Shown: positions 1 to 64,000 of the stretch, piece after piece
Position numbering within the stretch: position 1 is the stretch's first letter
Layout: every line of letters begins with the position of its first letter
Virus record (IMG/VR): IMGVR_UViG_3300037047_000246
Source: a virus
Taxonomy: Duplodnaviria; Caudoviricetes
Length of the DNA: 64,000 nucleotides
Reading direction: 5' to 3' (one strand)
Translations under genes and position numbers: made by a program
Notes under the pieces: generated by a model
Database searches by the model: none
Seen by the model: only the letters and a program-made list of their open reading frames with translations
What the model was told of the DNA's origin: nothing

Positions 1-1
1 G

Positions 2-190
2 GAGCAGCGACTGGAAAAACGCATCCAACGGCTCGAAGCCGCCATCATCGACCAGGTCATGGAAGACGAGGTTGCCGTCCGAGCCATGGTGGCGGAGCGT
101 GTGATGCAGACGTACCTGGAGCTCTACAACAGCGGCATGTTGTGGTCTCAGGCCATGGATGAGGCTCGCAAACTATGGAAGGTCGAGTGA
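2..190 (+). CDS. hypothetical protein, 5'-truncated by the window edge
   Basis: Open frame from nt 2 (EQRLEKRIQRLEAAIID...LWKVE) ending at TGA 188-190, which overlaps the next ATG. Confidence 0.6.
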   Translation, partial: EQRLEKRIQRLEAAIIDQVMEDEVAVRAMVAERVMQTYLELYNSGMLWSQAMDEARKLWKVE

Positions 191-402
191 TGGCCAAGAA
201 GCGAGACATCGGGGAAGCTTCTGCGGTCCAGTTGCTGGATCGCCAGAACCGGGACTTGTTCGAAGTCGCTCGCGAAAGAGACCTTCTGCTTGGGCTGCTG
301 AACGACTGGGCAGACTGGCGGCGAGGCCAGTGCGACCTCAGCCAGGCCTCGCCAGAGGAGCTGGCGCTACTGGCCTTGTGCAAGCGAGGCGAGCGTGGCT
401 AG
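190..402 (+). CDS. hypothetical phage protein
   Basis: ORF 175..402; the ATG at 190 overlaps the upstream stop. Confidence 0.6.
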   Translation: MAKKRDIGEASAVQLLDRQNRDLFEVARERDLLLGLLNDWADWRRGQCDLSQASPEELALLALCKRGERG

Positions 403-424
403 GCGAGGCAGTTGGGCACGTTCG

Positions 425-775
425 ATGACGGTGGAGCTGGTCATTTCGAGGTGGGTCAATAGAGACACCGGGGAAGCCCAACTCCACGAGCCTGACTTGA
501 CCGAGGAACAGGAGCGAGCGGAGGCGCTTGCCGAGGTGCACGAGCAAGACCCGCTGTGGTCCGAAAAGGAGTTCATTTGTGAAGTCTCGGGCACAGCCTC
601 GTCGGAGCCGGACACTCAGTGGGAGCCGGGAGGGCTGGACTTCGAGGTGACGGCATTCCGGTGCGAATGCTCCGGCGTGGCGAAGTTCGAGGACTTGACT
701 GCCGAAGAGCAGCGCGACGCCAAGGAGCGCATTTGCGAAAGCGAGTGGGATTGCGACGACTACGAGCCTGGGTGA
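425..775 (+). CDS. acidic hypothetical protein
   Basis: ORF 395..775, probable ATG at 425; very D/E-rich with GC-ending codons. Confidence 0.65.
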   Translation: MTVELVISRWVNRDTGEAQLHEPDLTEEQERAEALAEVHEQDPLWSEKEFICEVSGTASSEPDTQWEPGGLDFEVTAFRCECSGVAKFEDLTAEEQRDAKERICESEWDCDDYEPG

Positions 776-786
776 CGACGTCACCA

Positions 787-813
787 AAGACACAGAAGAC
801 ACAGAAGACTCAG
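787..813. repeat. 3x9-bp tandem repeat AAGAC(A/T)CAG
   Basis: aagacacag aagacacag aagactcag; overlaps the stop of the minus-strand gene 810..1214. Confidence 0.85.
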
Positions 814-1214
814 TCTCCAAAGACCCAGTACTCGATTTTCTCAGAATTGGTCGGGGAGACCAGCACCGTGACGGCTGCCTCGGTCAGCGGGCTGACGCCG
901 GTGGACGCGTCCACCGGACACTCGTACGACATCTTGCCGCCAGGCGGCAACGTGATCGGATCGGCCGAGCCGTTCAGGGCCACGTCGATGTCCGAGGTCA
1001 TCAGGTTTTTAATGGTCATGTGCTTGGCTTTGCTGACCGAGCCAAACGGAATCTGGAACACCGTCAAAGGAGGCGTGGCCGGCGGCACGCCGATGGTGCC
1101 TACGTTTTGCTCGTTGTAGCTCGCCTGCTGCACGAAGGCGCTCTGACCGGAGTTGACTGCTGCCGAGGGAGGGGTCCACTGCAGCGTGCTGGTGCTGACG
1201 ACCGTGTGTGCCAT
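810..1214 (-). CDS. beta-rich hypothetical protein, possibly virion-associated
   Basis: 134 aa rich in S/T/V/P/G with alternating hydrophobic pattern; GGAG-like site upstream; only minus-strand gene in the early block. Confidence 0.7.
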   Translation of the reverse strand: MAHTVVSTSTLQWTPPSAAVNSGQSAFVQQASYNEQNVGTIGVPPATPPLTVFQIPFGSVSKAKHMTIKNLMTSDIDVALNGSADPITLPPGGKMSYECPVDASTGVSPLTEAAVTVLVSPTNSEKIEYWVFGD

Positions 1215-1253
1215 AACCCAGCCGGCGGCAAAAGGAGCCTATCGCGCGCCATC

Positions 1254-1291
1254 GGCGATTAGGCCGCGCGGCGCGTACTGGGCCGGGGAGG
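1254..1291 (+). promoter_or_regulatory. CGTAC-type promoter-like motif plus RBS
   Basis: CGTAC at 1274-1278, GGAGG at 1287-1291, ATG at 1300. Confidence 0.55.
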
Positions 1292-1299
1292 TGATCCGC

Positions 1300-1497
1300 A
1301 TGAAGTTTTCCGAAATGACGCTGGAGCAACTGATTTGTAAGCGCGATCGACTGAACCGAGAAATCGATCGGCGAATGCGCCTGCGCATTCGCCAGCCGGC
1401 CGCGCCATTAAGTATATCAAAAATCTGCCGAATCGATTTGTTGTTTTGTCGGACTGCTTCGATCTGCACTTGCTCGGACGGTCGCTTGATGTGCTGA
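1300..1497 (+). pseudogene. small gene whose 3' half is replaced by an inverted fragment of the 22-aa repeat gene
   Basis: Starts MKFSEMTLEQLICKRDRLNREIDRR; 1422-1525 reads on the minus strand as LIQHIKRPSEQVQIEAVRQNNKSI, matching the repeat in 23432..24103. Confidence 0.55.
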
Positions 1498-1598
1498 ATC
1501 AAGCTGTCATGTTTGACTGGAGAAATTTCTGCAAAGCCTAGCGATAAAACTGGTGCAAAATTCATGAGGCACCAGCTTTATCGAACCAGGAGGAACTG

Positions 1599-1985
1599 AT
1601 GTCGTTCGTGAGAGCACTTGAAATGGACGAGGTGAAGTTCGAACTTGCGGCAGAGCAAGAGCTGGAAAGTCTGGAGAAAGCCTTCGACGTCCCGGAGCAG
1701 CTGCGATGGGTGCGGGAGCAGCTCGCCTCAGGCAACTGTTGGGCCTGGTGCACCGCAGTGCTCCGGGCCAGGTGGGGCCCGTTTGTGGGGGAAGCCTGTC
1801 TTGGCGGCTGCTCGTATGAGTCAGAGGAGAAGTTTTTGGAGGACTCGTGCTACTACGACGGCATGGCGGTGGACGCCCTGAACGACTTGCAGAACAAGGT
1901 CGAGCAAGCGGCCGGGGCGCTCGAGCCGCTTATGACGCGAGAATCGGTCGACGAGTGGTTCGTCCGCCGGGTGCAGGAGGACTGA
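1599..1985 (+). CDS. hypothetical phage protein (C-terminal VRRVQED)
   Basis: AGGAGG RBS; 128 aa. Confidence 0.75.
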   Translation: MSFVRALEMDEVKFELAAEQELESLEKAFDVPEQLRWVREQLASGNCWAWCTAVLRARWGPFVGEACLGGCSYESEEKFLEDSCYYDGMAVDALNDLQNKVEQAAGALEPLMTRESVDEWFVRRVQED

Positions 1986-1999
1986 TTCTGAAGATCGCC

Positions 2000-2036
2000 G
2001 GAGCTGCGCGCCCGCTGCGCGTACTGGACCAGGAGG
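2000..2036 (+). promoter_or_regulatory. CGTAC-type promoter-like motif plus RBS
   Basis: GGAGC-N15-CGTAC (2020-2024)-N6-AGGAGG, ATG at 2045. Confidence 0.65.
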
Positions 2037-2044
2037 TGACCCGC

Positions 2045-2440
2045 ATGGCGAAATTCGTAGAGGTTCCCGCAGCAGCAATCGAACAACCCTTGCAAGCGCT
2101 AGGGTTCCGCCGCGTGTGCACGCACGGCCAGGTCGTGTACATCAAAGAGCACGACTGCTGCCGCAACGTGCTGGTCAAAGTGTACACTTCGATCCCGTAC
2201 TCTTTGGTTGCTCCGGCGGGCGCCGAAGCCGTCCGCCGAGCGGGAAAGGACTCCATCCGGGTGTGTTGCGCCTACGAGAGCTCGGTCAAGAACTTCGGCA
2301 TTGGCAAGTTCCCTTACATCGCCCGGGTGGGCACGGTCGAAGGCGTCGTGCAGCGCATGCTTGAAACCGTCAAGGCGGCATGGGTACGCGGCCAGGATTG
2401 GTTCGACGGCGTCCAGGTCAAGCAGGTGATGAGCGCATGA
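2045..2440 (+). CDS. hypothetical phage protein (C-terminal VKQVMSA)
   Basis: AGGAGG RBS, ATG at 2045; ATGA overlap with the next gene. Confidence 0.75.
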   Translation: MAKFVEVPAAAIEQPLQALGFRRVCTHGQVVYIKEHDCCRNVLVKVYTSIPYSLVAPAGAEAVRRAGKDSIRVCCAYESSVKNFGIGKFPYIARVGTVEGVVQRMLETVKAAWVRGQDWFDGVQVKQVMSA

Positions 2441-2676
2441 GCCCGCCCAGCCTGCCCTCGCCCCACAAGGGCTCCGTCGACCGATGCGACGCCATTGTCG
2501 ACGTGGACGGCACATCCGTCGTCGCGCGCTGCGGCGCACCTCCGATGCAGTGGCTGCGCATTGGCCTCAACCTGTACTGCAGGTGTTCCCGCCACATCAT
2601 CGACCGCACAGGCAAGCCCATGATCAAGGTCCTGACCTACGAGGAGGCGCTCGTGCTGAGCGTCCAGGAGAGCTGA
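2437..2676 (+). CDS. small Cys/His (Zn-binding) protein, paralog 1
   Basis: C..CGAPPMQW..YCRCSRH; ends TYEEALVLSVQES. Confidence 0.7.
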   Translation: MSPPSLPSPHKGSVDRCDAIVDVDGTSVVARCGAPPMQWLRIGLNLYCRCSRHIIDRTGKPMIKVLTYEEALVLSVQES

Positions 2677-2678
2677 CG

Positions 2679-2891
2679 ATGGACGTGAACCGCTGCAACC
2701 ACATTGACTGCGGCGTTCCAGCTGTGCAGTGGATATTCTGCGGCGCTCCAGCTGTGCAGTGGACATTTTTGACCGGAGCTGACGTGCTTTTTTGCCTGTG
2801 CTGCAGCCACACCATGGACAACATGTCCGACAGGTGGAAAAACCTAACTCATGAAGAAGCGCTGGTTTTGTCAGTGCAGGAGGACTTGTGA
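2679..2891 (+). CDS. small Cys/His (Zn-binding) protein, paralog 2, with internal 30-bp duplication
   Basis: CGVPAVQW/CGAPAVQW duplication (2708-2737 and 2738-2767); ends THEEALVLSVQEDL. Confidence 0.7.
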   Translation: MDVNRCNHIDCGVPAVQWIFCGAPAVQWTFLTGADVLFCLCCSHTMDNMSDRWKNLTHEEALVLSVQEDL

Positions 2892-3481
2892 TCATCACGC
2901 AGGCCGACATCGACGCCGGGAAAGTCAAAGATGCCATACGCCATATGCCCAGCGTCACCAGAGAGGTGGGAGCAGCCGCGCGCAAGCTGGCCGGGCAAGC
3001 CCAAGTGAGCTCGGACTTGAGAACGTACGGAGGCGCAGTGCACGTCCGTGTCCGCATCAAGCTGGCTGGCTCGAACGAGTATGCGCACTGGTTTGAGGAT
3101 GAGCAAGATCTGCGAGACTGCAAGCACATCGTGTGCATCGTGCTTGGGCTGCACTACAAGATGGGCATTGTGCCAGATGAGTTGTTCGATCCGAATGTGG
3201 ACTGGAAAACAGCAGGAGACGCTCTTGCTGGAGCCATGTACGAGCTTGTGTACGACGTCGCTCAGCCGGATGTGGACCGGCTACACGGCCGGGTGCTTCG
3301 GCTGCTCGACAAGCGATCCAAGACAGTGCCGGAGATGTCGAAGCGAGCCCGCGCCGCCTGGGTCAAGGAGGTGATGGACGACGTCCGCGACAAGCTGCGC
3401 CTGGTGCGAGCCGAGGTGCAGGAGCAGGACGTCGTGGACTTGTGGCGCGAGGTGTTGTGCGAGGAGACTCAAGACAGCTGA
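2888..3481 (+). CDS. hypothetical phage protein (C-terminal DVVDLWREVLCEETQDS)
   Basis: 197 aa ORF coupled to its neighbours. Confidence 0.75.
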   Translation: MIITQADIDAGKVKDAIRHMPSVTREVGAAARKLAGQAQVSSDLRTYGGAVHVRVRIKLAGSNEYAHWFEDEQDLRDCKHIVCIVLGLHYKMGIVPDELFDPNVDWKTAGDALAGAMYELVYDVAQPDVDRLHGRVLRLLDKRSKTVPEMSKRARAAWVKEVMDDVRDKLRLVRAEVQEQDVVDLWREVLCEETQDS

Positions 3482-3495
3482 GGAGGGCGACAAAA

Positions 3496-3717
3496 ATGGG
3501 AACCTTTGACTGCTCTTGGTGCGGCAGCCCGGCAACGCAGTTCGTGGTGCAGGGCCTGCGCATCGTCTGGCACCGGTGCGAGCGCCACAAGTTGGAAAGG
3601 TCGCTGTCTGGCTCCGGCTGCACGGGAGGGACAAGCGGCTATATCGGCGGAGCAGTTTTCACGAACGAGCAAGATGCGCTGAACTTCATCTACGTCCGGC
3701 GCGTTCAAGAGGGCTAG
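3496..3717 (+). CDS. small CxxC (Zn-binding) protein
   Basis: AGGAGG RBS; CSWCGSPATQF..RCERH; ends YVRRVQEG. Confidence 0.7.
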   Translation: MGTFDCSWCGSPATQFVVQGLRIVWHRCERHKLERSLSGSGCTGGTSGYIGGAVFTNEQDALNFIYVRRVQEG

Positions 3718-3729
3718 TCATAGCCCGGC

Positions 3730-3767
3730 GGAACTGCGCGCGACTCGTGCGTACCGGACTGCGGAGG
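3730..3767 (+). promoter_or_regulatory. CGTAC-type promoter-like motif plus RBS
   Basis: GGAAC-N15-CGTAC (3750-3754), GGAGG at 3763-3767, ATG at 3775 (22-codon ORF coupled to 3840). Confidence 0.65.
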
Positions 3768-3839
3768 TGACGGTATGCCGAAGACGAAGCTGACTGAATT
3801 CCGTCTCTCCGACGAGGATCAGGACGAGGAGGTGACAGT

Positions 3840-4820
3840 ATGAGACTACAGGACCATAACGTTATCAAGGCGATCATGGAAGCCATCACCCAGCCCGAGA
3901 TGGACTCCGCCCACATTGAGCGCGACCTGCCGCTCCGGGACGGGCTGCCGGTCACCCGCATCGACGGTGTGCCGTGCGCGATGGACGTCGTCAACGGGGT
4001 GATCCAGGCCGGAGAGGGCCGCGAGCAGCAGTGGTTCGAGGTGCATCTGCGCGACGTGACCCCCAAGCGCTTCCGCTCGCCCGAGGAGCAAACGAAGCTC
4101 GAGCAGGAGCACGAAGACTGGTGGCATGTGTCGTCGAGCCAGCGCTCCGTGTTTGTGCGCAACCGCTCCCGCTCCGGGGCCGTGGAGGACTTTCTGCGCA
4201 GGTTCCCCGGCGAGGCAGCCTCCGGTCTGGACATGCCCGATGCAGAGCTCGCCCGCGGGTTCGAATTCATCGACGACGAGGGGGACCGAATCCGCGCAGA
4301 GTTCATCGCTAAAGAGGTCATGGAGACCGAGGCCGAGGCCGCTCCCGACCCCCAGTATCCGCAGCCAGGTCAGAACTCTGCGAGCTCGCAAGGAGTTGGC
4401 GGTTGCCCGGCCGGCCAGTGCTCCTGCGGCGGGTGCTACCCGGAGCCGTCCGAGGACGAGGAGCAGGACGAACAGGACGACGATATCAACGCGGTCGATC
4501 CGAACGACCCCTACCAGAATCTGAAGCCCGAGGAGTGCTATTTTGGGGTAGCCGGCGAGTCGTGCGGCGGAGACCCGGACAGCAAATGGCTGATGGTGTG
4601 CCCCAAGGACTATTGGGACAAGAACCATCGCGCCTACGACGGCTACCTGGGCAACATCTGGAAGCACTTCCCCAGCTACATGCAGGCGCCTGAGGACATG
4701 GAGTGCACCTGGGCCATCCCGGACGACAAGGGCACCGAAGACGTCGCGATCGACATGACAGTGGCGGGGTTTGAGCGCAACCTGGAGCTGGAAAGTCTGA
4801 TCGAAGCAGAGGAGCCGTGA
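3840..4820 (+). CDS. acidic hypothetical protein, probably multidomain
   Basis: 326 aa; D/E-rich linker and small Cys cluster. Confidence 0.75.
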   Translation: MRLQDHNVIKAIMEAITQPEMDSAHIERDLPLRDGLPVTRIDGVPCAMDVVNGVIQAGEGREQQWFEVHLRDVTPKRFRSPEEQTKLEQEHEDWWHVSSSQRSVFVRNRSRSGAVEDFLRRFPGEAASGLDMPDAELARGFEFIDDEGDRIRAEFIAKEVMETEAEAAPDPQYPQPGQNSASSQGVGGCPAGQCSCGGCYPEPSEDEEQDEQDDDINAVDPNDPYQNLKPEECYFGVAGESCGGDPDSKWLMVCPKDYWDKNHRAYDGYLGNIWKHFPSYMQAPEDMECTWAIPDDKGTEDVAIDMTVAGFERNLELESLIEAEEP

Positions 4821-5443
4821 AAGCGCAGTTCGAAGCAGCAGAGGTGAAGGCGCGATTCGAGGCCTATTTGGCACCCATTGGCCTTTACCTGTACTGGACG
4901 TCTTTGACACTTCAGAACCAGAAAGACTTGGTTCGGTCCATAGTTGGCTGCGTGCAAGAACAAGAAGCCGCTCTGCGGAGCGCTAAAATTCAGGCCTACT
5001 GCGTGGCCTCAGGTCACACAGTTTCGATCCGCTTGAAGTGCCGTACAGGCACCAGACGGCTCCAAAAGGTCGTGCCTCGGAAGGGAGCTCCGACAGTCTC
5101 AGAGGTGGTGCTGGCATGCACGCCCCATTTCAAAGTAGTCCCGAACGGCGAAGCGTACGCGGCCCTGCACGCCGCTGCCCGCTGGTTTTCTGTGCTCGAG
5201 CTGGAATCGGCTCTGGGCGATGAGCTGCGAATCAAGATCGACGAGGCGCTGGCTGCACTGCCGACAGCGCAGAAGGCAAAGGCGCTGCAGCAAGCCGAGG
5301 CCAATCGGCACAACACCAGGTTGCGCCAACGGCAGGCGGCTTTGGAGCGGCTGGCGGAGACGATGCGCACCTGGGAGTACGGCGAGTCGGACGTGATGGA
5401 GGCTTGGCGCATGTCTCAAGTGGAAAGGGTGCAGCAGTCATGA
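4817..5443 (+). CDS. hypothetical protein (C-terminal DVMEAWRMSQVERVQQS)
   Basis: 208 aa, GTG start overlapping the upstream stop. Confidence 0.7.
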   Translation: MKAQFEAAEVKARFEAYLAPIGLYLYWTSLTLQNQKDLVRSIVGCVQEQEAALRSAKIQAYCVASGHTVSIRLKCRTGTRRLQKVVPRKGAPTVSEVVLACTPHFKVVPNGEAYAALHAAARWFSVLELESALGDELRIKIDEALAALPTAQKAKALQQAEANRHNTRLRQRQAALERLAETMRTWEYGESDVMEAWRMSQVERVQQS

Positions 5444-5859
5444 CGTCGTCTCAGTCATCGGTGGTCGGCGCGTGCGAGTCGCAAGTGCTGGCCCTGCTCG
5501 ACTGGTGGGTGGAAAAACACCAGGACGCCATCTTGGGCGTCTTGGAAGGTGCCGATCCGGGCGTCTTCGGCTCGGTGAGCTTGGATGCTGTGGGGTTCAA
5601 AATCCTGGAGCACTGGAGCGGATGGGAGGAGCTGTTCTTCAGGGACGTATATGCCGATTCGTTCGCCGCATTCACCTGGAACCGCTACGACAGCTATTGG
5701 GTGGGCATTAATACCAACGGCGTCAGGCATCTGGACGGGGAGCTGCACGGCCGGATCGGGTTGGTTGCCAAGGAAGCCGGCTGGATCGATAAACATCGCC
5801 GGACCATCCTCGCCACGCAGCGCCGCCTGCGCCAGATCAAGAAAGTGCAGGAAGCATGA
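5440..5859 (+). CDS. hypothetical protein (C-terminal IKKVQEA)
   Basis: ATGA overlaps at both ends. Confidence 0.7.
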   Translation: MTSSQSSVVGACESQVLALLDWWVEKHQDAILGVLEGADPGVFGSVSLDAVGFKILEHWSGWEELFFRDVYADSFAAFTWNRYDSYWVGINTNGVRHLDGELHGRIGLVAKEAGWIDKHRRTILATQRRLRQIKKVQEA

Positions 5860-5918
5860 AAGACTTGCTGCAAGAGTGCGGGCTGACTCCTGAAGAAGCG
5901 TTCAAATCAGGTCTGTAA
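5856..5918 (+). pseudogene. 20-codon N-terminal remnant of the repeat-protein gene at 23432
   Basis: MKDLLQECGLTPEEAFKSGL* versus MKDLLQKHGLTPEEAFKLGL at 23432, with clear nucleotide similarity. Confidence 0.75.
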
Positions 5919-5952
5919 CTACTAATCGCCCGGACTGGGCGAAGGAGGGCGA

Positions 5953-6342
5953 GTGATGCTGGAAGTCAAGCTGGAACTCCTCGTCGAACGCCAGGAGCTA
6001 GGCAGCGAGTCGTACTTTCTGCAGATCGAGGTGGAGTCGAAGGACAACCCGCTGCCGATCGATCGTAAGGAGCTCAAACAGGCGGCGGCGGCGGCGGCTC
6101 TCGCGGGCCTCTCGTCCAGCGAGCCCGCCGACGTCGTGGACCTGTGGTTTGACGGCAAAGATTTGATGGTGTCCGACGACAACGTCGTCCCGGCATACAT
6201 CTCGAAGGTCAAAGTGCTGCGATGGGTGATGGAGACCGCGAGGGTCGACAACTGGTATGTGCACCTGGCGACCGGGCGGTACTTCGCCAAAGACAACTTC
6301 GACCTGGGGAACAACATATGGCATGGCCGGGCGCCCGCTTGA
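5953..6342 (+). CDS. hypothetical protein
   Basis: AAGGAGG RBS; 129 aa. Confidence 0.7.
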   Translation: MMLEVKLELLVERQELGSESYFLQIEVESKDNPLPIDRKELKQAAAAAALAGLSSSEPADVVDLWFDGKDLMVSDDNVVPAYISKVKVLRWVMETARVDNWYVHLATGRYFAKDNFDLGNNIWHGRAPA

Positions 6343-6369
6343 GGTGTCCGGCCATCCAGAATATGCAAC

Positions 6370-6438
6370 ATCCCTTTGAAGCCGACCTTCGAGCGCAACT
6401 GGAGGTCGGGCCGGCTCGCGCGTACAGAGTGCAGGAGA
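6370..6438 (+). repeat. copy 1 of a ~69-bp hairpin + CGTAC + RBS module (copy 2 at 9166-9235)
   Basis: atccctttgaagccgaccttcgagcgcaactggaggtcgggccggctcgcgcgtac(a/c)gagtgcaggaga; the copies differ by one substitution and one T indel. Confidence 0.9.
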
Positions 6439-6784
6439 GATGATTGAAATGTCCAAGAAGCGCAAGCCCGAGCCGATGCAGTCATCCTGGTGTCGTACGT
6501 GCCGCTGCTCATGAGCGCCGATCGCGGATCCGCGCGCCTGGCGCGTACCGAACAGCGAGGCGGGCACCGGCCGCTCGGTCAGCCTGGCTGGCTCCCCCGA
6601 GCGGACACGGCCCCGCCCCAATTTTACATCAACCGCGCCGCAAGGCGCGCTGAGGGGTCATGAGACAGCAAGCCGACTTGACGCAGGACCCGGTGGGCCG
6701 AGGCCGTCTCTCTCGGCCAGTTCGAGCTGGCGCAGCAAGGCCCCGAATGCGGCTACATCGTCGAGCAGCTCAAGGAGCAACTCA

Positions 6785-7063
6785 ATGGCTGACAAAGAGC
6801 TGTATCAAGTAGTGACTTTTCTGGATTTCGAGGTGTCTGTGGCGGAGCATGCCGATCCGGTGCAAGCAGTCAACCTGGCGATCGATGCCACTTACCCTGG
6901 AGACCCGACTCACGCCACATACTTCATGGCCGATCCTCGCGAGTGGGAAGCCGGGCAAGAAAACCTGTCGGCCATTGGTCCGACGGACTTCGCGCTGTTG
7001 GTCATCGTAGGTGAAGTTGACACGAATCCATATCCGTTGGGCATCATTCGGAGAAAGAGGTGA
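6785..7063 (+). CDS. hypothetical protein
   Basis: AAGGAG RBS; 92 aa. Confidence 0.7.
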   Translation: MADKELYQVVTFLDFEVSVAEHADPVQAVNLAIDATYPGDPTHATYFMADPREWEAGQENLSAIGPTDFALLVIVGEVDTNPYPLGIIRRKR

Positions 7064-7068
7064 CTGGC

Positions 7069-7290
7069 ATGGCGGAGAAGAAAGACACCTACTTCAAGCT
7101 CAATTTGGATCAGGTGGACGAGATCCTGTCCGAATTCGGCATGACGGTGCAGCAGGCTAAGAATGTTGGAGCGGGTGTCCGACGCGCTGGACGAGGCGGC
7201 GAAGGTCCGCAGGGAGCTCGACGAGATGCGCGAAGACCGCTCCGGAGGCCGCTTCCGAGGGTATCCGGTGCAATCCTACACTATCTCTGA
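7069..7290 (+). pseudogene. small gene apparently frameshifted near 7165
   Basis: MAEKKDTYFKLNLDQVDEILSEFGMTVQQAK continues more plausibly in another frame as MLERVSDALDEAAKVRRELDEM at gctaag-a-atgttg. Confidence 0.45.
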
Positions 7291-7298
7291 GGCCCGCC

Positions 7299-7335
7299 GC
7301 AGGTCAGCGCGCCTGGCGCGTACTGGGCCAGGAGG
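7299..7335 (+). promoter_or_regulatory. CGTAC-type promoter-like motif plus RBS
   Basis: GCAGG-N15-CGTAC (7319-7323)-N6-AGGAGG, ATG at 7344. Confidence 0.65.
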
Positions 7336-7343
7336 TGACTCGC

Positions 7344-7757
7344 ATGCCGAGAGCGAAGCAAGCCAAGAGCAGAGCAGCAGTCGCGCAGGTGATGCTCGAC
7401 CTGCCCGAGGACCTGAAGGCGCCGGAGGGTTTGTCCGAGCGCAGCCTGCAGGCCTGGGAAACCATCGTGCAGTTCCTGGTCGCCAACGACCTGACTTACA
7501 CTGGCGGCTGCGGGGCGTTCATGGACCCGAAGGAGTGGAAGGAACGCGGCGGCGAGTATGGAACGGAGTCCGTGCTCGTCATCTTCCACGAGGGCTCCGA
7601 GGTCGGCCAAGCGTTCTCGATGGACGACTGCTACGAGCGCGGAGGCGGGGCGAACTGCTACGCCAAGCTCGAGGCGATGTCGGACGAGCTGGCGAAGATC
7701 GGGCTGTTCGCCGAGCAGTGCACGCGGCGCTACTCGGCCGTCTACGAAATCAAGTGA
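7344..7757 (+). CDS. conserved hypothetical phage protein
   Basis: YTGGCGAFMDPKEWKERGGEYGTESVLVIFHEG resembles a recurrent phage family (from memory, not searched). Confidence 0.75.
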   Translation: MPRAKQAKSRAAVAQVMLDLPEDLKAPEGLSERSLQAWETIVQFLVANDLTYTGGCGAFMDPKEWKERGGEYGTESVLVIFHEGSEVGQAFSMDDCYERGGGANCYAKLEAMSDELAKIGLFAEQCTRRYSAVYEIK

Positions 7758-7766
7758 GGTGGCGCC

Positions 7767-7979
7767 GTGAAGAAAGCGATGCTCAAGCGACTGGGACTGA
7801 AGAGCGTGACTCCTTGGAGCAACGGCCGAGATCCTACGGAGTTCGGGTGGGTCATCGATGGCGAGAACTGGACGGCGGACAGCCTGAACGCAGATAACGC
7901 TCCGGGAAATCTCGTCGACGTGGCCAAAGAAGAGGGATATGGCGACGACGTAACGGGGTTTCTGCAAGACCGCTGCTGA
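7767..7979 (+). CDS. hypothetical protein
   Basis: GAGG RBS, GTG start; 70 aa. Confidence 0.6.
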   Translation: MKKAMLKRLGLKSVTPWSNGRDPTEFGWVIDGENWTADSLNADNAPGNLVDVAKEEGYGDDVTGFLQDRC

Positions 7980-8058
7980 CTGCGCAGTATATGCCAGGCA
8001 GTTCGCGAATATGTGCCATGACATGCGCCCGTACGCGCGGAGTCCGCCGAATCCAGCC

Positions 8059-8096
8059 GGGAGCCGAGCGGCGCCCGCCGTACCGGGCGCAGGAGG
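8059..8096 (+). promoter_or_regulatory. CGTAC-type promoter-like motif plus RBS
   Basis: GGGAG-N15-CGTAC (8079-8083)-N7-AGGAGG, ATG at 8104. Confidence 0.65.
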
Positions 8097-8103
8097 TGAC
8101 GAA

Positions 8104-8424
8104 ATGTCGAGCCAGACCAAGCCGTACCGAGCAGCGGGCATCTTCTACACGACGTACCAGAATGAACCGTCGCAGCCGTTCTGCCTGGAGCTGCGCCGCG
8201 GCCAAGCGGCCGAAGACTTGGCAGAGTTTTACCGCAAGTCCTGCCAGGATCCGGAGGATCCGGACGCGTTTCAGCCGGGCGTGCTGTCGGCCGAGGAGTA
8301 CTACGGAGACGTCGCGATGCGCGGGCCTGACGACGAGGAGTCCGAGATCCTGTTCGTGACGTTCGCCGACGAGGACCGGGTCGAGGCGCTGGCCGAGCTC
8401 GACTTGCCGGCAGAGGAGTCATGA
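8104..8424 (+). CDS. acidic hypothetical protein
   Basis: AGGAGG RBS; ATGA overlap with 8421. Confidence 0.7.
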   Translation: MSSQTKPYRAAGIFYTTYQNEPSQPFCLELRRGQAAEDLAEFYRKSCQDPEDPDAFQPGVLSAEEYYGDVAMRGPDDEESEILFVTFADEDRVEALAELDLPAEES

Positions 8425-8864
8425 AAGTCAAGCTTGTCAAGCTCGAGCTAATACATACCGGCGCGGCCATCGTGGACGTGGCGTTCCTGCTGCCAGGGTG
8501 CAAACGCAGCCGCGAGGTCAAGTTCTTCGTCCGAATGCAGGGCGGCGTCCTCGCCGTCGATGTGCATCCGATTCCGCTCAGCGTGCCCAAAAACATCAGG
8601 CAGCGGCTTGGAGAGGCAGGTTGGGAGCGCATCCGTGCCGAGAGCTTCCGGCTATTCGCAGAAGCCGGAGGTCCGAAAGCCCTAGCCGAGCGCATGACCA
8701 AAAGCGAAGCAGAAGACCGCCAGCGCCTGATCCAGGAGGCCACCACATCGGTGAAGTATGCTGCGGCGAAGCTGCTGCGGTGCAAGCTGGGATGCCAAGA
8801 TGCAGAGGACATCGTTCGAGATGTGGTTCGAGAAGTGTTCGTCAAACAAGTCATGCAAAGCTGA
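8421..8864 (+). CDS. hypothetical protein (C-terminal VREVFVKQVMQS)
   Basis: 147 aa. Confidence 0.75.
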   Translation: MKVKLVKLELIHTGAAIVDVAFLLPGCKRSREVKFFVRMQGGVLAVDVHPIPLSVPKNIRQRLGEAGWERIRAESFRLFAEAGGPKALAERMTKSEAEDRQRLIQEATTSVKYAAAKLLRCKLGCQDAEDIVRDVVREVFVKQVMQS

Positions 8865-9165
8865 CTTTTGAACACCCCCGGCTGAAGCGGATCGGAGGGC
8901 CGAGCGCTGCGCGCGTAGCGGCGAGTGCGACAGACGCGGGCAACGGCCGACGACCCGCCAACCAATTCGCTGAAACATGGAGGTCTGCATGCACTGGCAT
9001 TAGGCGTGACTCCGCAAGGGTGCCGCGTTCCGCTCGTGGCGGCGCCCCAGGAGAAGCAAGCGCGAGGGCCGGCGGACATGATCACTCCGTCGGATGGCGT
9101 GGCCGGGCATCCTCTGCAACCTTCGGGTCGACGCGGAGGCTGGCCCGGCCACCGTCGCGCCGGGG

Positions 9166-9235
9166 ATCCCTTTTGAAGCCGACCTTCGAGCGCAACTGGA
9201 GGTCGGGCCGGCTCGCGCGTACCGAGTGCAGGAGA
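9166..9235 (+). repeat. copy 2 of the hairpin + CGTAC + RBS module
   Basis: Near-identical to 6370-6438; CGTAC at 9218-9222; precedes ATG 9242. Confidence 0.9.
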
Positions 9236-9241
9236 TGACGC

Positions 9242-9619
9242 ATGGCGAAGAGAAAGACCCCTGAGCAGATTGTCGCCGAAGTGCATGAGCACAATCCGGA
9301 CGGGCTCGACATCGGCGTGCCGGTCGACTACGCGCCGTCCGACGGCGAGGTGGACAACATCGTCTATCTGGTGTGCAAATACGCCGCGAACTGGCCCATG
9401 CGCGGCGCGGACTTGGCCATCTGCAAGATGATGGCCGGCGAGATGCGAGGGCGCGAGGGCATTGAGCAGCTCGTGCGCGTGACGTGCGAGTACGTCTGGG
9501 ACCATATCTGCGGCGAGCCCAAGAAGCCGACGGCCAAAGACTTTTTCAAGCACATGAAGCCTCTTCTCGAGGAGTGGTATAGCAAAACCTCGGCGGACGA
9601 CAGGAGCAAAACGTCATGA
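9242..9619 (+). CDS. hypothetical protein
   Basis: 125 aa; after the TGA the same frame continues PVLDLWREVIARDLGALS, resembling the shared C-terminal module. Confidence 0.7.
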   Translation: MAKRKTPEQIVAEVHEHNPDGLDIGVPVDYAPSDGEVDNIVYLVCKYAANWPMRGADLAICKMMAGEMRGREGIEQLVRVTCEYVWDHICGEPKKPTAKDFFKHMKPLLEEWYSKTSADDRSKTS

Positions 9620-9687
9620 CCCGTGCTCGACCTGTGGCGCGAGGTGATCGCCAGAGATCTCGGAGCCTTGAGTTGAAGGAGGATGGA

Positions 9688-9807
9688 ATGAAGGCACTGC
9701 TGGCGAAGTATGGGATGACTCCGGAGCAAGTATACGAAACCGGTGTGTTTTGTGCGTTGGATCTGTGTGCAAGACTCATAATCTTGCAGCCACGACGCAG
9801 ATCGTAG
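9688..9807 (+). pseudogene. truncated paralog of the repeat-protein N-terminus
   Basis: AAGGAGG RBS; MKALLAKYGMTPEQVYETGVFCALDLC versus MKDLLQKHGLTPEEAFKLGLRCILDLC; no repeats follow. Confidence 0.6.
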
Positions 9808-9846
9808 CCCGGCTGACGTATCGCCCGCCGGAAGGAGCAAGAAGTC

Positions 9847-10077
9847 ATGATTCAGATCACCACCATCACGCGCGGCTACTTGACTCACGCCGACCGCAAG
9901 CGCGCCATCAAGCACCTCCGTCGCCGCGGCTATGATCACTTCGTCGAGTACCGGGACACGGCCGCGAAGTACGCGCTGTGCTACGGCAAGTACATCCGGC
10001 TCGAGCGGATGCAATGCCAGGACCTGCTCGGGCTGGCCGCCGGGCCGGTCCAGCTTCCCCTGGCAGGAGTTCGGTGA
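9847..10077 (+). CDS. basic hypothetical protein
   Basis: GCAGA-N15-CGTAT motif variant and AAGGAG RBS upstream. Confidence 0.65.
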   Translation: MIQITTITRGYLTHADRKRAIKHLRRRGYDHFVEYRDTAAKYALCYGKYIRLERMQCQDLLGLAAGPVQLPLAGVR

Positions 10078-10099
10078 TGTCCGGCGGGAGGGACGACTG

Positions 10100-10462
10100 A
10101 TGACAGACGAAGACAAACTGATTGCCGAAGTGCACGAGGAAGAGATCAAGAAGATCTTTCTGTTCGTCCGCGGTCCGCTGGACAATGCCATATCTTGGGC
10201 TGAGCTCTGGACTCAGCGGCAGGCTGAGGACTACGTCAAGCACGACCTGGCGAAAGCCGGCGTTCTAGGGAAGCCTTTCGAATCGTACAGGGTGGAGCGC
10301 CACCGGGAAGAGAGCGAGGTCTCCATCTTGATCTGGGGCGAAGACAGTCCGAGCGTCCAGCTCGACGACTACGGAGACAAGAAAGGCCTGCTCGTAAAGC
10401 TGGATGGCAAAGAAGTCTTCAGCAATCTTCGACCCATCGAAGATGATGAGGAGGTCGAATGA
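10100..10462 (+). CDS. hypothetical protein
   Basis: GGAGG RBS, ATG at 10100. Confidence 0.7.
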   Translation: MTDEDKLIAEVHEEEIKKIFLFVRGPLDNAISWAELWTQRQAEDYVKHDLAKAGVLGKPFESYRVERHREESEVSILIWGEDSPSVQLDDYGDKKGLLVKLDGKEVFSNLRPIEDDEEVE

Positions 10463-10902
10463 AGACCGTGCTCACCATCGGCGGGTTCATCGCGGCGGCG
10501 GTCTTGGCTTGCATGGCTCTGGTCTTGGTGGGGGCCTTGAACCTGGTGCTCAACGGCTACCACTCGGAGTGCGGCATCTGGGAGAACGCGGTGCCGTTCG
10601 CTTGCAACCCCGGCAAGAAGCCTGAGGGGAAAGCCAACGTCGCCCGCCCTGCCCCGCCCGCCAAGGCCTCCTTGAAGGCGTCCGCCGCGCCGCAAAGGCC
10701 GGCCGGCCGCCTCGCGCCGCAGAAAGCAGCCGCAGTTTCAAAGCCCTCAAACAATCCGTACACGGGCCGGCGAGAGCCTTGGGGCTGCGGCCCGCTTCAA
10801 GCCGAGCCTTACCGGGTGCAGTGCGTCAACGGGATCTGCTACCACGACCCTGGATTTCGCGCAAACTGCGGCCTGGCGCACGACTGGAGGGACGGGCAAT
10901 GA
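10459..10902 (+). CDS. membrane-anchored or secreted protein with Pro/Ala linker and Cys-rich tail
   Basis: Hydrophobic N-terminus (GGFIAAAVLACMALVLVGALNLVL); P/A/K-rich linker; four-Cys C-terminus. Confidence 0.7.
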   Translation: MKTVLTIGGFIAAAVLACMALVLVGALNLVLNGYHSECGIWENAVPFACNPGKKPEGKANVARPAPPAKASLKASAAPQRPAGRLAPQKAAAVSKPSNNPYTGRREPWGCGPLQAEPYRVQCVNGICYHDPGFRANCGLAHDWRDGQ

Positions 10903-11505
10903 AGACTCGGCAAGAGTTGCTGAACTTGATCCAGCAGTCGTCCGACGACCTGCTCAAAGCGATGTCGGATGCCGTTCAGCTACATAGGCATAATGTCAAC
11001 AGTCAGCTGCAGCAAGAGCAAAAAATATAAGAAGCCCGCAATCGCATCGCGAAAGACCGTGCGGGCTTCAAGCGGCTTCTGCTGCGCTCGAAGCTGCAGG
11101 TGGCCCGGGTCAAGGGCTATGAGCTGCGCAAGTGGAATCTGCGTTTGATCGACGCCAGCCCGGTCGCCCAAGTCCCGGTCGTGCACGAGATCACGCTCTG
11201 CTCGGGCGACTACAGCGACTACAAGCTCGAGGAGCTGCTGCGAATTGCGGTGGCCAAAGAATACCAGGTGCCATGGTTTATGGGTAGTAACGGGCAAAAG
11301 ACTCGAAGTTGCCCGAAGCATGCATCCGGACGTCTGGTCCAAGGCGATGAAGCGGCTGCGCCGCAAGGCCGCTTGGATGACCGCCATGGACGCGGCCCGA
11401 TGCACGGCCAACCCGGCCGCACAGCACATGTCCAAAGACAAGCTGCTGGAGCTGGTCGGCCGCGCGTACGACAACGTGGTCCTGAAAGCAGTGCAGGATG
11501 TCTGA
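10899..11505 (+). pseudogene. disrupted gene with an in-frame TAA (11028-11030) and a frameshift near 11270-11300
   Basis: The frame of 10899 continues past TAA into 11100..; the plausible C-terminus (…VVLKAVQDV) lies in the frame of 11245..11505; both breaks sit in AT-rich patches. Confidence 0.55.
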
Positions 11506-11866
11506 GCGCCTCAGGCCGTCCAGACGCCAGCTGGCGCAGGAGCTTGAAATGAGCGTCGAGATTCTGGAGTTCATGTTGGGTCTGGACCACTTCAGGCTGC
11601 GCTGGCGCAATCCGCTGCACGGCCCGGAGCGCAGCGAAGTCTACCGGTTCAGGCTCACTCCGGGCCGCAAGCAGCTGTCTGTGGCCACGACCGGATTCCC
11701 TTCGTTTGCGCCTCCGCCCGAGCTGCGCCAAGCGCTGGAAAAAGCCGGACACTGGACGGCGATCCGAGACCAGCTGATTCGCCAGGAGCTGGATGCCCTG
11801 GCCGCGCAATTCGGCGAGACGGTGCTGGCGCAGATTATGAAGTCAAGACGCGGCAGGCGCACTTGA
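11498..11866 (+). CDS. hypothetical protein
   Basis: 122 aa, overlapping the upstream stop. Confidence 0.65.
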   Translation: MSERLRPSRRQLAQELEMSVEILEFMLGLDHFRLRWRNPLHGPERSEVYRFRLTPGRKQLSVATTGFPSFAPPPELRQALEKAGHWTAIRDQLIRQELDALAAQFGETVLAQIMKSRRGRRT

Positions 11867-12129
11867 CAGCAAGGGCAGTGTTTGATCTTTCATTTGCGGC
11901 AACCTGCATGAGCAACATTCACGTGCGCGTCGCCGCTAGGGCGATTCAAGCAGCTCGATTCGAAGTCGATGGCCAGCCGTTCGACGAGCTTTATCTGGCT
12001 GCCCAAGAGGCGGAGTTTGCCCACTCGGACGACGGACAGCCGCACCAAGTGCTGGCCGTCGTGGACGACGAGCACGGCATGTTTTCGGCTGGAGAAGTGG
12101 TCTACACGTCCAAAGGCGCGCCGGAGTAG
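11863..12129 (+). CDS. hypothetical protein
   Basis: 88 aa; start uncertain. Confidence 0.55.
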   Translation: MTARAVFDLSFAATCMSNIHVRVAARAIQAARFEVDGQPFDELYLAAQEAEFAHSDDGQPHQVLAVVDDEHGMFSAGEVVYTSKGAPE

Positions 12130-12187
12130 CCGCGCAGGCTTGCATGCTTGGCGCGCAGGTGCGCTGTAAAGTCAGGGAGGTGACAAC

Positions 12188-12340
12188 ATGCACGCCTGCG
12201 GAAACCCTTTGCACGACGTTCCCCTGTACATCGTCATGGCGCTGCCGTTCTTGGCGCCCCTGCTGGTGTGGCTGAAGATGAAGTTCGGCCGCCGCTGCGA
12301 ATGCGGACACGACCACGCGCAAGACCACGAGCATACCTGA
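12188..12340 (+). CDS. 50-aa single-TM protein with Cys/His-rich tail
   Basis: GGGAGG RBS; MHACGNPLHDVPLYIVMALPFLAPLLVWLKMKFGRRCECGHDHAQDHEHT; below the ORF-track size cutoff. Confidence 0.7.
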   Translation: MHACGNPLHDVPLYIVMALPFLAPLLVWLKMKFGRRCECGHDHAQDHEHT

Positions 12341-12366
12341 CTTCGTCTGCGCGTCGAAGGGCCGGA

Positions 12367-12404
12367 GGAGATGCGGCGCGGCGGCGCGTACCTGTGCCGA
12401 GAGG
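12367..12404 (+). promoter_or_regulatory. CGTAC-type promoter-like motif plus RBS
   Basis: GGAGA-N15-CGTAC (12387-12391), GAGG at 12401, ATG at 12411. Confidence 0.6.
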
Positions 12405-12410
12405 TGCCGC

Positions 12411-12689
12411 ATGCTTCGAGATCGCAAAAATTTGAAGGACCTGGAGTTTGCAGCTGTGCTGCAGTTCGGCGTTCAGGCGGCGCGCTTGCGGTGCACTTCG
12501 GCTGAGCAAAACAGTCTGGGGTTTGTCAATCTCGACAAATCTGGCAATTCGACGCATGAGCAGTTGTCCATATCGTTCATGTCGTCCCGCGAAGTCGGGT
12601 TCGACCGGGTCATGTGCGGACTGTTGCACGCTGCTTACGGCGAGCAGTTCACTGGCTACAGGCATGACTACTGGATGCAATGCGGCTAG
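12411..12689 (+). CDS. hypothetical protein
   Basis: 92 aa, downstream of the motif. Confidence 0.65.
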   Translation: MLRDRKNLKDLEFAAVLQFGVQAARLRCTSAEQNSLGFVNLDKSGNSTHEQLSISFMSSREVGFDRVMCGLLHAAYGEQFTGYRHDYWMQCG

Positions 12690-12787
12690 CCACCATCTGC
12701 CTGAAGCTGGCGGCGTTCCTGGACATGATTGAAGTGGACGCACTTTGAGAGGTCATAAGAACAACGAGTAGGCTGAGGAGAAGCGTC

Positions 12788-13036
12788 ATGGACCCGAACG
12801 CAGCACGGATGAGGCAAGCGCAGAAGCAATTGGCTGCAGACTGGAACAAGAAACACCGAGTGGGTACGCCAGTGCGATACTGGCTCTCTGACAAACAAGT
12901 CGCGGCCGACGGCGAATCGGTCACAGGGACCGGGTCCGCAGTGCTGGGAGGCCGGGCAGGCGTGTTCGTGAAGGGTGTGGCGCATTTTGTGCCGCTGGAA
13001 ATGCTCGAGCCGATAGAGCCTGAGCAAAAGAGCTGA
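12788..13036 (+). CDS. conserved hypothetical phage protein
   Basis: WNKKHRVGTPVRYW...SAVLGGRAGVFVKG resembles a recurrent phage family (from memory). Confidence 0.7.
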   Translation: MDPNAARMRQAQKQLAADWNKKHRVGTPVRYWLSDKQVAADGESVTGTGSAVLGGRAGVFVKGVAHFVPLEMLEPIEPEQKS

Positions 13037-13038
13037 TT

Positions 13039-13311
13039 ATGAACCAGTTCAAGTTCAAGTTCAAGCCCGAGCGCGACGCCAAGGGCAACGCCGTCTTTGA
13101 TCCGCACCGCCCGTGGTGCTGCTGCTGGTCAGCAGCAGGCTTCTGCGGCCGACCAGCCAGGTTCTTGTGGTGCAACTTGGCGCGCCCCTCGCTGCAGGTG
13201 GGAGGAGGTGTGATGGCGCTGTGCAATCAGCACAACTGGAAGGCAGGTTACGACCAGTGGCGCCGAGTGACGGCCGACGAGCTGGACGTGCTGCTGGTGC
13301 ATGAGGTCTGA
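13039..13311 (+). CDS. small Cys-rich protein
   Basis: CCCW..FCGRPA..LCNQH; ends LLVHEV. Confidence 0.65.
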   Translation: MNQFKFKFKPERDAKGNAVFDPHRPWCCCWSAAGFCGRPARFLWCNLARPSLQVGGGVMALCNQHNWKAGYDQWRRVTADELDVLLVHEV

Positions 13312-13319
13312 AGCCGGGC

Positions 13320-13357
13320 GAAGGCCGAGCCCGCTCGCGCGTACCGAGGGGTGGAGG
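13320..13357 (+). promoter_or_regulatory. CGTAC-type promoter-like motif plus RBS
   Basis: GAAGG-N15-CGTAC (13340-13344), GGAGG at 13353-13357, ATG at 13367. Confidence 0.65.
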
Positions 13358-13366
13358 AACCTGGCG

Positions 13367-13558
13367 ATGCCCGAAGATCTCAACTACATCTGCGTGGACC
13401 GGTGCGACTGCTGCGGCTGCAGGCGAGTGGGCACGATGCTGCACCACTTGGGAACGCCGGTGCTGTTCCTGTGCGCCTCTTCCGAGTGCGGCGGCCGGGC
13501 AGTGTTCGAGGCGACAGCCCGGAGAGACATCGACCGGTGGCTCCAGGAGGCGGCCTGA
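13367..13558 (+). CDS. small Cys-rich protein
   Basis: CDCCGC..LFLC..EC; ends RWLQEAA. Confidence 0.65.
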   Translation: MPEDLNYICVDRCDCCGCRRVGTMLHHLGTPVLFLCASSECGGRAVFEATARRDIDRWLQEAA

Positions 13559-13605
13559 TGCAAGCTGGCGTTTTGGACGGTTTCACTCTTGCTGGAGGTG
13601 ATTGC

Positions 13606-13833
13606 ATGGCTCCGAAGTTCGAGCACGATTGCGACGAAGGCTGCCGGTTCCTGGGGCATCTGGCAGGCGTGGACCACTGGGTGCACGCCGAGAGCGATCC
13701 GGCCGGCTGCGAGCTCATCCAGCGCCGGAGCGACCAGCCGGCCGACTACTCCGCCTGGCCTCTGCAGGACGTCCCTTTGCTGCCCGCGCCCGCGCGCCAG
13801 CGCTGGGCGCTCACCCTGGCCTTGCTGGGCTGA
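13606..13833 (+). CDS. conserved hypothetical phage protein (PKFEHDCDxxCxFLG type)
   Basis: GGAGG RBS; HDC motif recalled from other phages. Confidence 0.7.
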   Translation: MAPKFEHDCDEGCRFLGHLAGVDHWVHAESDPAGCELIQRRSDQPADYSAWPLQDVPLLPAPARQRWALTLALLG

Positions 13834-13917
13834 GGTCCGCGTAGAGCTTTTGGAGCCCGCCCTGCTGCTCGGGGCGGGCCTTGGAATCGCAACCTTTCTG
13901 CTGTGGAGGTGACGGAC

Positions 13918-14280
13918 ATGTCGAATCCGAGTCTTACCAAGAAGATTGCCGGCGATCTGGCGAACAAGTACGGAGTGCCGATCGAGGCCGTGCTGCACGC
14001 GATGACGGCTGGACGTGGCTTGGCAATCGAGGAGTTGCGCGAAGGTCAACGACTGGCCGAATTCAGCGATCCGCAGCTGGCTTGCGCCGTACTGGCCGCT
14101 GTGCCGCGGGTGCGGCTGGTGGCTGGTCTTCGAGGCCTGGAGCTGCGGCCCGAGCGGCTGCTGGACGACCAGGGCATGGCCGAGCTGCAGTCGCTGGTGG
14201 CCATAGCTGAGCGCGCGGCTCGAGCCATGATGCCTCCCGAGGCAGAAGGCGCTCCGAGCGCGTACCAGGAGGGGCCTTAG
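13918..14280 (+). CDS. hypothetical protein
   Basis: GGAGG RBS, ATG at 13918. Confidence 0.7.
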   Translation: MSNPSLTKKIAGDLANKYGVPIEAVLHAMTAGRGLAIEELREGQRLAEFSDPQLACAVLAAVPRVRLVAGLRGLELRPERLLDDQGMAELQSLVAIAERAARAMMPPEAEGAPSAYQEGP

Positions 14281-14538
14281 CCGCAAGTGCCGGCAGTTTT
14301 AAATATGGCACAGATGTGAGCAAAATCTATGTCAAATATTCGGCAAATGCGTTTGGGCACTGGAAGCCGGCTGAACTGCGCGCCGAAAGGCCGCAGCGCG
14401 GCTCTCGACAAATTCGACCGAGACTGGAAGGCGCAGCTGTACGGCAGAACAGACGCGCTGTGGCAGCTGCGCTGCAGGCAGGACGTCCTTGTGGCTCGCC
14501 TGCGCGACGCGCTGCGGCAGCTTGACCTGGAGGTAAAG

Positions 14539-14730
14539 ATGAAGACGTGGAAAGTGTGCATGGTGGATGAGTCTGGTTGCCCGACGTCTCAAAAGCTGCA
14601 AGCATCAAGCCGGGACCAGGCGTGCGCCCTGGTGCTCGAGGGGCTGCGGCAGCAGGGCCTGCAAGCGGCAGTGCAGGTGCTGTGGGCCGAAGAAGTGCTG
14701 CCCGAGGACAGTTCGGACACTGACGTTTGA
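14539..14730 (+). CDS. hypothetical protein
   Basis: Internal GGAGG-taaag-ATG within ORF 14329..14730; the upstream in-frame part may be a fused or decayed gene. Confidence 0.55.
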   Translation: MKTWKVCMVDESGCPTSQKLQASSRDQACALVLEGLRQQGLQAAVQVLWAEEVLPEDSSDTDV

Positions 14731-14748
14731 ACCTGAAAGGAAGGCGAC

Positions 14749-15066
14749 ATGCTGAAGCCAGGTCAAAGAGTGTCGCACGACGGCCGAGGACTAGGCCGAG
14801 TGCTGGCAATCCGCCCGCTGCAGCCGAGCTGCGCCTGCCAGCTGGGCCGAGCCCTCGACTCCGGAGAGCCTGGCTTCGGCGCGCTGGCCTGCGCAGCCGT
14901 CTACGGGCCGGACAGGTACCCATACCTCGTTCGGTTCGATTGCGGCTACGAAGACGTGTACGCGCAGTCCGACCTGACCGAGGTCGCGGACTGCGCCGTC
15001 CTGCCCCGGGAAGGGCCTTCGGAGCCCGCCATCGAACAAGGTGGGGCTCGAGGTCGTCCGACCTAG
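14749..15066 (+). CDS. hypothetical protein, SH3-like beta pattern
   Basis: LKPGQRVSHDGRGLGRVL...YPYLVRFDCGYEDVY; last gene of the + strand block. Confidence 0.7.
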   Translation: MLKPGQRVSHDGRGLGRVLAIRPLQPSCACQLGRALDSGEPGFGALACAAVYGPDRYPYLVRFDCGYEDVYAQSDLTEVADCAVLPREGPSEPAIEQGGARGRPT

Positions 15067-15361
15067 GCCAAGGCGCAGGGAAGGCCAAGCTCGCTCAAGC
15101 GGCAGGCCAGTCCAGTCCAGGGGGCAGGACTGGGGCAGGTTTCCAAACCCCATGGCATATGCTCGCCAAAGGTATGTACCCTATTCGGCAAAGGAGCAGG
15201 GATTCGGTTCGAACCATGCCGTACCTTTGAACACCCTACCCTACTCCCTTTGAAGATGCGCGGCAGGAGTTCTGCCTTAGGGGCAGTATGCCAGACCAGG
15301 AGCCAGCAGCCCGACATAGTGCCTTGGGATAGTCTGCAAGTGTGTGGCATGGATAGAGCCA

Positions 15362-15958
15362 CTACTGCACATGCCTTGCGCCGGGATTATCTATAGGCAC
15401 CCAAGGCGCGCGGGGCTCGGTCCAAGGGTATGTGCCCGTTGGCCTGGGGCGCCTATCTCCGTCCAGACCTACCCGTGTCCAGTGGTCGCGAATGCTGCGG
15501 CATACTTGCAAGAATACTGGCACATCTGCCAAGCGCCACTGCTGCGCAGTTTTGAAACCCATCTCGCCCCCTCCGTCGCGAGAAGAGCAGTTGCGAACGG
15601 CCAGCGCCTGGAAATCTACCGAGACCCCTGCCAGATGCTCGAAGAGTCTGCCGGTATACTTCCAAACCCTGCTCTGGTGCCCTTCAGGCATAGCTGCCAG
15701 CAGCTCGGACCATCCCTGGCAGGCAGCAAGGCACACCCCCAGCTGCAGTTCGAGGGGCAGGCGCCAGTACTGCTCTGCGTAGGGCCTGCCTCGAAGCAAG
15801 TCCTCGGCTACGTTTCGGACCAGAGTTCGGTCCGCTTTGAGCAGGATCTGGCAGGGGATCCAGCGGTCCCTGCACCGGATCAGGTGCACAGAAGCTGAGG
15901 GCTTGTAGCGCCTGTAGTTCGACAGCGCTCTGTCTAGCACGGCGGATTTGCAAATCAT
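15362..15958 (-). CDS. hypothetical protein
   Basis: 198 aa; the overlapping + strand ORF looks antisense. Confidence 0.5.
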   Translation of the reverse strand: MICKSAVLDRALSNYRRYKPSASVHLIRCRDRWIPCQILLKADRTLVRNVAEDLLRGRPYAEQYWRLPLELQLGVCLAACQGWSELLAAMPEGHQSRVWKYTGRLFEHLAGVSVDFQALAVRNCSSRDGGGEMGFKTAQQWRLADVPVFLQVCRSIRDHWTRVGLDGDRRPRPTGTYPWTEPRAPWVPIDNPGARHVQ

Positions 15959-16019
15959 GGAGGTCTGGGTGTCCTTTCAGGTAGGCCGGTGGGCACTTCT
16001 CGCCAAACGTCGGATACGA

Positions 16020-16085
16020 CTTTGGGCGGACGCCCGCCAGGGGACGTCCGCCCAAAGAGAGGGGAGGGGCCTTGCGGCCCCTCCC
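16020..16085 (-). terminator. two tandem GC-rich hairpins just after the stop of 16091..16567
   Basis: 13-bp arms 16020-16032/16045-16057; 10-bp arms 16062-16071/16076-16085 with a GCAA loop on the minus strand, followed by CTCTCTTT. Confidence 0.7.
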
Positions 16086-16090
16086 GCGGG

Positions 16091-16567
16091 TCACTTCACC
16101 GAGAACATCTGGGCCGTGACGGCCAGTTCGGGATTCTCGGCCATGGCCCAGGTCCTGAGGCAGACGCTCGTCTGCTTGGCGTAGCGGCCGCCGATGTGCT
16201 GCAAGAAGGCCTCATGGCCCGTGAACTTCTGGCCATCGCAGCGGTACTCCAGGGCCTCGTCAGGGGAGGCGCCCAGGATGAGGGATTGGATCAGCTTGCT
16301 GGCCGAGGCGGCGTGCGAGCTCATCAGGCCACGCTTGTTCTTCTCGATGGTCTCCCGCTTGGCCTGCTCCGCGTCGGTCTGCAGGTGGAACATCGTGACC
16401 GCCACCAGGGTGCGCAGGTCCGGGTCGTTCTCCAGCCGGGCACGCACCGCCTTTTCCCCCACGAAGGGGTAGACCCTGGCGTCGCGAGAGACCACGGGCG
16501 GGACCGCCTCGGCGAGGCGCTGCAGGCAGGTGTCCAGAGAGGTGAGCTCGGTGATGTTGATCGTCAT
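16091..16567 (-). CDS. hypothetical protein
   Basis: AAGGAG RBS before ATG 16567; strongly GC-ending codons; terminator downstream. Confidence 0.8.
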   Translation of the reverse strand: MTINITELTSLDTCLQRLAEAVPPVVSRDARVYPFVGEKAVRARLENDPDLRTLVAVTMFHLQTDAEQAKRETIEKNKRGLMSSHAASASKLIQSLILGASPDEALEYRCDGQKFTGHEAFLQHIGGRYAKQTSVCLRTWAMAENPELAVTAQMFSVK

Positions 16568-16765
16568 TGGCTGGCTCCTTTGGGGCTCGCGGCCCCGTTG
16601 CAGTTGCGCGGTCGCCCGCGCCTTCGTTACTCGCGGCCAGGCGCGATCGCCGAGCGGCCGCCGGTCCCGCGCGATCGTCGCGCCGTCCCGCACCACCTGA
16701 TACGCGCGCAGCCGCACAGCCGCCGGGAATCCGTAAATCGGACAGGGCGGCATGGCCCCAGGGCG

Positions 16766-16815
16766 GCGTACCCATCCCGGATTTACGGGGCCCCGTAAAT
16801 CCGGGATGGGTACGC
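16766..16815. repeat. perfect 50-bp palindrome with no spacer
   Basis: GCGTACCCATCCCGGATTTACGGGG|CCCCGTAAATCCGGGATGGGTACGC, checked base by base; centre 16790/16791. Confidence 0.97.
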
Positions 16816-16880
16816 ATATACGTATAGGGAGGGATTATACGGTATGTATATGTAGTATAATATCCTACCCAGTAAATATG
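16816..16880. other. AT-rich tract (possible unwinding element) containing TATAAT
   Basis: atatacgtatagggagggattatacggtatgtatatgtagtataatatcc in an otherwise very GC-rich context. Confidence 0.6.
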
Positions 16881-17029
16881 GGAGGGCGGCGAGTATCTCT
16901 TTTGGGGTGGGGAACCGGATGCACACTTTGTAAATCCGGGGACCCGCGGAAATAGGGTCGTTCGATATGCGCGACGACGATCCCGCGAAGAAGTTCAAAT
17001 AGACTGACAGTTTGTTCAGTTATATCCAG

Positions 17030-17074
17030 TCCGGATCAGTCATATCCGGATCAGTCATATCCGGCTCAGTCATA
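17030..17074. repeat. 3x15-bp tandem repeat TCCGG(A/C)TCAGTCATA (iteron-like)
   Basis: Units at 17030-17044, 17045-17059 and 17060-17074, plus partial TCAGTTATA at 17016-17024. Confidence 0.9.
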
Positions 17075-17109
17075 CCCAATCATGATAGCATGCCGGCTCC
17101 GGAAGGCTG

Positions 17110-17400
17110 TCATGACTGCGACGGCGAACCGGCGGACGGTGTTTCTGGCGTTTTCGCGGGCTCGACGTCGCCTGCGTTCGCATCTTCCGCGACGATGCCG
17201 ATCACCTCGGGCTGGCCGACCATGCGGACGAACGACGGCAGCCGGCACATGTTCTCTTCCACCAGCCGCTTGGCCTCGCGGCCCGCTTGGTCGAACAGCT
17301 GGTGGAGCGTGCAGTCTTTGCCCCACCGGCCGGCCGTCACTTCGACCGTCAGCCGCACCCGTGCGGTGCCGACAATCTTCTTATCATCATTCAGTTTCAT
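17110..17400 (-). CDS. hypothetical protein
   Basis: AAGGCGG upstream of ATG 17400; 96 aa. Confidence 0.65.
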   Translation of the reverse strand: MKLNDDKKIVGTARVRLTVEVTAGRWGKDCTLHQLFDQAGREAKRLVEENMCRLPSFVRMVGQPEVIGIVAEDANAGDVEPAKTPETPSAGSPSQS

Positions 17401-17476
17401 GATCCGCCTTTCTGGTGGAGCGCCACCAGTCGAGTGCCGTTTGGCAGGCTGTAGAGCCGTCGGCTTTTTCCCTTCA

Positions 17477-17869
17477 TCATCGCCTTCCTTCGGGTAGCTG
17501 CGGCGGTGGGGGAGGGCCGTGCGGCATCTTCTCCCGCCAGGCCAGCCAGCGCAGGTATTCCTTGTCGTGCCCACCTTCGTTCTTCAGGTAGTCCTCGGCC
17601 GAGAACCAGTTGATATGTCGGGCCAGCCCGTGCGGATCTTCGTCGCCGTCGTAGATGACCTGCGCGACGGACCGCATCCAGCGCGCGATCGAGTACACCA
17701 TCGCCCTGTCGGGCCCGTGCAGGCAGCTGTATTCGATGGTGATTTTGCGCCCGCGCCGCTTTTCCGGAGGGCCCGCCCACTGGGACCATCTCCAGCTTTG
17801 CCCTGTCGCGCGAATCATCGCGTCGCGCAGCTTCGCAGACCGCGCCGCCACTTCCAAACAAGAGCTCAT
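17477..17869 (-). CDS. hypothetical protein
   Basis: Within ORF 17477..17953; start uncertain. Confidence 0.55.
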   Translation of the reverse strand: MSSCLEVAARSAKLRDAMIRATGQSWRWSQWAGPPEKRRGRKITIEYSCLHGPDRAMVYSIARWMRSVAQVIYDGDEDPHGLARHINWFSAEDYLKNEGGHDKEYLRWLAWREKMPHGPPPPPQLPEGRR

Positions 17870-17974
17870 GCCTTGGTTTACACCAGGGATCCCCAGATTT
17901 TCGCTCGCTGTGAGGCTTGTGATTGAGAGGGGCATGGACAAGCTGCAGCGCATCGCGGGTGGCCGAATGACCCG

Positions 17975-18490
17975 TCAGCTCTCCATCGTCTCCCACACCA
18001 GCCATTCGGCTGCTATCTCTTCCGCTCGCTCGCCTCGGATCTCCGCGAAAACTTCTTTTGAAGACGGCCACAGCGATCCTGGCAGGCTTTCGGGTCCCCA
18101 GCCGAGGTCCTCGGGTGGGACGGCGCACAGCCCGGCGCGCAGGACGATCTCGGCCCCGATGCGCGGCCCGCCCAGCGACAGCACCCCCTCGGACGCGACC
18201 AGCGCCCGAAAGTCGCACGGGCCGCAGAATTCCGCCAGCCGCGCGAGCTTTTCGGCCAGCTGCCGCCTGACGGACGAGCGCAGCTCTTGCAGCATCTGGT
18301 CGATGGACTGGAACCGGCAGTTCGGATCGAACTTGGTCTTGGACGCGCCGGATCGCACTTCGATCAGGTCCAGCATGAACCGGCGCCCAAAGGCGAGCGG
18401 AATGCGCGGCCCTGCAGGCCCAAGGGCCGCGATGGCGTCGTCCACTGTCGGCAGCGCCCCGCCCAAGTTCTCCGGCAAAACCCTCAGCAT
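17975..18490 (-). CDS. hypothetical protein (C-terminal AEWLVWETMES)
   Basis: 171 aa; C-terminus paralogous to 22503..22655. Confidence 0.7.
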   Translation of the reverse strand: MLRVLPENLGGALPTVDDAIAALGPAGPRIPLAFGRRFMLDLIEVRSGASKTKFDPNCRFQSIDQMLQELRSSVRRQLAEKLARLAEFCGPCDFRALVASEGVLSLGGPRIGAEIVLRAGLCAVPPEDLGWGPESLPGSLWPSSKEVFAEIRGERAEEIAAEWLVWETMES

Positions 18491-18595
18491 CGCTCACGGC
18501 CCGCGCAAGATTTTCTTTCAACGCGGCGATTCAACCGCGCAGGCAGACGCATTTTACAGCTTTTGACTGCGCATTTCTGCGTCGTAGGCAGGCCT

Positions 18596-18863
18596 ATGCG
18601 CCTACGACGAGCTCGGCTGGAACGACTGGACGCCCGCCTCCGATTTCGGCGACGTCGAGCGCAAAATCCGCGAGATGTGCGGGAACGGCCGGCTCATCGG
18701 GAACGCCGACGCGTACGCCGACGAGGCGCGCGAAAACTGGGAGGACTACAAGCACATCTGGGAGAAGCACTACCTGAAGGGCAACGCCGACGAGCCGTTC
18801 ACTCCCGAGGAGAGCGCAGAGGTTGACCAACTCGTGAATCAGCAGCGGCAGCAGCGGCCCTAG
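18596..18863 (+). pseudogene. acidic small gene with apparent frameshift just after the start codon
   Basis: atg-c-gcc-tac-gac: the frame AYDELGWNDWTPASDFGDVERKIREMCGNG.. joins ORF 18675..18863. Confidence 0.45.
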
Positions 18864-18971
18864 CTCTCCATCACGCACCACACGGCGCGTTCCTTCGGCC
18901 CCAGCACTCGCACCCCGCGACAATCCCGCGTTCAACGAGACGTTCGCAAAGGAGCTGGCATGACCGGCCTG

Positions 18972-19673
18972 CTACGAGTCGCCGTCGCCCAAAGTGCCCC
19001 GAGGCTCTTCGGGGCAATGCGCCTGCAGCCGCGGCGGCGCCTTTTGGGCTTTGTCGGCCAGAGACCGCATTCCCTCGGCCATCGCGCACGCAGAGACGAA
19101 AGCGTCGATCTCCGTCTTCGCAGCATTCGCCATTCTCTGGGCGGCTTGTCGAAATTGGTCCAGCATGAACGGCATGTCTTCTTTCACTGACCTGATCATC
19201 CTGTCGAGCCTCTTCAAAATTTTTTCTCTGTCATGCTTGCCCAAACTCTTCTTTGACTCGAACGCCGCCGCAATCTCGCCGCGGGCCGCCTCCATCTCTG
19301 CAGCCAGCGATTTCGCGTCGCTTTCGAACCCTGCCTGCACGAGCTGCTGCTCGGTGGGCTCGTCCGGGCATGGCTCCACCGGCTGGCCTCCGAGGCGCAC
19401 GACGGTGCACGGCACGCCTTGCCCTATGTTCATGGTCGTGATGAGCTCGGCGAACTGCGCCGCCGACAAGTTTGCTTCGACTATGTCGCCGTCTTGCCCA
19501 AAAAACCCGTCCTCACCCAGCCTGTGCGTCCGCTCAGCCCTGCCCAGCCGCAGGCGCACAAAGTTTTGGTGATCTGTCAGCGGCGATCCGAACAGCTTTC
19601 CGGGATTCCCGGAGATTCGGGAGAACGACACCATTGCGTGCGACCTGTGCTGCGCCTTGAATTTTTCGTCCAT
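18972..19673 (-). CDS. conserved hypothetical phage protein
   Basis: SHAMVSFSRISG..LFGS....LSAAQFAELITTMNIGQGVPCT matches a widespread phage family (from memory). Confidence 0.8.
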   Translation of the reverse strand: MDEKFKAQHRSHAMVSFSRISGNPGKLFGSPLTDHQNFVRLRLGRAERTHRLGEDGFFGQDGDIVEANLSAAQFAELITTMNIGQGVPCTVVRLGGQPVEPCPDEPTEQQLVQAGFESDAKSLAAEMEAARGEIAAAFESKKSLGKHDREKILKRLDRMIRSVKEDMPFMLDQFRQAAQRMANAAKTEIDAFVSACAMAEGMRSLADKAQKAPPRLQAHCPEEPRGTLGDGDS

Positions 19674-19827
19674 GCCCGCATGTTACAGGCGAAGCCTTTT
19701 TGTAGAGAGGGCCTTTCTCCTGGGGCTTCGCTTTCGGGTCCCTGCTGCATGCCTCCCGAAAGCGAAGCCCGCTCCGCCTGTAGTTTGCTTGCCGGCATTT
19801 CGCTCCGGCGGCAAGGACTGTTTTGAC

Positions 19828-20121
19828 ATGATCGTTCGCAAACCCGGGCAGCCGAAGGCAGATCTTTCCGAGGAGACCACGGCCGAAGTCTTGAAGAAAG
19901 CCAAAGCCCTCATCCGCACCGACTGGGGAGGGCAGAACCCCGATCAGGCCATCTTCCGCAAGCTTCTGGCCGCTGGGATGGAAGCCTCCCCTCAGCTCGT
20001 GGCTGCTTGTTTGGCCATCGCCGAGCAGCAAGTGGCCGGGTGCCGCAGACGCACTTCCAGGCGCTTGAACGAAGCCATCCGCCGCCTGGAGACCGGCCCG
20101 GCCGCCAAAAAGGCGCCCTGA
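19828..20121 (+). CDS. hypothetical protein
   Basis: AAGGA RBS, ATG at 19828. Confidence 0.6.
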   Translation: MIVRKPGQPKADLSEETTAEVLKKAKALIRTDWGGQNPDQAIFRKLLAAGMEASPQLVAACLAIAEQQVAGCRRRTSRRLNEAIRRLETGPAAKKAP

Positions 20122-20171
20122 CCCCGCCCGGACGCGCCGTAAATCTGCGCCGCAAGCGAGTACGCTCTGGC

Positions 20172-22208
20172 ATGAAACTTCATGCTCTGCTTGTGTGCCT
20201 GTCGGCAATCGTTGCCTGCGGAGGGCCGCCTGAAACTGCTGCGGAGAGCCTCGCTGGCGCCTCCGGCGAGTCGGGAGCTTCCGGCGCGGCCGGCGCGCCT
20301 GTCTCCGCTGGCGCTGCCGGCGAATCCAGCTTCGCCGGATCCGCTGGCGCCTCCGGCGAAGCTGGATCGTCGGGCGCAACTGGCGCATCTGGAGCTGCCG
20401 GAGAATCTGGCGCATCTGGAGCTGCCGGAGAATCTGGCGCATCTGGCGCATCGGGCGCGGCCGGAGAATCTGGGTCATCTGGCGCCGCTGGGGCGCCTGC
20501 TGGAGGCGCAGCCGGCGCTGGAGGAGCGGCGACCGAGTGCGCGCCGGGAGCCAAAAACTGCGTGGGGCTGACGCTGCTCGAATGCAACCCGATGGGCTTT
20601 TGGATCCAAAAGCAGCAGTGCCAATATGTCTGCCAATCCGGCAGCTGCGCAGGAGAATGCGTGCCCGGCGCCAGCCAATGTGCCGGGCTTGTGCCGCAGC
20701 ACTGCGACCAATCTGCCGCTTGGCAGCCGTCTCCCGCCTGCCCCTTTGTGTGCCAAAGCGGCGCCTGCGCCGGCGTCTGCGTCCCGGGAGCCCAAGAGTG
20801 CGCAGGCGCTGCGCCTCGCACATGCTCTGCGGCCGGCCAATGGCAGGTAGCCGCGGACTGCCCCTTTGTGTGCCAAAGCGGCGCCTGCGCCGGCGTCTGC
20901 GCTCCAGGCGACTCCAGGTGCTTCGGCGCAGACGTCCAGTCCTGCCATTCGGACGGGCAGTGGCACGTCGAGCAGACTTGCCAGTTCGTCTGCGTCGGCG
21001 GCGCGTGCGCCGGCGCCTGCGTCCCCGGGCAGATGCGATGCTCCGGATCGGCGCTGCAGCAGTGCTCCGCACTCGGCCAGTGGGTCGACGCTGTCGTTTG
21101 CCCGTACGCGTGCCACGAGCTGTCGTGCGCTGGCGTCTGCGTCCCTGGCCAGAAGCAGTGCTCCGGCGCAACTGTCCAGCAGTGCAGCCTGGCCGGGCAG
21201 TGGGCGGACCTGCAAGCCTGCCCGTCCGGCCCCGGCGCCGAGGCCGCGTGCTCGGAAGGCGCCTGCTCGCTTGCGTGCCTGGCTGGCCGGGGCGACTGCA
21301 ACGGCGACATCTCTGACGGCTGCGAGGCCAGCTTGACTGCAAACGACCCCGCCAACTGCGGCGCGTGTGGCCGCGCGTGCGCCAGCGCTGCAGTGTGCAT
21401 CATCGGCAGGTGCGCTCAAACGCTGGCCGTGGAGAGCAGCTCTGTGCTGGACATCAAGATCGATGCGGCGTTCGTCTATTATTCGGTGGAAGGCAAAGTC
21501 ATGAAAGTCGCCAAGAGCGGCGGCACCCCCGTTGCGCTGGCTGCAGGCACGACGGTGACAAATCTGGCTGTCAACAGCTCGCACGTGTTCTGGGTGGACG
21601 GCGGCAACTACGTGCGCAGGGTGAGCAAGAGCGGCGGCGCAACAGACGTGTTGTCCAGCGCAGCCAACATGGCTCAGCAGGTGGTGGCGGACTCGTCTTA
21701 CGTCTACTTTTCCAGCTACGGCTTGATCGCAATCCGCAAAATCCCTGTCGGCGGTGGCGCCGCGACGACGGTGTGCGCGGGGTCCCCGAAGCGCATGGCC
21801 TTGGACTCGGTGCAGGGCGCCGTGCTGTGGACCAATTTCGACTCCGTTCGCGGATGCTCGACGTCAGCGCCGCACTCGTGGGTGGTGGCGTCAGGGCAAA
21901 ACGGCCCGTCAGGCATAGCGATCGACAAAGCGTCAGCCGCCTACTGGACCAACGCGGGCCCTGGCCTGAAGGCCGTGATGGGTCCTGGCGCGGTCGCGAT
22001 TGCTGTCGATGCCGCCTTTGGGCCGATCGCGGTCGACGACAGCCGCGCGTATTGGTACAACTATGTCGAAAGCAAGATCAAGCGCGTATCCAAATATGGC
22101 GGCGCGGTGGAAACTGTGGCATCGTCCGTTGTGGCAAGTGCGATTGCTGTCGACGACGAGTCTGTCTACCACGCGGCGCACAACATCTTGGCAAAGACAG
22201 ACAAATGA
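20172..22208 (+). CDS. myxobacterial-type surface lipoprotein: G/A/S linker, six 40-aa six-Cys repeats, C-terminal beta-propeller-like domain
   Basis: MKLHALLVCLSAIVAC lipobox; 27-bp repeat at 20381-20443; C.PG...C.G....C...GQW....C.FVC..GAC units; IAVDD..VY blade repeats. Confidence 0.85.
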   Translation: MKLHALLVCLSAIVACGGPPETAAESLAGASGESGASGAAGAPVSAGAAGESSFAGSAGASGEAGSSGATGASGAAGESGASGAAGESGASGASGAAGESGSSGAAGAPAGGAAGAGGAATECAPGAKNCVGLTLLECNPMGFWIQKQQCQYVCQSGSCAGECVPGASQCAGLVPQHCDQSAAWQPSPACPFVCQSGACAGVCVPGAQECAGAAPRTCSAAGQWQVAADCPFVCQSGACAGVCAPGDSRCFGADVQSCHSDGQWHVEQTCQFVCVGGACAGACVPGQMRCSGSALQQCSALGQWVDAVVCPYACHELSCAGVCVPGQKQCSGATVQQCSLAGQWADLQACPSGPGAEAACSEGACSLACLAGRGDCNGDISDGCEASLTANDPANCGACGRACASAAVCIIGRCAQTLAVESSSVLDIKIDAAFVYYSVEGKVMKVAKSGGTPVALAAGTTVTNLAVNSSHVFWVDGGNYVRRVSKSGGATDVLSSAANMAQQVVADSSYVYFSSYGLIAIRKIPVGGGAATTVCAGSPKRMALDSVQGAVLWTNFDSVRGCSTSAPHSWVVASGQNGPSGIAIDKASAAYWTNAGPGLKAVMGPGAVAIAVDAAFGPIAVDDSRAYWYNYVESKIKRVSKYGGAVETVASSVVASAIAVDDESVYHAAHNILAKTDK

Positions 22209-22262
22209 GTCCCGAGGCTTTTTGGCGGCTGGCAGTGAAGCTTTGATTGCGCAAGCTCCTGC

Positions 22263-22499
22263 ATGGACAAGTTGCAGCGCATCGCCGCTCGCGTGGCTGG
22301 ATCGGAGCAAGACCAAGCTGACAGGGACGCTGAGGCAGAGGTGCTGGACGCAATGGCCGCAGGAGACAGCTGCGTCCAGAGCGTTTATCTGCAGCTCAAG
22401 CGCAGCGGGCTTTGGGAAGCGCAGCGCGGCTTGCCTTGGTTCCTGGCGTGGCTGGAGAGCCGAGGCTTTTCGCTGGCAGGCTCCGAGATCCGCCTATAG
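22263..22499 (+). CDS. hypothetical protein (MDKLQRIAARVA N-terminus)
   Basis: 78 aa; 5' end duplicated at ~17935. Confidence 0.65.
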   Translation: MDKLQRIAARVAGSEQDQADRDAEAEVLDAMAAGDSCVQSVYLQLKRSGLWEAQRGLPWFLAWLESRGFSLAGSEIRL

Positions 22500-22502
22500 G
22501 CT

Positions 22503-22655
22503 TCAGCTCTCCATTATCTTCGCGACCAGCCATTCGACCGATATCTCTGCAACCCGCCCGCCTCTGGCGATCTCCGCGAAAATCTCGCCGAAGTGCCGGA
22601 CAAAGCGCGGCGCTGCCTTTTCTGGAACTGGAGGCGCGCGCGCAGCGCTTCCCAT
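22503..22655 (-). pseudogene. 50-codon C-terminal remnant paralogous to 17975..18490
   Basis: EIFAEIARGGRVAEISVEWLVAKIMES* versus EVFAEIRGERAEEIAAEWLVWETMES*. Confidence 0.6.
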
Positions 22656-22673
22656 TGTATGATTCGGGTGACC

Positions 22674-23372
22674 ATGTGCAACACATGCAAATTTCTCGAG
22701 GACGAATCCTGCGACGATGCGTCTCCCAACGACTGGTGCCCGAGATACGAGCCAGGCTCGTCAGCCGACAACGCCCGCCTTGCCGCCGAGAAAGCTGGGC
22801 TGGATGAGAAGCACAAGCAGCTCATGGACGGGTACGAGAGCTGCTACGACGCAGCCTCGCTGCAGGGAGATGCGCGCCGCCCCGAAGCGCTGCGGAACTG
22901 GATCGATGCCACCGTAGCTGAGCGCGACCAGCTCGATCGCGAGAACGCGGAGATCGGCGCCGACCGCGACATGATGCGCGGGGCGCAGAAGGAGGCAGAT
23001 CGGCTCCGGCACGGCGTGGCGATCAAAGGCGACTTCGTGTGCCCGAACGGCCTGCGCGCGACCGTAGCCGAGCAGGAGTTGGCAGAGGCGCGCATGTCAA
23101 TCGCCGCGCTGACCGGGGCGATTGCAGACGGCTCGCTGGAGCGCGACAAGCTGGCAGCCGAGCGAGACGAGGCGCGGGAGGCGCTGAAGCAGTGCGCGAA
23201 GGTGCGGCTCGAATACCAGCAGCAGCGCGACGAGTATCGGGCAGTGCTGGAAGACTTATCCTGCGACGGGTGCGAATACGGCGACAACTGCCCTCCGTTT
23301 GGCACCAATCACGGACAGTGTATGCCGTGCAAATGCAGGGAAGCCCTTGACCGGACGAGGAGGGGAGGATGA
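22674..23372 (+). CDS. coiled-coil protein with terminal Cys clusters
   Basis: CNTC..C....C at the N-terminus, heptad-rich middle, CDGCEYGDNC..CMPC at the C-terminus. Confidence 0.7.
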   Translation: MCNTCKFLEDESCDDASPNDWCPRYEPGSSADNARLAAEKAGLDEKHKQLMDGYESCYDAASLQGDARRPEALRNWIDATVAERDQLDRENAEIGADRDMMRGAQKEADRLRHGVAIKGDFVCPNGLRATVAEQELAEARMSIAALTGAIADGSLERDKLAAERDEAREALKQCAKVRLEYQQQRDEYRAVLEDLSCDGCEYGDNCPPFGTNHGQCMPCKCREALDRTRRGG

Positions 23373-23431
23373 GCTGCGCGATGGCGCGAAGATGCGGCTG
23401 CCGCCGCAACGCGCAGGAGCCGCGAGGCGAT

Positions 23432-24103
23432 ATGAAAGACTTGTTGCAGAAGCATGGGCTGACTCCTGAAGAGGCGTTCAAATTAGGTTTGCGCTGCATA
23501 CTGGACCTATGCCCGGAGCAGGTGCAGTTCGAAGCAGTCCAACAAAATGGGTACTTGATACAGTTCATAAAGAATCCGTCCGAACAGGTGCAGCTCGCAG
23601 CAGTCCGGCAGAGCGGCTTCTCAATCCAGTCCATCGAGCAGCCGTCCGAGCAGGTGCAGCTCGAAGCAGTCAAAGAAAACAGGGACTCGATCCGGTTCAT
23701 CGAGCGACCGTACGAGCAAGTTCAGCTCGCAGCAATCAAACAAGATGGGTTTTTGATCCAGTTCCTCAATGACCCGTCCGAACAAGTGCAACTCGAAGCA
23801 ATCCGGCAGAACGGTGAGGCGATTCAATTCGTCAAGAATCCATCCGAACAAATACAGCTTGCAGCAGTTAGGCAGTATGGGCAATCAGTTAGATTCGTCA
23901 AGCGGCCGTCCGAGCAGGTGCAACTCGCAGCAGTCCGTGAGAACGGACTATCGATCCAGCACGTCAAGAACCCGTCCGAGCAAGTGCAGCTCGCAGCAGT
24001 CAGACAGTACGGAGACTCAATTCTGTTCATCAATGATCCGTCGCATGAAATATTGGAGAGATTATTGACGGACTTGGCGATCAGGAGCGTGCAGGACTCG
24101 TGA
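23432..24103 (+). CDS. 22-aa tandem repeat protein (DUF4116-like), 8 repeats
   Basis: PSEQVQLAAVRQxGxSIQFIKN-type units; ends LAIRSVQDS. Confidence 0.85.
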   Translation: MKDLLQKHGLTPEEAFKLGLRCILDLCPEQVQFEAVQQNGYLIQFIKNPSEQVQLAAVRQSGFSIQSIEQPSEQVQLEAVKENRDSIRFIERPYEQVQLAAIKQDGFLIQFLNDPSEQVQLEAIRQNGEAIQFVKNPSEQIQLAAVRQYGQSVRFVKRPSEQVQLAAVRENGLSIQHVKNPSEQVQLAAVRQYGDSILFINDPSHEILERLLTDLAIRSVQDS

Positions 24104-24157
24104 GGTAGCTGACGGCGCAGTGCCGAATGCCTCGGAGCGCCAAACAAATTGAAACTG

Positions 24158-24391
24158 ATGAGCAACCTGAAGCTGGAGCCAAAATGGGAGCGTTGGGAAC
24201 CGGGCGTGCATGTGTACGGCCGCCATGCCCCAGGCAGCCCGGATCCGTACGGCGTATCTGTTTGCCTCGGATCGGATGGCAGGTGGTGCGCGTACGTTAC
24301 CACAATCAAGTCTCCAGGTGATTCTCAACACAGGACTTTGCGCGAAGCAAAAATTGCCGCAGAGAAGGGATACCTGAAGAAGATCGCGTAG
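24158..24391 (+). CDS. hypothetical protein
   Basis: Short coupled ORF. Confidence 0.55.
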   Translation: MSNLKLEPKWERWEPGVHVYGRHAPGSPDPYGVSVCLGSDGRWCAYVTTIKSPGDSQHRTLREAKIAAEKGYLKKIA

Positions 24392-24435
24392 AGCGTAAGT
24401 CATGACAGCGACTATTTCAACTATGGATTTGACGA

Positions 24436-24630
24436 GTGATGATCATGCCTAACATCGCCGCGCTCTTGGCCGGGCGGGACTACGTTGACGACGTGCTTGT
24501 GGCCGATGGACTGTCATTCGCCGACGCGCACATGCTTGCCTATACCAAGAACTGCGCAGAGCCTGGGGACAGCCCATCTTACTACCGAGTCGTTGATGAC
24601 GATTACGAACTACAGAGGTTTGAACCATGA
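24436..24630 (+). CDS. hypothetical protein
   Basis: Short ORF with ATGA overlap to 24627. Confidence 0.55.
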   Translation: MMIMPNIAALLAGRDYVDDVLVADGLSFADAHMLAYTKNCAEPGDSPSYYRVVDDDYELQRFEP

Positions 24631-24986
24631 CCAACGCCGACATTGACCGCATCATCGGGGAGTGGAGCAGCCAAGAATCGAAGTCACTGCGCGACCTGTG
24701 CCGCACCATCGCCACCCGCGCCACCAAGGTGGAGAGGGAGGCGTGTGCCTGTTACCTGTTCGACCGTGCCGAGCAGTACGACCCGAGCACCGGCACGCGC
24801 GCGGCATTCGACGAGTTGATCCGCGACGTTCGAGCGGGCTGGCATGCCGAGTGTTTTGCAGCGGGGGAGTATGACGACCTGCGAGCGGCACGCAAGGTGG
24901 GAGAACTGAAACTGCCCCCGCGCGAAAGCGTTTACAAGATGGCAATGGTGCGAGCGGCCGAAATCCGCGCAAGGGGTGCGAAATGA
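24627..24986 (+). CDS. hypothetical protein
   Basis: 119 aa, coupled at both ends. Confidence 0.65.
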   Translation: MTNADIDRIIGEWSSQESKSLRDLCRTIATRATKVEREACACYLFDRAEQYDPSTGTRAAFDELIRDVRAGWHAECFAAGEYDDLRAARKVGELKLPPRESVYKMAMVRAAEIRARGAK

Positions 24987-25243
24987 GCGAACCGAGCGAC
25001 AAAGACCTATTCTACACCTACCGCATCGCGGTCGAGGCATCTGAGCGCACGCCGGCTTCGGCCGCAGAGGTGGATGGTCTTCGTGCCGTCTTCGAGGCAG
25101 GCCGCGCCGCCGAGAGGGATAGCCGCTTCTCGTACCTTACACGCATCGCGGAAGCGGTCGCTGAGGCCACCATCACGACCGGCAAGGCAAACATTGTTGA
25201 GGCAATTTTGGCAATGGGGATGGGGGTGAAGGATGAAACGTGA
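24983..25243 (+). CDS. hypothetical protein
   Basis: 86 aa, ATGA overlap. Confidence 0.6.
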   Translation: MSEPSDKDLFYTYRIAVEASERTPASAAEVDGLRAVFEAGRAAERDSRFSYLTRIAEAVAEATITTGKANIVEAILAMGMGVKDET

Positions 25244-25446
25244 GCGAGCCTGCGAGCGAATTGTCTGCCAAAATCCATTCCTTTGTGCTGTGGGCCGTTC
25301 TCAGGGCTGTTCTGCGAACCGCTCAAAATATTGGATCCACCATCCATCGCCGACAGGCTACTCGATCGCGGAGTTGGTGACGGGACGGACGAGCGAACTG
25401 CCGCCGGCGGTGCGTAGGTCTGGAACTCTATGGAGTAACAGTCGAG

Positions 25447-25779
25447 ATGAAGCACAAAGGCCGCCACTGGGGCCGCAGCTGGGAAGCGACCGAGGACGTG
25501 TCAGAGCAGCTCGTCGATGGCCGCGTGCGTACTGCGCTTGAGTGCGCGTTCGCGTCAGCTTGCATGGACGTCGAGGCAGGCTCCGAAGAGCTCGCCTCTG
25601 CCAAGGTGAGAAAAACTCCAAACGGAATGTGGAAAGTTTCAGCAACCTGCTGCGGAAAGCTGGCGCACCGAGTGACGTCAAGGTGCGCTTCGTGCGGCGC
25701 AGACGTCATGCCCGGAGGTTCTGATCACCCAATGAACGGGTGCATCGAAGTGGCCGTGCAAGAGGTCATGGAGATCTGA
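25447..25779 (+). CDS. Cys-containing hypothetical protein (C-terminal VQEVMEI)
   Basis: GGAG RBS; 110 aa. Confidence 0.65.
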   Translation: MKHKGRHWGRSWEATEDVSEQLVDGRVRTALECAFASACMDVEAGSEELASAKVRKTPNGMWKVSATCCGKLAHRVTSRCASCGADVMPGGSDHPMNGCIEVAVQEVMEI

Positions 25780-25813
25780 GACCGGCGTAGGCTTTTGATT
25801 CGCGTTGTCGAGC

Positions 25814-26566
25814 ATGACTACAAAAATTGCTCGCGCCGCACGCATGTTTGCCGACAAGCTTGAAGCAAAGAGCACGGCACACCAGAACGCGTCTCGCCAG
25901 TTGATTGCTCTAGCTTTCAGCTTGGCTGCGGATCCGGTGGAAATGCTGCGGCACCGAGCGGCATCTGCATCGAGCGCCAGTGTCAAAGCGGCCTTGACCA
26001 AGGCCGCACAAAGCGTAGCGGCTGCCGGCAGGCTTGCGGCGGACAAAGCTGACCCGCTGGTCGTGCTGCGACAGCAGATTGACCTAGCGAAGGATGCGGA
26101 AGTCAAGAAAGCGCTTGAGGAAGTCCTCGAGAAGCTGGAAGGCTTGCGCTCCAAAGCGGCTTCAGTCCTGGCTGCTGACGACAAAACAGTGTTCACTCGC
26201 ATGAGCGAAATGTTCCCTGACGGCGCGCCGAAGACTCCGCAAGACGACAAAGCTGTGTTTGCCCGCATCGAAGACGTGCTTGGAGACTCAGCGAGCGACC
26301 CTGAGGTCAAGCGCGCCGTGGAAGAGCTCATGCGGGCTTTGGAGCAGTCCGGCCAAACCAAATCCGCCTCTGCGCGTCGTTTGGCCGTGGACGGCGTAAT
26401 CGACGCGAGCACTCTGATCAAGACTTTAGAGGGTGCGCTGCGCGCCGGAAAGCTCACGCCGGAGCAAGAAAAGAATGCCAAGCTGCTGCTGCAGCAGCTG
26501 CAAGAGTCGTCTCAAGACAAGCAAGAAAAAGTGGCCGCACGGCTTGCAGCAAGGTTCGCGCGGTAG
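25814..26566 (+). CDS. helical Ala-rich protein, possibly virion-associated
   Basis: 250 aa; KIARAAR N-terminal and KVAARLAARFAR C-terminal motifs. Confidence 0.75.
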   Translation: MTTKIARAARMFADKLEAKSTAHQNASRQLIALAFSLAADPVEMLRHRAASASSASVKAALTKAAQSVAAAGRLAADKADPLVVLRQQIDLAKDAEVKKALEEVLEKLEGLRSKAASVLAADDKTVFTRMSEMFPDGAPKTPQDDKAVFARIEDVLGDSASDPEVKRAVEELMRALEQSGQTKSASARRLAVDGVIDASTLIKTLEGALRAGKLTPEQEKNAKLLLQQLQESSQDKQEKVAARLAARFAR

Positions 26567-26569
26567 ATT

Positions 26570-27405
26570 CCGCATCCGATGCGGATGACGTGGTCGTCGC
26601 CGAGCAGCTTGCCCCAATACCGGACCAGCTCCGGGTCATCGTAGTGCTGGGTACCGCGTGGGATCATGAAGAACACATTGTACCTCTGCTGACAAGCCTG
26701 GACAATCTCTTCTACGTCGAGGCTGTCGGGGGGTCTGCTTATTGGCTTTTGCCAACGGTTCCGTTGCGCCTTTATCGGCGAGCTTGGCGGCTTCGGCATC
26801 CGGCAGATCGCCGAGCACATCGCGCAGCTGGGTGGCCGGAGTCTTGCGGTACGCATGCTCATCGCCTACGACGAACAAGTACCCTTTCTTGCCGCGCTTC
26901 TCGAGGCAATCGCAACTGGTGCGGTGCGCGAAGAAGTACAGGGCGTTCTGATACGATTCTTCATACGAGCCGCCACCTCCGCCTTCGAGCACAAACTTCG
27001 TGAGGTTGTCATCCATTTCGATGCCAGATTCGAACTGGCCGATCTGCAGCGGCACCCGGTCCGAAAAGTAGTCGCCAATGGCGCCGAACAGCACTTGCGG
27101 TCCTTGACGTAGCCCTTGCGGATGAGCATGCCCATCAGCTGCGGCAGCTTCTTCTGCATGATGGCAGGCTTGTCCGACATCGACCCGGTCACGTCGAACA
27201 GCACGGCGATGGCGAGCGACTCTGGGTGCGCTGCCGAATCGCGAGCCTCTCGCACTTTGCCCTTCACATCGAGGGAGTCGTGCACCTTCCTGTCCACACG
27301 CCCAGCTCTGTAGTCCGCGTCGTAGCTGAACGTCGGCACCGCGCGCTTGGCCCTGTCGGTGACCCGGCTGGTGTAGTGATCATCGCTCCATGAACTGCCG
27401 CCCAT
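26570..27405 (-). pseudogene. vWA-domain protein split over three frames and 3'-truncated
   Basis: MGGSSW..IAVLFDVTGSM (MIDAS) / LFGAIGD..GQFESG..LEGGGGG..ESY..ALYF..KGYLFVVGDE / YNVFF..YW.KLLG; shifts at ~27100 (G2) and ~26720 (G6). Confidence 0.8.
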
Positions 27406-27427
27406 TTTCAATCTCCTTGTTGTGCCC

Positions 27428-28542
27428 TCATGAGGGCTGAGGCATCGCAAAAGGCCTGTACGTGCGCTTGCCCACCAGCTGGTACATCAGCTCATCGAAC
27501 TCTCTGTGCAGCTCCCAGGCATCGTCTGGCCGCGCGTGGGGCGCGTCGAGCGCGCATCCCCTCAAGAAGGATTGCAGCTTCTTGGGCACGGCGTCCGGCA
27601 TCCTTAGAGTCGCCGGATCTCCACCCAGCAACATAACCATCGTCTTGGCCACCATAAAGATGTCTGTGCGCGGCGTCGGCGCGCCTTTGCTCAGCACCTC
27701 TGGCGCGTAGCATGCACGCCAAGCGCGGCTGGCGAACGGAATGCGCGCGCCGTCTTGCGCGGCCGACGTCCAGTCCAACAGGATCGCCCCGTGGTTGATC
27801 GGGTGCACCATGACGTGCGGCGGAATCACGGCGCCGTGCACGACTCCGGCGCCGTGCACCAGGTGCAGCGCTGACAGCAGGCGCTTGAACATCCAAGCGG
27901 CGTCTTTGCAGTCGATGCCCTTGGGGAAGGCGTGCAGCACGCGCTCGAGCGGAATGTGCTCGTCGTAGCAGGCGAAGATGTTGACTCGTCTGCTGGCGCC
28001 TTTGGCGTCGCGCATGCTGAAGTCGTCGACCAGCTCCGGCAGAAGCTTGAGCAGCTTCTCGGCTCGGGCTGACGTCTTCTTGAAGACGTGGCGCAGGGTC
28101 TTGGCTTCATTCTCTATCAAGTCGTTGTCGCCCGCGTTGCGAGCGACTTTGAACACCGCCTTGCGGTCTTGCGCGCCGTCCGCCCAGGTGCAGTCGTACA
28201 CGTCCGCGATATCTCCCGAGCACCGCAAGGCGCCGACCACGTACTTGCGGCGCTTGACTTGCACCACGACGGGACTGGCCTTCGGAGCAGGAGCCGCGGC
28301 GGCCTTGTCGCCATAAGTGCCGGCTCTTACTTTGGCCTCGGCTGCAGCGTTTATGGCTGTGAGCTTGGTGAACGCTGCAGTCGCTTGCGACTTGTCGGCA
28401 TGATGGTCGGGGTGAACGACTTGCACGAGCTGCCGATATAGCGCCTTCAGATCATGCAGCTGTTTGGCCTGGTCGCCGCTCAGCGCGCCGAACACATCTT
28501 CAGGGGCGCCGCCAGAATGCTCTGCAACACCTTGTCTGCCAT
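27428..28542 (-). pseudogene. J-domain plus Ser/Thr kinase-like fusion, frameshifted near its 5' end
   Basis: YRQLVQVVHPD J-motif; AVFKVAR..NEA..VHGAVIPPHVMV..ILLDW kinase-like core; N-terminus MADKVLQSILAA (ATG 28542) is out of frame at a G4 run near 28505, so the intact part is 27428..28495. Confidence 0.75.
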
Positions 28543-28596
28543 TGGTTCACCCGCGCCACATTACACCCCGCCAGGCGTAATTTTCGGGCTGGGTGA

Positions 28597-29244
28597 TCAC
28601 AACTGACGAAGGTATTCGCTCACTCGACGTCGGCACAGTTCTGCCGCCGCGTCATCAAACGCGGTCCTCGCACCTTTCGACGCGTTGCATGTCTGGTGGG
28701 CGATGCGCGCATTCTCGGGGCAGTGAGTGCCGCCAAACTTCAATGGTACAACATGGTCGATAGTTGGCCTGAGCTTGATGTCAGGGCAGTCCGCTATCGT
28801 GTCGATGCCGCAAATGTGACAAGCACACCCTCGCCCACGGATCAGGTCACCGATGGTGAAGGCTTCAAGCTGTTCCATCTTGCGTTTGGCTCTGCGCTGC
28901 GCAATTTGGGCCCTCTTCTTCCCGGGGTTGGCCTTGTAGAAGGCCGACACTCTGGCGCGCTCTTTGATCCTGTCCTCCTCCGAGCGATTGGCTCGGGCAG
29001 CCGATATAACTTCTTGGCTGCGTTCGTACCGCGAGTGATTTGCGCGCTTGCACTCGGCCTGATGTTCCATCCTATACTTGCGTGTCCTGGACTTCACCTT
29101 TTCTTTGTTGGCCACATACCTTCGCGAAGTTCTTCCCCTGGTGCAGTATACGCACTCCGCCATCCGGCGGATTTTGCCGCATGTCTTCCGGGTGTAGAAC
29201 TCGCCTGGCTCACGCGGAAGCCCGCAGATCGAACAATTAATCAT
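28597..29244 (-). CDS. HNH endonuclease with N-terminal Zn ribbon and basic helix
   Basis: CHICG..TIDHVVPLKFGGTH..N...AHQTCNASKG; CSIC..CVYC N-terminus. Confidence 0.9.
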   Translation of the reverse strand: MINCSICGLPREPGEFYTRKTCGKIRRMAECVYCTRGRTSRRYVANKEKVKSRTRKYRMEHQAECKRANHSRYERSQEVISAARANRSEEDRIKERARVSAFYKANPGKKRAQIAQRRAKRKMEQLEAFTIGDLIRGRGCACHICGIDTIADCPDIKLRPTIDHVVPLKFGGTHCPENARIAHQTCNASKGARTAFDDAAAELCRRRVSEYLRQL

Positions 29245-29281
29245 ATGAGCAAAGAACCACAAAAAGCCAAGGAGGTCCAGC

Positions 29282-30181
29282 ATGCGGAGCAAACCAACTG
29301 TGACGGCGGCCAGCAAAGGCAAAATCGTAGTCCACAGCGGGTTTCAAGGATATGATGTATACATCAACTCGTATGTCGGATGTGAGTTCGGGTGCTCGTA
29401 CTGCTACGTCAGGTGGTTCCTGAAGGATGCGCGCCCCTGGGGGCAGTTCGTGCGCCCCAGGATGCACCTGCCCAAGCGGCTAGCCAAGGAGTTGGCGCTG
29501 GTGGCGGGCAAGCGCGTGGTCATGGGGACGATGACAGATCCTTACCAGCCGCTCGAGCGCCAAATGCGGCTGACCCGCCAGGCGCTGCAACTGATGGCGA
29601 ACGCCCCGGTACCGCCAAGCAAAGTCGGCATCTTCACCCGCTCGCCGATCATGCTCGATGACCTGGCTCTGATTGCATCGCTACCCAAGGCTCGCGTGCA
29701 CATGACAGTGCCGCCGCTGCCGCGCGACGCCCAAGTGCTGATGGAGCCCATTCCAGTGCTGGCTCGGGCGCGCTGGGACGCGGTGGCCAAGCTCAAGGCA
29801 GCTGGAATTCGGGTGCACGTCAACATCGCGCCGTCTATCCCGATACTGTCCGACGGGTTGGTGGAGGCCAACGCGCGAATGCTGGCGGCGCTGGGAGTGG
29901 ACGAGTTCTTCGTCGACTCGATGCAAGCGTACTCAGACAGCTTCGCCTGCACCGCCGCGGTGATGGCGGGGCACCCGGACTGGCCGGCCATAACCAAGAT
30001 CATCCAGGACAAGGCGGCGTACGCCGTCTGGAAGAAGAAGCACCGGGACGACTGGATGTCGGCCTGGAAGCAAGTGGGCCAGCCCGGCGCACTGCCCATC
30101 TGGTGCGATCACGAGACGCGAGTCTGGGAAGACATGAGGACTGGCTTGGCGCTGGACCCTGCGACCTACGACGCGGCTTGA
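29282..30181 (+). CDS. radical SAM protein, spore photoproduct lyase-like (SplB/Rv2578c-type)
   Basis: INSYVGCEFGCSYCY (CxxxCxxC); MGTMTDPYQPLE; FTRSP; AAGGAGG RBS. Confidence 0.85.
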   Translation: MRSKPTVTAASKGKIVVHSGFQGYDVYINSYVGCEFGCSYCYVRWFLKDARPWGQFVRPRMHLPKRLAKELALVAGKRVVMGTMTDPYQPLERQMRLTRQALQLMANAPVPPSKVGIFTRSPIMLDDLALIASLPKARVHMTVPPLPRDAQVLMEPIPVLARARWDAVAKLKAAGIRVHVNIAPSIPILSDGLVEANARMLAALGVDEFFVDSMQAYSDSFACTAAVMAGHPDWPAITKIIQDKAAYAVWKKKHRDDWMSAWKQVGQPGALPIWCDHETRVWEDMRTGLALDPATYDAA

Positions 30182-30183
30182 CG

Positions 30184-30732
30184 ATGGCGAACTGGGATCG
30201 CATCTACGCCTCGCTACAAGCTGCCGTAGTGGCTGCCGAGGGGTGTCTGACCGACGCGCCTTCCAGAGCGCACGGCACGAAAGCGGACTGGCACATTCGC
30301 ACGCTGCAGCGCGGAGAGATGCCCTGGTGCGCCACCATGAGATCGGATGGCCTGCTAGTGCAAGCTGGCCATAATGCAGCATTCTCCATTCGGCTGACAA
30401 ACCGCGAGCCTGAAAGCCTGCGCCGGCTTGTGGGATTCCTGTGTATGCTGAGCACCATGCACACGATCGGGGGCAGGGAGCAACTTCATGTTAATGTCGA
30501 GCATGAGGCCAAGCGACTGTCGCGCTTCATCAGATGTGATATGGGTCCGCGTGCGGCCTCATTCTATAGCGAAGTGATGGAATATTGGCGCGATCCTCTA
30601 GATATCCGACGCGCCAAAGTCGAGCAAGTTATGCGACATATTTTAGCCGAATGTCTTGATGTCGGGATGACCATGCAGGACGTCGCCAAGATGTGGGACG
30701 AAATGCAGGTGCAGAAAGTCCACGACGAGTGA
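30184..30732 (+). CDS. hypothetical protein (C-terminal QDVAKMWDEMQVQKVHDE)
   Basis: ATG at 30184 follows the upstream stop; central AT-rich patch. Confidence 0.7.
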   Translation: MANWDRIYASLQAAVVAAEGCLTDAPSRAHGTKADWHIRTLQRGEMPWCATMRSDGLLVQAGHNAAFSIRLTNREPESLRRLVGFLCMLSTMHTIGGREQLHVNVEHEAKRLSRFIRCDMGPRAASFYSEVMEYWRDPLDIRRAKVEQVMRHILAECLDVGMTMQDVAKMWDEMQVQKVHDE

Positions 30733-30733
30733 G

Positions 30734-30916
30734 CTATGTGCCTTTGTAGCCGTCAGCCGCCCATCCGGAGCCTTTGAGCACAAACAACGCAGCCGACACG
30801 AGGCGCTTGGCTGACTCTTGGCTGCACTGCGGGCATTTCTTGTCTGGCTCCGCGGTGATTGGTGCCTCTTTTTCCCATTTGTGGCCGCATGCGCAACATT
30901 CGTACTCATATGTCAT
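30734..30916 (-). CDS. FmdB-family zinc ribbon protein
   Basis: MTYEYECCACGHKWE..CPQC..AKRLVSA..FVLKGSGWAADGY. Confidence 0.9.
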   Translation of the reverse strand: MTYEYECCACGHKWEKEAPITAEPDKKCPQCSQESAKRLVSAALFVLKGSGWAADGYKGT

Positions 30917-31031
30917 GTCGGACGTTACTGTAATTTGCCTATGTCATAAACCTCACTATCTGCGCGATGTGGCCAAAGGTCCGCGGGATCGCCAAGACCG
31001 ACAAACGCTCGTGCTGGGGAAGGAGGCTTGA

Positions 31032-31244
31032 GTGCCTATCGAGTGTGTCTTGCTACATACGCAGTCCAGCCTGTTCGCGGTGTGCCCGAAGTGTGGCGAG
31101 CGGTTTGAGCATTTCATGCGAGGACAGGTGCAGTCATGGTGGCGACGGTGGGCTGGCATTGGCTACTGCGCCGCAATCTGCCGCGAGTGCAAGTGTGTGG
31201 TTGGGTGGGAGAAGCCCACCACGGCTGGGAGGAGTGGTGGATGA
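31032..31244 (+). CDS. small CxxC protein
   Basis: AGGAGG RBS, GTG start; CPKC..CRECK. Confidence 0.6.
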   Translation: MPIECVLLHTQSSLFAVCPKCGERFEHFMRGQVQSWWRRWAGIGYCAAICRECKCVVGWEKPTTAGRSGG

Positions 31245-31547
31245 CTAACGGCGGCCGACTGACCACTGCGGCTCGGCACGCGCTCCCGGCGGAGCTGACT
31301 GAACCGGTCCGGCCCTGTAGTCATCACCAACAAAGCAGCACATGCCTGCGGGACAGCCAGTGCCCACTGGACCCCCGCACACTTCGCTGTTCCAGCAGCA
31401 CAGCAGCGGATTCGTGCTGCAGGCATGGGCACGTGTGCCGCACGGGTGCTCGGGAGTCACCGGGTTGTGTGGCCTATTGCAGTCTTTACAGCTACAGAGT
31501 ATTGTCAATGCCGCGACCAGCATGGCGATTCGCATACTTACCATCAA
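31245..31547 (-). CDS. secreted or lipid-anchored Cys-rich protein
   Basis: MRIAMLVAALTILCSC signal/lipobox; Cys-rich mature part. Confidence 0.65.
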   Translation of the reverse strand: MMVSMRIAMLVAALTILCSCKDCNRPHNPVTPEHPCGTRAHACSTNPLLCCWNSEVCGGPVGTGCPAGMCCFVGDDYRAGPVQSAPPGARAEPQWSVGRR

Positions 31548-31594
31548 TATTGAAAATGTAAGATCACGCAGTACTCACACACATGAGGTCAGTT

Positions 31595-31825
31595 ATGCAG
31601 ACGGTACAAGGTAAGAAAATGCGCGACGGGTCTGTGCTTGTATTTCGAGGGACCAACTGGAAATTAGCCGGCGACTCTAAATGGGCGGCGCATGGTACGT
31701 CGTACGTTGCCAACGGCAACGAGAAGTATGTCGGAAGTCGGAAAATCGGCGGCGTGGAACACGAAGTGTTCGTGCTGTGCGATGATGACTTTGGCGCTCA
31801 GCCGAAAGAGCAGCCGGCAGCGTGA
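31595..31825 (+). CDS. hypothetical protein
   Basis: GAGG RBS, ATG at 31595. Confidence 0.6.
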   Translation: MQTVQGKKMRDGSVLVFRGTNWKLAGDSKWAAHGTSYVANGNEKYVGSRKIGGVEHEVFVLCDDDFGAQPKEQPAA

Positions 31826-31827
31826 AG

Positions 31828-31866
31828 TGATGGGGGCAGTTCAGTCAAACTGAACTGCCCCCATCA
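31828..31866. terminator. perfect 17-bp inverted repeat with 5-nt loop
   Basis: TGATGGGGGCAGTTCAG-TCAAA-CTGAACTGCCCCCATCA immediately after stop 31825; U-tract weak. Confidence 0.7.
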
Positions 31867-31929
31867 TTAAATGCCCTATTAGGCTTTTAATGTAAATTGG
31901 TTGGTAACCACCAAACACTGATCAAGCAC

Positions 31930-32286
31930 ATGAGCGAATTTGGCAACTACATCAAAGCGCTGCGGGAAGCCAAGAGGACCCAAGACAAGTCCTGGTCTGT
32001 CAGAAAAGTGGCTGGACGCATCGGCAAATCGCATACTTTCCTGAGTCAGATTGAATCAGGCTCGCACATGTCGCTCCCCTCGGACGAGACCATACTGAAA
32101 ATCGCCGAGGTCCTCGGAGAGGACCCGGACGTGCTGCTCGCTGTGGCAGGAAGAGTATCCAAATCGCTGCAAGAGGTGATCATCAAACGGCCGAAGCTGT
32201 TCGGCACACTTATTCGACAGCTCAAAGACGTGCCGGAGCATGCAATCCTCCGGGTGGTGAGGGAAGTCCGAGACGGAGACTGGTGA
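31930..32286 (+). CDS. XRE/HTH_3 family transcriptional regulator
   Basis: FGNYIKALRE..SVRKVAGRIGKSHTFLSQIESG..PSDETILKIAEVLG. Confidence 0.9.
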   Translation: MSEFGNYIKALREAKRTQDKSWSVRKVAGRIGKSHTFLSQIESGSHMSLPSDETILKIAEVLGEDPDVLLAVAGRVSKSLQEVIIKRPKLFGTLIRQLKDVPEHAILRVVREVRDGDW

Positions 32287-32301
32287 ACAGGAGATACGAA
32301 A

Positions 32302-33557
32302 ATGTTGGAGCTCAAAAGTGACACGCTGCAGTTTCATTTTCCGGAAATCCACCCGGAGGCGCGCGTCAGCGTCGTCTTCAATCGGACGCTCCGCATCCCG
32401 GACGACGGCAGGACGTATCCTCTGCCTCCGGGCCTCGGCCGGTTCCCCATCAAGCACGTGGACGACTACAAAGACAAGGTACCCGAGAAGTGGGTCCGTC
32501 ACGGCGGAGTCATGTTGCCCATGTGGCAGTCTGAGGCCATGTGGCTGCAGTTCGCTCCGCACACGCCGCACGGGCACGCGCACGCTTGGCCATTCGCCAT
32601 CAAGGTTTCGACCGGCAAGCGCTCGGCCGTCACCGGCAAACCATGGTCCAAAATGCTGCGCGAAGGCGACTACTGCGTGGTCCCGGAGCAGCCCTGGCTT
32701 GATGGTTACGTGGTCGAAGACGGCGTCGTTCGCCAGTTCGTCGCTGCTCCGCTCGGCATGGGCGTGACCGCCGAGGAGCAGATCACGGGCAAAGCCGAGT
32801 TCGGAGGCCTGCAGATTGAAATGTTCCCAATGCTCGCCGCGGAGTTCCTGAAGCGTTGGCCGAAAATTGAGCCGCGGCGCCAAGACTTCGGCCGCAGGAT
32901 CTTGCGCAAATGCTCCGCCAGCTTCGAGAGCAGCAGCTCTAGCGAAGGGCTCGGATTCGGCCCGGAGACACCCATTGGAGATTGCGAGCTGTCCGAGAGC
33001 TCCGACACCCTGGACTTCATGCCGCAGAGCTACAGCGCTGGGCCGGCTGCGGCCGCAAGCGTCAACTACTGTGCCGACGTCGACGTCAGGCTCGAATCGG
33101 CGACGTCGGCCAGTCGCGCGGCCTGACCAGAGACTGCGCGTTCAACGGCGAGGTCAAGACCTCGGGCATCATTCGGCCCGACATGGGCCTGGCGCCTGGC
33201 GGCCGCATGGCCCAGCAGGTGTTCGCCGACGCGTACGGCATGGACTGCTGGTCCCGCGATCACCACGACCGGTGCTTCGTGCATCTGTCGAATTCTCTGG
33301 CATGGAAGGCCATCACGGGCCAGGATGTACCCACCATGCCATTCACCGCGGCCGATTATAGCCGCCGCGGCTACCCGTGGTATGAAGCATACTCCGAAAT
33401 GCCATCCTTGTCTGGAACTACACATACCAAGGCACTCAAAAGTGTGGTTTCAATGGATGCATCATCGGGTGGGCCGCCGATCGTATTGGATAATGAATCA
33501 GCGCACATCAAACTCCATCAGGTAATGAAAGTGGTGCGAGACGGGAAATGGGGTTGA
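32302..33557 (+). pseudogene. conserved hypothetical protein, frameshifted at ~33095
   Basis: RTLRIPDDG.YPLPPGLG.FP..QPWLDG..VRQFVA.PLG in one frame and MGLAPGG..CFVHL..YSRRGYPWY in another; joined by one extra A in ctcgaa(a)tcggc. Confidence 0.75.
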
Positions 33558-33603
33558 TTGGTGATCCGTTTTTCTGGGTTGGGCCATCCGGATCATTTGC
33601 TTC

Positions 33604-33690
33604 CCGTACGCAGGGTATGCCAGTGAAATAATGCTTGACGTTAGCAATTGCGGCCTCACTGCGCGTCTTAGGGTATGACTCGTAATCCAT
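33604..33690 (-). pseudogene. N-terminal remnant of a homing-endonuclease-associated domain
   Basis: YPKTRSEAAIANVKHYFTGIPC matches the KTRxEAxxxGxKxYFTGxPC motif, then similarity stops. Confidence 0.55.
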
Positions 33691-33722
33691 AATCACTAAG
33701 GTCACAACAAATTGAGTAAACC

Positions 33723-33956
33723 ATGATGATTTGCCACAGTTATTGCGCTAGTCACTGCTGGCACGTTTACCATGGCCTAGTGTGGATGGTCGTGCCTGCC
33801 GGGCACGTTGTAATGCAGTGCTGCAAGTGCAGCGCGATGGCGCTCGAGCGAAGTGAGCATTCGACTTGTTGCCCGCCCATTCGCCGCCAGCGCACTTGGA
33901 CGACAAGCGAGTGGAAATTCACTCCGACATCTGTGCGCAGCGGCACGTGGACGTGA
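33723..33956 (+). CDS. small Cys/His-rich protein
   Basis: CHSYC..HCWH..QCCKC. Confidence 0.45.
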   Translation: MMICHSYCASHCWHVYHGLVWMVVPAGHVVMQCCKCSAMALERSEHSTCCPPIRRQRTWTTSEWKFTPTSVRSGTWT

Positions 33957-34008
33957 GCACATCGCTGGCTGCGCAGGTGCACTGAACCTTCGATGCACCT
34001 GCCGAGGT

Positions 34009-34320
34009 ATGATCGACCCCAATACCCTGTCCGACAATTTGCGAAAACTCGCGTCTGCTATCGCCAATGCAAAATCTCCGTCCAAGTCAGCCGTTTTGGC
34101 CCATATGAGCAGAATCATTGCATCTGTGGAGTCCGGTCTGGATTTGAAGACGCAAAGGGAGATCGAGAAGCAGACAAAAGATACCGTCAAGAAGACTCAA
34201 GACGATCTCGGCAAGAAAATGGAAGACCTTGTCAAAAAGGGCGTGTCCGGGGAAGACATAACCCGGGCGGTAGGCGACGTCGAGAAGGATTTTGACGACC
34301 TAGAGCGTCAAAAACGCTGA
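34009..34320 (+). CDS. helical hypothetical protein
   Basis: GAGG RBS, ATG at 34009; LRKLASAI..PSKSAV..SRIIASV. Confidence 0.7.
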   Translation: MIDPNTLSDNLRKLASAIANAKSPSKSAVLAHMSRIIASVESGLDLKTQREIEKQTKDTVKKTQDDLGKKMEDLVKKGVSGEDITRAVGDVEKDFDDLERQKR

Positions 34321-34445
34321 CTTGGCCCCAACACCCTCTCCTCACTGATTGCTCTATTGGCTGCACACAGAAGCTGTAAATTTGAACACAGCTGCAGTAC
34401 GGCGAACGTTCCACGTCGTTCGACTGACGCCGATAGTGAGGAAAT

Positions 34446-34826
34446 ATGGAAAACACATACAGAGAAAAGGTCATTGCCGCAGTTTTGCGCCTACACGAAG
34501 CAGGCGCCGCGTACCAGAAAGCGCAGGCTGAGCTTGACGACTTGATATTCGATGTTCGGCCAGAGAGCCCGCCTGAAAGCGGCGGCAGCGAGGTCGCCAT
34601 CAGCAATCCCAAGTTGCGAGCAGTTATTGACGCCATCAAGCCGCACGGCGCCGACGTATGGACAGCAGCAGATCTCATTCGACGGGCCAAGGTTAAGAAG
34701 CCTCAGCAGTTGTCTCATCAGCTGTCTGCGCTGCTGCGCGCTGGCGCCATCGAGAGAGTCGGAAAGAAAGTGTGGCGAGCAGTGCCTGAAACGCTGGAGA
34801 AATTCTCGCGGCGCGTTACTGATTGA
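34446..34826 (+). CDS. putative winged-helix DNA-binding protein
   Basis: WTAADLIRR..QQLSHQLSALLRAGAIERVGKKVWR wHTH-like pattern. Confidence 0.65.
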   Translation: MENTYREKVIAAVLRLHEAGAAYQKAQAELDDLIFDVRPESPPESGGSEVAISNPKLRAVIDAIKPHGADVWTAADLIRRAKVKKPQQLSHQLSALLRAGAIERVGKKVWRAVPETLEKFSRRVTD

Positions 34827-35091
34827 CGCGACGCGTGAATCCTGAGGTAATCAGGCCGGTGTTGGATACCCAGTACTCTTGTCCTAGTTCCGAGTCGTGC
34901 AACAGAAGTCCGCCGTTGCGTTCGCCCGTTACCCACAACTTGGTCGATGAGGACGCGCCGCCAGGCGCGGCAGGAGGGACCCAGCCGTTGCCAACGAGAG
35001 CGTCTGCGGGGACGAAAAAAGTTTCCTTGGAATCGGCCACGGTCATGCCGTCTCGGCCGCTCTCAACTATTTGCACATGCCTGGGTACCAT
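34816..35091 (-). CDS. hypothetical protein
   Basis: GAGGAG RBS; 91 aa. Confidence 0.55.
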   Translation of the reverse strand: MVPRHVQIVESGRDGMTVADSKETFFVPADALVGNGWVPPAAPGGASSSTKLWVTGERNGGLLLHDSELGQEYWVSNTGLITSGFTRRVNQ

Positions 35092-35103
35092 TCACTCTCC
35101 TCC

Positions 35104-35751
35104 TCATATGTCGTGTTGGCTCGGCATCGAAGGTCTGTCGTCATCATCGTCTACGAAATCTCCCTCGTCGCTGACTTCCGGTGGTCTAATTTGCTTGCGC
35201 CAATAAAACAACACCGTGAACACGCTCAAAGCGGCAAGCCCCAAAGAGACGCAGAAAGTCGTCAAACCAACGGTCCGAGCCGCAGCTAGGTTATCCTGAG
35301 ACAATACCACCATCGCAGCCACTGGCATCAGAAAGCATGCATGCATGAACTGATCTATACCCATGGTGAGGGTGAAACCATACGGCTTTGCGCACCATGC
35401 AGTGAAACCGCCGACAGGATTGTCTTGCATTTCTGATGGCTTACGGAAAAATCTCGCCCAAAGCCATATTGGCGTGTAGGTGTCTATGGCGCCGTGCGAC
35501 ATCATGAGCATCAGTGTGGATGTGACAGTCATATACACTGACCTGTCAAGAGCGAAGTATAGCAACGGAGCAAACATCGCAGCGTACGTCGCGCTGTGCA
35601 CCACCAGCATCCAAGTGGACTCGCTTGCCTTGCGTTTGGCCATAGAGTCAGTTTGCATTAGCCAGTCAGCAAGGAAATGCACAAACATTAGCAGGACGAA
35701 GACGCCACCGGACGCGCTAAACGAGTGAATCATTACAGCAGCAGCAAGCAT
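35104..35751 (-). CDS. DUF3307-family membrane protein
   Basis: HFLADWLMQT..MAKRK..LVVHS..SHGAID..GIDQFMH; several TM segments; start at 35751 or 35733. Confidence 0.85.
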   Translation of the reverse strand: MLAAAVMIHSFSASGGVFVLLMFVHFLADWLMQTDSMAKRKASESTWMLVVHSATYAAMFAPLLYFALDRSVYMTVTSTLMLMMSHGAIDTYTPIWLWARFFRKPSEMQDNPVGGFTAWCAKPYGFTLTMGIDQFMHACFLMPVAAMVVLSQDNLAAARTVGLTTFCVSLGLAALSVFTVLFYWRKQIRPPEVSDEGDFVDDDDDRPSMPSQHDI

Positions 35752-35817
35752 TAAAACCTGTGTGCGCGCTTGTTTGTACAGTGTGTGTGCTTTGCCTATG
35801 CGTTTGCGAGGATTACA

Positions 35818-36924
35818 ATGGTTAAACCGGCTGATATTGGATGGGGTAGTTACAAACAGTGGGAGGGTCCGTATCACATCGGAAACATTCCGTTCATCAT
35901 GCCGAACGACCCGACAGATGACGAGAAAGTTCTGTCCGTAATCACTGCAACGGAAGGCGGATCGTACTCCGCCATCAACATGTACGACTCGTGCATACTT
36001 AGCGTTGGCCTGATTCAGTGGTGCGAAGCTCACTACCTGGTATCGGGTCTTCTCGGAACAGTGGCGGCCAGCAACCCGGCTCTGCTGGATCCGATGGGCC
36101 CCGCCTTGAAGTCTGTCAGCGCCGCGTTCAAACAGCGGCAAGACGGCAGATGGCGGTTTTTCGACAGCACAGGCGAGGTCAATACCTTGGCCAAGCAGCA
36201 AGCGCTGTTTTTGGGATGCTCTGGCACGAAAGGCGCGTGGACCGCAGAAACCAAAGCGAGAGCCAGGCTGTGGGCGGCCTGCGTGGCTTCGATCTGGGAG
36301 AATGAAGAAGCCTGCAGAATTCAGATGCGATACACAGCAGACAGGCTCAGTATGTTCCACACAAAGGAGTCTAAAGCAATCCTTTGCGGGCCAAATTCGC
36401 CGAAGCACAACGATGGGTGGGTCGGCGCCGTCCGTGCCGCTTATTTGAGCTTTGCTGCCAACTTGCCCGCCGTGGCTTCGGAACACCTTCGCTTGGCCGT
36501 CTCTCAAACCAACGCGGCTGTGTGGACCGAACCGTGGGCGATTGCTGTTTTGCGTCAGCTAACGTTTGGGCCGAAGATTGCCATATATCCGGCCCGATAC
36601 GAAAAAATCCGCCCCAAGCTTGAGTCGCTATACTCTGTGGATTTGCCTGATTTTGCGCCGGATTTGTCTGAATGGCATGCAGAAATAGAGCTGAACACGA
36701 TACCTGGCATGGCGCCAGAGTTCCTAGAGCCCAAAGAAGTGCAGGAAGAGCTCATCGCCCAAGGTTACGACCTGGGTCCAAGAAAAGCCGACGGCGTGTT
36801 TGGTCCAAAGACAAAGCAAGCTGTGCGAGATTTCCAGTTGAAACACGGCTTGTCTGAAAACGGAGTGGTCGGCATCAACACGCGCAAGGCACTGTTGGCG
36901 GAGTACGTGAAGAGGTCATCATGA
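35818..36924 (+). CDS. putative endolysin or muramidase with C-terminal PG_binding_1 domain
   Basis: TEGGSYSAINMYD..LSVGLIQW lysozyme-like segment; VQEELIAQGYDLGP..DGVFGPKTKQAVRDFQ..GL..NGVVG.NT. Confidence 0.8.
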   Translation: MVKPADIGWGSYKQWEGPYHIGNIPFIMPNDPTDDEKVLSVITATEGGSYSAINMYDSCILSVGLIQWCEAHYLVSGLLGTVAASNPALLDPMGPALKSVSAAFKQRQDGRWRFFDSTGEVNTLAKQQALFLGCSGTKGAWTAETKARARLWAACVASIWENEEACRIQMRYTADRLSMFHTKESKAILCGPNSPKHNDGWVGAVRAAYLSFAANLPAVASEHLRLAVSQTNAAVWTEPWAIAVLRQLTFGPKIAIYPARYEKIRPKLESLYSVDLPDFAPDLSEWHAEIELNTIPGMAPEFLEPKEVQEELIAQGYDLGPRKADGVFGPKTKQAVRDFQLKHGLSENGVVGINTRKALLAEYVKRSS

Positions 36925-37115
36925 CAACTCAGTCACTGACGCATCTCAACGACACGGAGCTGCTCGATCTGCTTGATCAGGTGAGCGCCGAGGTCAAGCG
37001 CCGCAACACGCTTGTGCCGTCTGAATCGGAAAGCTTCGTAGACCAAGAGGCGCTGAAGAATGCTACCGCGGCTTTTGCCCGGATGATGAAAGATGTCACA
37101 AGTCAAGGTCGCTGA
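36921..37115 (+). CDS. hypothetical protein
   Basis: ATGA overlap with the lysin. Confidence 0.6.
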   Translation: MTTQSLTHLNDTELLDLLDQVSAEVKRRNTLVPSESESFVDQEALKNATAAFARMMKDVTSQGR

Positions 37116-37707
37116 TATCGCCCACAGAAGCGATTGGCTTGGGCTTGCGTTCTTCTATTTCTTCGTTGATGAGTCTCAGTACTGCTCGCAGTGAGGCTGC
37201 TGTTTCTTGAAAACAGTCCAGCCCGAGGTTGCTTTCCCAGCTGTCCTGGTGTCGCCTCAAGCAAAGATTGGCCGCGTGTATGGCTGTCGTAAGTTCAGGC
37301 GGACCTACCTGAAAATATTTGCAGTCGCTCATTTGCCTATACTCCCAGTCGCACACGTCTGTGCCGTCGTGCGGACAGTGGTAATACGGCGCATTTCTCT
37401 CAAGCGGTGCGCCGTCGCTTCGCACGCCAGGGTCAAACCTGTAACTGCCTTCTAGCTTGATCCAGCTACCCACCCGAAGCGGCGTCGGCGCATCGAACCT
37501 GAAAGCAATTTTCTCTTGTGGACATTCAACTGTCACCGCCCACGGGCCATGTCCGGTCACATAGCACACTCGGCCGACGTGAGGACCTGCTTGAAATGTT
37601 GTTTGCATACCCAAAACATACACTGCGCAGGGTCGGCGTCGTGCCACAAACGGCCCAATCCGCAAAACGACGGCGCTTCTAATCCTCCGTAGTTTGCGAA
37701 TCAGCAA
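37096..37707 (-). CDS. hypothetical protein
   Basis: 203 aa ORF; start uncertain. Confidence 0.5.
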   Translation of the reverse strand: MLIRKLRRIRSAVVLRIGPFVARRRPCAVYVLGMQTTFQAGPHVGRVCYVTGHGPWAVTVECPQEKIAFRFDAPTPLRVGSWIKLEGSYRFDPGVRSDGAPLERNAPYYHCPHDGTDVCDWEYRQMSDCKYFQVGPPELTTAIHAANLCLRRHQDSWESNLGLDCFQETAASLRAVLRLINEEIEERKPKPIASVGDISDLDL

Positions 37708-37952
37708 TGTACATACTATGGCAGCCCGAAATGGGCAAGTGTTCGCACTGTGGCAAAAGATCTCGCATTGTGCGCAGATTCACGGATGCCAGGTCCCACT
37801 CAGTTTTTTGCCATTCCTGTTGGAGTCGAGCTCAAAGAAACAGGATGGAATACGCCGTGAGCAAACATGAATGGAAAGACGACTCGGCCGTCACATTCGA
37901 ATGCGAAGTTAGTGTGAAGCACGGGTTTGCGTTGGACGTAGTGTGGCACTGA
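37707..37952 (+). CDS. small CxxC protein
   Basis: CSHCG..FCHSC. Confidence 0.5.
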   Translation: MYILWQPEMGKCSHCGKRSRIVRRFTDARSHSVFCHSCWSRAQRNRMEYAVSKHEWKDDSAVTFECEVSVKHGFALDVVWH

Positions 37953-37969
37953 ATTTGGCAGTCCGGCAG

Positions 37970-38368
37970 TCAGGACTCCTGGACGTCGTTCACGAACATG
38001 CTGAGCTGAACGTCCTCTGGAATGGCAGCTACCAGGCTGCGCACCAGCTCATTCAAATCGGCGTGTCTCAAGTGGTCAAATTTTTCAGTCAAAAGAGTCC
38101 GGCAAATGTCGCCGGACTCGAGACTGAGTGTCACCCATCCGCCTGGTGGGTGACTCAGCACCATGAGCACGACAAGTGTCGCATTCGGCAAACTGAATTC
38201 CGGCAAACGGAATCTCCACTCAATCTCAAGTTCAGTACTGCTGCTGACGACCAAGGAGCACAGTTCGGACGAATTTTCACCTGGCAGCACCAACTGCCGG
38301 GTGAATGACTCCAGTTTCTCCTTCATTTGCCTCTCGACGTCATGGCGAATCATGGAAGGACCATACAT
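37970..38368 (-). CDS. hypothetical protein (C-terminal FVNDVQES)
   Basis: 132 aa. Confidence 0.65.
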   Translation of the reverse strand: MYGPSMIRHDVERQMKEKLESFTRQLVLPGENSSELCSLVVSSSTELEIEWRFRLPEFSLPNATLVVLMVLSHPPGGWVTLSLESGDICRTLLTEKFDHLRHADLNELVRSLVAAIPEDVQLSMFVNDVQES

Positions 38369-38421
38369 GCGAATTCTTCCGGTGTAAGGTCTGTGCTGAA
38401 CCGAATCAGCACAGAGGTCGA

Positions 38422-39378
38422 ATGGCTCACTTCATGTTTTGCGTGTCTGGCTACTCCGGCACAGGCAAAGACGAATTTTGCAAATGTTTGGTGGACAAAT
38501 ACGGCGCGGTCCACACTGGGCTCGCCGACCCGGCCAAACGCCACATGGCAGACGTGTACGGGTTCACCAAGCATCAGTTGTTCGGCCCTAGCGAAGCTAG
38601 GAACTCTGGCGATCCTAGATACCCCAAGACGCGCTTGATCCATCTAGGGGGTAGGCCGGCCGATGCTGCAGAGTTACTGCCGACAAGCACAAAATCGCCA
38701 CCGTATCCTAGGCTTGGATGGTGGCTATTTGACGTGACGCCGCAGTCAGCTTCTGAGGCCGGCCTGAAGTATGTGGCGCGCGGAGACAATTCTGCAGTTT
38801 TGGCCGGAGACAGGCACCTGCCGACTCAGTATTTGGGGAGAATGCAGACGCGGGTGTTTGTGCAAGACACAGACCCTGGATTCTTTCTGTCGCCCAGGGA
38901 AGCGCTGCAGCTGTACTGCGACCTCATGAACCAACTGGACATGTTCACTTGGGTACGCGCCGGCGTAAGCACGCATCGGAAACTGGCTGAGCTGCACGTC
39001 CAGGCCCGAGGCACCCGCATGCGTAGTCCTAAGTACGCGTACGATCGCATGCTCGGACTATGCATCAACAAGCGCGGAGAGGAGTGGGAAAGGGGGCTGA
39101 CTGAAGACGTGGTCACATGCTTCTCCGATTTCAGACACCGGCACGAAATTCAGTATGTGCGCCAGGCCGAAAAAACGCACGAAGACTTCAAACCGGTCCT
39201 GATTCGAGTCAAGCGTCCAGGGGTGGAGACGCCGCCGTTCAACCATAGGTCAGAGACCGAGCAGGCCACCATTCCAGATTCAGAGTTCGACTACGTGGTG
39301 GACAATAACGACACCATTGAGAGTTTGCACAAAGTGGCTGCCCAGATCGTGGAGCAAGTGAAAGGCGTTTCCAAATGA
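38422..39378 (+). CDS. deoxynucleoside monophosphate kinase (T4 gp1-like) with insertions
   Basis: VSGYSGTGKD P-loop; LADPAK; LFGPSEAR; SPREALQ; SDFRHRHE; IRVKRPG..HRSE; DYVVDN. Confidence 0.85.
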   Translation: MAHFMFCVSGYSGTGKDEFCKCLVDKYGAVHTGLADPAKRHMADVYGFTKHQLFGPSEARNSGDPRYPKTRLIHLGGRPADAAELLPTSTKSPPYPRLGWWLFDVTPQSASEAGLKYVARGDNSAVLAGDRHLPTQYLGRMQTRVFVQDTDPGFFLSPREALQLYCDLMNQLDMFTWVRAGVSTHRKLAELHVQARGTRMRSPKYAYDRMLGLCINKRGEEWERGLTEDVVTCFSDFRHRHEIQYVRQAEKTHEDFKPVLIRVKRPGVETPPFNHRSETEQATIPDSEFDYVVDNNDTIESLHKVAAQIVEQVKGVSK

Positions 39379-40328
39379 AAGTGGACCAAATTCTGCAAGC
39401 GTCAGAAATCGTGTCACACGCTGGTTGCCCTGACGGCATCGGAGCAGCCATGATTTGCGCTGCTGCGTTCGTGGGTGCCGGAATGAAACCACCTCCTACG
39501 AACTTCATCCAGTACGACACAAGAGGCCACGAAGGTATGGCTGTCCACCCAAGGCAGATATTTGCAGACATTACTCCCCCCAAAAGCCGGTGGGAAGAGT
39601 GGAAAGGCCTGTCGCCTATTGTGTTGGATCACCACGAAACGGTGCAGCACATTGTGCAGGCGCTCGGCGGTCAGTACGGCGGCCCGGACGAGTCTGGGTC
39701 CACTCTTGCCTTCGATAAAATAATGATGCCGTTGGCTGGCGACAGAATCGGGAAGGCTGCACTGGAGTCGTGGCGCACATTTGCTCACTTATGCATGACG
39801 AGGGACACTTGGAAAACCGCTTCGCCCGACTGGCCGGAGGCGTGCGCTCTGGCCCAAGCTCTTCTTCTGTACGGACACAGCTGGGCCGTGTCAGTGTCTT
39901 CGTTCGGAAGTCTTCCCATGGAAGAGTTGCTTGCAGTCGGCAGGAAAATGCACGACAAGATTATTCGGCAGTCTAAAGGAGTGACCAGATCGTCAGCCAA
40001 ATACGACGTCATACTGCCGTCAGGCACCATCAAATTGGCGTTTTTCAATCATGCCAACGGCGGGTCCATGAGCGACATCGCCCACTACATGATGGACGAG
40101 ATGCCGTGCGACGCTGTGGTTGGGTACTTCTATAAGCACGACAATGGGCAAACGCAGTGCGTAATGTCTGCAAGGACAAACGGCAGTTTCTCTGCTTCGG
40201 ATCTTGCCAGGTCTTTCGGCGGCGGCGGACATGCGAAGGCAGCTGGTTTTAGGCTCGATGGGAGCGTGTCGCCAGACGATGCCATTTCAGCGGTGCTGAA
40301 ACGCATCGTGGAGCTCAATCGGGCATAG
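39375..40328 (+). CDS. DHH/DHHA1 family phosphoesterase
   Basis: SHAGCPDG; ADI; LDHHET; ESGS; GGGGHAKAAGF. Confidence 0.9.
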   Translation: MKVDQILQASEIVSHAGCPDGIGAAMICAAAFVGAGMKPPPTNFIQYDTRGHEGMAVHPRQIFADITPPKSRWEEWKGLSPIVLDHHETVQHIVQALGGQYGGPDESGSTLAFDKIMMPLAGDRIGKAALESWRTFAHLCMTRDTWKTASPDWPEACALAQALLLYGHSWAVSVSSFGSLPMEELLAVGRKMHDKIIRQSKGVTRSSAKYDVILPSGTIKLAFFNHANGGSMSDIAHYMMDEMPCDAVVGYFYKHDNGQTQCVMSARTNGSFSASDLARSFGGGGHAKAAGFRLDGSVSPDDAISAVLKRIVELNRA

Positions 40329-40333
40329 ACTCC

Positions 40334-41101
40334 TTGTCTGCTTGCGGTTTCATGCGTTGCAGACTTGCACTAACTACTGTAGACGACATCCTGAAACTCA
40401 TTGGGCGACGGGATGAATACGACACGCGCGTGCTGGAAGACGGAACGCTGGAAGTAGATGCGTACCCGTACCTCATTAGCATGAAGCAAAACACCCCAAT
40501 ATTTCACTGGACGGTGGAGGCTGTACAAGACTCATCCGACCGTGACGAGGGGTACTCGAGCAGCCCGACAGAAGACATCATAGAGTTCGTCAAGGGAGAG
40601 GTGCCAGGCGGACAGTTCATGGACAGGTTTGTGACCTCTGCGCTTCTTCGCATCGCGAAAGCCGTGATGTCCGCAGAGTGCAATCCTGACGATGCAGCGC
40701 TAGCGCTTCGGCGCTTGGCCGCTCGAATTTTGCATCTCGGAACCGCGGAGTCTGTGCTGCTTACGCTGCACAAGATGGAGCTTGGTCAGTTGGCCGGAAA
40801 GATGACCAAAAACGGCTGGCGGATTCAGGAGTTCAAAGACGACAGCGGTTTGCCGGCGCTAGAGTACGAGATTGGCGAAATGTACTTCGGCAAGATAATG
40901 CTGCACGATGTCATGTACGACTACAAATTTGTCGTGCACGGCTCCCCGAACGTCACAGCGTCAGGCACGACGAACGACCTGGAAGCTGAATTCAAGAAAT
41001 GGTCGAAAAGCGACGCCGTGGATGAGGCAAGAGAGAACGCCCCGGACTCGCCGGACGCGGACACTCTGCCGCCCGACGGTGGTCAGACTAAGCGTCCGTA
41101 A
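40334..41101 (+). CDS. hypothetical protein
   Basis: 255 aa; ALLRIAKAV / ALRRLAARI motifs. Confidence 0.7.
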   Translation: MSACGFMRCRLALTTVDDILKLIGRRDEYDTRVLEDGTLEVDAYPYLISMKQNTPIFHWTVEAVQDSSDRDEGYSSSPTEDIIEFVKGEVPGGQFMDRFVTSALLRIAKAVMSAECNPDDAALALRRLAARILHLGTAESVLLTLHKMELGQLAGKMTKNGWRIQEFKDDSGLPALEYEIGEMYFGKIMLHDVMYDYKFVVHGSPNVTASGTTNDLEAEFKKWSKSDAVDEARENAPDSPDADTLPPDGGQTKRP

Positions 41102-41130
41102 ATCTCTACGCAGCAAACGTACTCTTGCCT

Positions 41131-41505
41131 ATGGCGTACGAGCTGGAACCGTATCCCTCGAAGATTCAAGACGGCATGCTGCACATGTCTCTGGGGACAG
41201 ATAGCAAAGACGTGTCCGCAAGGCTCCGTCGACTGATCATCCGTCGCGTGGCGGACGACAACCCGGGATCCATGGCTGGGATCTTCAGGGCAGCCCGTAT
41301 GTGCTTTGAGCTTGAAAGAGACATGGCCGTTAGCGGAGCGACACTGGAAGACGTCGCGCTTCTGTACGAAATGGTGCTGGACGAGGTCACGGAAAGACTA
41401 TTTAAAACTCTCAACACATACAAGTCCAGGGTGACCGCGAGCAGCGTTGATCCTGCCACGGCCCACGCTGCCGCCATGAGTGTTATGTCCGTAATGACGT
41501 CGTGA
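41131..41505 (+). CDS. hypothetical protein
   Basis: ATG at 41131 within ORF 41125..41505. Confidence 0.65.
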   Translation: MAYELEPYPSKIQDGMLHMSLGTDSKDVSARLRRLIIRRVADDNPGSMAGIFRAARMCFELERDMAVSGATLEDVALLYEMVLDEVTERLFKTLNTYKSRVTASSVDPATAHAAAMSVMSVMTS

Positions 41506-41509
41506 CGGC

Positions 41510-42439
41510 TCACCGCAAGAACTTTTCCAGAAGTATCTGGATTATCGTCACCACGGCAGCAATAACCGACATCGGGATTACGATCCTGCGGCTGAGTCCT
41601 TTGGAGGACTCTTTAGCCTGCTTTGCTAGACCGTCGGACGAGGTCTTGGCTTGCATTTGAATAGACTGAACTGCAAGTTCGGCAGTAATTTTCATGTGCT
41701 GCTCGAACGCGTCTATGCGCTTGTCGTGAACCACGTCGGTGCCTATGAGCTTCAGGATTTCTGCCCCATACTTGGCCTCTAGATCCTGAAAAGTACGCTG
41801 CAGCCCGTCGATCATTTTTATTGATGTTTTGGAAGAGGCAGCAGACTCCTTGGTGGCGGCGAGCGCCTCAGTCAGTTTAGACTCCAGCGAAGTCAAACTT
41901 TCGTGAAGGCGTTTGTCCTCGGAGTTAAGGTTGTCTATCTGGTTTGACGTCCAAGCTTTGAGCTCGGCTATCTGGTTGCTGAGCCCGGTCTGTCCGTTTG
42001 CCGCGCGCATGAACGCGCGCATGAACGCATACGACATCCCGTTTACGCCAGTGGTTTGCACGTGGTCGCCGTGGATCCAAACAAGCGGGAACTCTATGGT
42101 GGTCTTTATGACAGCCCACCACGTGACTTTTCCGCCGGAAGTCAGCATGGGCCATACTGACGTAGTTTCTTCTTGGGCGTTGTGTTTCCGGTCAGCAGTG
42201 TTGGCTATCGCTGTCTGCACTTCGCTATGAAACGGAGACGGGGTCAGGTCGAGAAGAGTCATATGCTTGACTTGGTCAAGCGTATAACCGGACTTGTCTA
42301 TTGCGAACTCATTTGCCCAAACAACTCTGTTCTCGATCAAATCGATTTCGAACACGCCTATGTCGTCTAGCGATCTGCCTTCTTCTCTCGCCTTCATTAC
42401 GAGACTTTGCGATGGTGGTGCTTTAGGCTTTGTAACCAT
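41510..42439 (-). CDS. PAS-domain protein with coiled coil and C-terminal TM anchor
   Basis: IGVFEIDL..RVVWANE..SGYTLDQVKHM..DLTP..GGKVTWW (PAS-like); heptads; IVIPMSVIAAVVTIIQILL. Confidence 0.75.
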   Translation of the reverse strand: MVTKPKAPPSQSLVMKAREEGRSLDDIGVFEIDLIENRVVWANEFAIDKSGYTLDQVKHMTLLDLTPSPFHSEVQTAIANTADRKHNAQEETTSVWPMLTSGGKVTWWAVIKTTIEFPLVWIHGDHVQTTGVNGMSYAFMRAFMRAANGQTGLSNQIAELKAWTSNQIDNLNSEDKRLHESLTSLESKLTEALAATKESAASSKTSIKMIDGLQRTFQDLEAKYGAEILKLIGTDVVHDKRIDAFEQHMKITAELAVQSIQMQAKTSSDGLAKQAKESSKGLSRRIVIPMSVIAAVVTIIQILLEKFLR

Positions 42440-42811
42440 GATTCCCCTGAACGGGGAATAAAACTCCGAGCGGTATTGTGGTGCATGCAGATGCGATGCG
42501 ACAAATGTGCTGTGGCACTATCGTGCCCACGCAGGGGATCTGTTCCTGTCGTGGTGGGCAAAAAGCAATACTGGTGCAACATAATCGGAGGATATGGCAG
42601 GAAGCCAGTGGACGCGGACGTTCTGTCGACGGAGTCTGCTGCAGTTGTGTCGAAGAATGGTCCGTGTTTGACTATCGCCGAAGTGCCGGAAGTGGACTCT
42701 GGGATGGTTCACTATGCAATAGTGAAAATTTTCAGTCAACCGGTGCTTGCGGACAGGGAGAAAAACGTGGTCACAACGTCTTCAGATGTGGCAGTGAGAT
42801 CCCACAAGTAA
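42407..42811 (+). CDS. hypothetical protein with CxxC
   Basis: MRCDKCAVALSC; real start probably near 42486. Confidence 0.5.
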   Translation: MRWWCFRLCNHDSPERGIKLRAVLWCMQMRCDKCAVALSCPRRGSVPVVVGKKQYWCNIIGGYGRKPVDADVLSTESAAVVSKNGPCLTIAEVPEVDSGMVHYAIVKIFSQPVLADREKNVVTTSSDVAVRSHK

Positions 42812-42818
42812 GATGCTG

Positions 42819-44213
42819 TCACTTGTGCTCGCCCACGGATGATGGGACGCACACTCGACACCACTGCATCAAGCTAGGCAGACTTTCAGCAGCTAGCTGG
42901 TACATCTTGTGCGCCACGCGACGGTAGGACATGTGCCCTTTCGGTGTTGTGCGCAGCTCTACGATATAGTACAGCTCCTTGAGCGACATCTGAAAACTGG
43001 ACCGGTGCAAGTAGCCTAGCGGCACTACGTACTGCGACAAATCCGTGTCGTAAGCGGCCTCTTCGTCGTAAGTCGACGCATAGTCCATGGCAGCCACGTA
43101 CTCCGGCTCCAACTCCGAGCCAGCAATGTCGTCTGGAATGATGTAGCCGTACTGCGTTGTCAGCGGCTCGGGGAACTGCTCGCACCGCCTGTGCCTCTGC
43201 AAATCGCGAAATGCTCCGAAATCCATCAGGACATCGAAAGTCAACACGATCGTTTTGAATACGTCCGGTACTTCGGCGTGTTCAGGCCTGGCCGACATGT
43301 GTTTGCAGAACATGTCCGGATTCATGCCGTATCGCTGCTCCACCAAATCGAAAAACTCTGGTTCTGCGTTTGCTGGCACTTTGGTGACCAAGTCCACATA
43401 CCAGTCGGGCCGCTCCATCGAAAACTTGTCCGACGTAGGCCCTAGCGATAGCACCCTCGGCTCGAACGTGTTGGGAGACGCGTGGCGCATCAATACCGGG
43501 CAGACGTCTGACACAGCGGACAAAATGCTTTTGCCGATCTGCACGACTTCAGGATTGGAATGACCCATCATGGTGGATACCAGGTCCCTGGCGTCTCTGA
43601 AATTCAAGACGCAAGCGACGTTTGTGCCTGTGCCGGCCGGCAGAAGATACCGAAGGTTGTCGAAAGCCCTGGCGCGAACGACTCTGTCCACCTGCGAGGG
43701 GTCCTCAGGGTCTCTGCCCATCAAGACCGCGCATCTCCTGACCATCGCATCGTGCAACTTGTCGTATGTGGCATACATGCGGCTGGCGAATGGCTTCATA
43801 GTCTCAGGGCCGCCTGGGGGCGTCACGAAACTGTCTTTGGAAAATCTCTGGTACCTGGTGCTTTTTTCTGAATAAGCGCCTCTCTGCATCGTTTCCACCA
43901 CTTTGGATGCCACTATGGACAGCCCCTCGATGCAAATAGGCACTGTCGCCAGTTCAGCGACGGAGCTATGCCCATAGCCGATTACCCACTTGTCGTGGAA
44001 TTTGCCAGACTCTTCTAGCGTGATGTTGCTCAAGATTTCTTTGGCAGACATCGGGGAACGGGAGTACTTGGCCAGCACAGTGGCCTGCACTGCTGGATCG
44101 AGCAGTTTTCCATCAGATCCCATCAAACAGAATACGTTAGGCACAGTTTCCTCCACACGAACACTGGCGTCTTGGCTCCGATTCCGACCTCCCCATCCTA
44201 CAGTCGAAAGCAT
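42819..44213 (-). CDS. thyX: FAD-dependent thymidylate synthase, tandem-domain type
   Basis: AKYSRS; GYGHSSVAE; SEKSTRY; RYLLP; FRDLQRHR; YIVELRT..GHMSYR; start uncertain. Confidence 0.9.
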   Translation of the reverse strand: MLSTVGWGGRNRSQDASVRVEETVPNVFCLMGSDGKLLDPAVQATVLAKYSRSPMSAKEILSNITLEESGKFHDKWVIGYGHSSVAELATVPICIEGLSIVASKVVETMQRGAYSEKSTRYQRFSKDSFVTPPGGPETMKPFASRMYATYDKLHDAMVRRCAVLMGRDPEDPSQVDRVVRARAFDNLRYLLPAGTGTNVACVLNFRDARDLVSTMMGHSNPEVVQIGKSILSAVSDVCPVLMRHASPNTFEPRVLSLGPTSDKFSMERPDWYVDLVTKVPANAEPEFFDLVEQRYGMNPDMFCKHMSARPEHAEVPDVFKTIVLTFDVLMDFGAFRDLQRHRRCEQFPEPLTTQYGYIIPDDIAGSELEPEYVAAMDYASTYDEEAAYDTDLSQYVVPLGYLHRSSFQMSLKELYYIVELRTTPKGHMSYRRVAHKMYQLAAESLPSLMQWCRVCVPSSVGEHK

Positions 44214-44298
44214 TCCAAGCTAAGACTGCTGGAAATGCTCGAGCCAGGCGACAGCGAGTGGTGCCGGCAGAACCTGTGCGGACAAGTATTGTTTACGC

Positions 44299-44868
44299 AT
44301 GATTGCCGACATTCAAGCCGAGGTCACCCAACTGGGCGTTTTCCACGTCAAGTCTTTGCACACTTTTGCCGGCGTCCCGCCTGAGTTCAAGCCTTGGGAA
44401 AGTGGTTTGTCGCCGTCCGCGCTATACAACTGTTCACTGGCTTGTCGCAAGCAAGTCGGGCTAAAAACTCCTGAAGTCAAATGGATGTCGATCAAGCGGT
44501 GGGTCACCACTACGCCTGGCGGCGTAGATCTGCCACCGGGCGTGTACTTCTCAATCAAGAGGAAAGAAACATTCTGCGCTATTCCAAAGCCTCATTTTGA
44601 GAAGAAAGAGTTTGTGCTCATGATGTTCCCGTACGGCAACGTGTGGAGTCAGCGAGAGCAAGATGTGCCGATAGACGAGCAGTGGCTACTGTCTGAATGT
44701 GGCGGCAAGACAGTGCTTGAGCTGCTGATGCGCAAGGATGCAGCATTTCCTGTCCTGGGTTACTTCAAGTCTTGTCTGGACTATATGCGCAGCAATAGCG
44801 ACCAGCTATGGATACACATGAAGCGCAGACGCAGGGAGATCAATCCTGCCGAAGCTGCAACCATCTGA
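44299..44868 (+). CDS. hypothetical protein
   Basis: 189 aa. Confidence 0.65.
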   Translation: MIADIQAEVTQLGVFHVKSLHTFAGVPPEFKPWESGLSPSALYNCSLACRKQVGLKTPEVKWMSIKRWVTTTPGGVDLPPGVYFSIKRKETFCAIPKPHFEKKEFVLMMFPYGNVWSQREQDVPIDEQWLLSECGGKTVLELLMRKDAAFPVLGYFKSCLDYMRSNSDQLWIHMKRRRREINPAEAATI

Positions 44869-45127
44869 GCGCGGCAAGCAGTCTGGCCTCTTGTTCTGTT
44901 TTCAAGTCCTGCTGTTGATTTCCAGTCAACGGAGCCAGAGACACTTCTACTTCAGTGGCGTTTTCGCCAACAGAGGCGCGCACGCGCCGCACAAGGGATA
45001 GTTTGTGTGGTCCGGCATACACTTGAATACTGTCGGGCCACGGCTCCGGCCCCATGACCACCGTCAAAGTGCCGTCAGCGAATACCCTCGGCGGGTTCAC
45101 GAAGACCTTGGAGCTGGCATGGCGCAC
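44840..45127 (-). CDS. hypothetical protein
   Basis: 95 aa. Confidence 0.55.
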   Translation of the reverse strand: MRHASSKVFVNPPRVFADGTLTVVMGPEPWPDSIQVYAGPHKLSLVRRVRASVGENATEVEVSLAPLTGNQQQDLKTEQEARLLAALRWLQLRQD

Positions 45128-45387
45128 CGGACCCCTGGAACTTTGCGAAGAAGCTCGAAATGCCTCTTCGCTGTCGCGACGATACCCTCGTCCAGCAAAC
45201 CAAGGTCTGCGCCCCGAAGCATGTCTATCTGAACTGCCGGCGTCGCATCGTCAGAGTCGTAGTCTACGCGCAACCGGCTCACCAGTCCGATCGGTTCGCC
45301 GTCGACGTGCAGCTTGGCGGATGTGGACAAAACACCTTCATCGTTGACTTCGACGAGCATTGAAATCTCGAATTTCACAGGGGACAT
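45097..45387 (-). CDS. hypothetical protein
   Basis: 96 aa. Confidence 0.6.
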   Translation of the reverse strand: MSPVKFEISMLVEVNDEGVLSTSAKLHVDGEPIGLVSRLRVDYDSDDATPAVQIDMLRGADLGLLDEGIVATAKRHFELLRKVPGVRCAMPAPRSS

Positions 45388-45425
45388 GGCTTTACTCTAC
45401 GTTTGGGCAAACGATGCCTAGACTA

Positions 45426-45454
45426 TTGACTTTTCTAATCCTCAATGTTACGGT
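45426..45454 (+). promoter_or_regulatory. sigma70-type promoter
   Basis: TTGACT-N17-TACGGT with extended TG, just upstream of ATG 45461. Confidence 0.55.
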
Positions 45455-45460
45455 GGTTAT

Positions 45461-46990
45461 ATGGTGGACTGGACTGACTTTTTAAACAAATCGGAAACTC
45501 TTCGGCAGTTCGGGTACTCTATGCCGGATAAAGATGCGCAGGACTGCTTCGCCAATTGTGCCTTGTGCAACGAAGCAATTCGCACCACGCGCAGGGCACT
45601 GCGCCGCACTGTGCGTAAAAGGTGTACGTACAGGTGCGGCCCATGCATTGCCAGATCCGACGAAGGTCGCCTAGCTCGATCGCGCCAAGCTAAAGCGGTG
45701 TGGGGAGATCCAGAGATTGCCCGCGCCATACAAGACAAGAACGCACAAAACGCCAGATCTGCGGCTGGCCGGCAGCAGCGCTCTATGCAAGCCAAACTTG
45801 CTTGGGCGACGCCAGAGTTTGCGAGGTTGCACAGAGCGCGCATAGCAACTTTGTTCAAATCGGCTGAACATCGCAGACTTGTTGCAGAGCGCAATAAGTC
45901 AGATTACGCGGCAAATCCGGAAGAATACCTGAAAACCAAGACAGCTGCGCTGCGCTCAGTGCAGGCCAAAGCGGCGCACAAAGCAGCTTTGGCCAAACCA
46001 GAGTACAAACAGCTGCATGCAGAACTGGCTCGAGCTCGTTTTCAAGATCCAGTTTACAAGGCCAAAATCGCTGCTGGGCTCGAAGGTTTCCCCCGCGGAG
46101 GGCGGCAGTCTGCGCCGGAAGTGGCTGTGCGAGATGTGTTGACTGGACTCGGTTGCGAATTCATCTACAACAAATCCCTAGGACCATATAACTTCGATTT
46201 TTTCATCGAGAAGCTAGATTTGTTCGTTGAAGTACAAGGTGAATACTGGCACACGTTGCCTAACAACGAACGCCGAGATAAAGCCAAGTATGCTTATTTG
46301 CGAAGCACCAGGCCCGCATCGAGGATAGTGTACATATGGGACTATGACCTGGTGACTGGCGCGGCTAGCGCTAAACTGGCACAAGCCGTCGGTGTGGCAT
46401 CTTTGCCAGTGCAAGACTTTTGTTTTCACGAAATAGCTTTAAGGGTTGTCGATTCGACGACGGCCAAGAATTTTCTCAACACCTGGCACTACGCACAATT
46501 TGGGAAATCGGGCAAATTCATAATCGGGGCATTTCTGGGTGACCAACTGGCGGCGGTAGCCAAACTGGGTCCAGTGTCACGCAAAGAAGTGGCCACTTCC
46601 CTAGGATCCAATCCTCGAGAAACATTTGAACTGGATCGACTGTGCATCCATCCTATGAGGCAAAAGAAAAACTTTGCTTCATACTTCCTTAGTCGAGTCA
46701 CCACACTGTTTTTCAACGCGTTTCCTGGTGCGATGCGCGTTGTTGCTTTTTCTGATGAGACGTTTGGGCACGACGGCACGGTGTATAAGGCCTGCAACTG
46801 GTCCCAAACGGGCACAGTGCGACCCGACTACATGTACGTGCGAAATGACGGTTGGTCTATGCACAAGAAAACGCTGTACAACCAAGCCCTCTCGGTGCAC
46901 ATGACCGAGAAGCAGTACGCGCAACAAAATGGATGGACGAAAGTGTTCGGCAAATGCAAGCACAAGTTCGTGCTTGAAAGGTCAAAGTAG
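45461..46990 (+). CDS. DUF559/Vsr-like PD-(D/E)XK endonuclease fused to a Mom-like GNAT domain, with N-terminal basic helical repeats
   Basis: SAPE..YNFDFF..VEVQGEYWH..RDKAK; WHY..ELDRLC..NFASYFLSR..VAFSD..GHDGTVYKACNW..G. Confidence 0.85.
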   Translation: MVDWTDFLNKSETLRQFGYSMPDKDAQDCFANCALCNEAIRTTRRALRRTVRKRCTYRCGPCIARSDEGRLARSRQAKAVWGDPEIARAIQDKNAQNARSAAGRQQRSMQAKLAWATPEFARLHRARIATLFKSAEHRRLVAERNKSDYAANPEEYLKTKTAALRSVQAKAAHKAALAKPEYKQLHAELARARFQDPVYKAKIAAGLEGFPRGGRQSAPEVAVRDVLTGLGCEFIYNKSLGPYNFDFFIEKLDLFVEVQGEYWHTLPNNERRDKAKYAYLRSTRPASRIVYIWDYDLVTGAASAKLAQAVGVASLPVQDFCFHEIALRVVDSTTAKNFLNTWHYAQFGKSGKFIIGAFLGDQLAAVAKLGPVSRKEVATSLGSNPRETFELDRLCIHPMRQKKNFASYFLSRVTTLFFNAFPGAMRVVAFSDETFGHDGTVYKACNWSQTGTVRPDYMYVRNDGWSMHKKTLYNQALSVHMTEKQYAQQNGWTKVFGKCKHKFVLERSK

Positions 46991-48181
46991 CGAAATCATG
47001 TCTGCGTGGTCAGCGCCTGTGCCGATCAGCACTACGGGGACGTTGGCTGCAGCTTCAATCCTGTCCACCATCGACCTTGTTTTGGAGGATAGTTTATTGA
47101 ACGCTTCCCTTCCTCCGCGAAGGCCGTGATCGCGCCAGTCCAAATACTGCACGAAATTCAGCGCCAGCTTTGTTGCGCCGTTCGTTGCGACAGCGTCTTC
47201 CAAACCCACCCAAGAGAACGTGCAAACACGTCGCACCCTCTTTGTGACTGTCGTCCTTTCGCGCTCCATGAGTGCAGCTGCCTCTTCGTCTGGCATTCCA
47301 GCTTCCTGTGCTATTTGCTGCCAGGTCAGCTCTTTGCAGTCAGTGTAGAAATCGCCAGAGTACCCCGTCTGCACGCCGTTCTCCTGCACGTTGCCGACTC
47401 GGATGCCAAAAGTACGGAGATTCAGGTATACGTCGCCCACCATGGAAGCTGGCACTGCCATGTCGTCCATGGCCTTTTGGGCGGTGCAGTTGCGCGAGGT
47501 GCAGTGCGGGTAGCTGGAGCCATGGTCGACGGACAAGGCGTATCCTTGGGAACCTTCATGCAGCCAAGTGTTGCCCGCCTTGATCAGACCTTGCACGCTC
47601 GACCTGAACTGCATGCCGTCCAAAATGCGCACTCTGGACTCAAACTCGTGCATGAGCTCGAGCATGCCTGGTCTAGCATGTCCTGTCCATTCAGCCACTT
47701 GTTTGGACCCAACAAGCAGGCATTCCTTCCTGCGCAGAATCTTGTCCACCATGGACGCGGAGCACCCCTGCATCGTGGAAGCGATATGTTTGGTTGACCC
47801 GGAGCCGTTTCTTTCTTGCTCCGCATGGTCCGGAGTGACGACGGAAGCCCTGCTGTGTAGGCACAAACTAGGTCTGCCTGTTTCCACCCATTCGTCGAAC
47901 AGCCTATCCCATGTGCCTTGCTCGGTCACGGTCAGTCCGGAGGCCGGAGACAGCCACCCCTGCATGTTGACGCCTTTGGCCTTCCGAAGTGCCAAAGCAG
48001 TGGGGATGGCTTTCGCCACGAACTTGTAGTTGCCAGACAAGAACGTGTGGCCTGCGTTGGGGAAATTCGAAGACGAGACGTGGCTGACGCCGTACGCGTC
48101 TGCCAGCCAAGCGGACACCTTGCCTTTGCCGGACGATCCCCAGAACCCGTCTAACAAAATGTTGAACTTGCCAGGTTGCAT
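46982..48181 (-). CDS. purZ: PurZ-type 2-amino-2'-deoxyadenylosuccinate synthase (PurA homolog)
   Basis: DGFWGSSGKGK (Ser16 at PurA Asp13); NFPNAGHT; STMQG; EGSQG..YPHCTSRNCT; IRVG; SG.FY.D..ELTW; TTVTKRVRRV; LNFVQYL instead of TKLD. Confidence 0.85.
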   Translation of the reverse strand: MQPGKFNILLDGFWGSSGKGKVSAWLADAYGVSHVSSSNFPNAGHTFLSGNYKFVAKAIPTALALRKAKGVNMQGWLSPASGLTVTEQGTWDRLFDEWVETGRPSLCLHSRASVVTPDHAEQERNGSGSTKHIASTMQGCSASMVDKILRRKECLLVGSKQVAEWTGHARPGMLELMHEFESRVRILDGMQFRSSVQGLIKAGNTWLHEGSQGYALSVDHGSSYPHCTSRNCTAQKAMDDMAVPASMVGDVYLNLRTFGIRVGNVQENGVQTGYSGDFYTDCKELTWQQIAQEAGMPDEEAAALMERERTTVTKRVRRVCTFSWVGLEDAVATNGATKLALNFVQYLDWRDHGLRGGREAFNKLSSKTRSMVDRIEAAANVPVVLIGTGADHADMISLL

Positions 48182-48510
48182 TATTTTTCCTCCGGCGAGG
48201 CCGGTTTGTGCGACGTTTGCTCAGAATCTGCAGAAAACATCACCATCCCTTTGTACTCTCTGACCCCTGAAACGCCATCGGACGAGACGTCCTGGCCCTC
48301 CGGTTCGTACACCGCCAAGACCAGCTCGCCCGGACCAAGCGAGTTGCCGCTGTCCTCGGCCAGCTGCTGCAGCAGCTGGCCGAGCGTACCCCCGGTGCGC
48401 AACGACAGCAGCTCCGGCACGTCTCTTTGCCAACCGCCGGCGCCGAGGTACCAGGTACCTTCTGGGGCCGAGTACATGTCGTTAATCTGTATCACTGCCA
48501 GTTTCAACAT
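48181..48510 (-). CDS. hypothetical protein coupled to purZ
   Basis: Its stop overlaps the purZ ATG. Confidence 0.65.
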   Translation of the reverse strand: MLKLAVIQINDMYSAPEGTWYLGAGGWQRDVPELLSLRTGGTLGQLLQQLAEDSGNSLGPGELVLAVYEPEGQDVSSDGVSGVREYKGMVMFSADSEQTSHKPASPEEK

Positions 48511-49243
48511 TGAACACTTCCGATTCTACCGACGATACCCTCGCCTTGCCTGCAGCTTTTGCAATTTTGCCGAGGTCTTTTGCTTCGATATACTTGGCCA
48601 ATTGGAAGCGTGCGTCTGTGGGTGGTCCGAGAGCTGCGATGCGGGCGCCGTTTATTTCCTTAGGTGAAAATACACGGCCCACCAGCTGCAACTGCCTGCG
48701 TTTGTTCACTCTGTTGGCCCACCGCATATCCAGCTTCCTTCGAATCGCCTTTTCGGTCATAAACATGACTCGAATTGTGAGATCAGCCGGGATGCGCCCA
48801 TGTACGCGCAAGGATGCTCGACACGCGTAGTCGCAAGCCAGAGCGAACGCTTCTTGGTAAGAGTCTGCTCGGATGAGCACATGTGCTAGCTTAAAACGAG
48901 GCGGAAGTATGACTCTCCACACTTTCGTGCGGTCGCTTATCGAAGCGCCTGGTCCGAGAAGCCTTTCCAGGGTTTCTTGCCGATATCCGGGAAAAGACAA
49001 GTCCGTGGCGGCGTCGTACAACTGGTCAAATCTGGTTTTGCCGATTTGTGCCGGAGACGCGGGCAGAGTATCCAAAAGCTCAGCCGGTATGGAGTTGTTC
49101 ATCACCATCGAGTAAAGGAGCGACGCCAGATACTGCTTTTCTTTGCTGCCTCTGAAGCGCTTCATACATTTCTCTACGGCTGCAACAGCTTTACGCTGGT
49201 CCACCCGGACAGTGCCTCCTTTACGTTTCTTTGAACTAGCCAT
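48482..49243 (-). CDS. basic hypothetical protein
   Basis: ATG 49243 within ORF 48482..49345. Confidence 0.7.
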   Translation of the reverse strand: MASSKKRKGGTVRVDQRKAVAAVEKCMKRFRGSKEKQYLASLLYSMVMNNSIPAELLDTLPASPAQIGKTRFDQLYDAATDLSFPGYRQETLERLLGPGASISDRTKVWRVILPPRFKLAHVLIRADSYQEAFALACDYACRASLRVHGRIPADLTIRVMFMTEKAIRRKLDMRWANRVNKRRQLQLVGRVFSPKEINGARIAALGPPTDARFQLAKYIEAKDLGKIAKAAGKARVSSVESEVFNVETGSDTD

Positions 49244-49501
49244 CTGTCTCACCTGTAGAGTATCGAGCAATGTGCAGACTGAGGGAACATACGTGACAAT
49301 ACGCTGCACTCGGTTCCCTTCGGTTTTGTGCGTTCTTGGAACCAAGGCGCCCGAAGCCGATCTCGCAGAGACAGAGGCACGATCCGAAAGATTTGAGAAA
49401 AAGGACTGCTCGATGATTCGGTTCCTTGTGAGTCATCCTGCTGCATCAGGTAGCCAGATCCAAAAAGTCTGTTGCCCCCTGATGGAGAGTTTTTAACTCT
49501 C

Positions 49502-49530
49502 TTGCTTTTTCTTTCTTCGATCTGTACTAT
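49502..49530 (+). promoter_or_regulatory. sigma70-type promoter
   Basis: TTGCTT-N17-TACTAT in an AT-rich divergent intergenic region; TGCAACT-TC-AGTTGCA inverted repeat at 49564-49579. Confidence 0.55.
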
Positions 49531-49621
49531 TGCTTAATCAAAACGCAGTAACGGTGATCGTGTTGCAACTTCAGTTGCATTGAGTAAGACAGCAGAGGCA
49601 GTGGAGGTGTAAGAGTTAGAG

Positions 49622-49891
49622 GTGGAAGGTGGAGCAGAATTGGTTCGCACATATTTGGTATTTCATGATTTGCCGGTGCATGTCGAGTACAGAGTAAGCG
49701 ACATGCCTCTTGTGCCGGAAGGCACGCAGATCGATTTTAGGATCGATCTGCGGCACCCGCGCAATCCAAAGCGAGTTCGGAAAGTGAATGGGGCGTACGT
49801 AGTGCAGAAGCGATACCTCATTTACTCTTCTGAAAAGCCGCGCGACCAGGGACTGACTCAATACCTCGAGTTGGACCCGGTCGAAGACTGA
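49622..49891 (+). CDS. hypothetical protein
   Basis: 89 aa, GTG start. Confidence 0.6.
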   Translation: MEGGAELVRTYLVFHDLPVHVEYRVSDMPLVPEGTQIDFRIDLRHPRNPKRVRKVNGAYVVQKRYLIYSSEKPRDQGLTQYLELDPVED

Positions 49892-49969
49892 TCGACCGGT
49901 TTTTTGCTCTGAACGGCAAGAAGCTGACTGATCAGTCGTGGCTGTCAACAACAAACATAGGAGGTTGGT

Positions 49970-50896
49970 ATGAGGAAGTTTGTTCCCCACATCGTGGCAT
50001 GGTCTGTTCTTGCCATTTTGATAGGATGGAACTCGCCCTCGAGAGCGGACGAACCCGACGCAGCAGACCTGCGAAAATGGGTTGTTGACCGCATGACTGC
50101 TTGGTCCAAACCAGGCGCCACTTTGCATCCGCCAGCAATGGAGACGTTTGAAGACGGTCGGGCGAGATATGAGCTCATAGCAAATTCCGTTCTGGCCACC
50201 GTGGCCAGAGAAAAACCTGTGTTTAGCGGCAAACGAGGCAGAATTCGCACAGCGGCTCTGCTGCTGTCCATTTCAATGTTCGAGAGTTCGTATCGAAAAG
50301 ACGTGGATATGAACTTGGGCAAACAGGGGCGAGGAGACAACGGGCGCTCCTGGTGCCTCATGCAGGTGCAGCTGGGGTCTCCTGTGTACGTGGACGCCGC
50401 CACTAGGCAACGGGTGCAGCTTGTGCAGGTATGCAACGACGTGCCACTATCTGGTATCAAACCAGGTGCCGCGGGCTCGTTCAGGAAATGCGAATTCCGT
50501 CCGCCTGCTGGTGCCCTGGCCTCCACGCCTTCGCGCATCGTCCTTGACGGTGAAGGATATGAACTCACATCGGACCAGACGCGCGGACACAGTGGTCAGG
50601 ATTTGGTCGCCGACAGAGGGCTGTGCTTCACCGCTGGTCTCAGGATACTGCGCAGCTCTTTCAGAGCCTGCAGGTCGCTGCCTGTGTTGGAGCAGTTGTC
50701 GGCTTACGCCTCTGGCAACTGCGTCAGCGGCAGGGATGCTTCGCGCCGCAGGATGTCTGCGGCGATTCGGTGGCTGTCCTCTTACCCGCCTCCGGCAGAC
50801 GACGAACAACTGATGAAGCTCTTCTTGGACGCACCTGACGAAGAGCCGGCAGACGAGCCGTCTGCCGTCCTGAACGCACTGTACGCAGGCACCTGA
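49970..50896 (+). CDS. secreted lysozyme/transglycosylase-like protein of a myxobacterial-type family
   Basis: Signal peptide; LLLSISMFESSYRKDVD..GRGDNGRSWCLMQV with candidate catalytic Glu. Confidence 0.7.
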   Translation: MRKFVPHIVAWSVLAILIGWNSPSRADEPDAADLRKWVVDRMTAWSKPGATLHPPAMETFEDGRARYELIANSVLATVAREKPVFSGKRGRIRTAALLLSISMFESSYRKDVDMNLGKQGRGDNGRSWCLMQVQLGSPVYVDAATRQRVQLVQVCNDVPLSGIKPGAAGSFRKCEFRPPAGALASTPSRIVLDGEGYELTSDQTRGHSGQDLVADRGLCFTAGLRILRSSFRACRSLPVLEQLSAYASGNCVSGRDASRRRMSAAIRWLSSYPPPADDEQLMKLFLDAPDEEPADEPSAVLNALYAGT

Positions 50897-50952
50897 AATA
50901 TCTGTGCGCCATTTGGCGACCCACGCCGACCGTGCGTGACCGCACAAAACGC

Positions 50953-50981
50953 TTGCAACCAGACCGGGGCTGTGGTATTGT
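50953..50981 (+). promoter_or_regulatory. sigma70-type promoter upstream of the sigma-like gene
   Basis: TTGCAA-N17-TATTGT with extended TG; GGAGG RBS before ATG 51068. Confidence 0.55.
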
Positions 50982-51067
50982 GAGTTTTAGGCTGCGGGCC
51001 TGTAAACTCTGACCCGCAGTCAGTACCCACCGGTAAGTCGGCGCGATAAGCGCCGCATGGAGGCAAA

Positions 51068-52741
51068 ATGGAGCAGGGGTCCCTATGGGTAAGAGGCGAC
51101 AAGTCTTTGTGGCGGGAGATCAAGATCCCCTCCAACAGCGAATTTTTGCAGCTGTACTACAAGTGGACCTTCGGAAAGGTCGCGGAGCTGTTTCGGCGCG
51201 ATAGGGACCGCATCCAGGACTCTGTGCAGGATGCGTGCATGCGTCTGCTCCAGAAGGACTTCATAGGCCGCTGGTTCTTCCGGCATCTGTCTCACGAGCT
51301 GGTGTCCCGCGACGAAGCCGAGCGCATCCTCGGCCCAGGCTCCAAACTCAAGTTCATCTCTGCTGTTTGTCCAGTCGTGGGCAAACGCTCAGAGAAGGAC
51401 TCTCTGTGGCGCATAAGCGATCTGCTCGCCTATGCGAAGTTCGACCACGACCGATACTACTACTCTATTCAAAATCACACAATCACATCTGACTTGGTGC
51501 TGAGGATGCTTGGCTATTCTGATCTTGCTGTGCCGGTGGAGTCCCCAGAGGCCTCCAACCCAAAGAGCAAGGTTCAGGATCCTAACAATCCGGGACAGTT
51601 CATCAGCCACAAAGCTGAAGCCTACAATGTGCTGAAGTCCTTGTACAAGCAGGGCCGGTTGAAGCCGGCCGAGCTGACCCAGCACGATTGCTGCGAACAG
51701 TCAACTTCCGGTTCGGCTCTTCGCGGCCAGGACGGCGAATTCGCGAGGAACAGCGCGGGCGAACTCATGTGCTCAGTGCCGGATTGCGGCAAGAAGCATT
51801 TTGCGCGCGGATTCTGCACCCTGCACTATGGCCAGCAGACGAAATCGGTCTGTCAGGAATGCGAAAGGGGTCGAGCGTCTTTGCGATCTCGCCATCTTTC
51901 CTTGGCTGACGACTGGACGAAAAATCCGCAAGCGGCCTCTGTCCTCAGGTGGAACGATTCTCAGCTGCGCCCATTTTTGCGGCATTGGCGGGGGTGCAAT
52001 GCCGTCAGCTCTGTGCCTCACTACATCGTTCGTCCGGACAATCATCAGGGGCAGTACCAGGGGATCAAAGCCGGTTTGTTGGCTTACGCTGCTAAAGTCA
52101 TAAACAACGCGGTATGCAATAACTTCACCAGGTTGGGTCGCACGTCAGACTTGGACAGCACGATCTTCAACGACGGCATTTCGCCGGACGTAGGCAATCA
52201 AGACGTGGTTGCCTGGGAAACTGAAGACGGCACGGACCACAAGGTCATGGTGGTCAAAGACTCCAGTGCGCTTGAGTCTTTCCGCATCGCTGAAGCTGGT
52301 CACGACGTACGCGCAATGGCGGCAAAAGCCAGCCTCACTGACGAAGAGCGGGCGGCTCTGGACTCGGTGGATATGAACGACACCAGCATCAGAGAGTTTG
52401 CTCAGCAGCGAGACGTGTCTGTGGCGTATGTACATAGGATCCGCAATGCAGCTTTTGAGAAGCTGCGCAATGCCGAGATTGCAGACGCATTTGTGGACAA
52501 GATGGCGGAGCTGGTGTGTGCGAAGTACGGCTGCTCGTACGGCGAGCTGATAGGTGACGACAGAGTCGGTCCGTGCGTTCTGGCCAGAACAGAGTTCTTT
52601 CACCACCTGCACGAGTTTGGTTTGTCAGTGGACGAAATCGCCAGTCGCATCGGCATGTCGAAGGATCGCGTCAGCCTGTCGATAAGCCGGGCAGTGGTCA
52701 TGTGCAAGCCGTTCACTGACATGAGCGGCATAACCCTTTAG
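51068..52741 (+). CDS. sigma70/ECF-like factor with a large Zn-finger insertion and a DnaA C-terminal-like domain
   Basis: RIQDSVQDACMRLL (2.2); LLAYAAKVINNAV (2.3/2.4); LTDEERAAL..SIREFAQQRDVSVAYVHRIRNAAFEKLR (4); CSVPDC..HFARGFCTLHY; VCAKYGCSYGELIG..RVGPCVLAR..LSVDEIASRIG. Confidence 0.75.
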   Translation: MEQGSLWVRGDKSLWREIKIPSNSEFLQLYYKWTFGKVAELFRRDRDRIQDSVQDACMRLLQKDFIGRWFFRHLSHELVSRDEAERILGPGSKLKFISAVCPVVGKRSEKDSLWRISDLLAYAKFDHDRYYYSIQNHTITSDLVLRMLGYSDLAVPVESPEASNPKSKVQDPNNPGQFISHKAEAYNVLKSLYKQGRLKPAELTQHDCCEQSTSGSALRGQDGEFARNSAGELMCSVPDCGKKHFARGFCTLHYGQQTKSVCQECERGRASLRSRHLSLADDWTKNPQAASVLRWNDSQLRPFLRHWRGCNAVSSVPHYIVRPDNHQGQYQGIKAGLLAYAAKVINNAVCNNFTRLGRTSDLDSTIFNDGISPDVGNQDVVAWETEDGTDHKVMVVKDSSALESFRIAEAGHDVRAMAAKASLTDEERAALDSVDMNDTSIREFAQQRDVSVAYVHRIRNAAFEKLRNAEIADAFVDKMAELVCAKYGCSYGELIGDDRVGPCVLARTEFFHHLHEFGLSVDEIASRIGMSKDRVSLSISRAVVMCKPFTDMSGITL

Positions 52742-54486
52742 TGGCTTGGCTCAGCCGAGCCATGCAACCTACATTTCGTGTATCCGCAAGCACCAGGTTC
52801 GTCCTAGCTTTCATGCGTCTCAGCGCGGACATCGCTGAAGGATTTGGCAGAGCTATCCTGTCGATTCTCCAGAAGCAATATCCGGAGATGCGCAGGGAGA
52901 TGGCTGAAGACGAAAAGTACAAAGAGAATCCTGCTGCCGCGGTTGGCCACAAGCTGCTTGCTATCGCCAGGAAGCAGCTTCAGTACAACGATCAGGACGC
53001 GTACGACGCCATCCAGGACTTTCTGGTATACCTGACTTCAAGTAATTTCCAGTTCAAGTCCCCCACCAAGCGCGGCAATCCAGGCGCGTCCACATGGCGC
53101 CACGCCCTAGGCAACATCTTTTCGAATATGCACACTCGGGCGATGTCGCATTCGTTCAAGAAGTTCAAGGCGGGCAAACACACTGAGGAGGACCTGTACT
53201 CTGATTTGAAGTGGCGCAAAAACCAGTTTGATCAAGGCAACAAGCGATATAACTGGACTGAAGACGACGAAGACGAGCTGGCTAGGCTGGAGCAGGCTCT
53301 GCGTACGAAGAACGTAGACATCAACAAGATCGTCCCTACCAAGCTTCGGCGCAAAAATACTCGCGACAAGACTCTGGACGAGGCGTTCGGCAAGCGGGAT
53401 GAAGGTGGCTCGCCTTCAGGCGGTTTGGAACGCATGCCGGTGTCGCCTGAGTCTTCCATGGGAATGCCTTCTGACGAGCGTGCGGCGAAGAAGAGCTTCA
53501 TGGAAGTGCTTGACGAAGTTGTGCCGGACCTTCAGAACGAGCTCAACCAGCCTGAGTATAGAACAGTTGACCGCACCCCAGATTTCCCAGTCGGTCTGCC
53601 GGCGCAGCGGTTTTTGTTTGAGTATATCATGTCGGAAGAGGGCACTGGATCATTTTTGCCCGATATCAAGGCGAACATGGGCCAGGCTTCAGAATTCCGT
53701 GACTGGCTCGAGGAGCGAGCTACCAGGCCGGGCCCCAACGGCAAAGAAGCACGCGAAGTCCTCAAGCGATATGCTAAGAGGTGGTCCGGATTTGTCGGCG
53801 ACACCAGACTGAAGCTGATGAAATCCGTGCAGAGCTTCATGGAAGACGCGCTGCCCGAGCAAGAGTACGAGCAGCTGTGGAATGAATTTTTCTCCGACAC
53901 CACGCCGCGCCAAGTGGAGAAGCTCAAAGAGCGGCGTGACTTGGAAGCTGTGCGGTACCAGCGTGGTAGGGACTTGCGGGCTTTGATCCGCATGATGGAA
54001 TCCAGCAAGCTCGGACTGCTGTCCACAAAAGAGCAGTCCGACATGACCAAGCTGAAGCAGAAGATCGGGCGCGAGATCGAAGACGAAATGACAGATGCCG
54101 TGGTCAGCGCGCAGAACAAATACAAGAAGGACATGGAGCAGTATTCTAAGATGCTTGACTCCTATATGCGCAAACGCGAGCAAGTGTCGCATCTGCCCGT
54201 GGAGAAACAGCCGAAGTTGGATAGGCCTGAGAAGCCTAAGCCAGTTAATCCTGCCGCAATCAGAGCGGCTATTGGGCCCTTTGACGCTCAGCTCAAGTAC
54301 GCATATGCGGAGTGGGGCGAAGATATCACGAAAGCCATCGAAAAGGAACTTGGCCACCAGATCCAGAAAGAGGACGAGGAGAAGGCCGCAGCTGATATTG
54401 CTGAGCAGGCCATTGCCGAGGTAGACCAGCGCAGGGAGCCCATCGCATCTCGCGTGGCCCGAAAGTTCCTTCGTTTGTGCACCTGA
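52741..54486 (+). CDS. large protein with sigma region 2/3-like segments and a coiled-coil C-terminus
   Basis: IARKQL..DQDAYDAIQDFLVYL..STWRHALGNIF.N; KTLDEAFG; no clear region 4; start uncertain. Confidence 0.5.
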   Translation: MAWLSRAMQPTFRVSASTRFVLAFMRLSADIAEGFGRAILSILQKQYPEMRREMAEDEKYKENPAAAVGHKLLAIARKQLQYNDQDAYDAIQDFLVYLTSSNFQFKSPTKRGNPGASTWRHALGNIFSNMHTRAMSHSFKKFKAGKHTEEDLYSDLKWRKNQFDQGNKRYNWTEDDEDELARLEQALRTKNVDINKIVPTKLRRKNTRDKTLDEAFGKRDEGGSPSGGLERMPVSPESSMGMPSDERAAKKSFMEVLDEVVPDLQNELNQPEYRTVDRTPDFPVGLPAQRFLFEYIMSEEGTGSFLPDIKANMGQASEFRDWLEERATRPGPNGKEAREVLKRYAKRWSGFVGDTRLKLMKSVQSFMEDALPEQEYEQLWNEFFSDTTPRQVEKLKERRDLEAVRYQRGRDLRALIRMMESSKLGLLSTKEQSDMTKLKQKIGREIEDEMTDAVVSAQNKYKKDMEQYSKMLDSYMRKREQVSHLPVEKQPKLDRPEKPKPVNPAAIRAAIGPFDAQLKYAYAEWGEDITKAIEKELGHQIQKEDEEKAAADIAEQAIAEVDQRREPIASRVARKFLRLCT

Positions 54487-54519
54487 ACTCAGACCGACTC
54501 AGGCGGGGTAACGTTCGTC

Positions 54520-54720
54520 ATGGAAAAAGATTACCCCGTCGTTCTGATCAAATGCCGCCGAGGCCAAGACGCGGCGACTTCCGGCCAAGAGTGTGGCAGC
54601 AATCAGGCCTACAATTTGGCCAACCACGGCGACTTCGTGGTCAAGTTCAAATGCGTCAAGTGCGGCTACATTTGGTCCACACCTGTCGGCGGTTCCATGA
54701 ACCTTCCGCCCGGCGTTTAA
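54520..54720 (+). CDS. zinc-ribbon protein
   Basis: C-x12-CGSNQAY..FKCVKCGYIWS. Confidence 0.7.
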   Translation: MEKDYPVVLIKCRRGQDAATSGQECGSNQAYNLANHGDFVVKFKCVKCGYIWSTPVGGSMNLPPGV

Positions 54721-54960
54721 ATGATCGCGCTTTGCCCCAAATGTGCCAAGCCCATGGAGCCGCTTGGGCAAGTGAACCGCATGGCGTGCTTTAGCTGCCG
54801 ATGTATCTTCGATGTTAGAATAACAGTAGACATCGAAGAGGTTTTCAGCAGTGACAAAGACGCCAACTTTGACGCGGACAGAGCAGTTCGAGGAGCTTCG
54901 CCGCCTAATCTTTTGCCCGCCGACTGCAGCCGTGTTGACGGGGCCAGAGAAGACGGGTAA
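54721..54960 (+). CDS. zinc-ribbon protein
   Basis: CPKC..CFSC; overlaps the holB-like start. Confidence 0.55.
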   Translation: MIALCPKCAKPMEPLGQVNRMACFSCRCIFDVRITVDIEEVFSSDKDANFDADRAVRGASPPNLLPADCSRVDGAREDG

Positions 54961-55624
54961 ATGGCGCACCGCTGTGCAGGTGTCGGAGTTTGCAGGCCTT
55001 AGTGACGTCCTGCAAGTCGACGGGTCCATAGATGGAGCGCGTCAAGCGGCTTCATTTTTGAAGTCCATGCCGCTTGACGGCGTTGTGAGATTGGTCGTGG
55101 TAGACGGCCGGTCCGGCATATCAGAACCTGCGCAGGACGCCTACCTGAAAACTTGCGAAGAGACGCCAGAATTTGCCTCAATTCTGTTCGTGGCGGAAGA
55201 CGCGAACTTGCTGCGGCCCGCGCTGCTGTCTCGCTTGACCGTGCTGCATTGGTCTGCTGCCACCGCGGACGAGGTGCGCGCAACGACAGAAGTTGACGAC
55301 TTCGTTGCGACTATGTTGCGAGGAAGGACTGAACTTTGCCAGACTGCGACTAAAAATGCTGTCGCGCTGCGCGCACTGTACGACGCTGCAATTGACCTGG
55401 CGAACAGCTCACTAGACCTGACCAGGGCGCCGTCCATGCTGACCGAGTGGTCCAAACTGGACGATGACTGCAAGAAAGCAGCCATTTTGGCGTGCGAAGC
55501 TGCGGCCGCGCATGCGCTAGAAGCACCGCGTTTGACGTCTCTGCTTCTTTTTGTAGACGTGCTTAGGACCTGCCCGTCTGCAAATGTTGAAGTCCATTGG
55601 TGGCGAGCCTGCATGGCGGTGTAA
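54851..55624 (+). CDS. holB: DNA polymerase III delta-prime-like clamp-loader subunit
   Basis: VLTGPEKTGK; IDGAR; VVVD..ISEPAQDAYLKTCEE; LLRPALLSR. Confidence 0.8.
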   Translation: MTKTPTLTRTEQFEELRRLIFCPPTAAVLTGPEKTGKWRTAVQVSEFAGLSDVLQVDGSIDGARQAASFLKSMPLDGVVRLVVVDGRSGISEPAQDAYLKTCEETPEFASILFVAEDANLLRPALLSRLTVLHWSAATADEVRATTEVDDFVATMLRGRTELCQTATKNAVALRALYDAAIDLANSSLDLTRAPSMLTEWSKLDDDCKKAAILACEAAAAHALEAPRLTSLLLFVDVLRTCPSANVEVHWWRACMAV

Positions 55625-56556
55625 TGTGCTTTGCGGTGAGCACTTTAATCATTGTTAACGGGGACGACGACTTCCTGAAAGAGCGTGCAGCTCTTGACGA
55701 GTCGGCTATGAGTCTGGCGCCTTCTGTTCAGCATTTTTCGCTGAAGAGCGACGCTGAAAAGTATGCCGAGTGGCTTGACATGATTCCGATCGGAGGCGTC
55801 TGCACTTTGGTGCTGTGGGATGCTACAGAAGTGCCGGATTTGCCGTCTGACGGCACTGTCGTTTTGGTTGCCGCAAAAGGCAAAACCATTCACAGTGCAC
55901 GTGCTAAGCGCGAAGTCGAAGTCAAAAAACCCAAGCCGTACGACGACGGAGCAGAGTACGTGCGATGGATTCTGAAGGAAGGCGAGCGGCTTAACATAGA
56001 TCTAAGCATGATTGCCGTCGCACTTTTTTGGAACTGTGGGACGGACCTACGGAAGATATGCTCAGAGATCACGAAGATCAAAGTGCTGGTGGGTCCCGGA
56101 GGCACCGCTGAACCATCTTTGGCTCGGCGCGTCATGTGCTTTTCCGCTGAACTAACCCCTAAACATGTTATCGATGCTGTGTGTGAAGGTCATCCAGCTA
56201 AAGCCATCGCCTTCTACGATAGGCTGCAAGAAGGGGGATGCGAGACGGGATGGATAATAGCATACATGCAGCGTCATGCTATTCAGCAGTTACGTGCGGA
56301 GCTGTTGCTGAAGTCCGGGCACACGGTGGAGCAGGTGGCCGCTGCTTTCGGCTCACATCCGGCGTTCGTGAGGAGTAACATCCTTCCTAAGCTTGGTCTG
56401 TGGAGCATTTCTTCTTTGCGCTTTAGCCTTGACACCCTGTGCAGTCTTGATCTGAAGCACAAGCGCGGCACAGATGTTTCTCGATGGGGACTGGAACCAG
56501 AAATCATACGTTTGTCCGAGGAGGCCAAACACAATGTCACAAGTCGTCGAAGTTGA
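55624..56556 (+). CDS. holA: DNA polymerase III delta-like clamp-loader subunit
   Basis: IIVNGDDDFLKE; GTDLRKICSEITK; VIDAV..AKAI..YDRL..IAYMQR; LCSLDLKHK. Confidence 0.8.
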   Translation: MCFAVSTLIIVNGDDDFLKERAALDESAMSLAPSVQHFSLKSDAEKYAEWLDMIPIGGVCTLVLWDATEVPDLPSDGTVVLVAAKGKTIHSARAKREVEVKKPKPYDDGAEYVRWILKEGERLNIDLSMIAVALFWNCGTDLRKICSEITKIKVLVGPGGTAEPSLARRVMCFSAELTPKHVIDAVCEGHPAKAIAFYDRLQEGGCETGWIIAYMQRHAIQQLRAELLLKSGHTVEQVAAAFGSHPAFVRSNILPKLGLWSISSLRFSLDTLCSLDLKHKRGTDVSRWGLEPEIIRLSEEAKHNVTSRRS

Positions 56557-59305
56557 GCGTTGCAATGTTGTTGAGCTGCAGCGTCCGACCGCAGCAAAGG
56601 AAGCTGAGTCCGCTGGCCGTTGGACCAGATTTTTCACAAAGGAAGAAGTACACCCTTTTGACGAAATCCGGTGGAAGATTACCGATGCCAGGATAGTCAG
56701 CTCTGACGGCGTTGTCGTGTTTGAGCAGCTCGGAGTTGAGGTGCCTGATTGGTGGAGCGTCAACACGATCAACATCGTTGCTGACAAATACTTCCGGGTG
56801 ATTGATGGAGAGAAAGAAAACTCCGTCAAGCAAATGATCTTTCGAGTTGCGGTAGTCATGCGTAAGTGGGCTGCGGAGCAGGGTTATTTCAACTCTGATC
56901 ACGACGCCCAAGTCTATGAAGACGAACTGTGCTACGTGCTTCTGCACCAGTACGGAGCATTCAACTCGCCCGTCTGGTTCAACATCGGAGTGCCTGGTCG
57001 CAAGCAACAAGCCTCCGCTTGTTTCATTTCTAGCGTCGACGACACGCTTGACGCCATCATGGAGTTTCAGAAATCTGAAGTCAAAATTTTCGCTGGCGGT
57101 TCTGGTTCTGGCGGAAACTTGTCCAACTTGCGCTCGTCTTGGGAACGTCTGTCGTCTGGTTCATATGTGTCTGGCACGCTGGCATGGATGGAGGGCTTCG
57201 ACAAATTCGCCAAGGCCATGAAGTCCGGCGGCAGCACGCGCAACGCGGCCAAGATCATTGTGCTGGATATGGACCACCCAGACATCCTTGAAACAAAGGA
57301 CGGCCGCCCCGGATTTATTCGTTGCAAAGCGGCCTCGGAGAAAATTGCCCAGGACCTGGCTGCTCTGGGCTACGGCGTGGCCTACGACGATCCAAATTCA
57401 GTTTACAAGCTTGTGCCGTTCCAGAACGCCAACCATTCGGTCAGCGTCGACGATGCCTTCATGAAAGCTGTGGTCGACGACAAAGAATGGTGCACTGTGG
57501 AACGCACGACAGGCAAGGTTGTGCACACTTACAAAGCGCGCGACATGTGGCGCGAAGTGGCAGAAGCTGCTTGGACTTGCGGCGATCCAGGCATTCAGTT
57601 CACAGATACGATCAACGATTGGCATACCACTCCAGCTGCCGGTCGCATTCGTTCAAGTAACCCGTGTGCTGAATATCTCAACATAGACAACACAGCTTGC
57701 AACCTGGCGGCTATCAATCTGACAAAATTCTTTGACGGCCGAAAATTGGCGACAGACCGCTTGGCGCATGTGGTGCGTGTGCTAGTGACGGCGCAAAATG
57801 CCATAATTGCCATGGCCGAGTATCCGACGCAGGCTATCGCTGACAACTCGATCAAGCTGCGACCGATCGGGCTGAACTATGGCAACCTTGGGTCGCTCAT
57901 CATGAAGCTCGGATATGGCTACAATTCGGACGAGGGGCGGGCTGTTGCTGCTCGCACAGCGAGCTTGATGACAGGCATGGCGTATGTGGCGGCAGCAAAG
58001 TTGGCTTCCCGCATCGGTGCCTTCCCTGCTTTCCATGACAACAGGGAGCCCATGCTTGGCGTCATTGCTAAACATGCCGCTGCTGATGCCGACGTTTGCC
58101 AGCGCTGGAGTTTGCATCATGACCCGCTGGGGAAAGACGTCAAATCGTGCAGTGCATCCATATGGCGCGAAGCGCTAGAGCTCGGCCGCAAATATGGCTA
58201 CTCGGTGTCTCAAACTACGCTGCAGGCGCCGCTCGGCACGCTGTCGTTTTTGATGGAGATGGACACGACTGGCGTCGAGCCCATGTTCTCTCTGGTTACC
58301 TACAAATCTCTGGTCGGCGGCGGGGCGCTCAAACTGGTGAACTCGGCAGTGCTAGGTGCTCTGGAAGGTCTAGGGTACTCTAAGTCGCAGATTGAAGTCA
58401 TCTGCAAGTACATTGAGACCAATGACTACATAGAGGGAGCGCCTGGCCTCAATCCAAAGCATCTGCCTGTGTTCGACGGCGCCATGGCTTGCGGCCCCTC
58501 TGGCAGACACTTGTCTCCGATGGCGCATGTGGATATGTTGGCGGCCATCCAACCGCTCATCACTTGCTCCATCAGCAAAACTGTCAACCTAGCTAAAAAC
58601 ACCACTCCAGAGGAAATCGCCGACATTTACCTGCAGGCTTGGAAGCTCGGGGTCAAGTGCATCGCACTGTATCGGGACGGCAGCAAGATGTCGCAGCCTC
58701 TCGTAACAAAGACTTCTGAAGCTCCCACCGTGTCAATCGCGCCTCCTAGCGAGGAGGCGACACGACGCCGGCATCTGCCCGCGGATTTGGAAGGACACCG
58801 GCATCGGTTCACCATGGGCGGCTGCAAAGGGTATATCATGATGAACGAATACCCGGACGGCAGTTTGGGCGAGGTGTTCTTGCGTCTCGGCAAGACCGGC
58901 ACGACAATGGCTGGATTTATCGATGGGTTCACGCAGCTGCTTAGCATTTCTCTTCAGTATGGCGTGCCGCTAGACAAGATGATCCGATCGTTCGTGCATA
59001 CGAAGTTCGAACCGTCTGGGTTTACAGACAATCCGCAGATCCGGTTCGCCGACAGTCTGTTCGATTACCTGTTCAAACTGCTCGACATACGATATTTCGA
59101 AGGTCGCAACTCAGGCTTGGCAGACAAACTTGCGGCGATGGCATCTGAATCCGAGGACGCCGGCTCGCTGCCGCCGGTGTCCATGCCGGCTCCTGAACCG
59201 GTCAACGTCAGCGCCCCCATCTGTCCCAACTGCGGCAGCATGACGCGCCGGGTCGGCACCTGCCACCTGTGTGCGACGTGTGGAACAAGCACTGGATGCA
59301 GCTGA
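56534..59305 (+). CDS. nrdJ: class II (B12-dependent) ribonucleotide reductase with TSCPD and Zn-ribbon tail
   Basis: FNSPVWFN; QASACFI; GSGSGGN; GGSTRNAAK; SNPCAEY; NTACNLAAINL; QAPLGT; SISKTVN; LYRDGSK; CPNCG..CATCG. Confidence 0.95.
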   Translation: MSQVVEVERCNVVELQRPTAAKEAESAGRWTRFFTKEEVHPFDEIRWKITDARIVSSDGVVVFEQLGVEVPDWWSVNTINIVADKYFRVIDGEKENSVKQMIFRVAVVMRKWAAEQGYFNSDHDAQVYEDELCYVLLHQYGAFNSPVWFNIGVPGRKQQASACFISSVDDTLDAIMEFQKSEVKIFAGGSGSGGNLSNLRSSWERLSSGSYVSGTLAWMEGFDKFAKAMKSGGSTRNAAKIIVLDMDHPDILETKDGRPGFIRCKAASEKIAQDLAALGYGVAYDDPNSVYKLVPFQNANHSVSVDDAFMKAVVDDKEWCTVERTTGKVVHTYKARDMWREVAEAAWTCGDPGIQFTDTINDWHTTPAAGRIRSSNPCAEYLNIDNTACNLAAINLTKFFDGRKLATDRLAHVVRVLVTAQNAIIAMAEYPTQAIADNSIKLRPIGLNYGNLGSLIMKLGYGYNSDEGRAVAARTASLMTGMAYVAAAKLASRIGAFPAFHDNREPMLGVIAKHAAADADVCQRWSLHHDPLGKDVKSCSASIWREALELGRKYGYSVSQTTLQAPLGTLSFLMEMDTTGVEPMFSLVTYKSLVGGGALKLVNSAVLGALEGLGYSKSQIEVICKYIETNDYIEGAPGLNPKHLPVFDGAMACGPSGRHLSPMAHVDMLAAIQPLITCSISKTVNLAKNTTPEEIADIYLQAWKLGVKCIALYRDGSKMSQPLVTKTSEAPTVSIAPPSEEATRRRHLPADLEGHRHRFTMGGCKGYIMMNEYPDGSLGEVFLRLGKTGTTMAGFIDGFTQLLSISLQYGVPLDKMIRSFVHTKFEPSGFTDNPQIRFADSLFDYLFKLLDIRYFEGRNSGLADKLAAMASESEDAGSLPPVSMPAPEPVNVSAPICPNCGSMTRRVGTCHLCATCGTSTGCS

Positions 59306-60954
59306 CCCTACGGGACCTTTGGACCGAGGCGCAGTGGGGTAAACTGCGCCTCGTTCCTCCTTTTCCTGATTGGAGTGCCAAATCACACAACAAAGCATTG
59401 TGGCAATGCGAGTGTGGCCGGCGCAAGCAGATCATAACCCAAAATGTGACTAGCGGAAGGACAACCTCCTGCGGACAGTGTTCAGTCCTGTCTGCAGAAT
59501 ACTGGACTGCGACCAAGTTCGGCCACTTGCGCATGCAGACGCCTCAAGATATGCATCCGAAATCTTCTCGGAAAGTGGCTTGGCTGTGTGACTGCGGGCG
59601 TAGCAAGCTCATCGTGGTGCACAGCGTAGTCAACGGCGCCACTGTGCGATGCGGCCAGTGCAACGTTGTGGACCCTGGCCTGGCGCAGTTTGGGCTGTGG
59701 ACAGTGTCGCTGACCGGCAACGAGACTCAAAGCAGTGATGCGAAAATTCAGGCTCGATGCCGGTGCGGCCTGCAGTCTGAGGTTCGTTTAGCTGACCTCA
59801 CATCAGGCAAATCTAAAAGCTGTGGTCGGTGTTTTGAACGCGCCATGCAGTGGTATGAAGATCACCGAGATCAACTGCGTCAACTGCGCCTTCCATTTCC
59901 GCCAGATGCCTTGCCGAGCGGGTGGATCGTGGCCCGGTCGGCGGTTGTGCGTAGCAGCGTGCCGTTTGACGCTGAGTGCGGGGCCTGCGGTCGCTCGTAC
60001 AGGCCAACGTGGAACAATATTAGACAAGGCAAATCGCTAACTTGTGGCTGCGTTTCATCAAGAGTGTCGCATGGCCATAAACGACTAGCGGACTTCATAG
60101 TGTCGCTTGGTTTTGATGTTGAAGTGGAACACGCTATTGGCGGGCTAAAATTCGACGTTGTGGTGCCTAGTGCGCGCCTGGCGATTGAATTCCAGGGGCT
60201 CCACTGGCATTCTGCAGAGGGGTCGCAGACGAGGGACTTTAAAAAATTTGCTTTGGCCAGGAGCCTTGGTTACGGCGTAATATGTTTATATGAAGACGAA
60301 TGGCACGAGCATCGGCATAAAATCGAGAACTTGTTGCGCAGCCGGCTCGGTGTGAGCCGACCCGTCAGGTGGCGCGGATCCAAGTGCACGGTGTCTTGCG
60401 TATCGAGTGCGGACGCGGATGCCTTTCATGACAGTTACCACTATATTGGAGCCGCCCGATGTCCAGTCAACTACGGGGTGTTCGTTGAAGGAAACCTCGT
60501 TGCTTGCGCTTCTTTCAGGCGTCCAACCCGCCAGTCCAAATATCAGTACGAACTGGCGAGAATGTCCTCCTGCCCAAATATCACGGTGCATGGCGCATGG
60601 TCCAAGGTGATGCAAGCTTTTGCTTTTGACCACAAGCCCGAATCCGTCGTATCATTCTCTGACGATCGGTTATTTGACGGGCTCGTGTATGGCAAGATCG
60701 GATTTCGGCGCGACGGGAAAGTGAAGCCGGACTATTACTGGACTGACGGGAAGCGACGTTGGCATAAATCGTCGATGCGCAAGCGTGGTACTGAGCGCAC
60801 AAGTGGCAAGACAGAGGGGCAACTCAGGTCTGCCGTCGGTTTGTGCAAAATTTGGGACTTGGGTAAAACGAGGTGGGTATGGCCGCACACTTCCAATTCA
60901 GTGGTAAAGGAAGCTGACAGACGAGGAGATGGCCGCGGTCGTTCCCATGTCTAA
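59296..60954 (+). CDS. putative homing endonuclease: repeated CxCG..SCG Zn ribbons, DUF559-like nuclease, GNAT (Hef/Mom-like) domain
   Basis: WQCECGR..SGRTTSCGQC repeats; FDVVVPSARLAIEFQGLHWHS; HYIG..YELARM..SFSDDRLFDG.VY..GF..PDYYW. Confidence 0.85.
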   Translation: MQLTLRDLWTEAQWGKLRLVPPFPDWSAKSHNKALWQCECGRRKQIITQNVTSGRTTSCGQCSVLSAEYWTATKFGHLRMQTPQDMHPKSSRKVAWLCDCGRSKLIVVHSVVNGATVRCGQCNVVDPGLAQFGLWTVSLTGNETQSSDAKIQARCRCGLQSEVRLADLTSGKSKSCGRCFERAMQWYEDHRDQLRQLRLPFPPDALPSGWIVARSAVVRSSVPFDAECGACGRSYRPTWNNIRQGKSLTCGCVSSRVSHGHKRLADFIVSLGFDVEVEHAIGGLKFDVVVPSARLAIEFQGLHWHSAEGSQTRDFKKFALARSLGYGVICLYEDEWHEHRHKIENLLRSRLGVSRPVRWRGSKCTVSCVSSADADAFHDSYHYIGAARCPVNYGVFVEGNLVACASFRRPTRQSKYQYELARMSSCPNITVHGAWSKVMQAFAFDHKPESVVSFSDDRLFDGLVYGKIGFRRDGKVKPDYYWTDGKRRWHKSSMRKRGTERTSGKTEGQLRSAVGLCKIWDLGKTRWVWPHTSNSVVKEADRRGDGRGRSHV

Positions 60955-61023
60955 AGACGAACTGACCTAGCCTTGGAGCAAGGCCGGCGAGATCGTTACG
61001 TACTGAGAGGGCCTAAGAGACCT

Positions 61024-61296
61024 ATGAAAAGCGCATGGATTTTGTTTACCATGGCAGCGTGCGGCTACGACGGAGCAGTGCTGCCTCCTCAAGCTCCGAT
61101 GCAGTCCCGTTCGATGCAAGAGATCGACGGCACTTTCGAGGTGGAATGCCGATTCGGCATATCGGCGTGTGAGAATCAGGCCGCAGCGAGGTGTAAGTAT
61201 GCCGGGTACCGCATTGTCAGCAGTTATCGCACAATCGGGCCGCTTGGTCCGTATTGGTACGCCAAGATGGCCTGCGGTAAGGACGAATCTGATTGA
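61024..61296 (+). CDS. small lipoprotein-like protein
   Basis: MKSAWILFTMAAC lipobox-like; three further Cys. Confidence 0.6.
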   Translation: MKSAWILFTMAACGYDGAVLPPQAPMQSRSMQEIDGTFEVECRFGISACENQAAARCKYAGYRIVSSYRTIGPLGPYWYAKMACGKDESD

Positions 61297-61339
61297 CCAA
61301 AGGGGACCGGTTGATTAGTAAACATTGCCACTTCGTGAT

Positions 61340-61356
61340 GGACGAGTGACTCGTCC
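61340..61356. promoter_or_regulatory. 7-bp inverted repeat, possible operator
   Basis: GGACGAG-TGA-CTCGTCC, 15 bp upstream of the HTH gene. Confidence 0.4.
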
Positions 61357-61371
61357 TGGTAAAATAACTGG

Positions 61372-61572
61372 ATGGAAATCACTGAGCAAGACCGCAGCAT
61401 AATTGAGCTGATGAAGGTGCACAGGTCCCTCAAGGTGATTTCCAGGACCTTGCATTTGACTGAAGGCAGAGTGAAGCACAGGCTGTTTCGCGCCGCCAGG
61501 ATACTCAGGGACGGAGGGGATGTTCCATCTGCTGAGGCTTTGGAAAAACTATTTGCCTTGTCTGGACTGTAG
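61372..61572 (+). CDS. LuxR/sigma4-type HTH protein
   Basis: ITEQDRSIIELM..SLKVISRTLHLTEGRVKHRL. Confidence 0.7.
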   Translation: MEITEQDRSIIELMKVHRSLKVISRTLHLTEGRVKHRLFRAARILRDGGDVPSAEALEKLFALSGL

Positions 61573-61581
61573 AGTGTACGC

Positions 61582-61836
61582 ATGGAAGACAACGAAAGAG
61601 ACAGGTTCGACTGCGGCTACGACGCCGGCACAATCGTCGACGGCATAGTGCAGCAGGATCCCGGTACCAAGCAGTACATTCTGGTAGACGAAGATGGCAA
61701 AGCTTTCAATCCGCAGCGCGTGCTCGAAACCCTCGTTGGCAAGAGGGTACGGATGACAATGGTGTCATTCGAAGCCATGGAAAATCTTGAGCGCATGTAC
61801 GAAGCGGCTCAAGCGGCCATGGGCAAGCCGGACTGA
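61582..61836 (+). CDS. hypothetical protein
   Basis: 84 aa. Confidence 0.65.
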   Translation: MEDNERDRFDCGYDAGTIVDGIVQQDPGTKQYILVDEDGKAFNPQRVLETLVGKRVRMTMVSFEAMENLERMYEAAQAAMGKPD

Positions 61837-61947
61837 TGTTGACTGAGGATTAGGACCATCTTGCTGATAAGGGGTCCCACTTGGACTGCCATGCGTCGCT
61901 CCTGGCAGACCAAACCTTCTGGCGGTGAGTTTTTTCAGGCGGCTTGC

Positions 61948-63063
61948 TTATGTGGTTTCCAGGTCGAGATTTGCCGCCAGGTAAGGAATGACGTCGTTCC
62001 TGCGCTCTACCAACACTCTGCATCCGCGGAACAATTTGAGCTCGGTGAACATTTTGAGATTGTGCAGAGACACGCTCTCTATGGTGACTCCTCCGATATG
62101 GACTGGCTCGACTTTAGCTACCGGGCAGACACGTCCGGTGGGGCCTACTTGCCACACCACGTCCAAGACCCTGGTTTCCGCTTTTTCCGACTCGAATTTC
62201 CAAGCGATCTGACCAAGTGGACACTTGTCGACATGACCAAGCTCTTCAAGCAGCTTCATGTCGTCCACTGAGACCACCATGCCGTCGATGTCGTAGGCCA
62301 CGGAGGAGCGCCAGGCCGCAGATTTATCAAATTCTTCCACGATGAGCTCGACAGTACCTTGGCAGATAGGCGGCACTTTGAATCCTAGGCGCTCTAGCCA
62401 GCTGAACACTAGCACCATGGAGTCGGGGCGTTCTTCAGCTTGAGCCCAATATGCTACGAACTCCAAATCTTCGCACGCGGCGCCCGCTCCTTTCTTCTCC
62501 CGCATTTTGGCTGCCGCCGTGTTGCGCGGGTTGGCATACTTCGCCGCATATTTGTTCTGAAACATGGACCGGAGCATGACCGCTTCGCCGCGCACTGTGG
62601 CGTCGATCTCAGCAAGTTTGCCATCCAACTCTAGTCTGTGCGGCACTGACGGAATGCGCCGCACATTGGTGGTCACGTCTTCTCCAACTATGCCGTCGCC
62701 GCGAGTGACCCCTCGAACAAGCTTTCCGCCTCTATACACTAGCTCAAGAGACGCTCCGTCTATCTTGTGGGTCATGACGAAGGCGCCGGTCGCTCCTGTC
62801 TTGGCTGCCCAGCCGCGGAATTCTTCAGCGCAGTGCACTTTGCTGAGCGACCCCATCAGGATTTCGTGGCGGACCTTTTCCCAGACGGAGACTGATGGAG
62901 GGGCGGCTCCTACTGCACGAGTTTCAAAGTGCTCCGGGCATATTTGCCGAAGTCTGTCTCTGGCTTCGTCGTACTCGTGATCAGGGACCAGCGGGTCCAA
63001 GTTGTAGTACGCTTGTCTCCACAAAGATAATTTGGCAGCAAGTTTTTTGGCTTCTTCGTCCAT
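61948..63063 (-). CDS. ligA: NAD+-dependent DNA ligase, domain Ia + adenylation + OB only
   Basis: YY..DPLVPDHEYD; MGSLSK; KIDG; TRGDG..GEDVT; RGE; NPRNTAA; IDGMV; AWKF; WQVGPTGRVCP; SLHN; RRNDVIP, then stop. Confidence 0.9.
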   Translation of the reverse strand: MDEEAKKLAAKLSLWRQAYYNLDPLVPDHEYDEARDRLRQICPEHFETRAVGAAPPSVSVWEKVRHEILMGSLSKVHCAEEFRGWAAKTGATGAFVMTHKIDGASLELVYRGGKLVRGVTRGDGIVGEDVTTNVRRIPSVPHRLELDGKLAEIDATVRGEAVMLRSMFQNKYAAKYANPRNTAAAKMREKKGAGAACEDLEFVAYWAQAEERPDSMVLVFSWLERLGFKVPPICQGTVELIVEEFDKSAAWRSSVAYDIDGMVVSVDDMKLLEELGHVDKCPLGQIAWKFESEKAETRVLDVVWQVGPTGRVCPVAKVEPVHIGGVTIESVSLHNLKMFTELKLFRGCRVLVERRNDVIPYLAANLDLETT

Positions 63064-63084
63064 GGAACAAAATACAGTTGGCAA

Positions 63085-64000
63085 TTACGTCAGCTGCATC
63101 ACCCACCGCTTCTTTCCCAGGTCCCAAATCTTCGTGTAACCCTGAGACTCCCTTAGTTTGCTTTCTGTCGCCTCGCATCCAGGCGGTTTGCGCAAGGCGC
63201 TTTTGTGCCATCTTTTTTGGCCGCGCGTCCAGTAGTAGTCAGGAGCAACGTCGCCGTCGAAGACAAAACCTAGCTTTTCGTAGACCGAGCCAGTGAACAG
63301 CCTGTTATCAGAGAAGCTCACCACAGACCCGCTGCGACCTTCGGCAAACTCACGAAGCAGTTTGTGCCAAATTCCGTGCACCCGGTACCTGGGATTCGAA
63401 GCCATGCGCACCAGTTCCCAACTGTGCTTAGACTGGCGCGTAGGCTTTTTGAAGCTCACGCATGCCACCACTTCTCCGTTCACTGCTGCGCTGAAATTGA
63501 ACTTGGCGCAGCAGCCGCCAAGGTAGTGGTGTTTGTCGTAGAAAGCGTCCGCTTGCGCAGCCTGGATTCGCCCCACTTGCGTCTTGCTCGGGCGCATAGG
63601 TAAACAGTCCAGTCGGCCGACCCTGTTCAAGATCAGGTTCCCAAACACTTCCCGTTTGTTCGCCCATTCGTCTTCGAATATGGACAACATCCCCCACCCG
63701 CATCGCATTGCTTGCGCAAACTTCCGCGCGTCTCTATTGTGAGACTGTTTTCCGGAGTGCCACCGAAGTCCGTTGTGCTCTATGAGAATGCGCTTGCTCG
63801 GCACGCCCACGTCGTACTTCATTCCGTCGACTTCGAACTCTGCCTGTGCATGCACTCCGTTGGCAGCAAGGAAGTCAAGGATGCCTTGTTGCCCGGAGGA
63901 GACTCGGCTGCTCGCACATCCGCAGTTCAAGGAAATTCCCCGCTTGATGTCGTTCATGCGAGGTCTGTATGTTGCGCCACATGCCGGGCACATGGCGTCG
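63085..64000 (-). CDS. putative homing endonuclease (Zn ribbon, DUF559-like nuclease, GNAT/Hef-like), 5'-truncated by the window edge
   Basis: CPACG..SLNCGC; YDVGVPSKRILIEHNGLRWHS; HHYLG..WELVRM..SFSDNRLFTG.VY..GF..PDYYW; frame open to the window end. Confidence 0.85.
   Translation of the reverse strand, partial: DAMCPACGATYRPRMNDIKRGISLNCGCASSRVSSGQQGILDFLAANGVHAQAEFEVDGMKYDVGVPSKRILIEHNGLRWHSGKQSHNRDARKFAQAMRCGWGMLSIFEDEWANKREVFGNLILNRVGRLDCLPMRPSKTQVGRIQAAQADAFYDKHHYLGGCCAKFNFSAAVNGEVVACVSFKKPTRQSKHSWELVRMASNPRYRVHGIWHKLLREFAEGRSGSVVSFSDNRLFTGSVYEKLGFVFDGDVAPDYYWTRGQKRWHKSALRKPPGCEATESKLRESQGYTKIWDLGKKRWVMQLT

Follow-up and report, generated by a model that had tools for sequence, protein, structure and literature searches.

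Evidence for a possible hybrid replisome, with a family A polymerase, a beta-type clamp and a DnaX-type loader, in a clade of large PurZ-encoding phages

A 64,000-nt stretch of phage DNA (the window) contains adjacent genes for a delta-prime-like and a delta-like clamp-loader subunit directly upstream of nrdJ. This arrangement had been described in an earlier note on the same DNA, and open reading frames, profile searches and fold comparison all bear it out. The window comes from the complete, 362,524-bp genome of an uncultured phage (the contig is self-closing, and CheckV rates it 100% complete), which also encodes a DnaX-like ATPase, a beta-type sliding clamp and a family A DNA polymerase (PolA). 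We consider it probable that these proteins make up a hybrid replisome, in which the family A polymerase would act with the phage's own beta-type clamp and a (DnaX)3-delta-delta-prime loader, and in which Z would enter the DNA through control of the nucleotide pool. A wider proposal is that a whole clade of ~360–440 kb phages, probably with Z-DNA, has an unrecognised hybrid replisome in which PolA is made processive by a beta-type clamp and a C-terminal docking domain, with a minimal DnaX/delta/delta-prime loader. To this we give somewhat less than an even chance. For comparison, we used 11 related phage records; together with four complete relatives, our genome gives five complete genomes for the clade, of ~360–440 kb.

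The delta-prime-like gene (window 54851..55624, + strand) starts with GTG, has a ribosome-binding site, AAGAGG, 8 nt upstream, and encodes a protein of 257 aa. This protein scored 27.3 bits against PF13177, for which the cut-off is 27, and matched PHROG 5846 ('clamp loader') at 6e-10. A family profile of 15 members, compared with the PDB, recovered the T. maritima delta-prime-like protein 2gno (4e-11), RFC small subunits (RFC3, 1e-10) and, from E. coli, gamma/tau (1e-7) and delta-prime (2e-4). From these matches we identify the product as a HolB-like member of the AAA+ clamp-loader delta-prime family. The element AQDAYLKxCEE is invariant in 15 homologues and corresponds to the sensor region (compare AxxALLKxLEEP). 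In Walker A (GPEKTGKW) the Lys is not followed by Ser/Thr, the next position being W, H, R, Y or A across the family, and Walker B (VVVDG) lacks Asp-Glu. SRL replaces SRC, with S127 and R128 invariant in the 15 homologues. These motifs suggest that the subunit is probably ATPase-dead and retains the arginine-finger motif. The collar domain of clamp-loader subunits is needed in pentamer assembly. At 257 aa versus 305–334 aa, our protein is ~50–75 aa shorter than solved delta-primes; ~60 residues remain after the matched domains I–II for a putative collar, and this C-terminus is conserved (PSANAE-x-HWW).

The delta-like gene (window 55624..56556, + strand) encodes a protein of ~306–310 aa. Its longest open reading frame spans 55597–56556, and because homologues begin at STLIIVNG, we place the start at ATG 55624, which overlaps the stop codon of delta-prime as TAATG, or at GTG 55636. 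The protein scored 28.3 bits against PF21694, the delta C-terminal domain (cut-off 27), and had no match to the Pfam N-terminal delta family. The family profile matched B. subtilis delta (3zh9, 9e-10) and E. coli delta (1jqj, 6e-6) in the PDB. An AF2 model (pLDDT 86) was compared with known structures by Foldseek, and the best eight matches were all delta subunits, aligned over ~330 columns with E values of 3e-11 to 6e-10 and led by 3zh9, 3gli_F, 1jqj and 1jr3_D. TM scores were just 0.38–0.47, consistent with differing domain orientations. No GxxxxGK motif is present in the sequence. Profile and model together identify a HolA-like protein with the three-domain delta fold and no P-loop. We found 175 homologues, on contigs of up to 439 kb. 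In E. coli delta, Leu73 and Phe74 form the hydrophobic clamp-opening element of the N-terminal domain. In the model, domain I is Rossmann-like, and a helix bearing an LF pair of this kind is not evident; a conserved EVPxLP loop, in which P80 is invariant, sits in the clamp-opening-element region. TAL effectors, the best matches to the delta profile, were dismissed as an artefact in which one 34-residue stretch is summed weakly over a repeat.

Downstream lies nrdJ (window 56534..59305, + strand), which encodes a class II (B12-dependent) ribonucleotide reductase (PF02867 at 2e-112, PF08471, TSCPD). The reading frame is open from 56474, and the probable start is ATG 56534, with GAGGAGG 9 nt before it. 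This start lies inside the 3' end of the delta gene, and relatives show the same overlap. As judged from these junctions, delta-prime, delta and nrdJ are translationally coupled. Upstream, a co-oriented block begins with a gene for a conserved protein of 557 aa whose C-terminus is sigma-70 region-4-like (window 51068..52741, + strand; PF04545 at 1.2e-6); this protein is 38% identical to its syntenic counterpart, of 541 aa, in a 436-kb relative. Between this gene and delta-prime is one for a conserved 581-aa protein (window 52741..54486, + strand), which has no Pfam or PHROG match and is 30% identical to a relative's syntenic 406-aa protein. The helical, charged character of the 581-aa protein led us to reject it as a candidate clamp.

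Related phage contigs show the delta-prime/delta/nrdJ block in synteny, with a PurZ-like gene upstream of it. Both loader genes are present in single copy in all 11 related records, each of which also has the PurZ-like gene, the beta-type clamp gene and two PF13177 genes in total, a DnaX-like and a delta-prime-like one. Within the clade the loader genes are 30–84% identical, and their motifs are invariant. GC content of the delta-prime/delta region is in line with that of its surroundings. A tblastn search of 50,697 GenBank phage records gave no match to delta-prime, delta or the clamp, and megablast of the region gave none either.

The DnaX-like ATPase (454 aa; genome 218955-220319, - strand) is encoded ~13 kb past the window end. 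It matched PF13177 at ~80–82 bits, AAA at 39.5 bits and phrog_5846 at 1.2e-51. Its motifs are intact, with GPKGTGKTT as Walker A, ILDEA as Walker B, SRA as the arginine finger and a zinc module of the form CxxCxxC. A Pro/Thr linker follows, and the protein closes with a short C-terminal tail. A FEN gene adjoins dnaX, and past it, two genes (1.3 kb) downstream of dnaX, lies a gene for a 259-aa Sigma70_r4 protein.

The clamp is highly divergent (369 aa; genome 223570-224679, - strand). Searches of the genome with PF00712 and TIGR00663 found no clamp. The protein itself drew no match in Pfam and PHROG scans, fell below the cut-off for TIGR00663, and as a single sequence returned only noise from the PDB. 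It was reached through a weak TIGR00663 match in a relative, whose homologue in our genome was then recovered by phmmer (2.8e-65). A profile of 34 clamp sequences matched T. maritima DnaN (1.8e-9) and five other beta clamps, collinearly and in six species overall. The AF2 model (pLDDT 87, pTM 0.84) has six beta-alpha-beta-beta-beta units. The best 500 Foldseek matches of this model were all beta clamps, with E values down to 3.8e-21 and TM scores of 0.75–0.79 over the full length; identity to bacterial clamps is 10–15%. On profile and modelled fold, we identify the 369-aa protein as a beta-type sliding clamp with the three-domain fold of a family whose members form head-to-tail dimer rings. 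Its gene neighbours encode a primase, FEN, Mre11/Rad50-like proteins, RecD2 and ligase. That the 369-aa reading frame might be the N-terminal half of a split Rad50 was ruled out by the fold result.

All five complete genomes have one family A polymerase, of ~950–1000 aa. Ours, the sole DNA polymerase detectable in our genome, is 994 aa long, with a 3'-5' exonuclease domain and intact catalytic motifs A, B and C, and its gene adjoins that of an intein-bearing DnaB-like helicase; a DnaG-type primase is also encoded by the phage. The polymerase gene lies ~190 kb from purZ, and the best GenBank phage match to its product is from an uncultured 485-kb phage (35%). Motif B reads RNRGKRCNFAFIYGG (NFAFIYG), a canonical form in which B3 is Phe and B4 is Tyr, whereas that of phiVC8 DpoZ is KQMNLGMIF (NLGMIF), where these positions are Leu and Phe. 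Phe at B4 is common to both DpoZ clades, and Leu at B3 is found in the phiVC8-like one (PMC10201439). Identity to phiVC8 DpoZ is 23%, in the polymerase domain only. We classify the enzyme from its sequence as a family A polymerase that is not DpoZ-like. A DpoZ-like family A replicase had been the alternative named in the earlier note; the family was rightly anticipated, but motif B and the low identity separate the enzyme from DpoZ. The polymerase ends in a clade-specific C-terminal domain of ~65 aa, with the conserved terminus ...F-x-x-L-x-x-L-F-G-[LI]-(G). This LFG[LI] end is conserved in ~35 diverged sequences, always at the protein C-terminus, and resembles QL[SD]LF-type motifs loosely at most. 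A scan of 407 crude open reading frames for terminal QxxLF or LF-type peptides revealed no tail set common to replication proteins.

A homologue of 2-aminoadenylosuccinate synthetase is encoded at window 46982..48181 (- strand; PF00709 at 9.5e-29). Its best phage matches are the known PurZ proteins of phiVC8, S-2L and ZP6, and it is 31% identical to phiVC8 PurZ (E 1e-42). The P-loop reads GSSGKGK versus GDEGKGK in PurA, with Ser in place of Asp13, and Ser in place of this catalytic Asp of PurA is the criterion for PurZ (PMC12884076). The gene is, by these comparisons, of the PurZ type, grouping with phage PurZ and not with PurA, which upholds the earlier description of the virus as a PurZ phage. 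The genome also encodes a YfbR/DatZ-like HD protein (66 bits).

From these components we envisage the following replisome. Delta-prime would serve as 'stator' and delta as 'wrench', the non-catalytic subunits of a phage-encoded pentameric loader of bacterial type, with the DnaX-like ATPase as its motor. The loader would open the 369-aa phage clamp and place it on primed DNA, and the loaded clamp would tether the family A polymerase. Ligase and FEN may share the same clamp in Okazaki-fragment maturation. Any substitution of A by Z would be achieved mainly by nucleotide-pool control, through PurZ and the DatZ-like HD dNTPase, as in S-2L. We infer this dependence on pool control because motif B of the polymerase is canonical and the enzyme shows no kinship to DpoZ.

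Several other readings of these genes were weighed. One, raised in the earlier note, is that the delta-prime and delta genes are host contamination; a related idea is that they are a recent, non-functional capture. Their Pfam scores, barely above the cut-offs, would fit such an origin. However, a syntenic, single-copy block in 11 of 11 relatives, with 30–84% identity and invariant motifs, together with translational coupling to adjoining phage genes, matched GC content and a closed, complete contig, makes this reading extremely improbable. Beta clamps and gamma-complex loaders are the usual partners of family C polymerases, and the earlier note had deduced a Pol III-type replisome in which a family C (DnaE-type) enzyme incorporates Z. 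All Pol III accessory factors are indeed phage-encoded (beta-type clamp, DnaX-like ATPase, delta and delta-prime). Yet a search with Pfam models behind a fast pre-filter, which a very divergent or split alpha subunit could escape, detected no DnaE (PF07733) in our genome or in 10 related records; PF07733 was positive in all 10 bacterial control genomes. Of the related records four are complete, as is our genome. PHP, PolB and PrimPol were likewise undetectable in our genome, and PolA is conserved in all five complete genomes. With a family A enzyme as the only detectable polymerase, the system does not appear to be a Pol III (DnaE) replisome, and we regard a family C replisome of the phage's own as very unlikely. 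A minimal split or very divergent Pol III alpha has been reported in other jumbo phages (PMC7824862). The earlier note had proposed looking for dnaE, dnaN and dnaX homologues in the full genome: a dnaX homologue and a divergent dnaN-type clamp gene are there, and no dnaE was detected. The Pol III-type description thus holds for the loader subunits, the DnaX-like ATPase and the clamp, all of bacterial type, but not for the polymerase.

The phage clamp and loader might instead recruit the host Pol III core (DnaE), leaving PolA to repair and Okazaki-fragment maturation only, like bacterial Pol I. Accessory factors of this type normally serve DnaE, the linker and C-terminal tail of the DnaX-like protein are tau-like, and a separate FEN gene adjoins dnaX. 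But with a clamp 10–15% identical to its bacterial counterparts, recognition by host alpha is doubtful. The phage has its own primase and, beside PolA, its own DnaB-like helicase; PolA keeps its proofreading domain and a strongly conserved clade-specific C-terminal domain. In addition, depletion of dATP, which is to be expected from a PurZ/DatZ phage, would affect host enzymes too. We therefore consider recruitment of host Pol III unlikely. It is quite improbable, in our view, that the clamp system serves mainly late transcription, with replication-coupled loading licensing the late genes. Precedent exists in T4, where gp45 loaded by gp44/62 activates gp55/gp33-dependent late promoters. Phage Mu is reported to use the host beta clamp in late transcription (PMC12867686). 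Sigma-like genes adjoin both loader loci here, namely the 557-aa gene in the window and the 259-aa Sigma70_r4 gene downstream of dnaX. The argument is one of adjacency, however; a terminal-peptide scan found no clamp-binding peptide on the sigma-like proteins, and a role of this kind would add to the replicative one rather than replace it.

The loader and clamp proteins belong to the same four families as the (gamma/tau)3-delta-delta-prime complex and beta clamp of E. coli and B. subtilis (PDB 1jr3, 3glf, 8val, 3zh9, 1jqj). Like the bacterial DnaX complex, the phage set combines a DnaX-type ATPase with a zinc module, a probably ATPase-dead delta-prime with an arginine finger, a delta lacking a P-loop and a three-domain clamp. 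Unlike it, the set is phage-encoded, is 10–18% identical to the solved proteins, has a shorter delta-prime, and comes with no detectable DnaE or PolC partner, only a family A polymerase. Family A replicases are classic cases of clamp-independent processivity, that of T7 working with thioredoxin and T5 and phi-like enzymes being intrinsically processive. Iyer et al. 2021 (PMC7824862) describe group 3.1 jumbo phages that have a T7-like family A polymerase and an RFC-like loader, and in which there is 'no detectable clamp'. Our phage shares with them a PolA core enzyme and an AAA+ clamp-loader ATPase; its DnaX-like protein falls in the PHROG of their loaders (5846), and tblastn matched it to loader genes in jumbo phages of Erwinia, Dickeya and Pseudomonas. 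It differs in its beta-type clamp and its separate delta and delta-prime subunits. The clade's delta and clamp profiles had no match in Alexandra, Paride, Peetri or Tunturi_5, and the clade profiles found only a weak delta-like match in the 485-kb LR745208.1. An annotated 'processivity factor' of Tunturi_5, gp9, showed no hhalign relation to the clamp and no Pfam match. Our literature search found no described phage system with PolA, a beta clamp and delta/delta-prime beyond PMC7824862.

T4 similarly has its own loader (gp44/gp62) and clamp (gp45) alongside gp43, and clamp-borne processivity for a phage polymerase would be analogous here. T4-family polymerases dock on the clamp via an extreme C-terminal peptide. 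The conserved C-terminal tail of PolA may be the analogue of this peptide. The parts are different: in T4 the system is of RFC/PCNA type, with a trimeric two-domain clamp and a 4:1 loader, and the polymerase belongs to family B, whereas our phage has bacterial-type parts and a family A polymerase.

With the DpoZ phages (phiVC8-like and Wayne-like; PMC10201439, PMC8599892), our phage has in common a family A polymerase with a 3'-5' exonuclease in a PurZ genome. It differs from them in having Phe/Tyr rather than Leu/Phe at B3/B4, in a polymerase gene that is not beside purZ, and in the 994-aa length and extra C-terminal domain of the enzyme. Cyanophage S-2L also combines a PurZ-type gene and a YfbR/DatZ-like HD enzyme with a polymerase lacking the DpoZ signature; S-2L uses PrimPol, which is undetectable in our genome. 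A can be fully replaced by Z without DpoZ (PMC10201439). A non-DpoZ polymerase in a PurZ/DatZ genome supports pool control as the general route to Z-DNA. No new polymerase family seems to be needed, the opposite direction to that taken in the earlier note.

If the hybrid replisome is real, here is a conserved phage lineage that pairs PolA with a beta clamp to copy up to ~440 kb, which would imply that replisome modules are exchangeable. The 369-aa protein is also a concrete candidate for a clamp that sensitive searches have missed in PolA-type jumbo phages, and a cryptic clamp of this kind would explain their 'missing clamp' (Iyer et al. 2021, PMC7824862).

Other reading frames in the neighbourhood (window 49970-50896, 48482-49345, 41510-42439 and 40334-41101, and genome 221819-222535) gave no informative matches. 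Toward the end of the window lies a gene for the adenylation and OB part of an NAD-dependent DNA ligase (window 61948..63084, - strand; PF01653 at 9.5e-50, PF03120 at 1.9e-20). The ligase gene is split, with the HhH/BRCT part encoded separately, and relatives split it likewise.

The window corresponds to positions 233348–297347, minus strand, of a 362,524-bp IMG/VR virus record, which CheckV rates as 100% complete and whose ends overlap by ~29 bp, a typical sign of a closed assembly. Adjacent delta-prime-like and delta-like clamp-loader genes had been proposed in the earlier note; both ORFs are present on the plus strand just before nrdJ, and their identities were borne out by Pfam and family profiles and, for delta, by AF2/Foldseek. 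GC content around the two genes is uniform (~0.53–0.58). Related contigs have a gene order in common (PurZ-like, several conserved unknowns, sigma-like, delta-prime, delta, nrdJ, split NAD-ligase, RecD2, Mre11), and a pattern scan of IMG/VR yielded 17 loci, four of them complete genomes of 377–436 kb. The shared gene order excludes host contamination, which the note had raised as a possible source of the pair; the delta-prime and delta genes belong to the phage.

The delta-prime-like subunit (window 54851–55624, plus strand; 257 aa) narrowly passed the Pfam DNA_pol3_delta2 threshold (27.3 bits versus a cut-off of 27) and matched PHROG 5846 at 6e-10, a family annotated as 'clamp loader of DNA polymerase'. 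Across 15 homologues (30–51% identity), G-x4-GK is invariant and its Lys is never followed by Ser/Thr, while the Asp-Glu of Walker B is replaced by VDG or VDD. Also conserved are AQDAYLKxCEE, the clamp-loader box, and the SRC motif, whose Ser-Arg is invariant. Among solved clamp-loader subunits, its profile matched the T. maritima delta-prime-like protein 2gno (4e-11), RFC3 (1e-10), E. coli gamma/tau (1e-7) and E. coli delta-prime (2e-4). Judged from sequence, this motif set is a delta-prime signature, that of an AAA+ clamp-loader subunit predicted to lack ATP hydrolysis and still to offer an arginine finger. Immediately 5' of this gene lie two small Cys-rich (zinc-ribbon-like) ORFs (window 54520–54720 and 54721–54960, both plus strand), and relatives carry ORFs of 102–117 aa in this position. 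That these encode accessory loader subunits is pure speculation.

The delta-like gene (longest ORF, window 55597–56556, plus strand) also passed Pfam narrowly (DNA_pol3_delta_C, 28.3 bits versus 27). It has 175 homologues (43–84% identity) on contigs of up to 439 kb, several of which JGI annotates as 'DNA polymerase III delta subunit'. These homologues begin at STLIIVNG, so the true start is ATG 55624 (TAATG, with the A common to the delta-prime stop) or GTG 55636. At the other end, the probable start codon of nrdJ (56534), behind GAGGAGG, falls within the end of the delta gene. The family profile matched delta of B. subtilis (3zh9, 9e-10) and E. coli (6e-6), and the best eight Foldseek matches of the AF2 model (pLDDT 86) were all delta subunits, over ~330 aligned columns. 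TAL effectors ranked above delta subunits when the profile was run against the PDB, and we treated these matches as a repeat artefact. A stretch of 34 residues (~176–209, …VMCFSAELTPKxVVDAVCEGH…) weakly resembles one TAL-effector repeat, and the TALE proteins come out on top because weak matches of this stretch are summed over their repeats.

The earlier note had suggested looking for dnaX and dnaN homologues in the full genome, and both turned up. The DnaX-like ATPase, the second PF13177 gene, lies ~13 kb past the window's end (genome 218955–220319, minus strand; 454 aa). It matches PF13177 at ~80 bits and phrog_5846 at 1e-51, with Walker A (GPKGTGKTT), zinc module (CGSCGSC), Walker B (ILDEA) and Arg finger (SRA) all intact. 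Downstream of the Arg finger, a Pro/Thr-rich linker leads to a short C-terminal tail; this region (residues ~350–454), with its (PT)n linker and conserved-looking tail (…REFARAFLSRFKK), is reminiscent of the extension of tau. The protein could couple the loader to helicase or polymerase. All 11 records tested have exactly one DnaX-like and one delta-prime-like gene, together with the delta gene and the PurZ-like gene.

The clamp was more cryptic. Neither PF00712 nor TIGR00663 found one in the phage's own 362,524-bp genome. Across ten relatives, the one TIGR00663 match, to an ORF of 378 aa, was weak (E 0.008, 11 bits). The counterpart of this ORF in the phage genome (phmmer, 2.8e-65) is a 369-aa ORF at genome 223570–224679 (minus strand). 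The profile of this family (34 members) matched T. maritima DnaN (1.8e-9) and five further beta clamps, all collinearly. The AF2 model (pLDDT 87, pTM 0.84) has six beta-alpha-beta-beta-beta units, and its top 500 Foldseek matches were all bacterial beta clamps (E 3.8e-21, TM 0.75–0.79, 10–15% identity). Together, profile, fold and structural matches identify this phage protein as a cryptic beta-type clamp, and one clamp gene is present in 11/11 records tested. In this genome it is flanked by Mre11/exonuclease genes on one side and by genes for an SbcC-like ATPase, a DnaG-type primase, DnaX and FEN on the other.

From the loader pair, the note had inferred a family C (DnaE-type) replisome, and this did not hold. 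PF07733 (DnaE/PolC) matched nothing in the phage genome or in ten relatives (four complete), while the same search was positive in 10/10 bacterial controls; nor were PHP, PolB or PrimPol found in the phage genome. Its one family A polymerase (PolA; genome 55695–58679, minus strand; 994 aa), in which motifs A, B and C are intact, also contains a 3'-5' exonuclease domain; the four complete relatives likewise encode one family A polymerase each (945–966 aa). With no PF07733 match and a sole family A polymerase, a family C replisome is unsupported and a phage-encoded DnaE is essentially excluded. A DnaB-like helicase with an intein is encoded 2 kb from the PolA gene. The intein has a LAGLIDADG domain, as does an insertion in the adjoining SNF2-type helicase (genome 60796–63411 and 64285–67299, both minus strand).

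Past the polymerase domain, PolA has a low-complexity linker and then a clade-specific C-terminal domain of ~65 aa (residues ~925–994) that is kept in all five of the complete genomes. Exhaustive searching yielded 31 representatives with this domain; it was at the extreme C-terminus in 30/30 aligned (the multi-stretch match P0204 was excluded), with the ending F-x-x-L-x-x-L-F-G-[LI]-(G). In T4-family polymerases, and in several from bacteria, a conserved hydrophobic C-terminal tail mediates docking on the clamp. The PolA tail matches QL[SD]LF only loosely, and no such tail was found on other replication proteins of this phage. By analogy, we infer a putative contact between PolA and the clamp. 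The best-supported reading is a hybrid replisome, clade-wide in PurZ-carrying huge phages, in which a clamp and loader of bacterial type would serve the phage PolA; Z content is likewise putative. The clamp and loader might instead recruit the host Pol III core, but this fits poorly with a clamp only 10–15% identical to bacterial ones and with a phage that has its own helicase, primase and proofreading PolA. Clamp-dependent late transcription is known in T4 and reported for Mu, and a T4-like role of this kind is suggested here by adjacency alone: sigma-like genes adjoin both loader loci. One encodes a 557-aa sigma-70 region-4-like protein upstream of delta-prime (window 51068–52741, plus strand), the other a 259-aa protein of the same type (genome 216017–216796, minus strand), two genes (1.3 kb) downstream of dnaX and just past FEN. 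Such a role would add to the replicative one, not replace it.

The note had also considered a DpoZ-like family A enzyme; the polymerase is of family A, with no recognisable likeness to DpoZ. Both DpoZ clades have Phe at motif-B position B4, and the phiVC8-like clade has Leu at B3 (PMC10201439). The PolA motif, NFAFIYG, is canonical, B3 being Phe and B4 Tyr, against NLGMIF in phiVC8 DpoZ, to which identity is 23%, in the polymerase domain only. By sequence criteria, PolA is thus not a recognisable DpoZ. Its gene lies ~190 kb from purZ, and its best GenBank phage match (35%) is from an uncultured 485-kb phage (LR745208.1). The PurA-like, PurZ-type protein (window 46982–48181, minus strand) has GSSGKG in place of the GDEGKG of PurA; Ser occupies this P-loop position in all 147 phage PurZ-group sequences, whereas 99% of PurA sequences have Asp there (PMC12884076). 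Among phage proteins, known PurZ enzymes match this PurZ-type protein best, and it is 31% identical to PurZ of phiVC8. A YfbR/DatZ-like HD protein is encoded at genome 46220–46855 (66 bits), and cyanophage S-2L needs no Z-specific polymerase to reach full substitution (PMC10201439). Given this PurZ signature, the DatZ-like protein and the S-2L precedent, nucleotide-pool control would be the economical explanation for Z here.

Jumbo phages with a T7-like PolA as their conserved replication enzyme, plus an RFC-like loader but no detectable clamp, have been described (Iyer et al. 2021, PMC7824862). In tblastn, the DnaX-like protein matched loader genes of PolA-type jumbo phages (Erwinia Alexandra-like, Dickeya JA29, Pseudomonas Paride and Peetri) and of Tunturiibacter phage Tunturi_5. 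The latter has PolA and a similar gene order, but its annotated 'processivity factor' looks unrelated to the clamp here. Clade profiles of clamp and delta detected no counterparts in the cultured phages Tunturi_5, Alexandra, Paride and Peetri. In LR745208.1, the delta profile gave a weak match (E 2.4e-5, at 438458–439003, in an ORF of 335 aa) and the clamp profile none. We found no literature on a phage PolA that uses a beta-type clamp together with a loader of the DnaX/delta/delta-prime kind.

Genes for fusions of an MTES_1575/Vsr-like nuclease with a GNAT/Mom-like domain adjoin core genes (purZ, nrdJ, ligA and others), at window 59269–60954 (plus), 63085–63993 (minus) and 45461–46990 (plus), with further copies at genome 47417–49123, 214147–216003 and 226795–228597. 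The nrdJ-adjacent copy (59269–60954), the sole one scanned, is labelled homing/HNH endonuclease by PHROGs. The NAD-dependent DNA ligase is split into separate genes for an adenylation plus OB part and an HhH/BRCT part (window 61948–63084 and genome 230863–231690, both minus strand); a nuclease–GNAT gene lies between the two, and relatives have the same split. Near the replication module, a 797-aa protein with a Cas12f1-like TNB domain (TnpB/Cas12-type nuclease) is encoded at genome 210753–213146 (minus strand).
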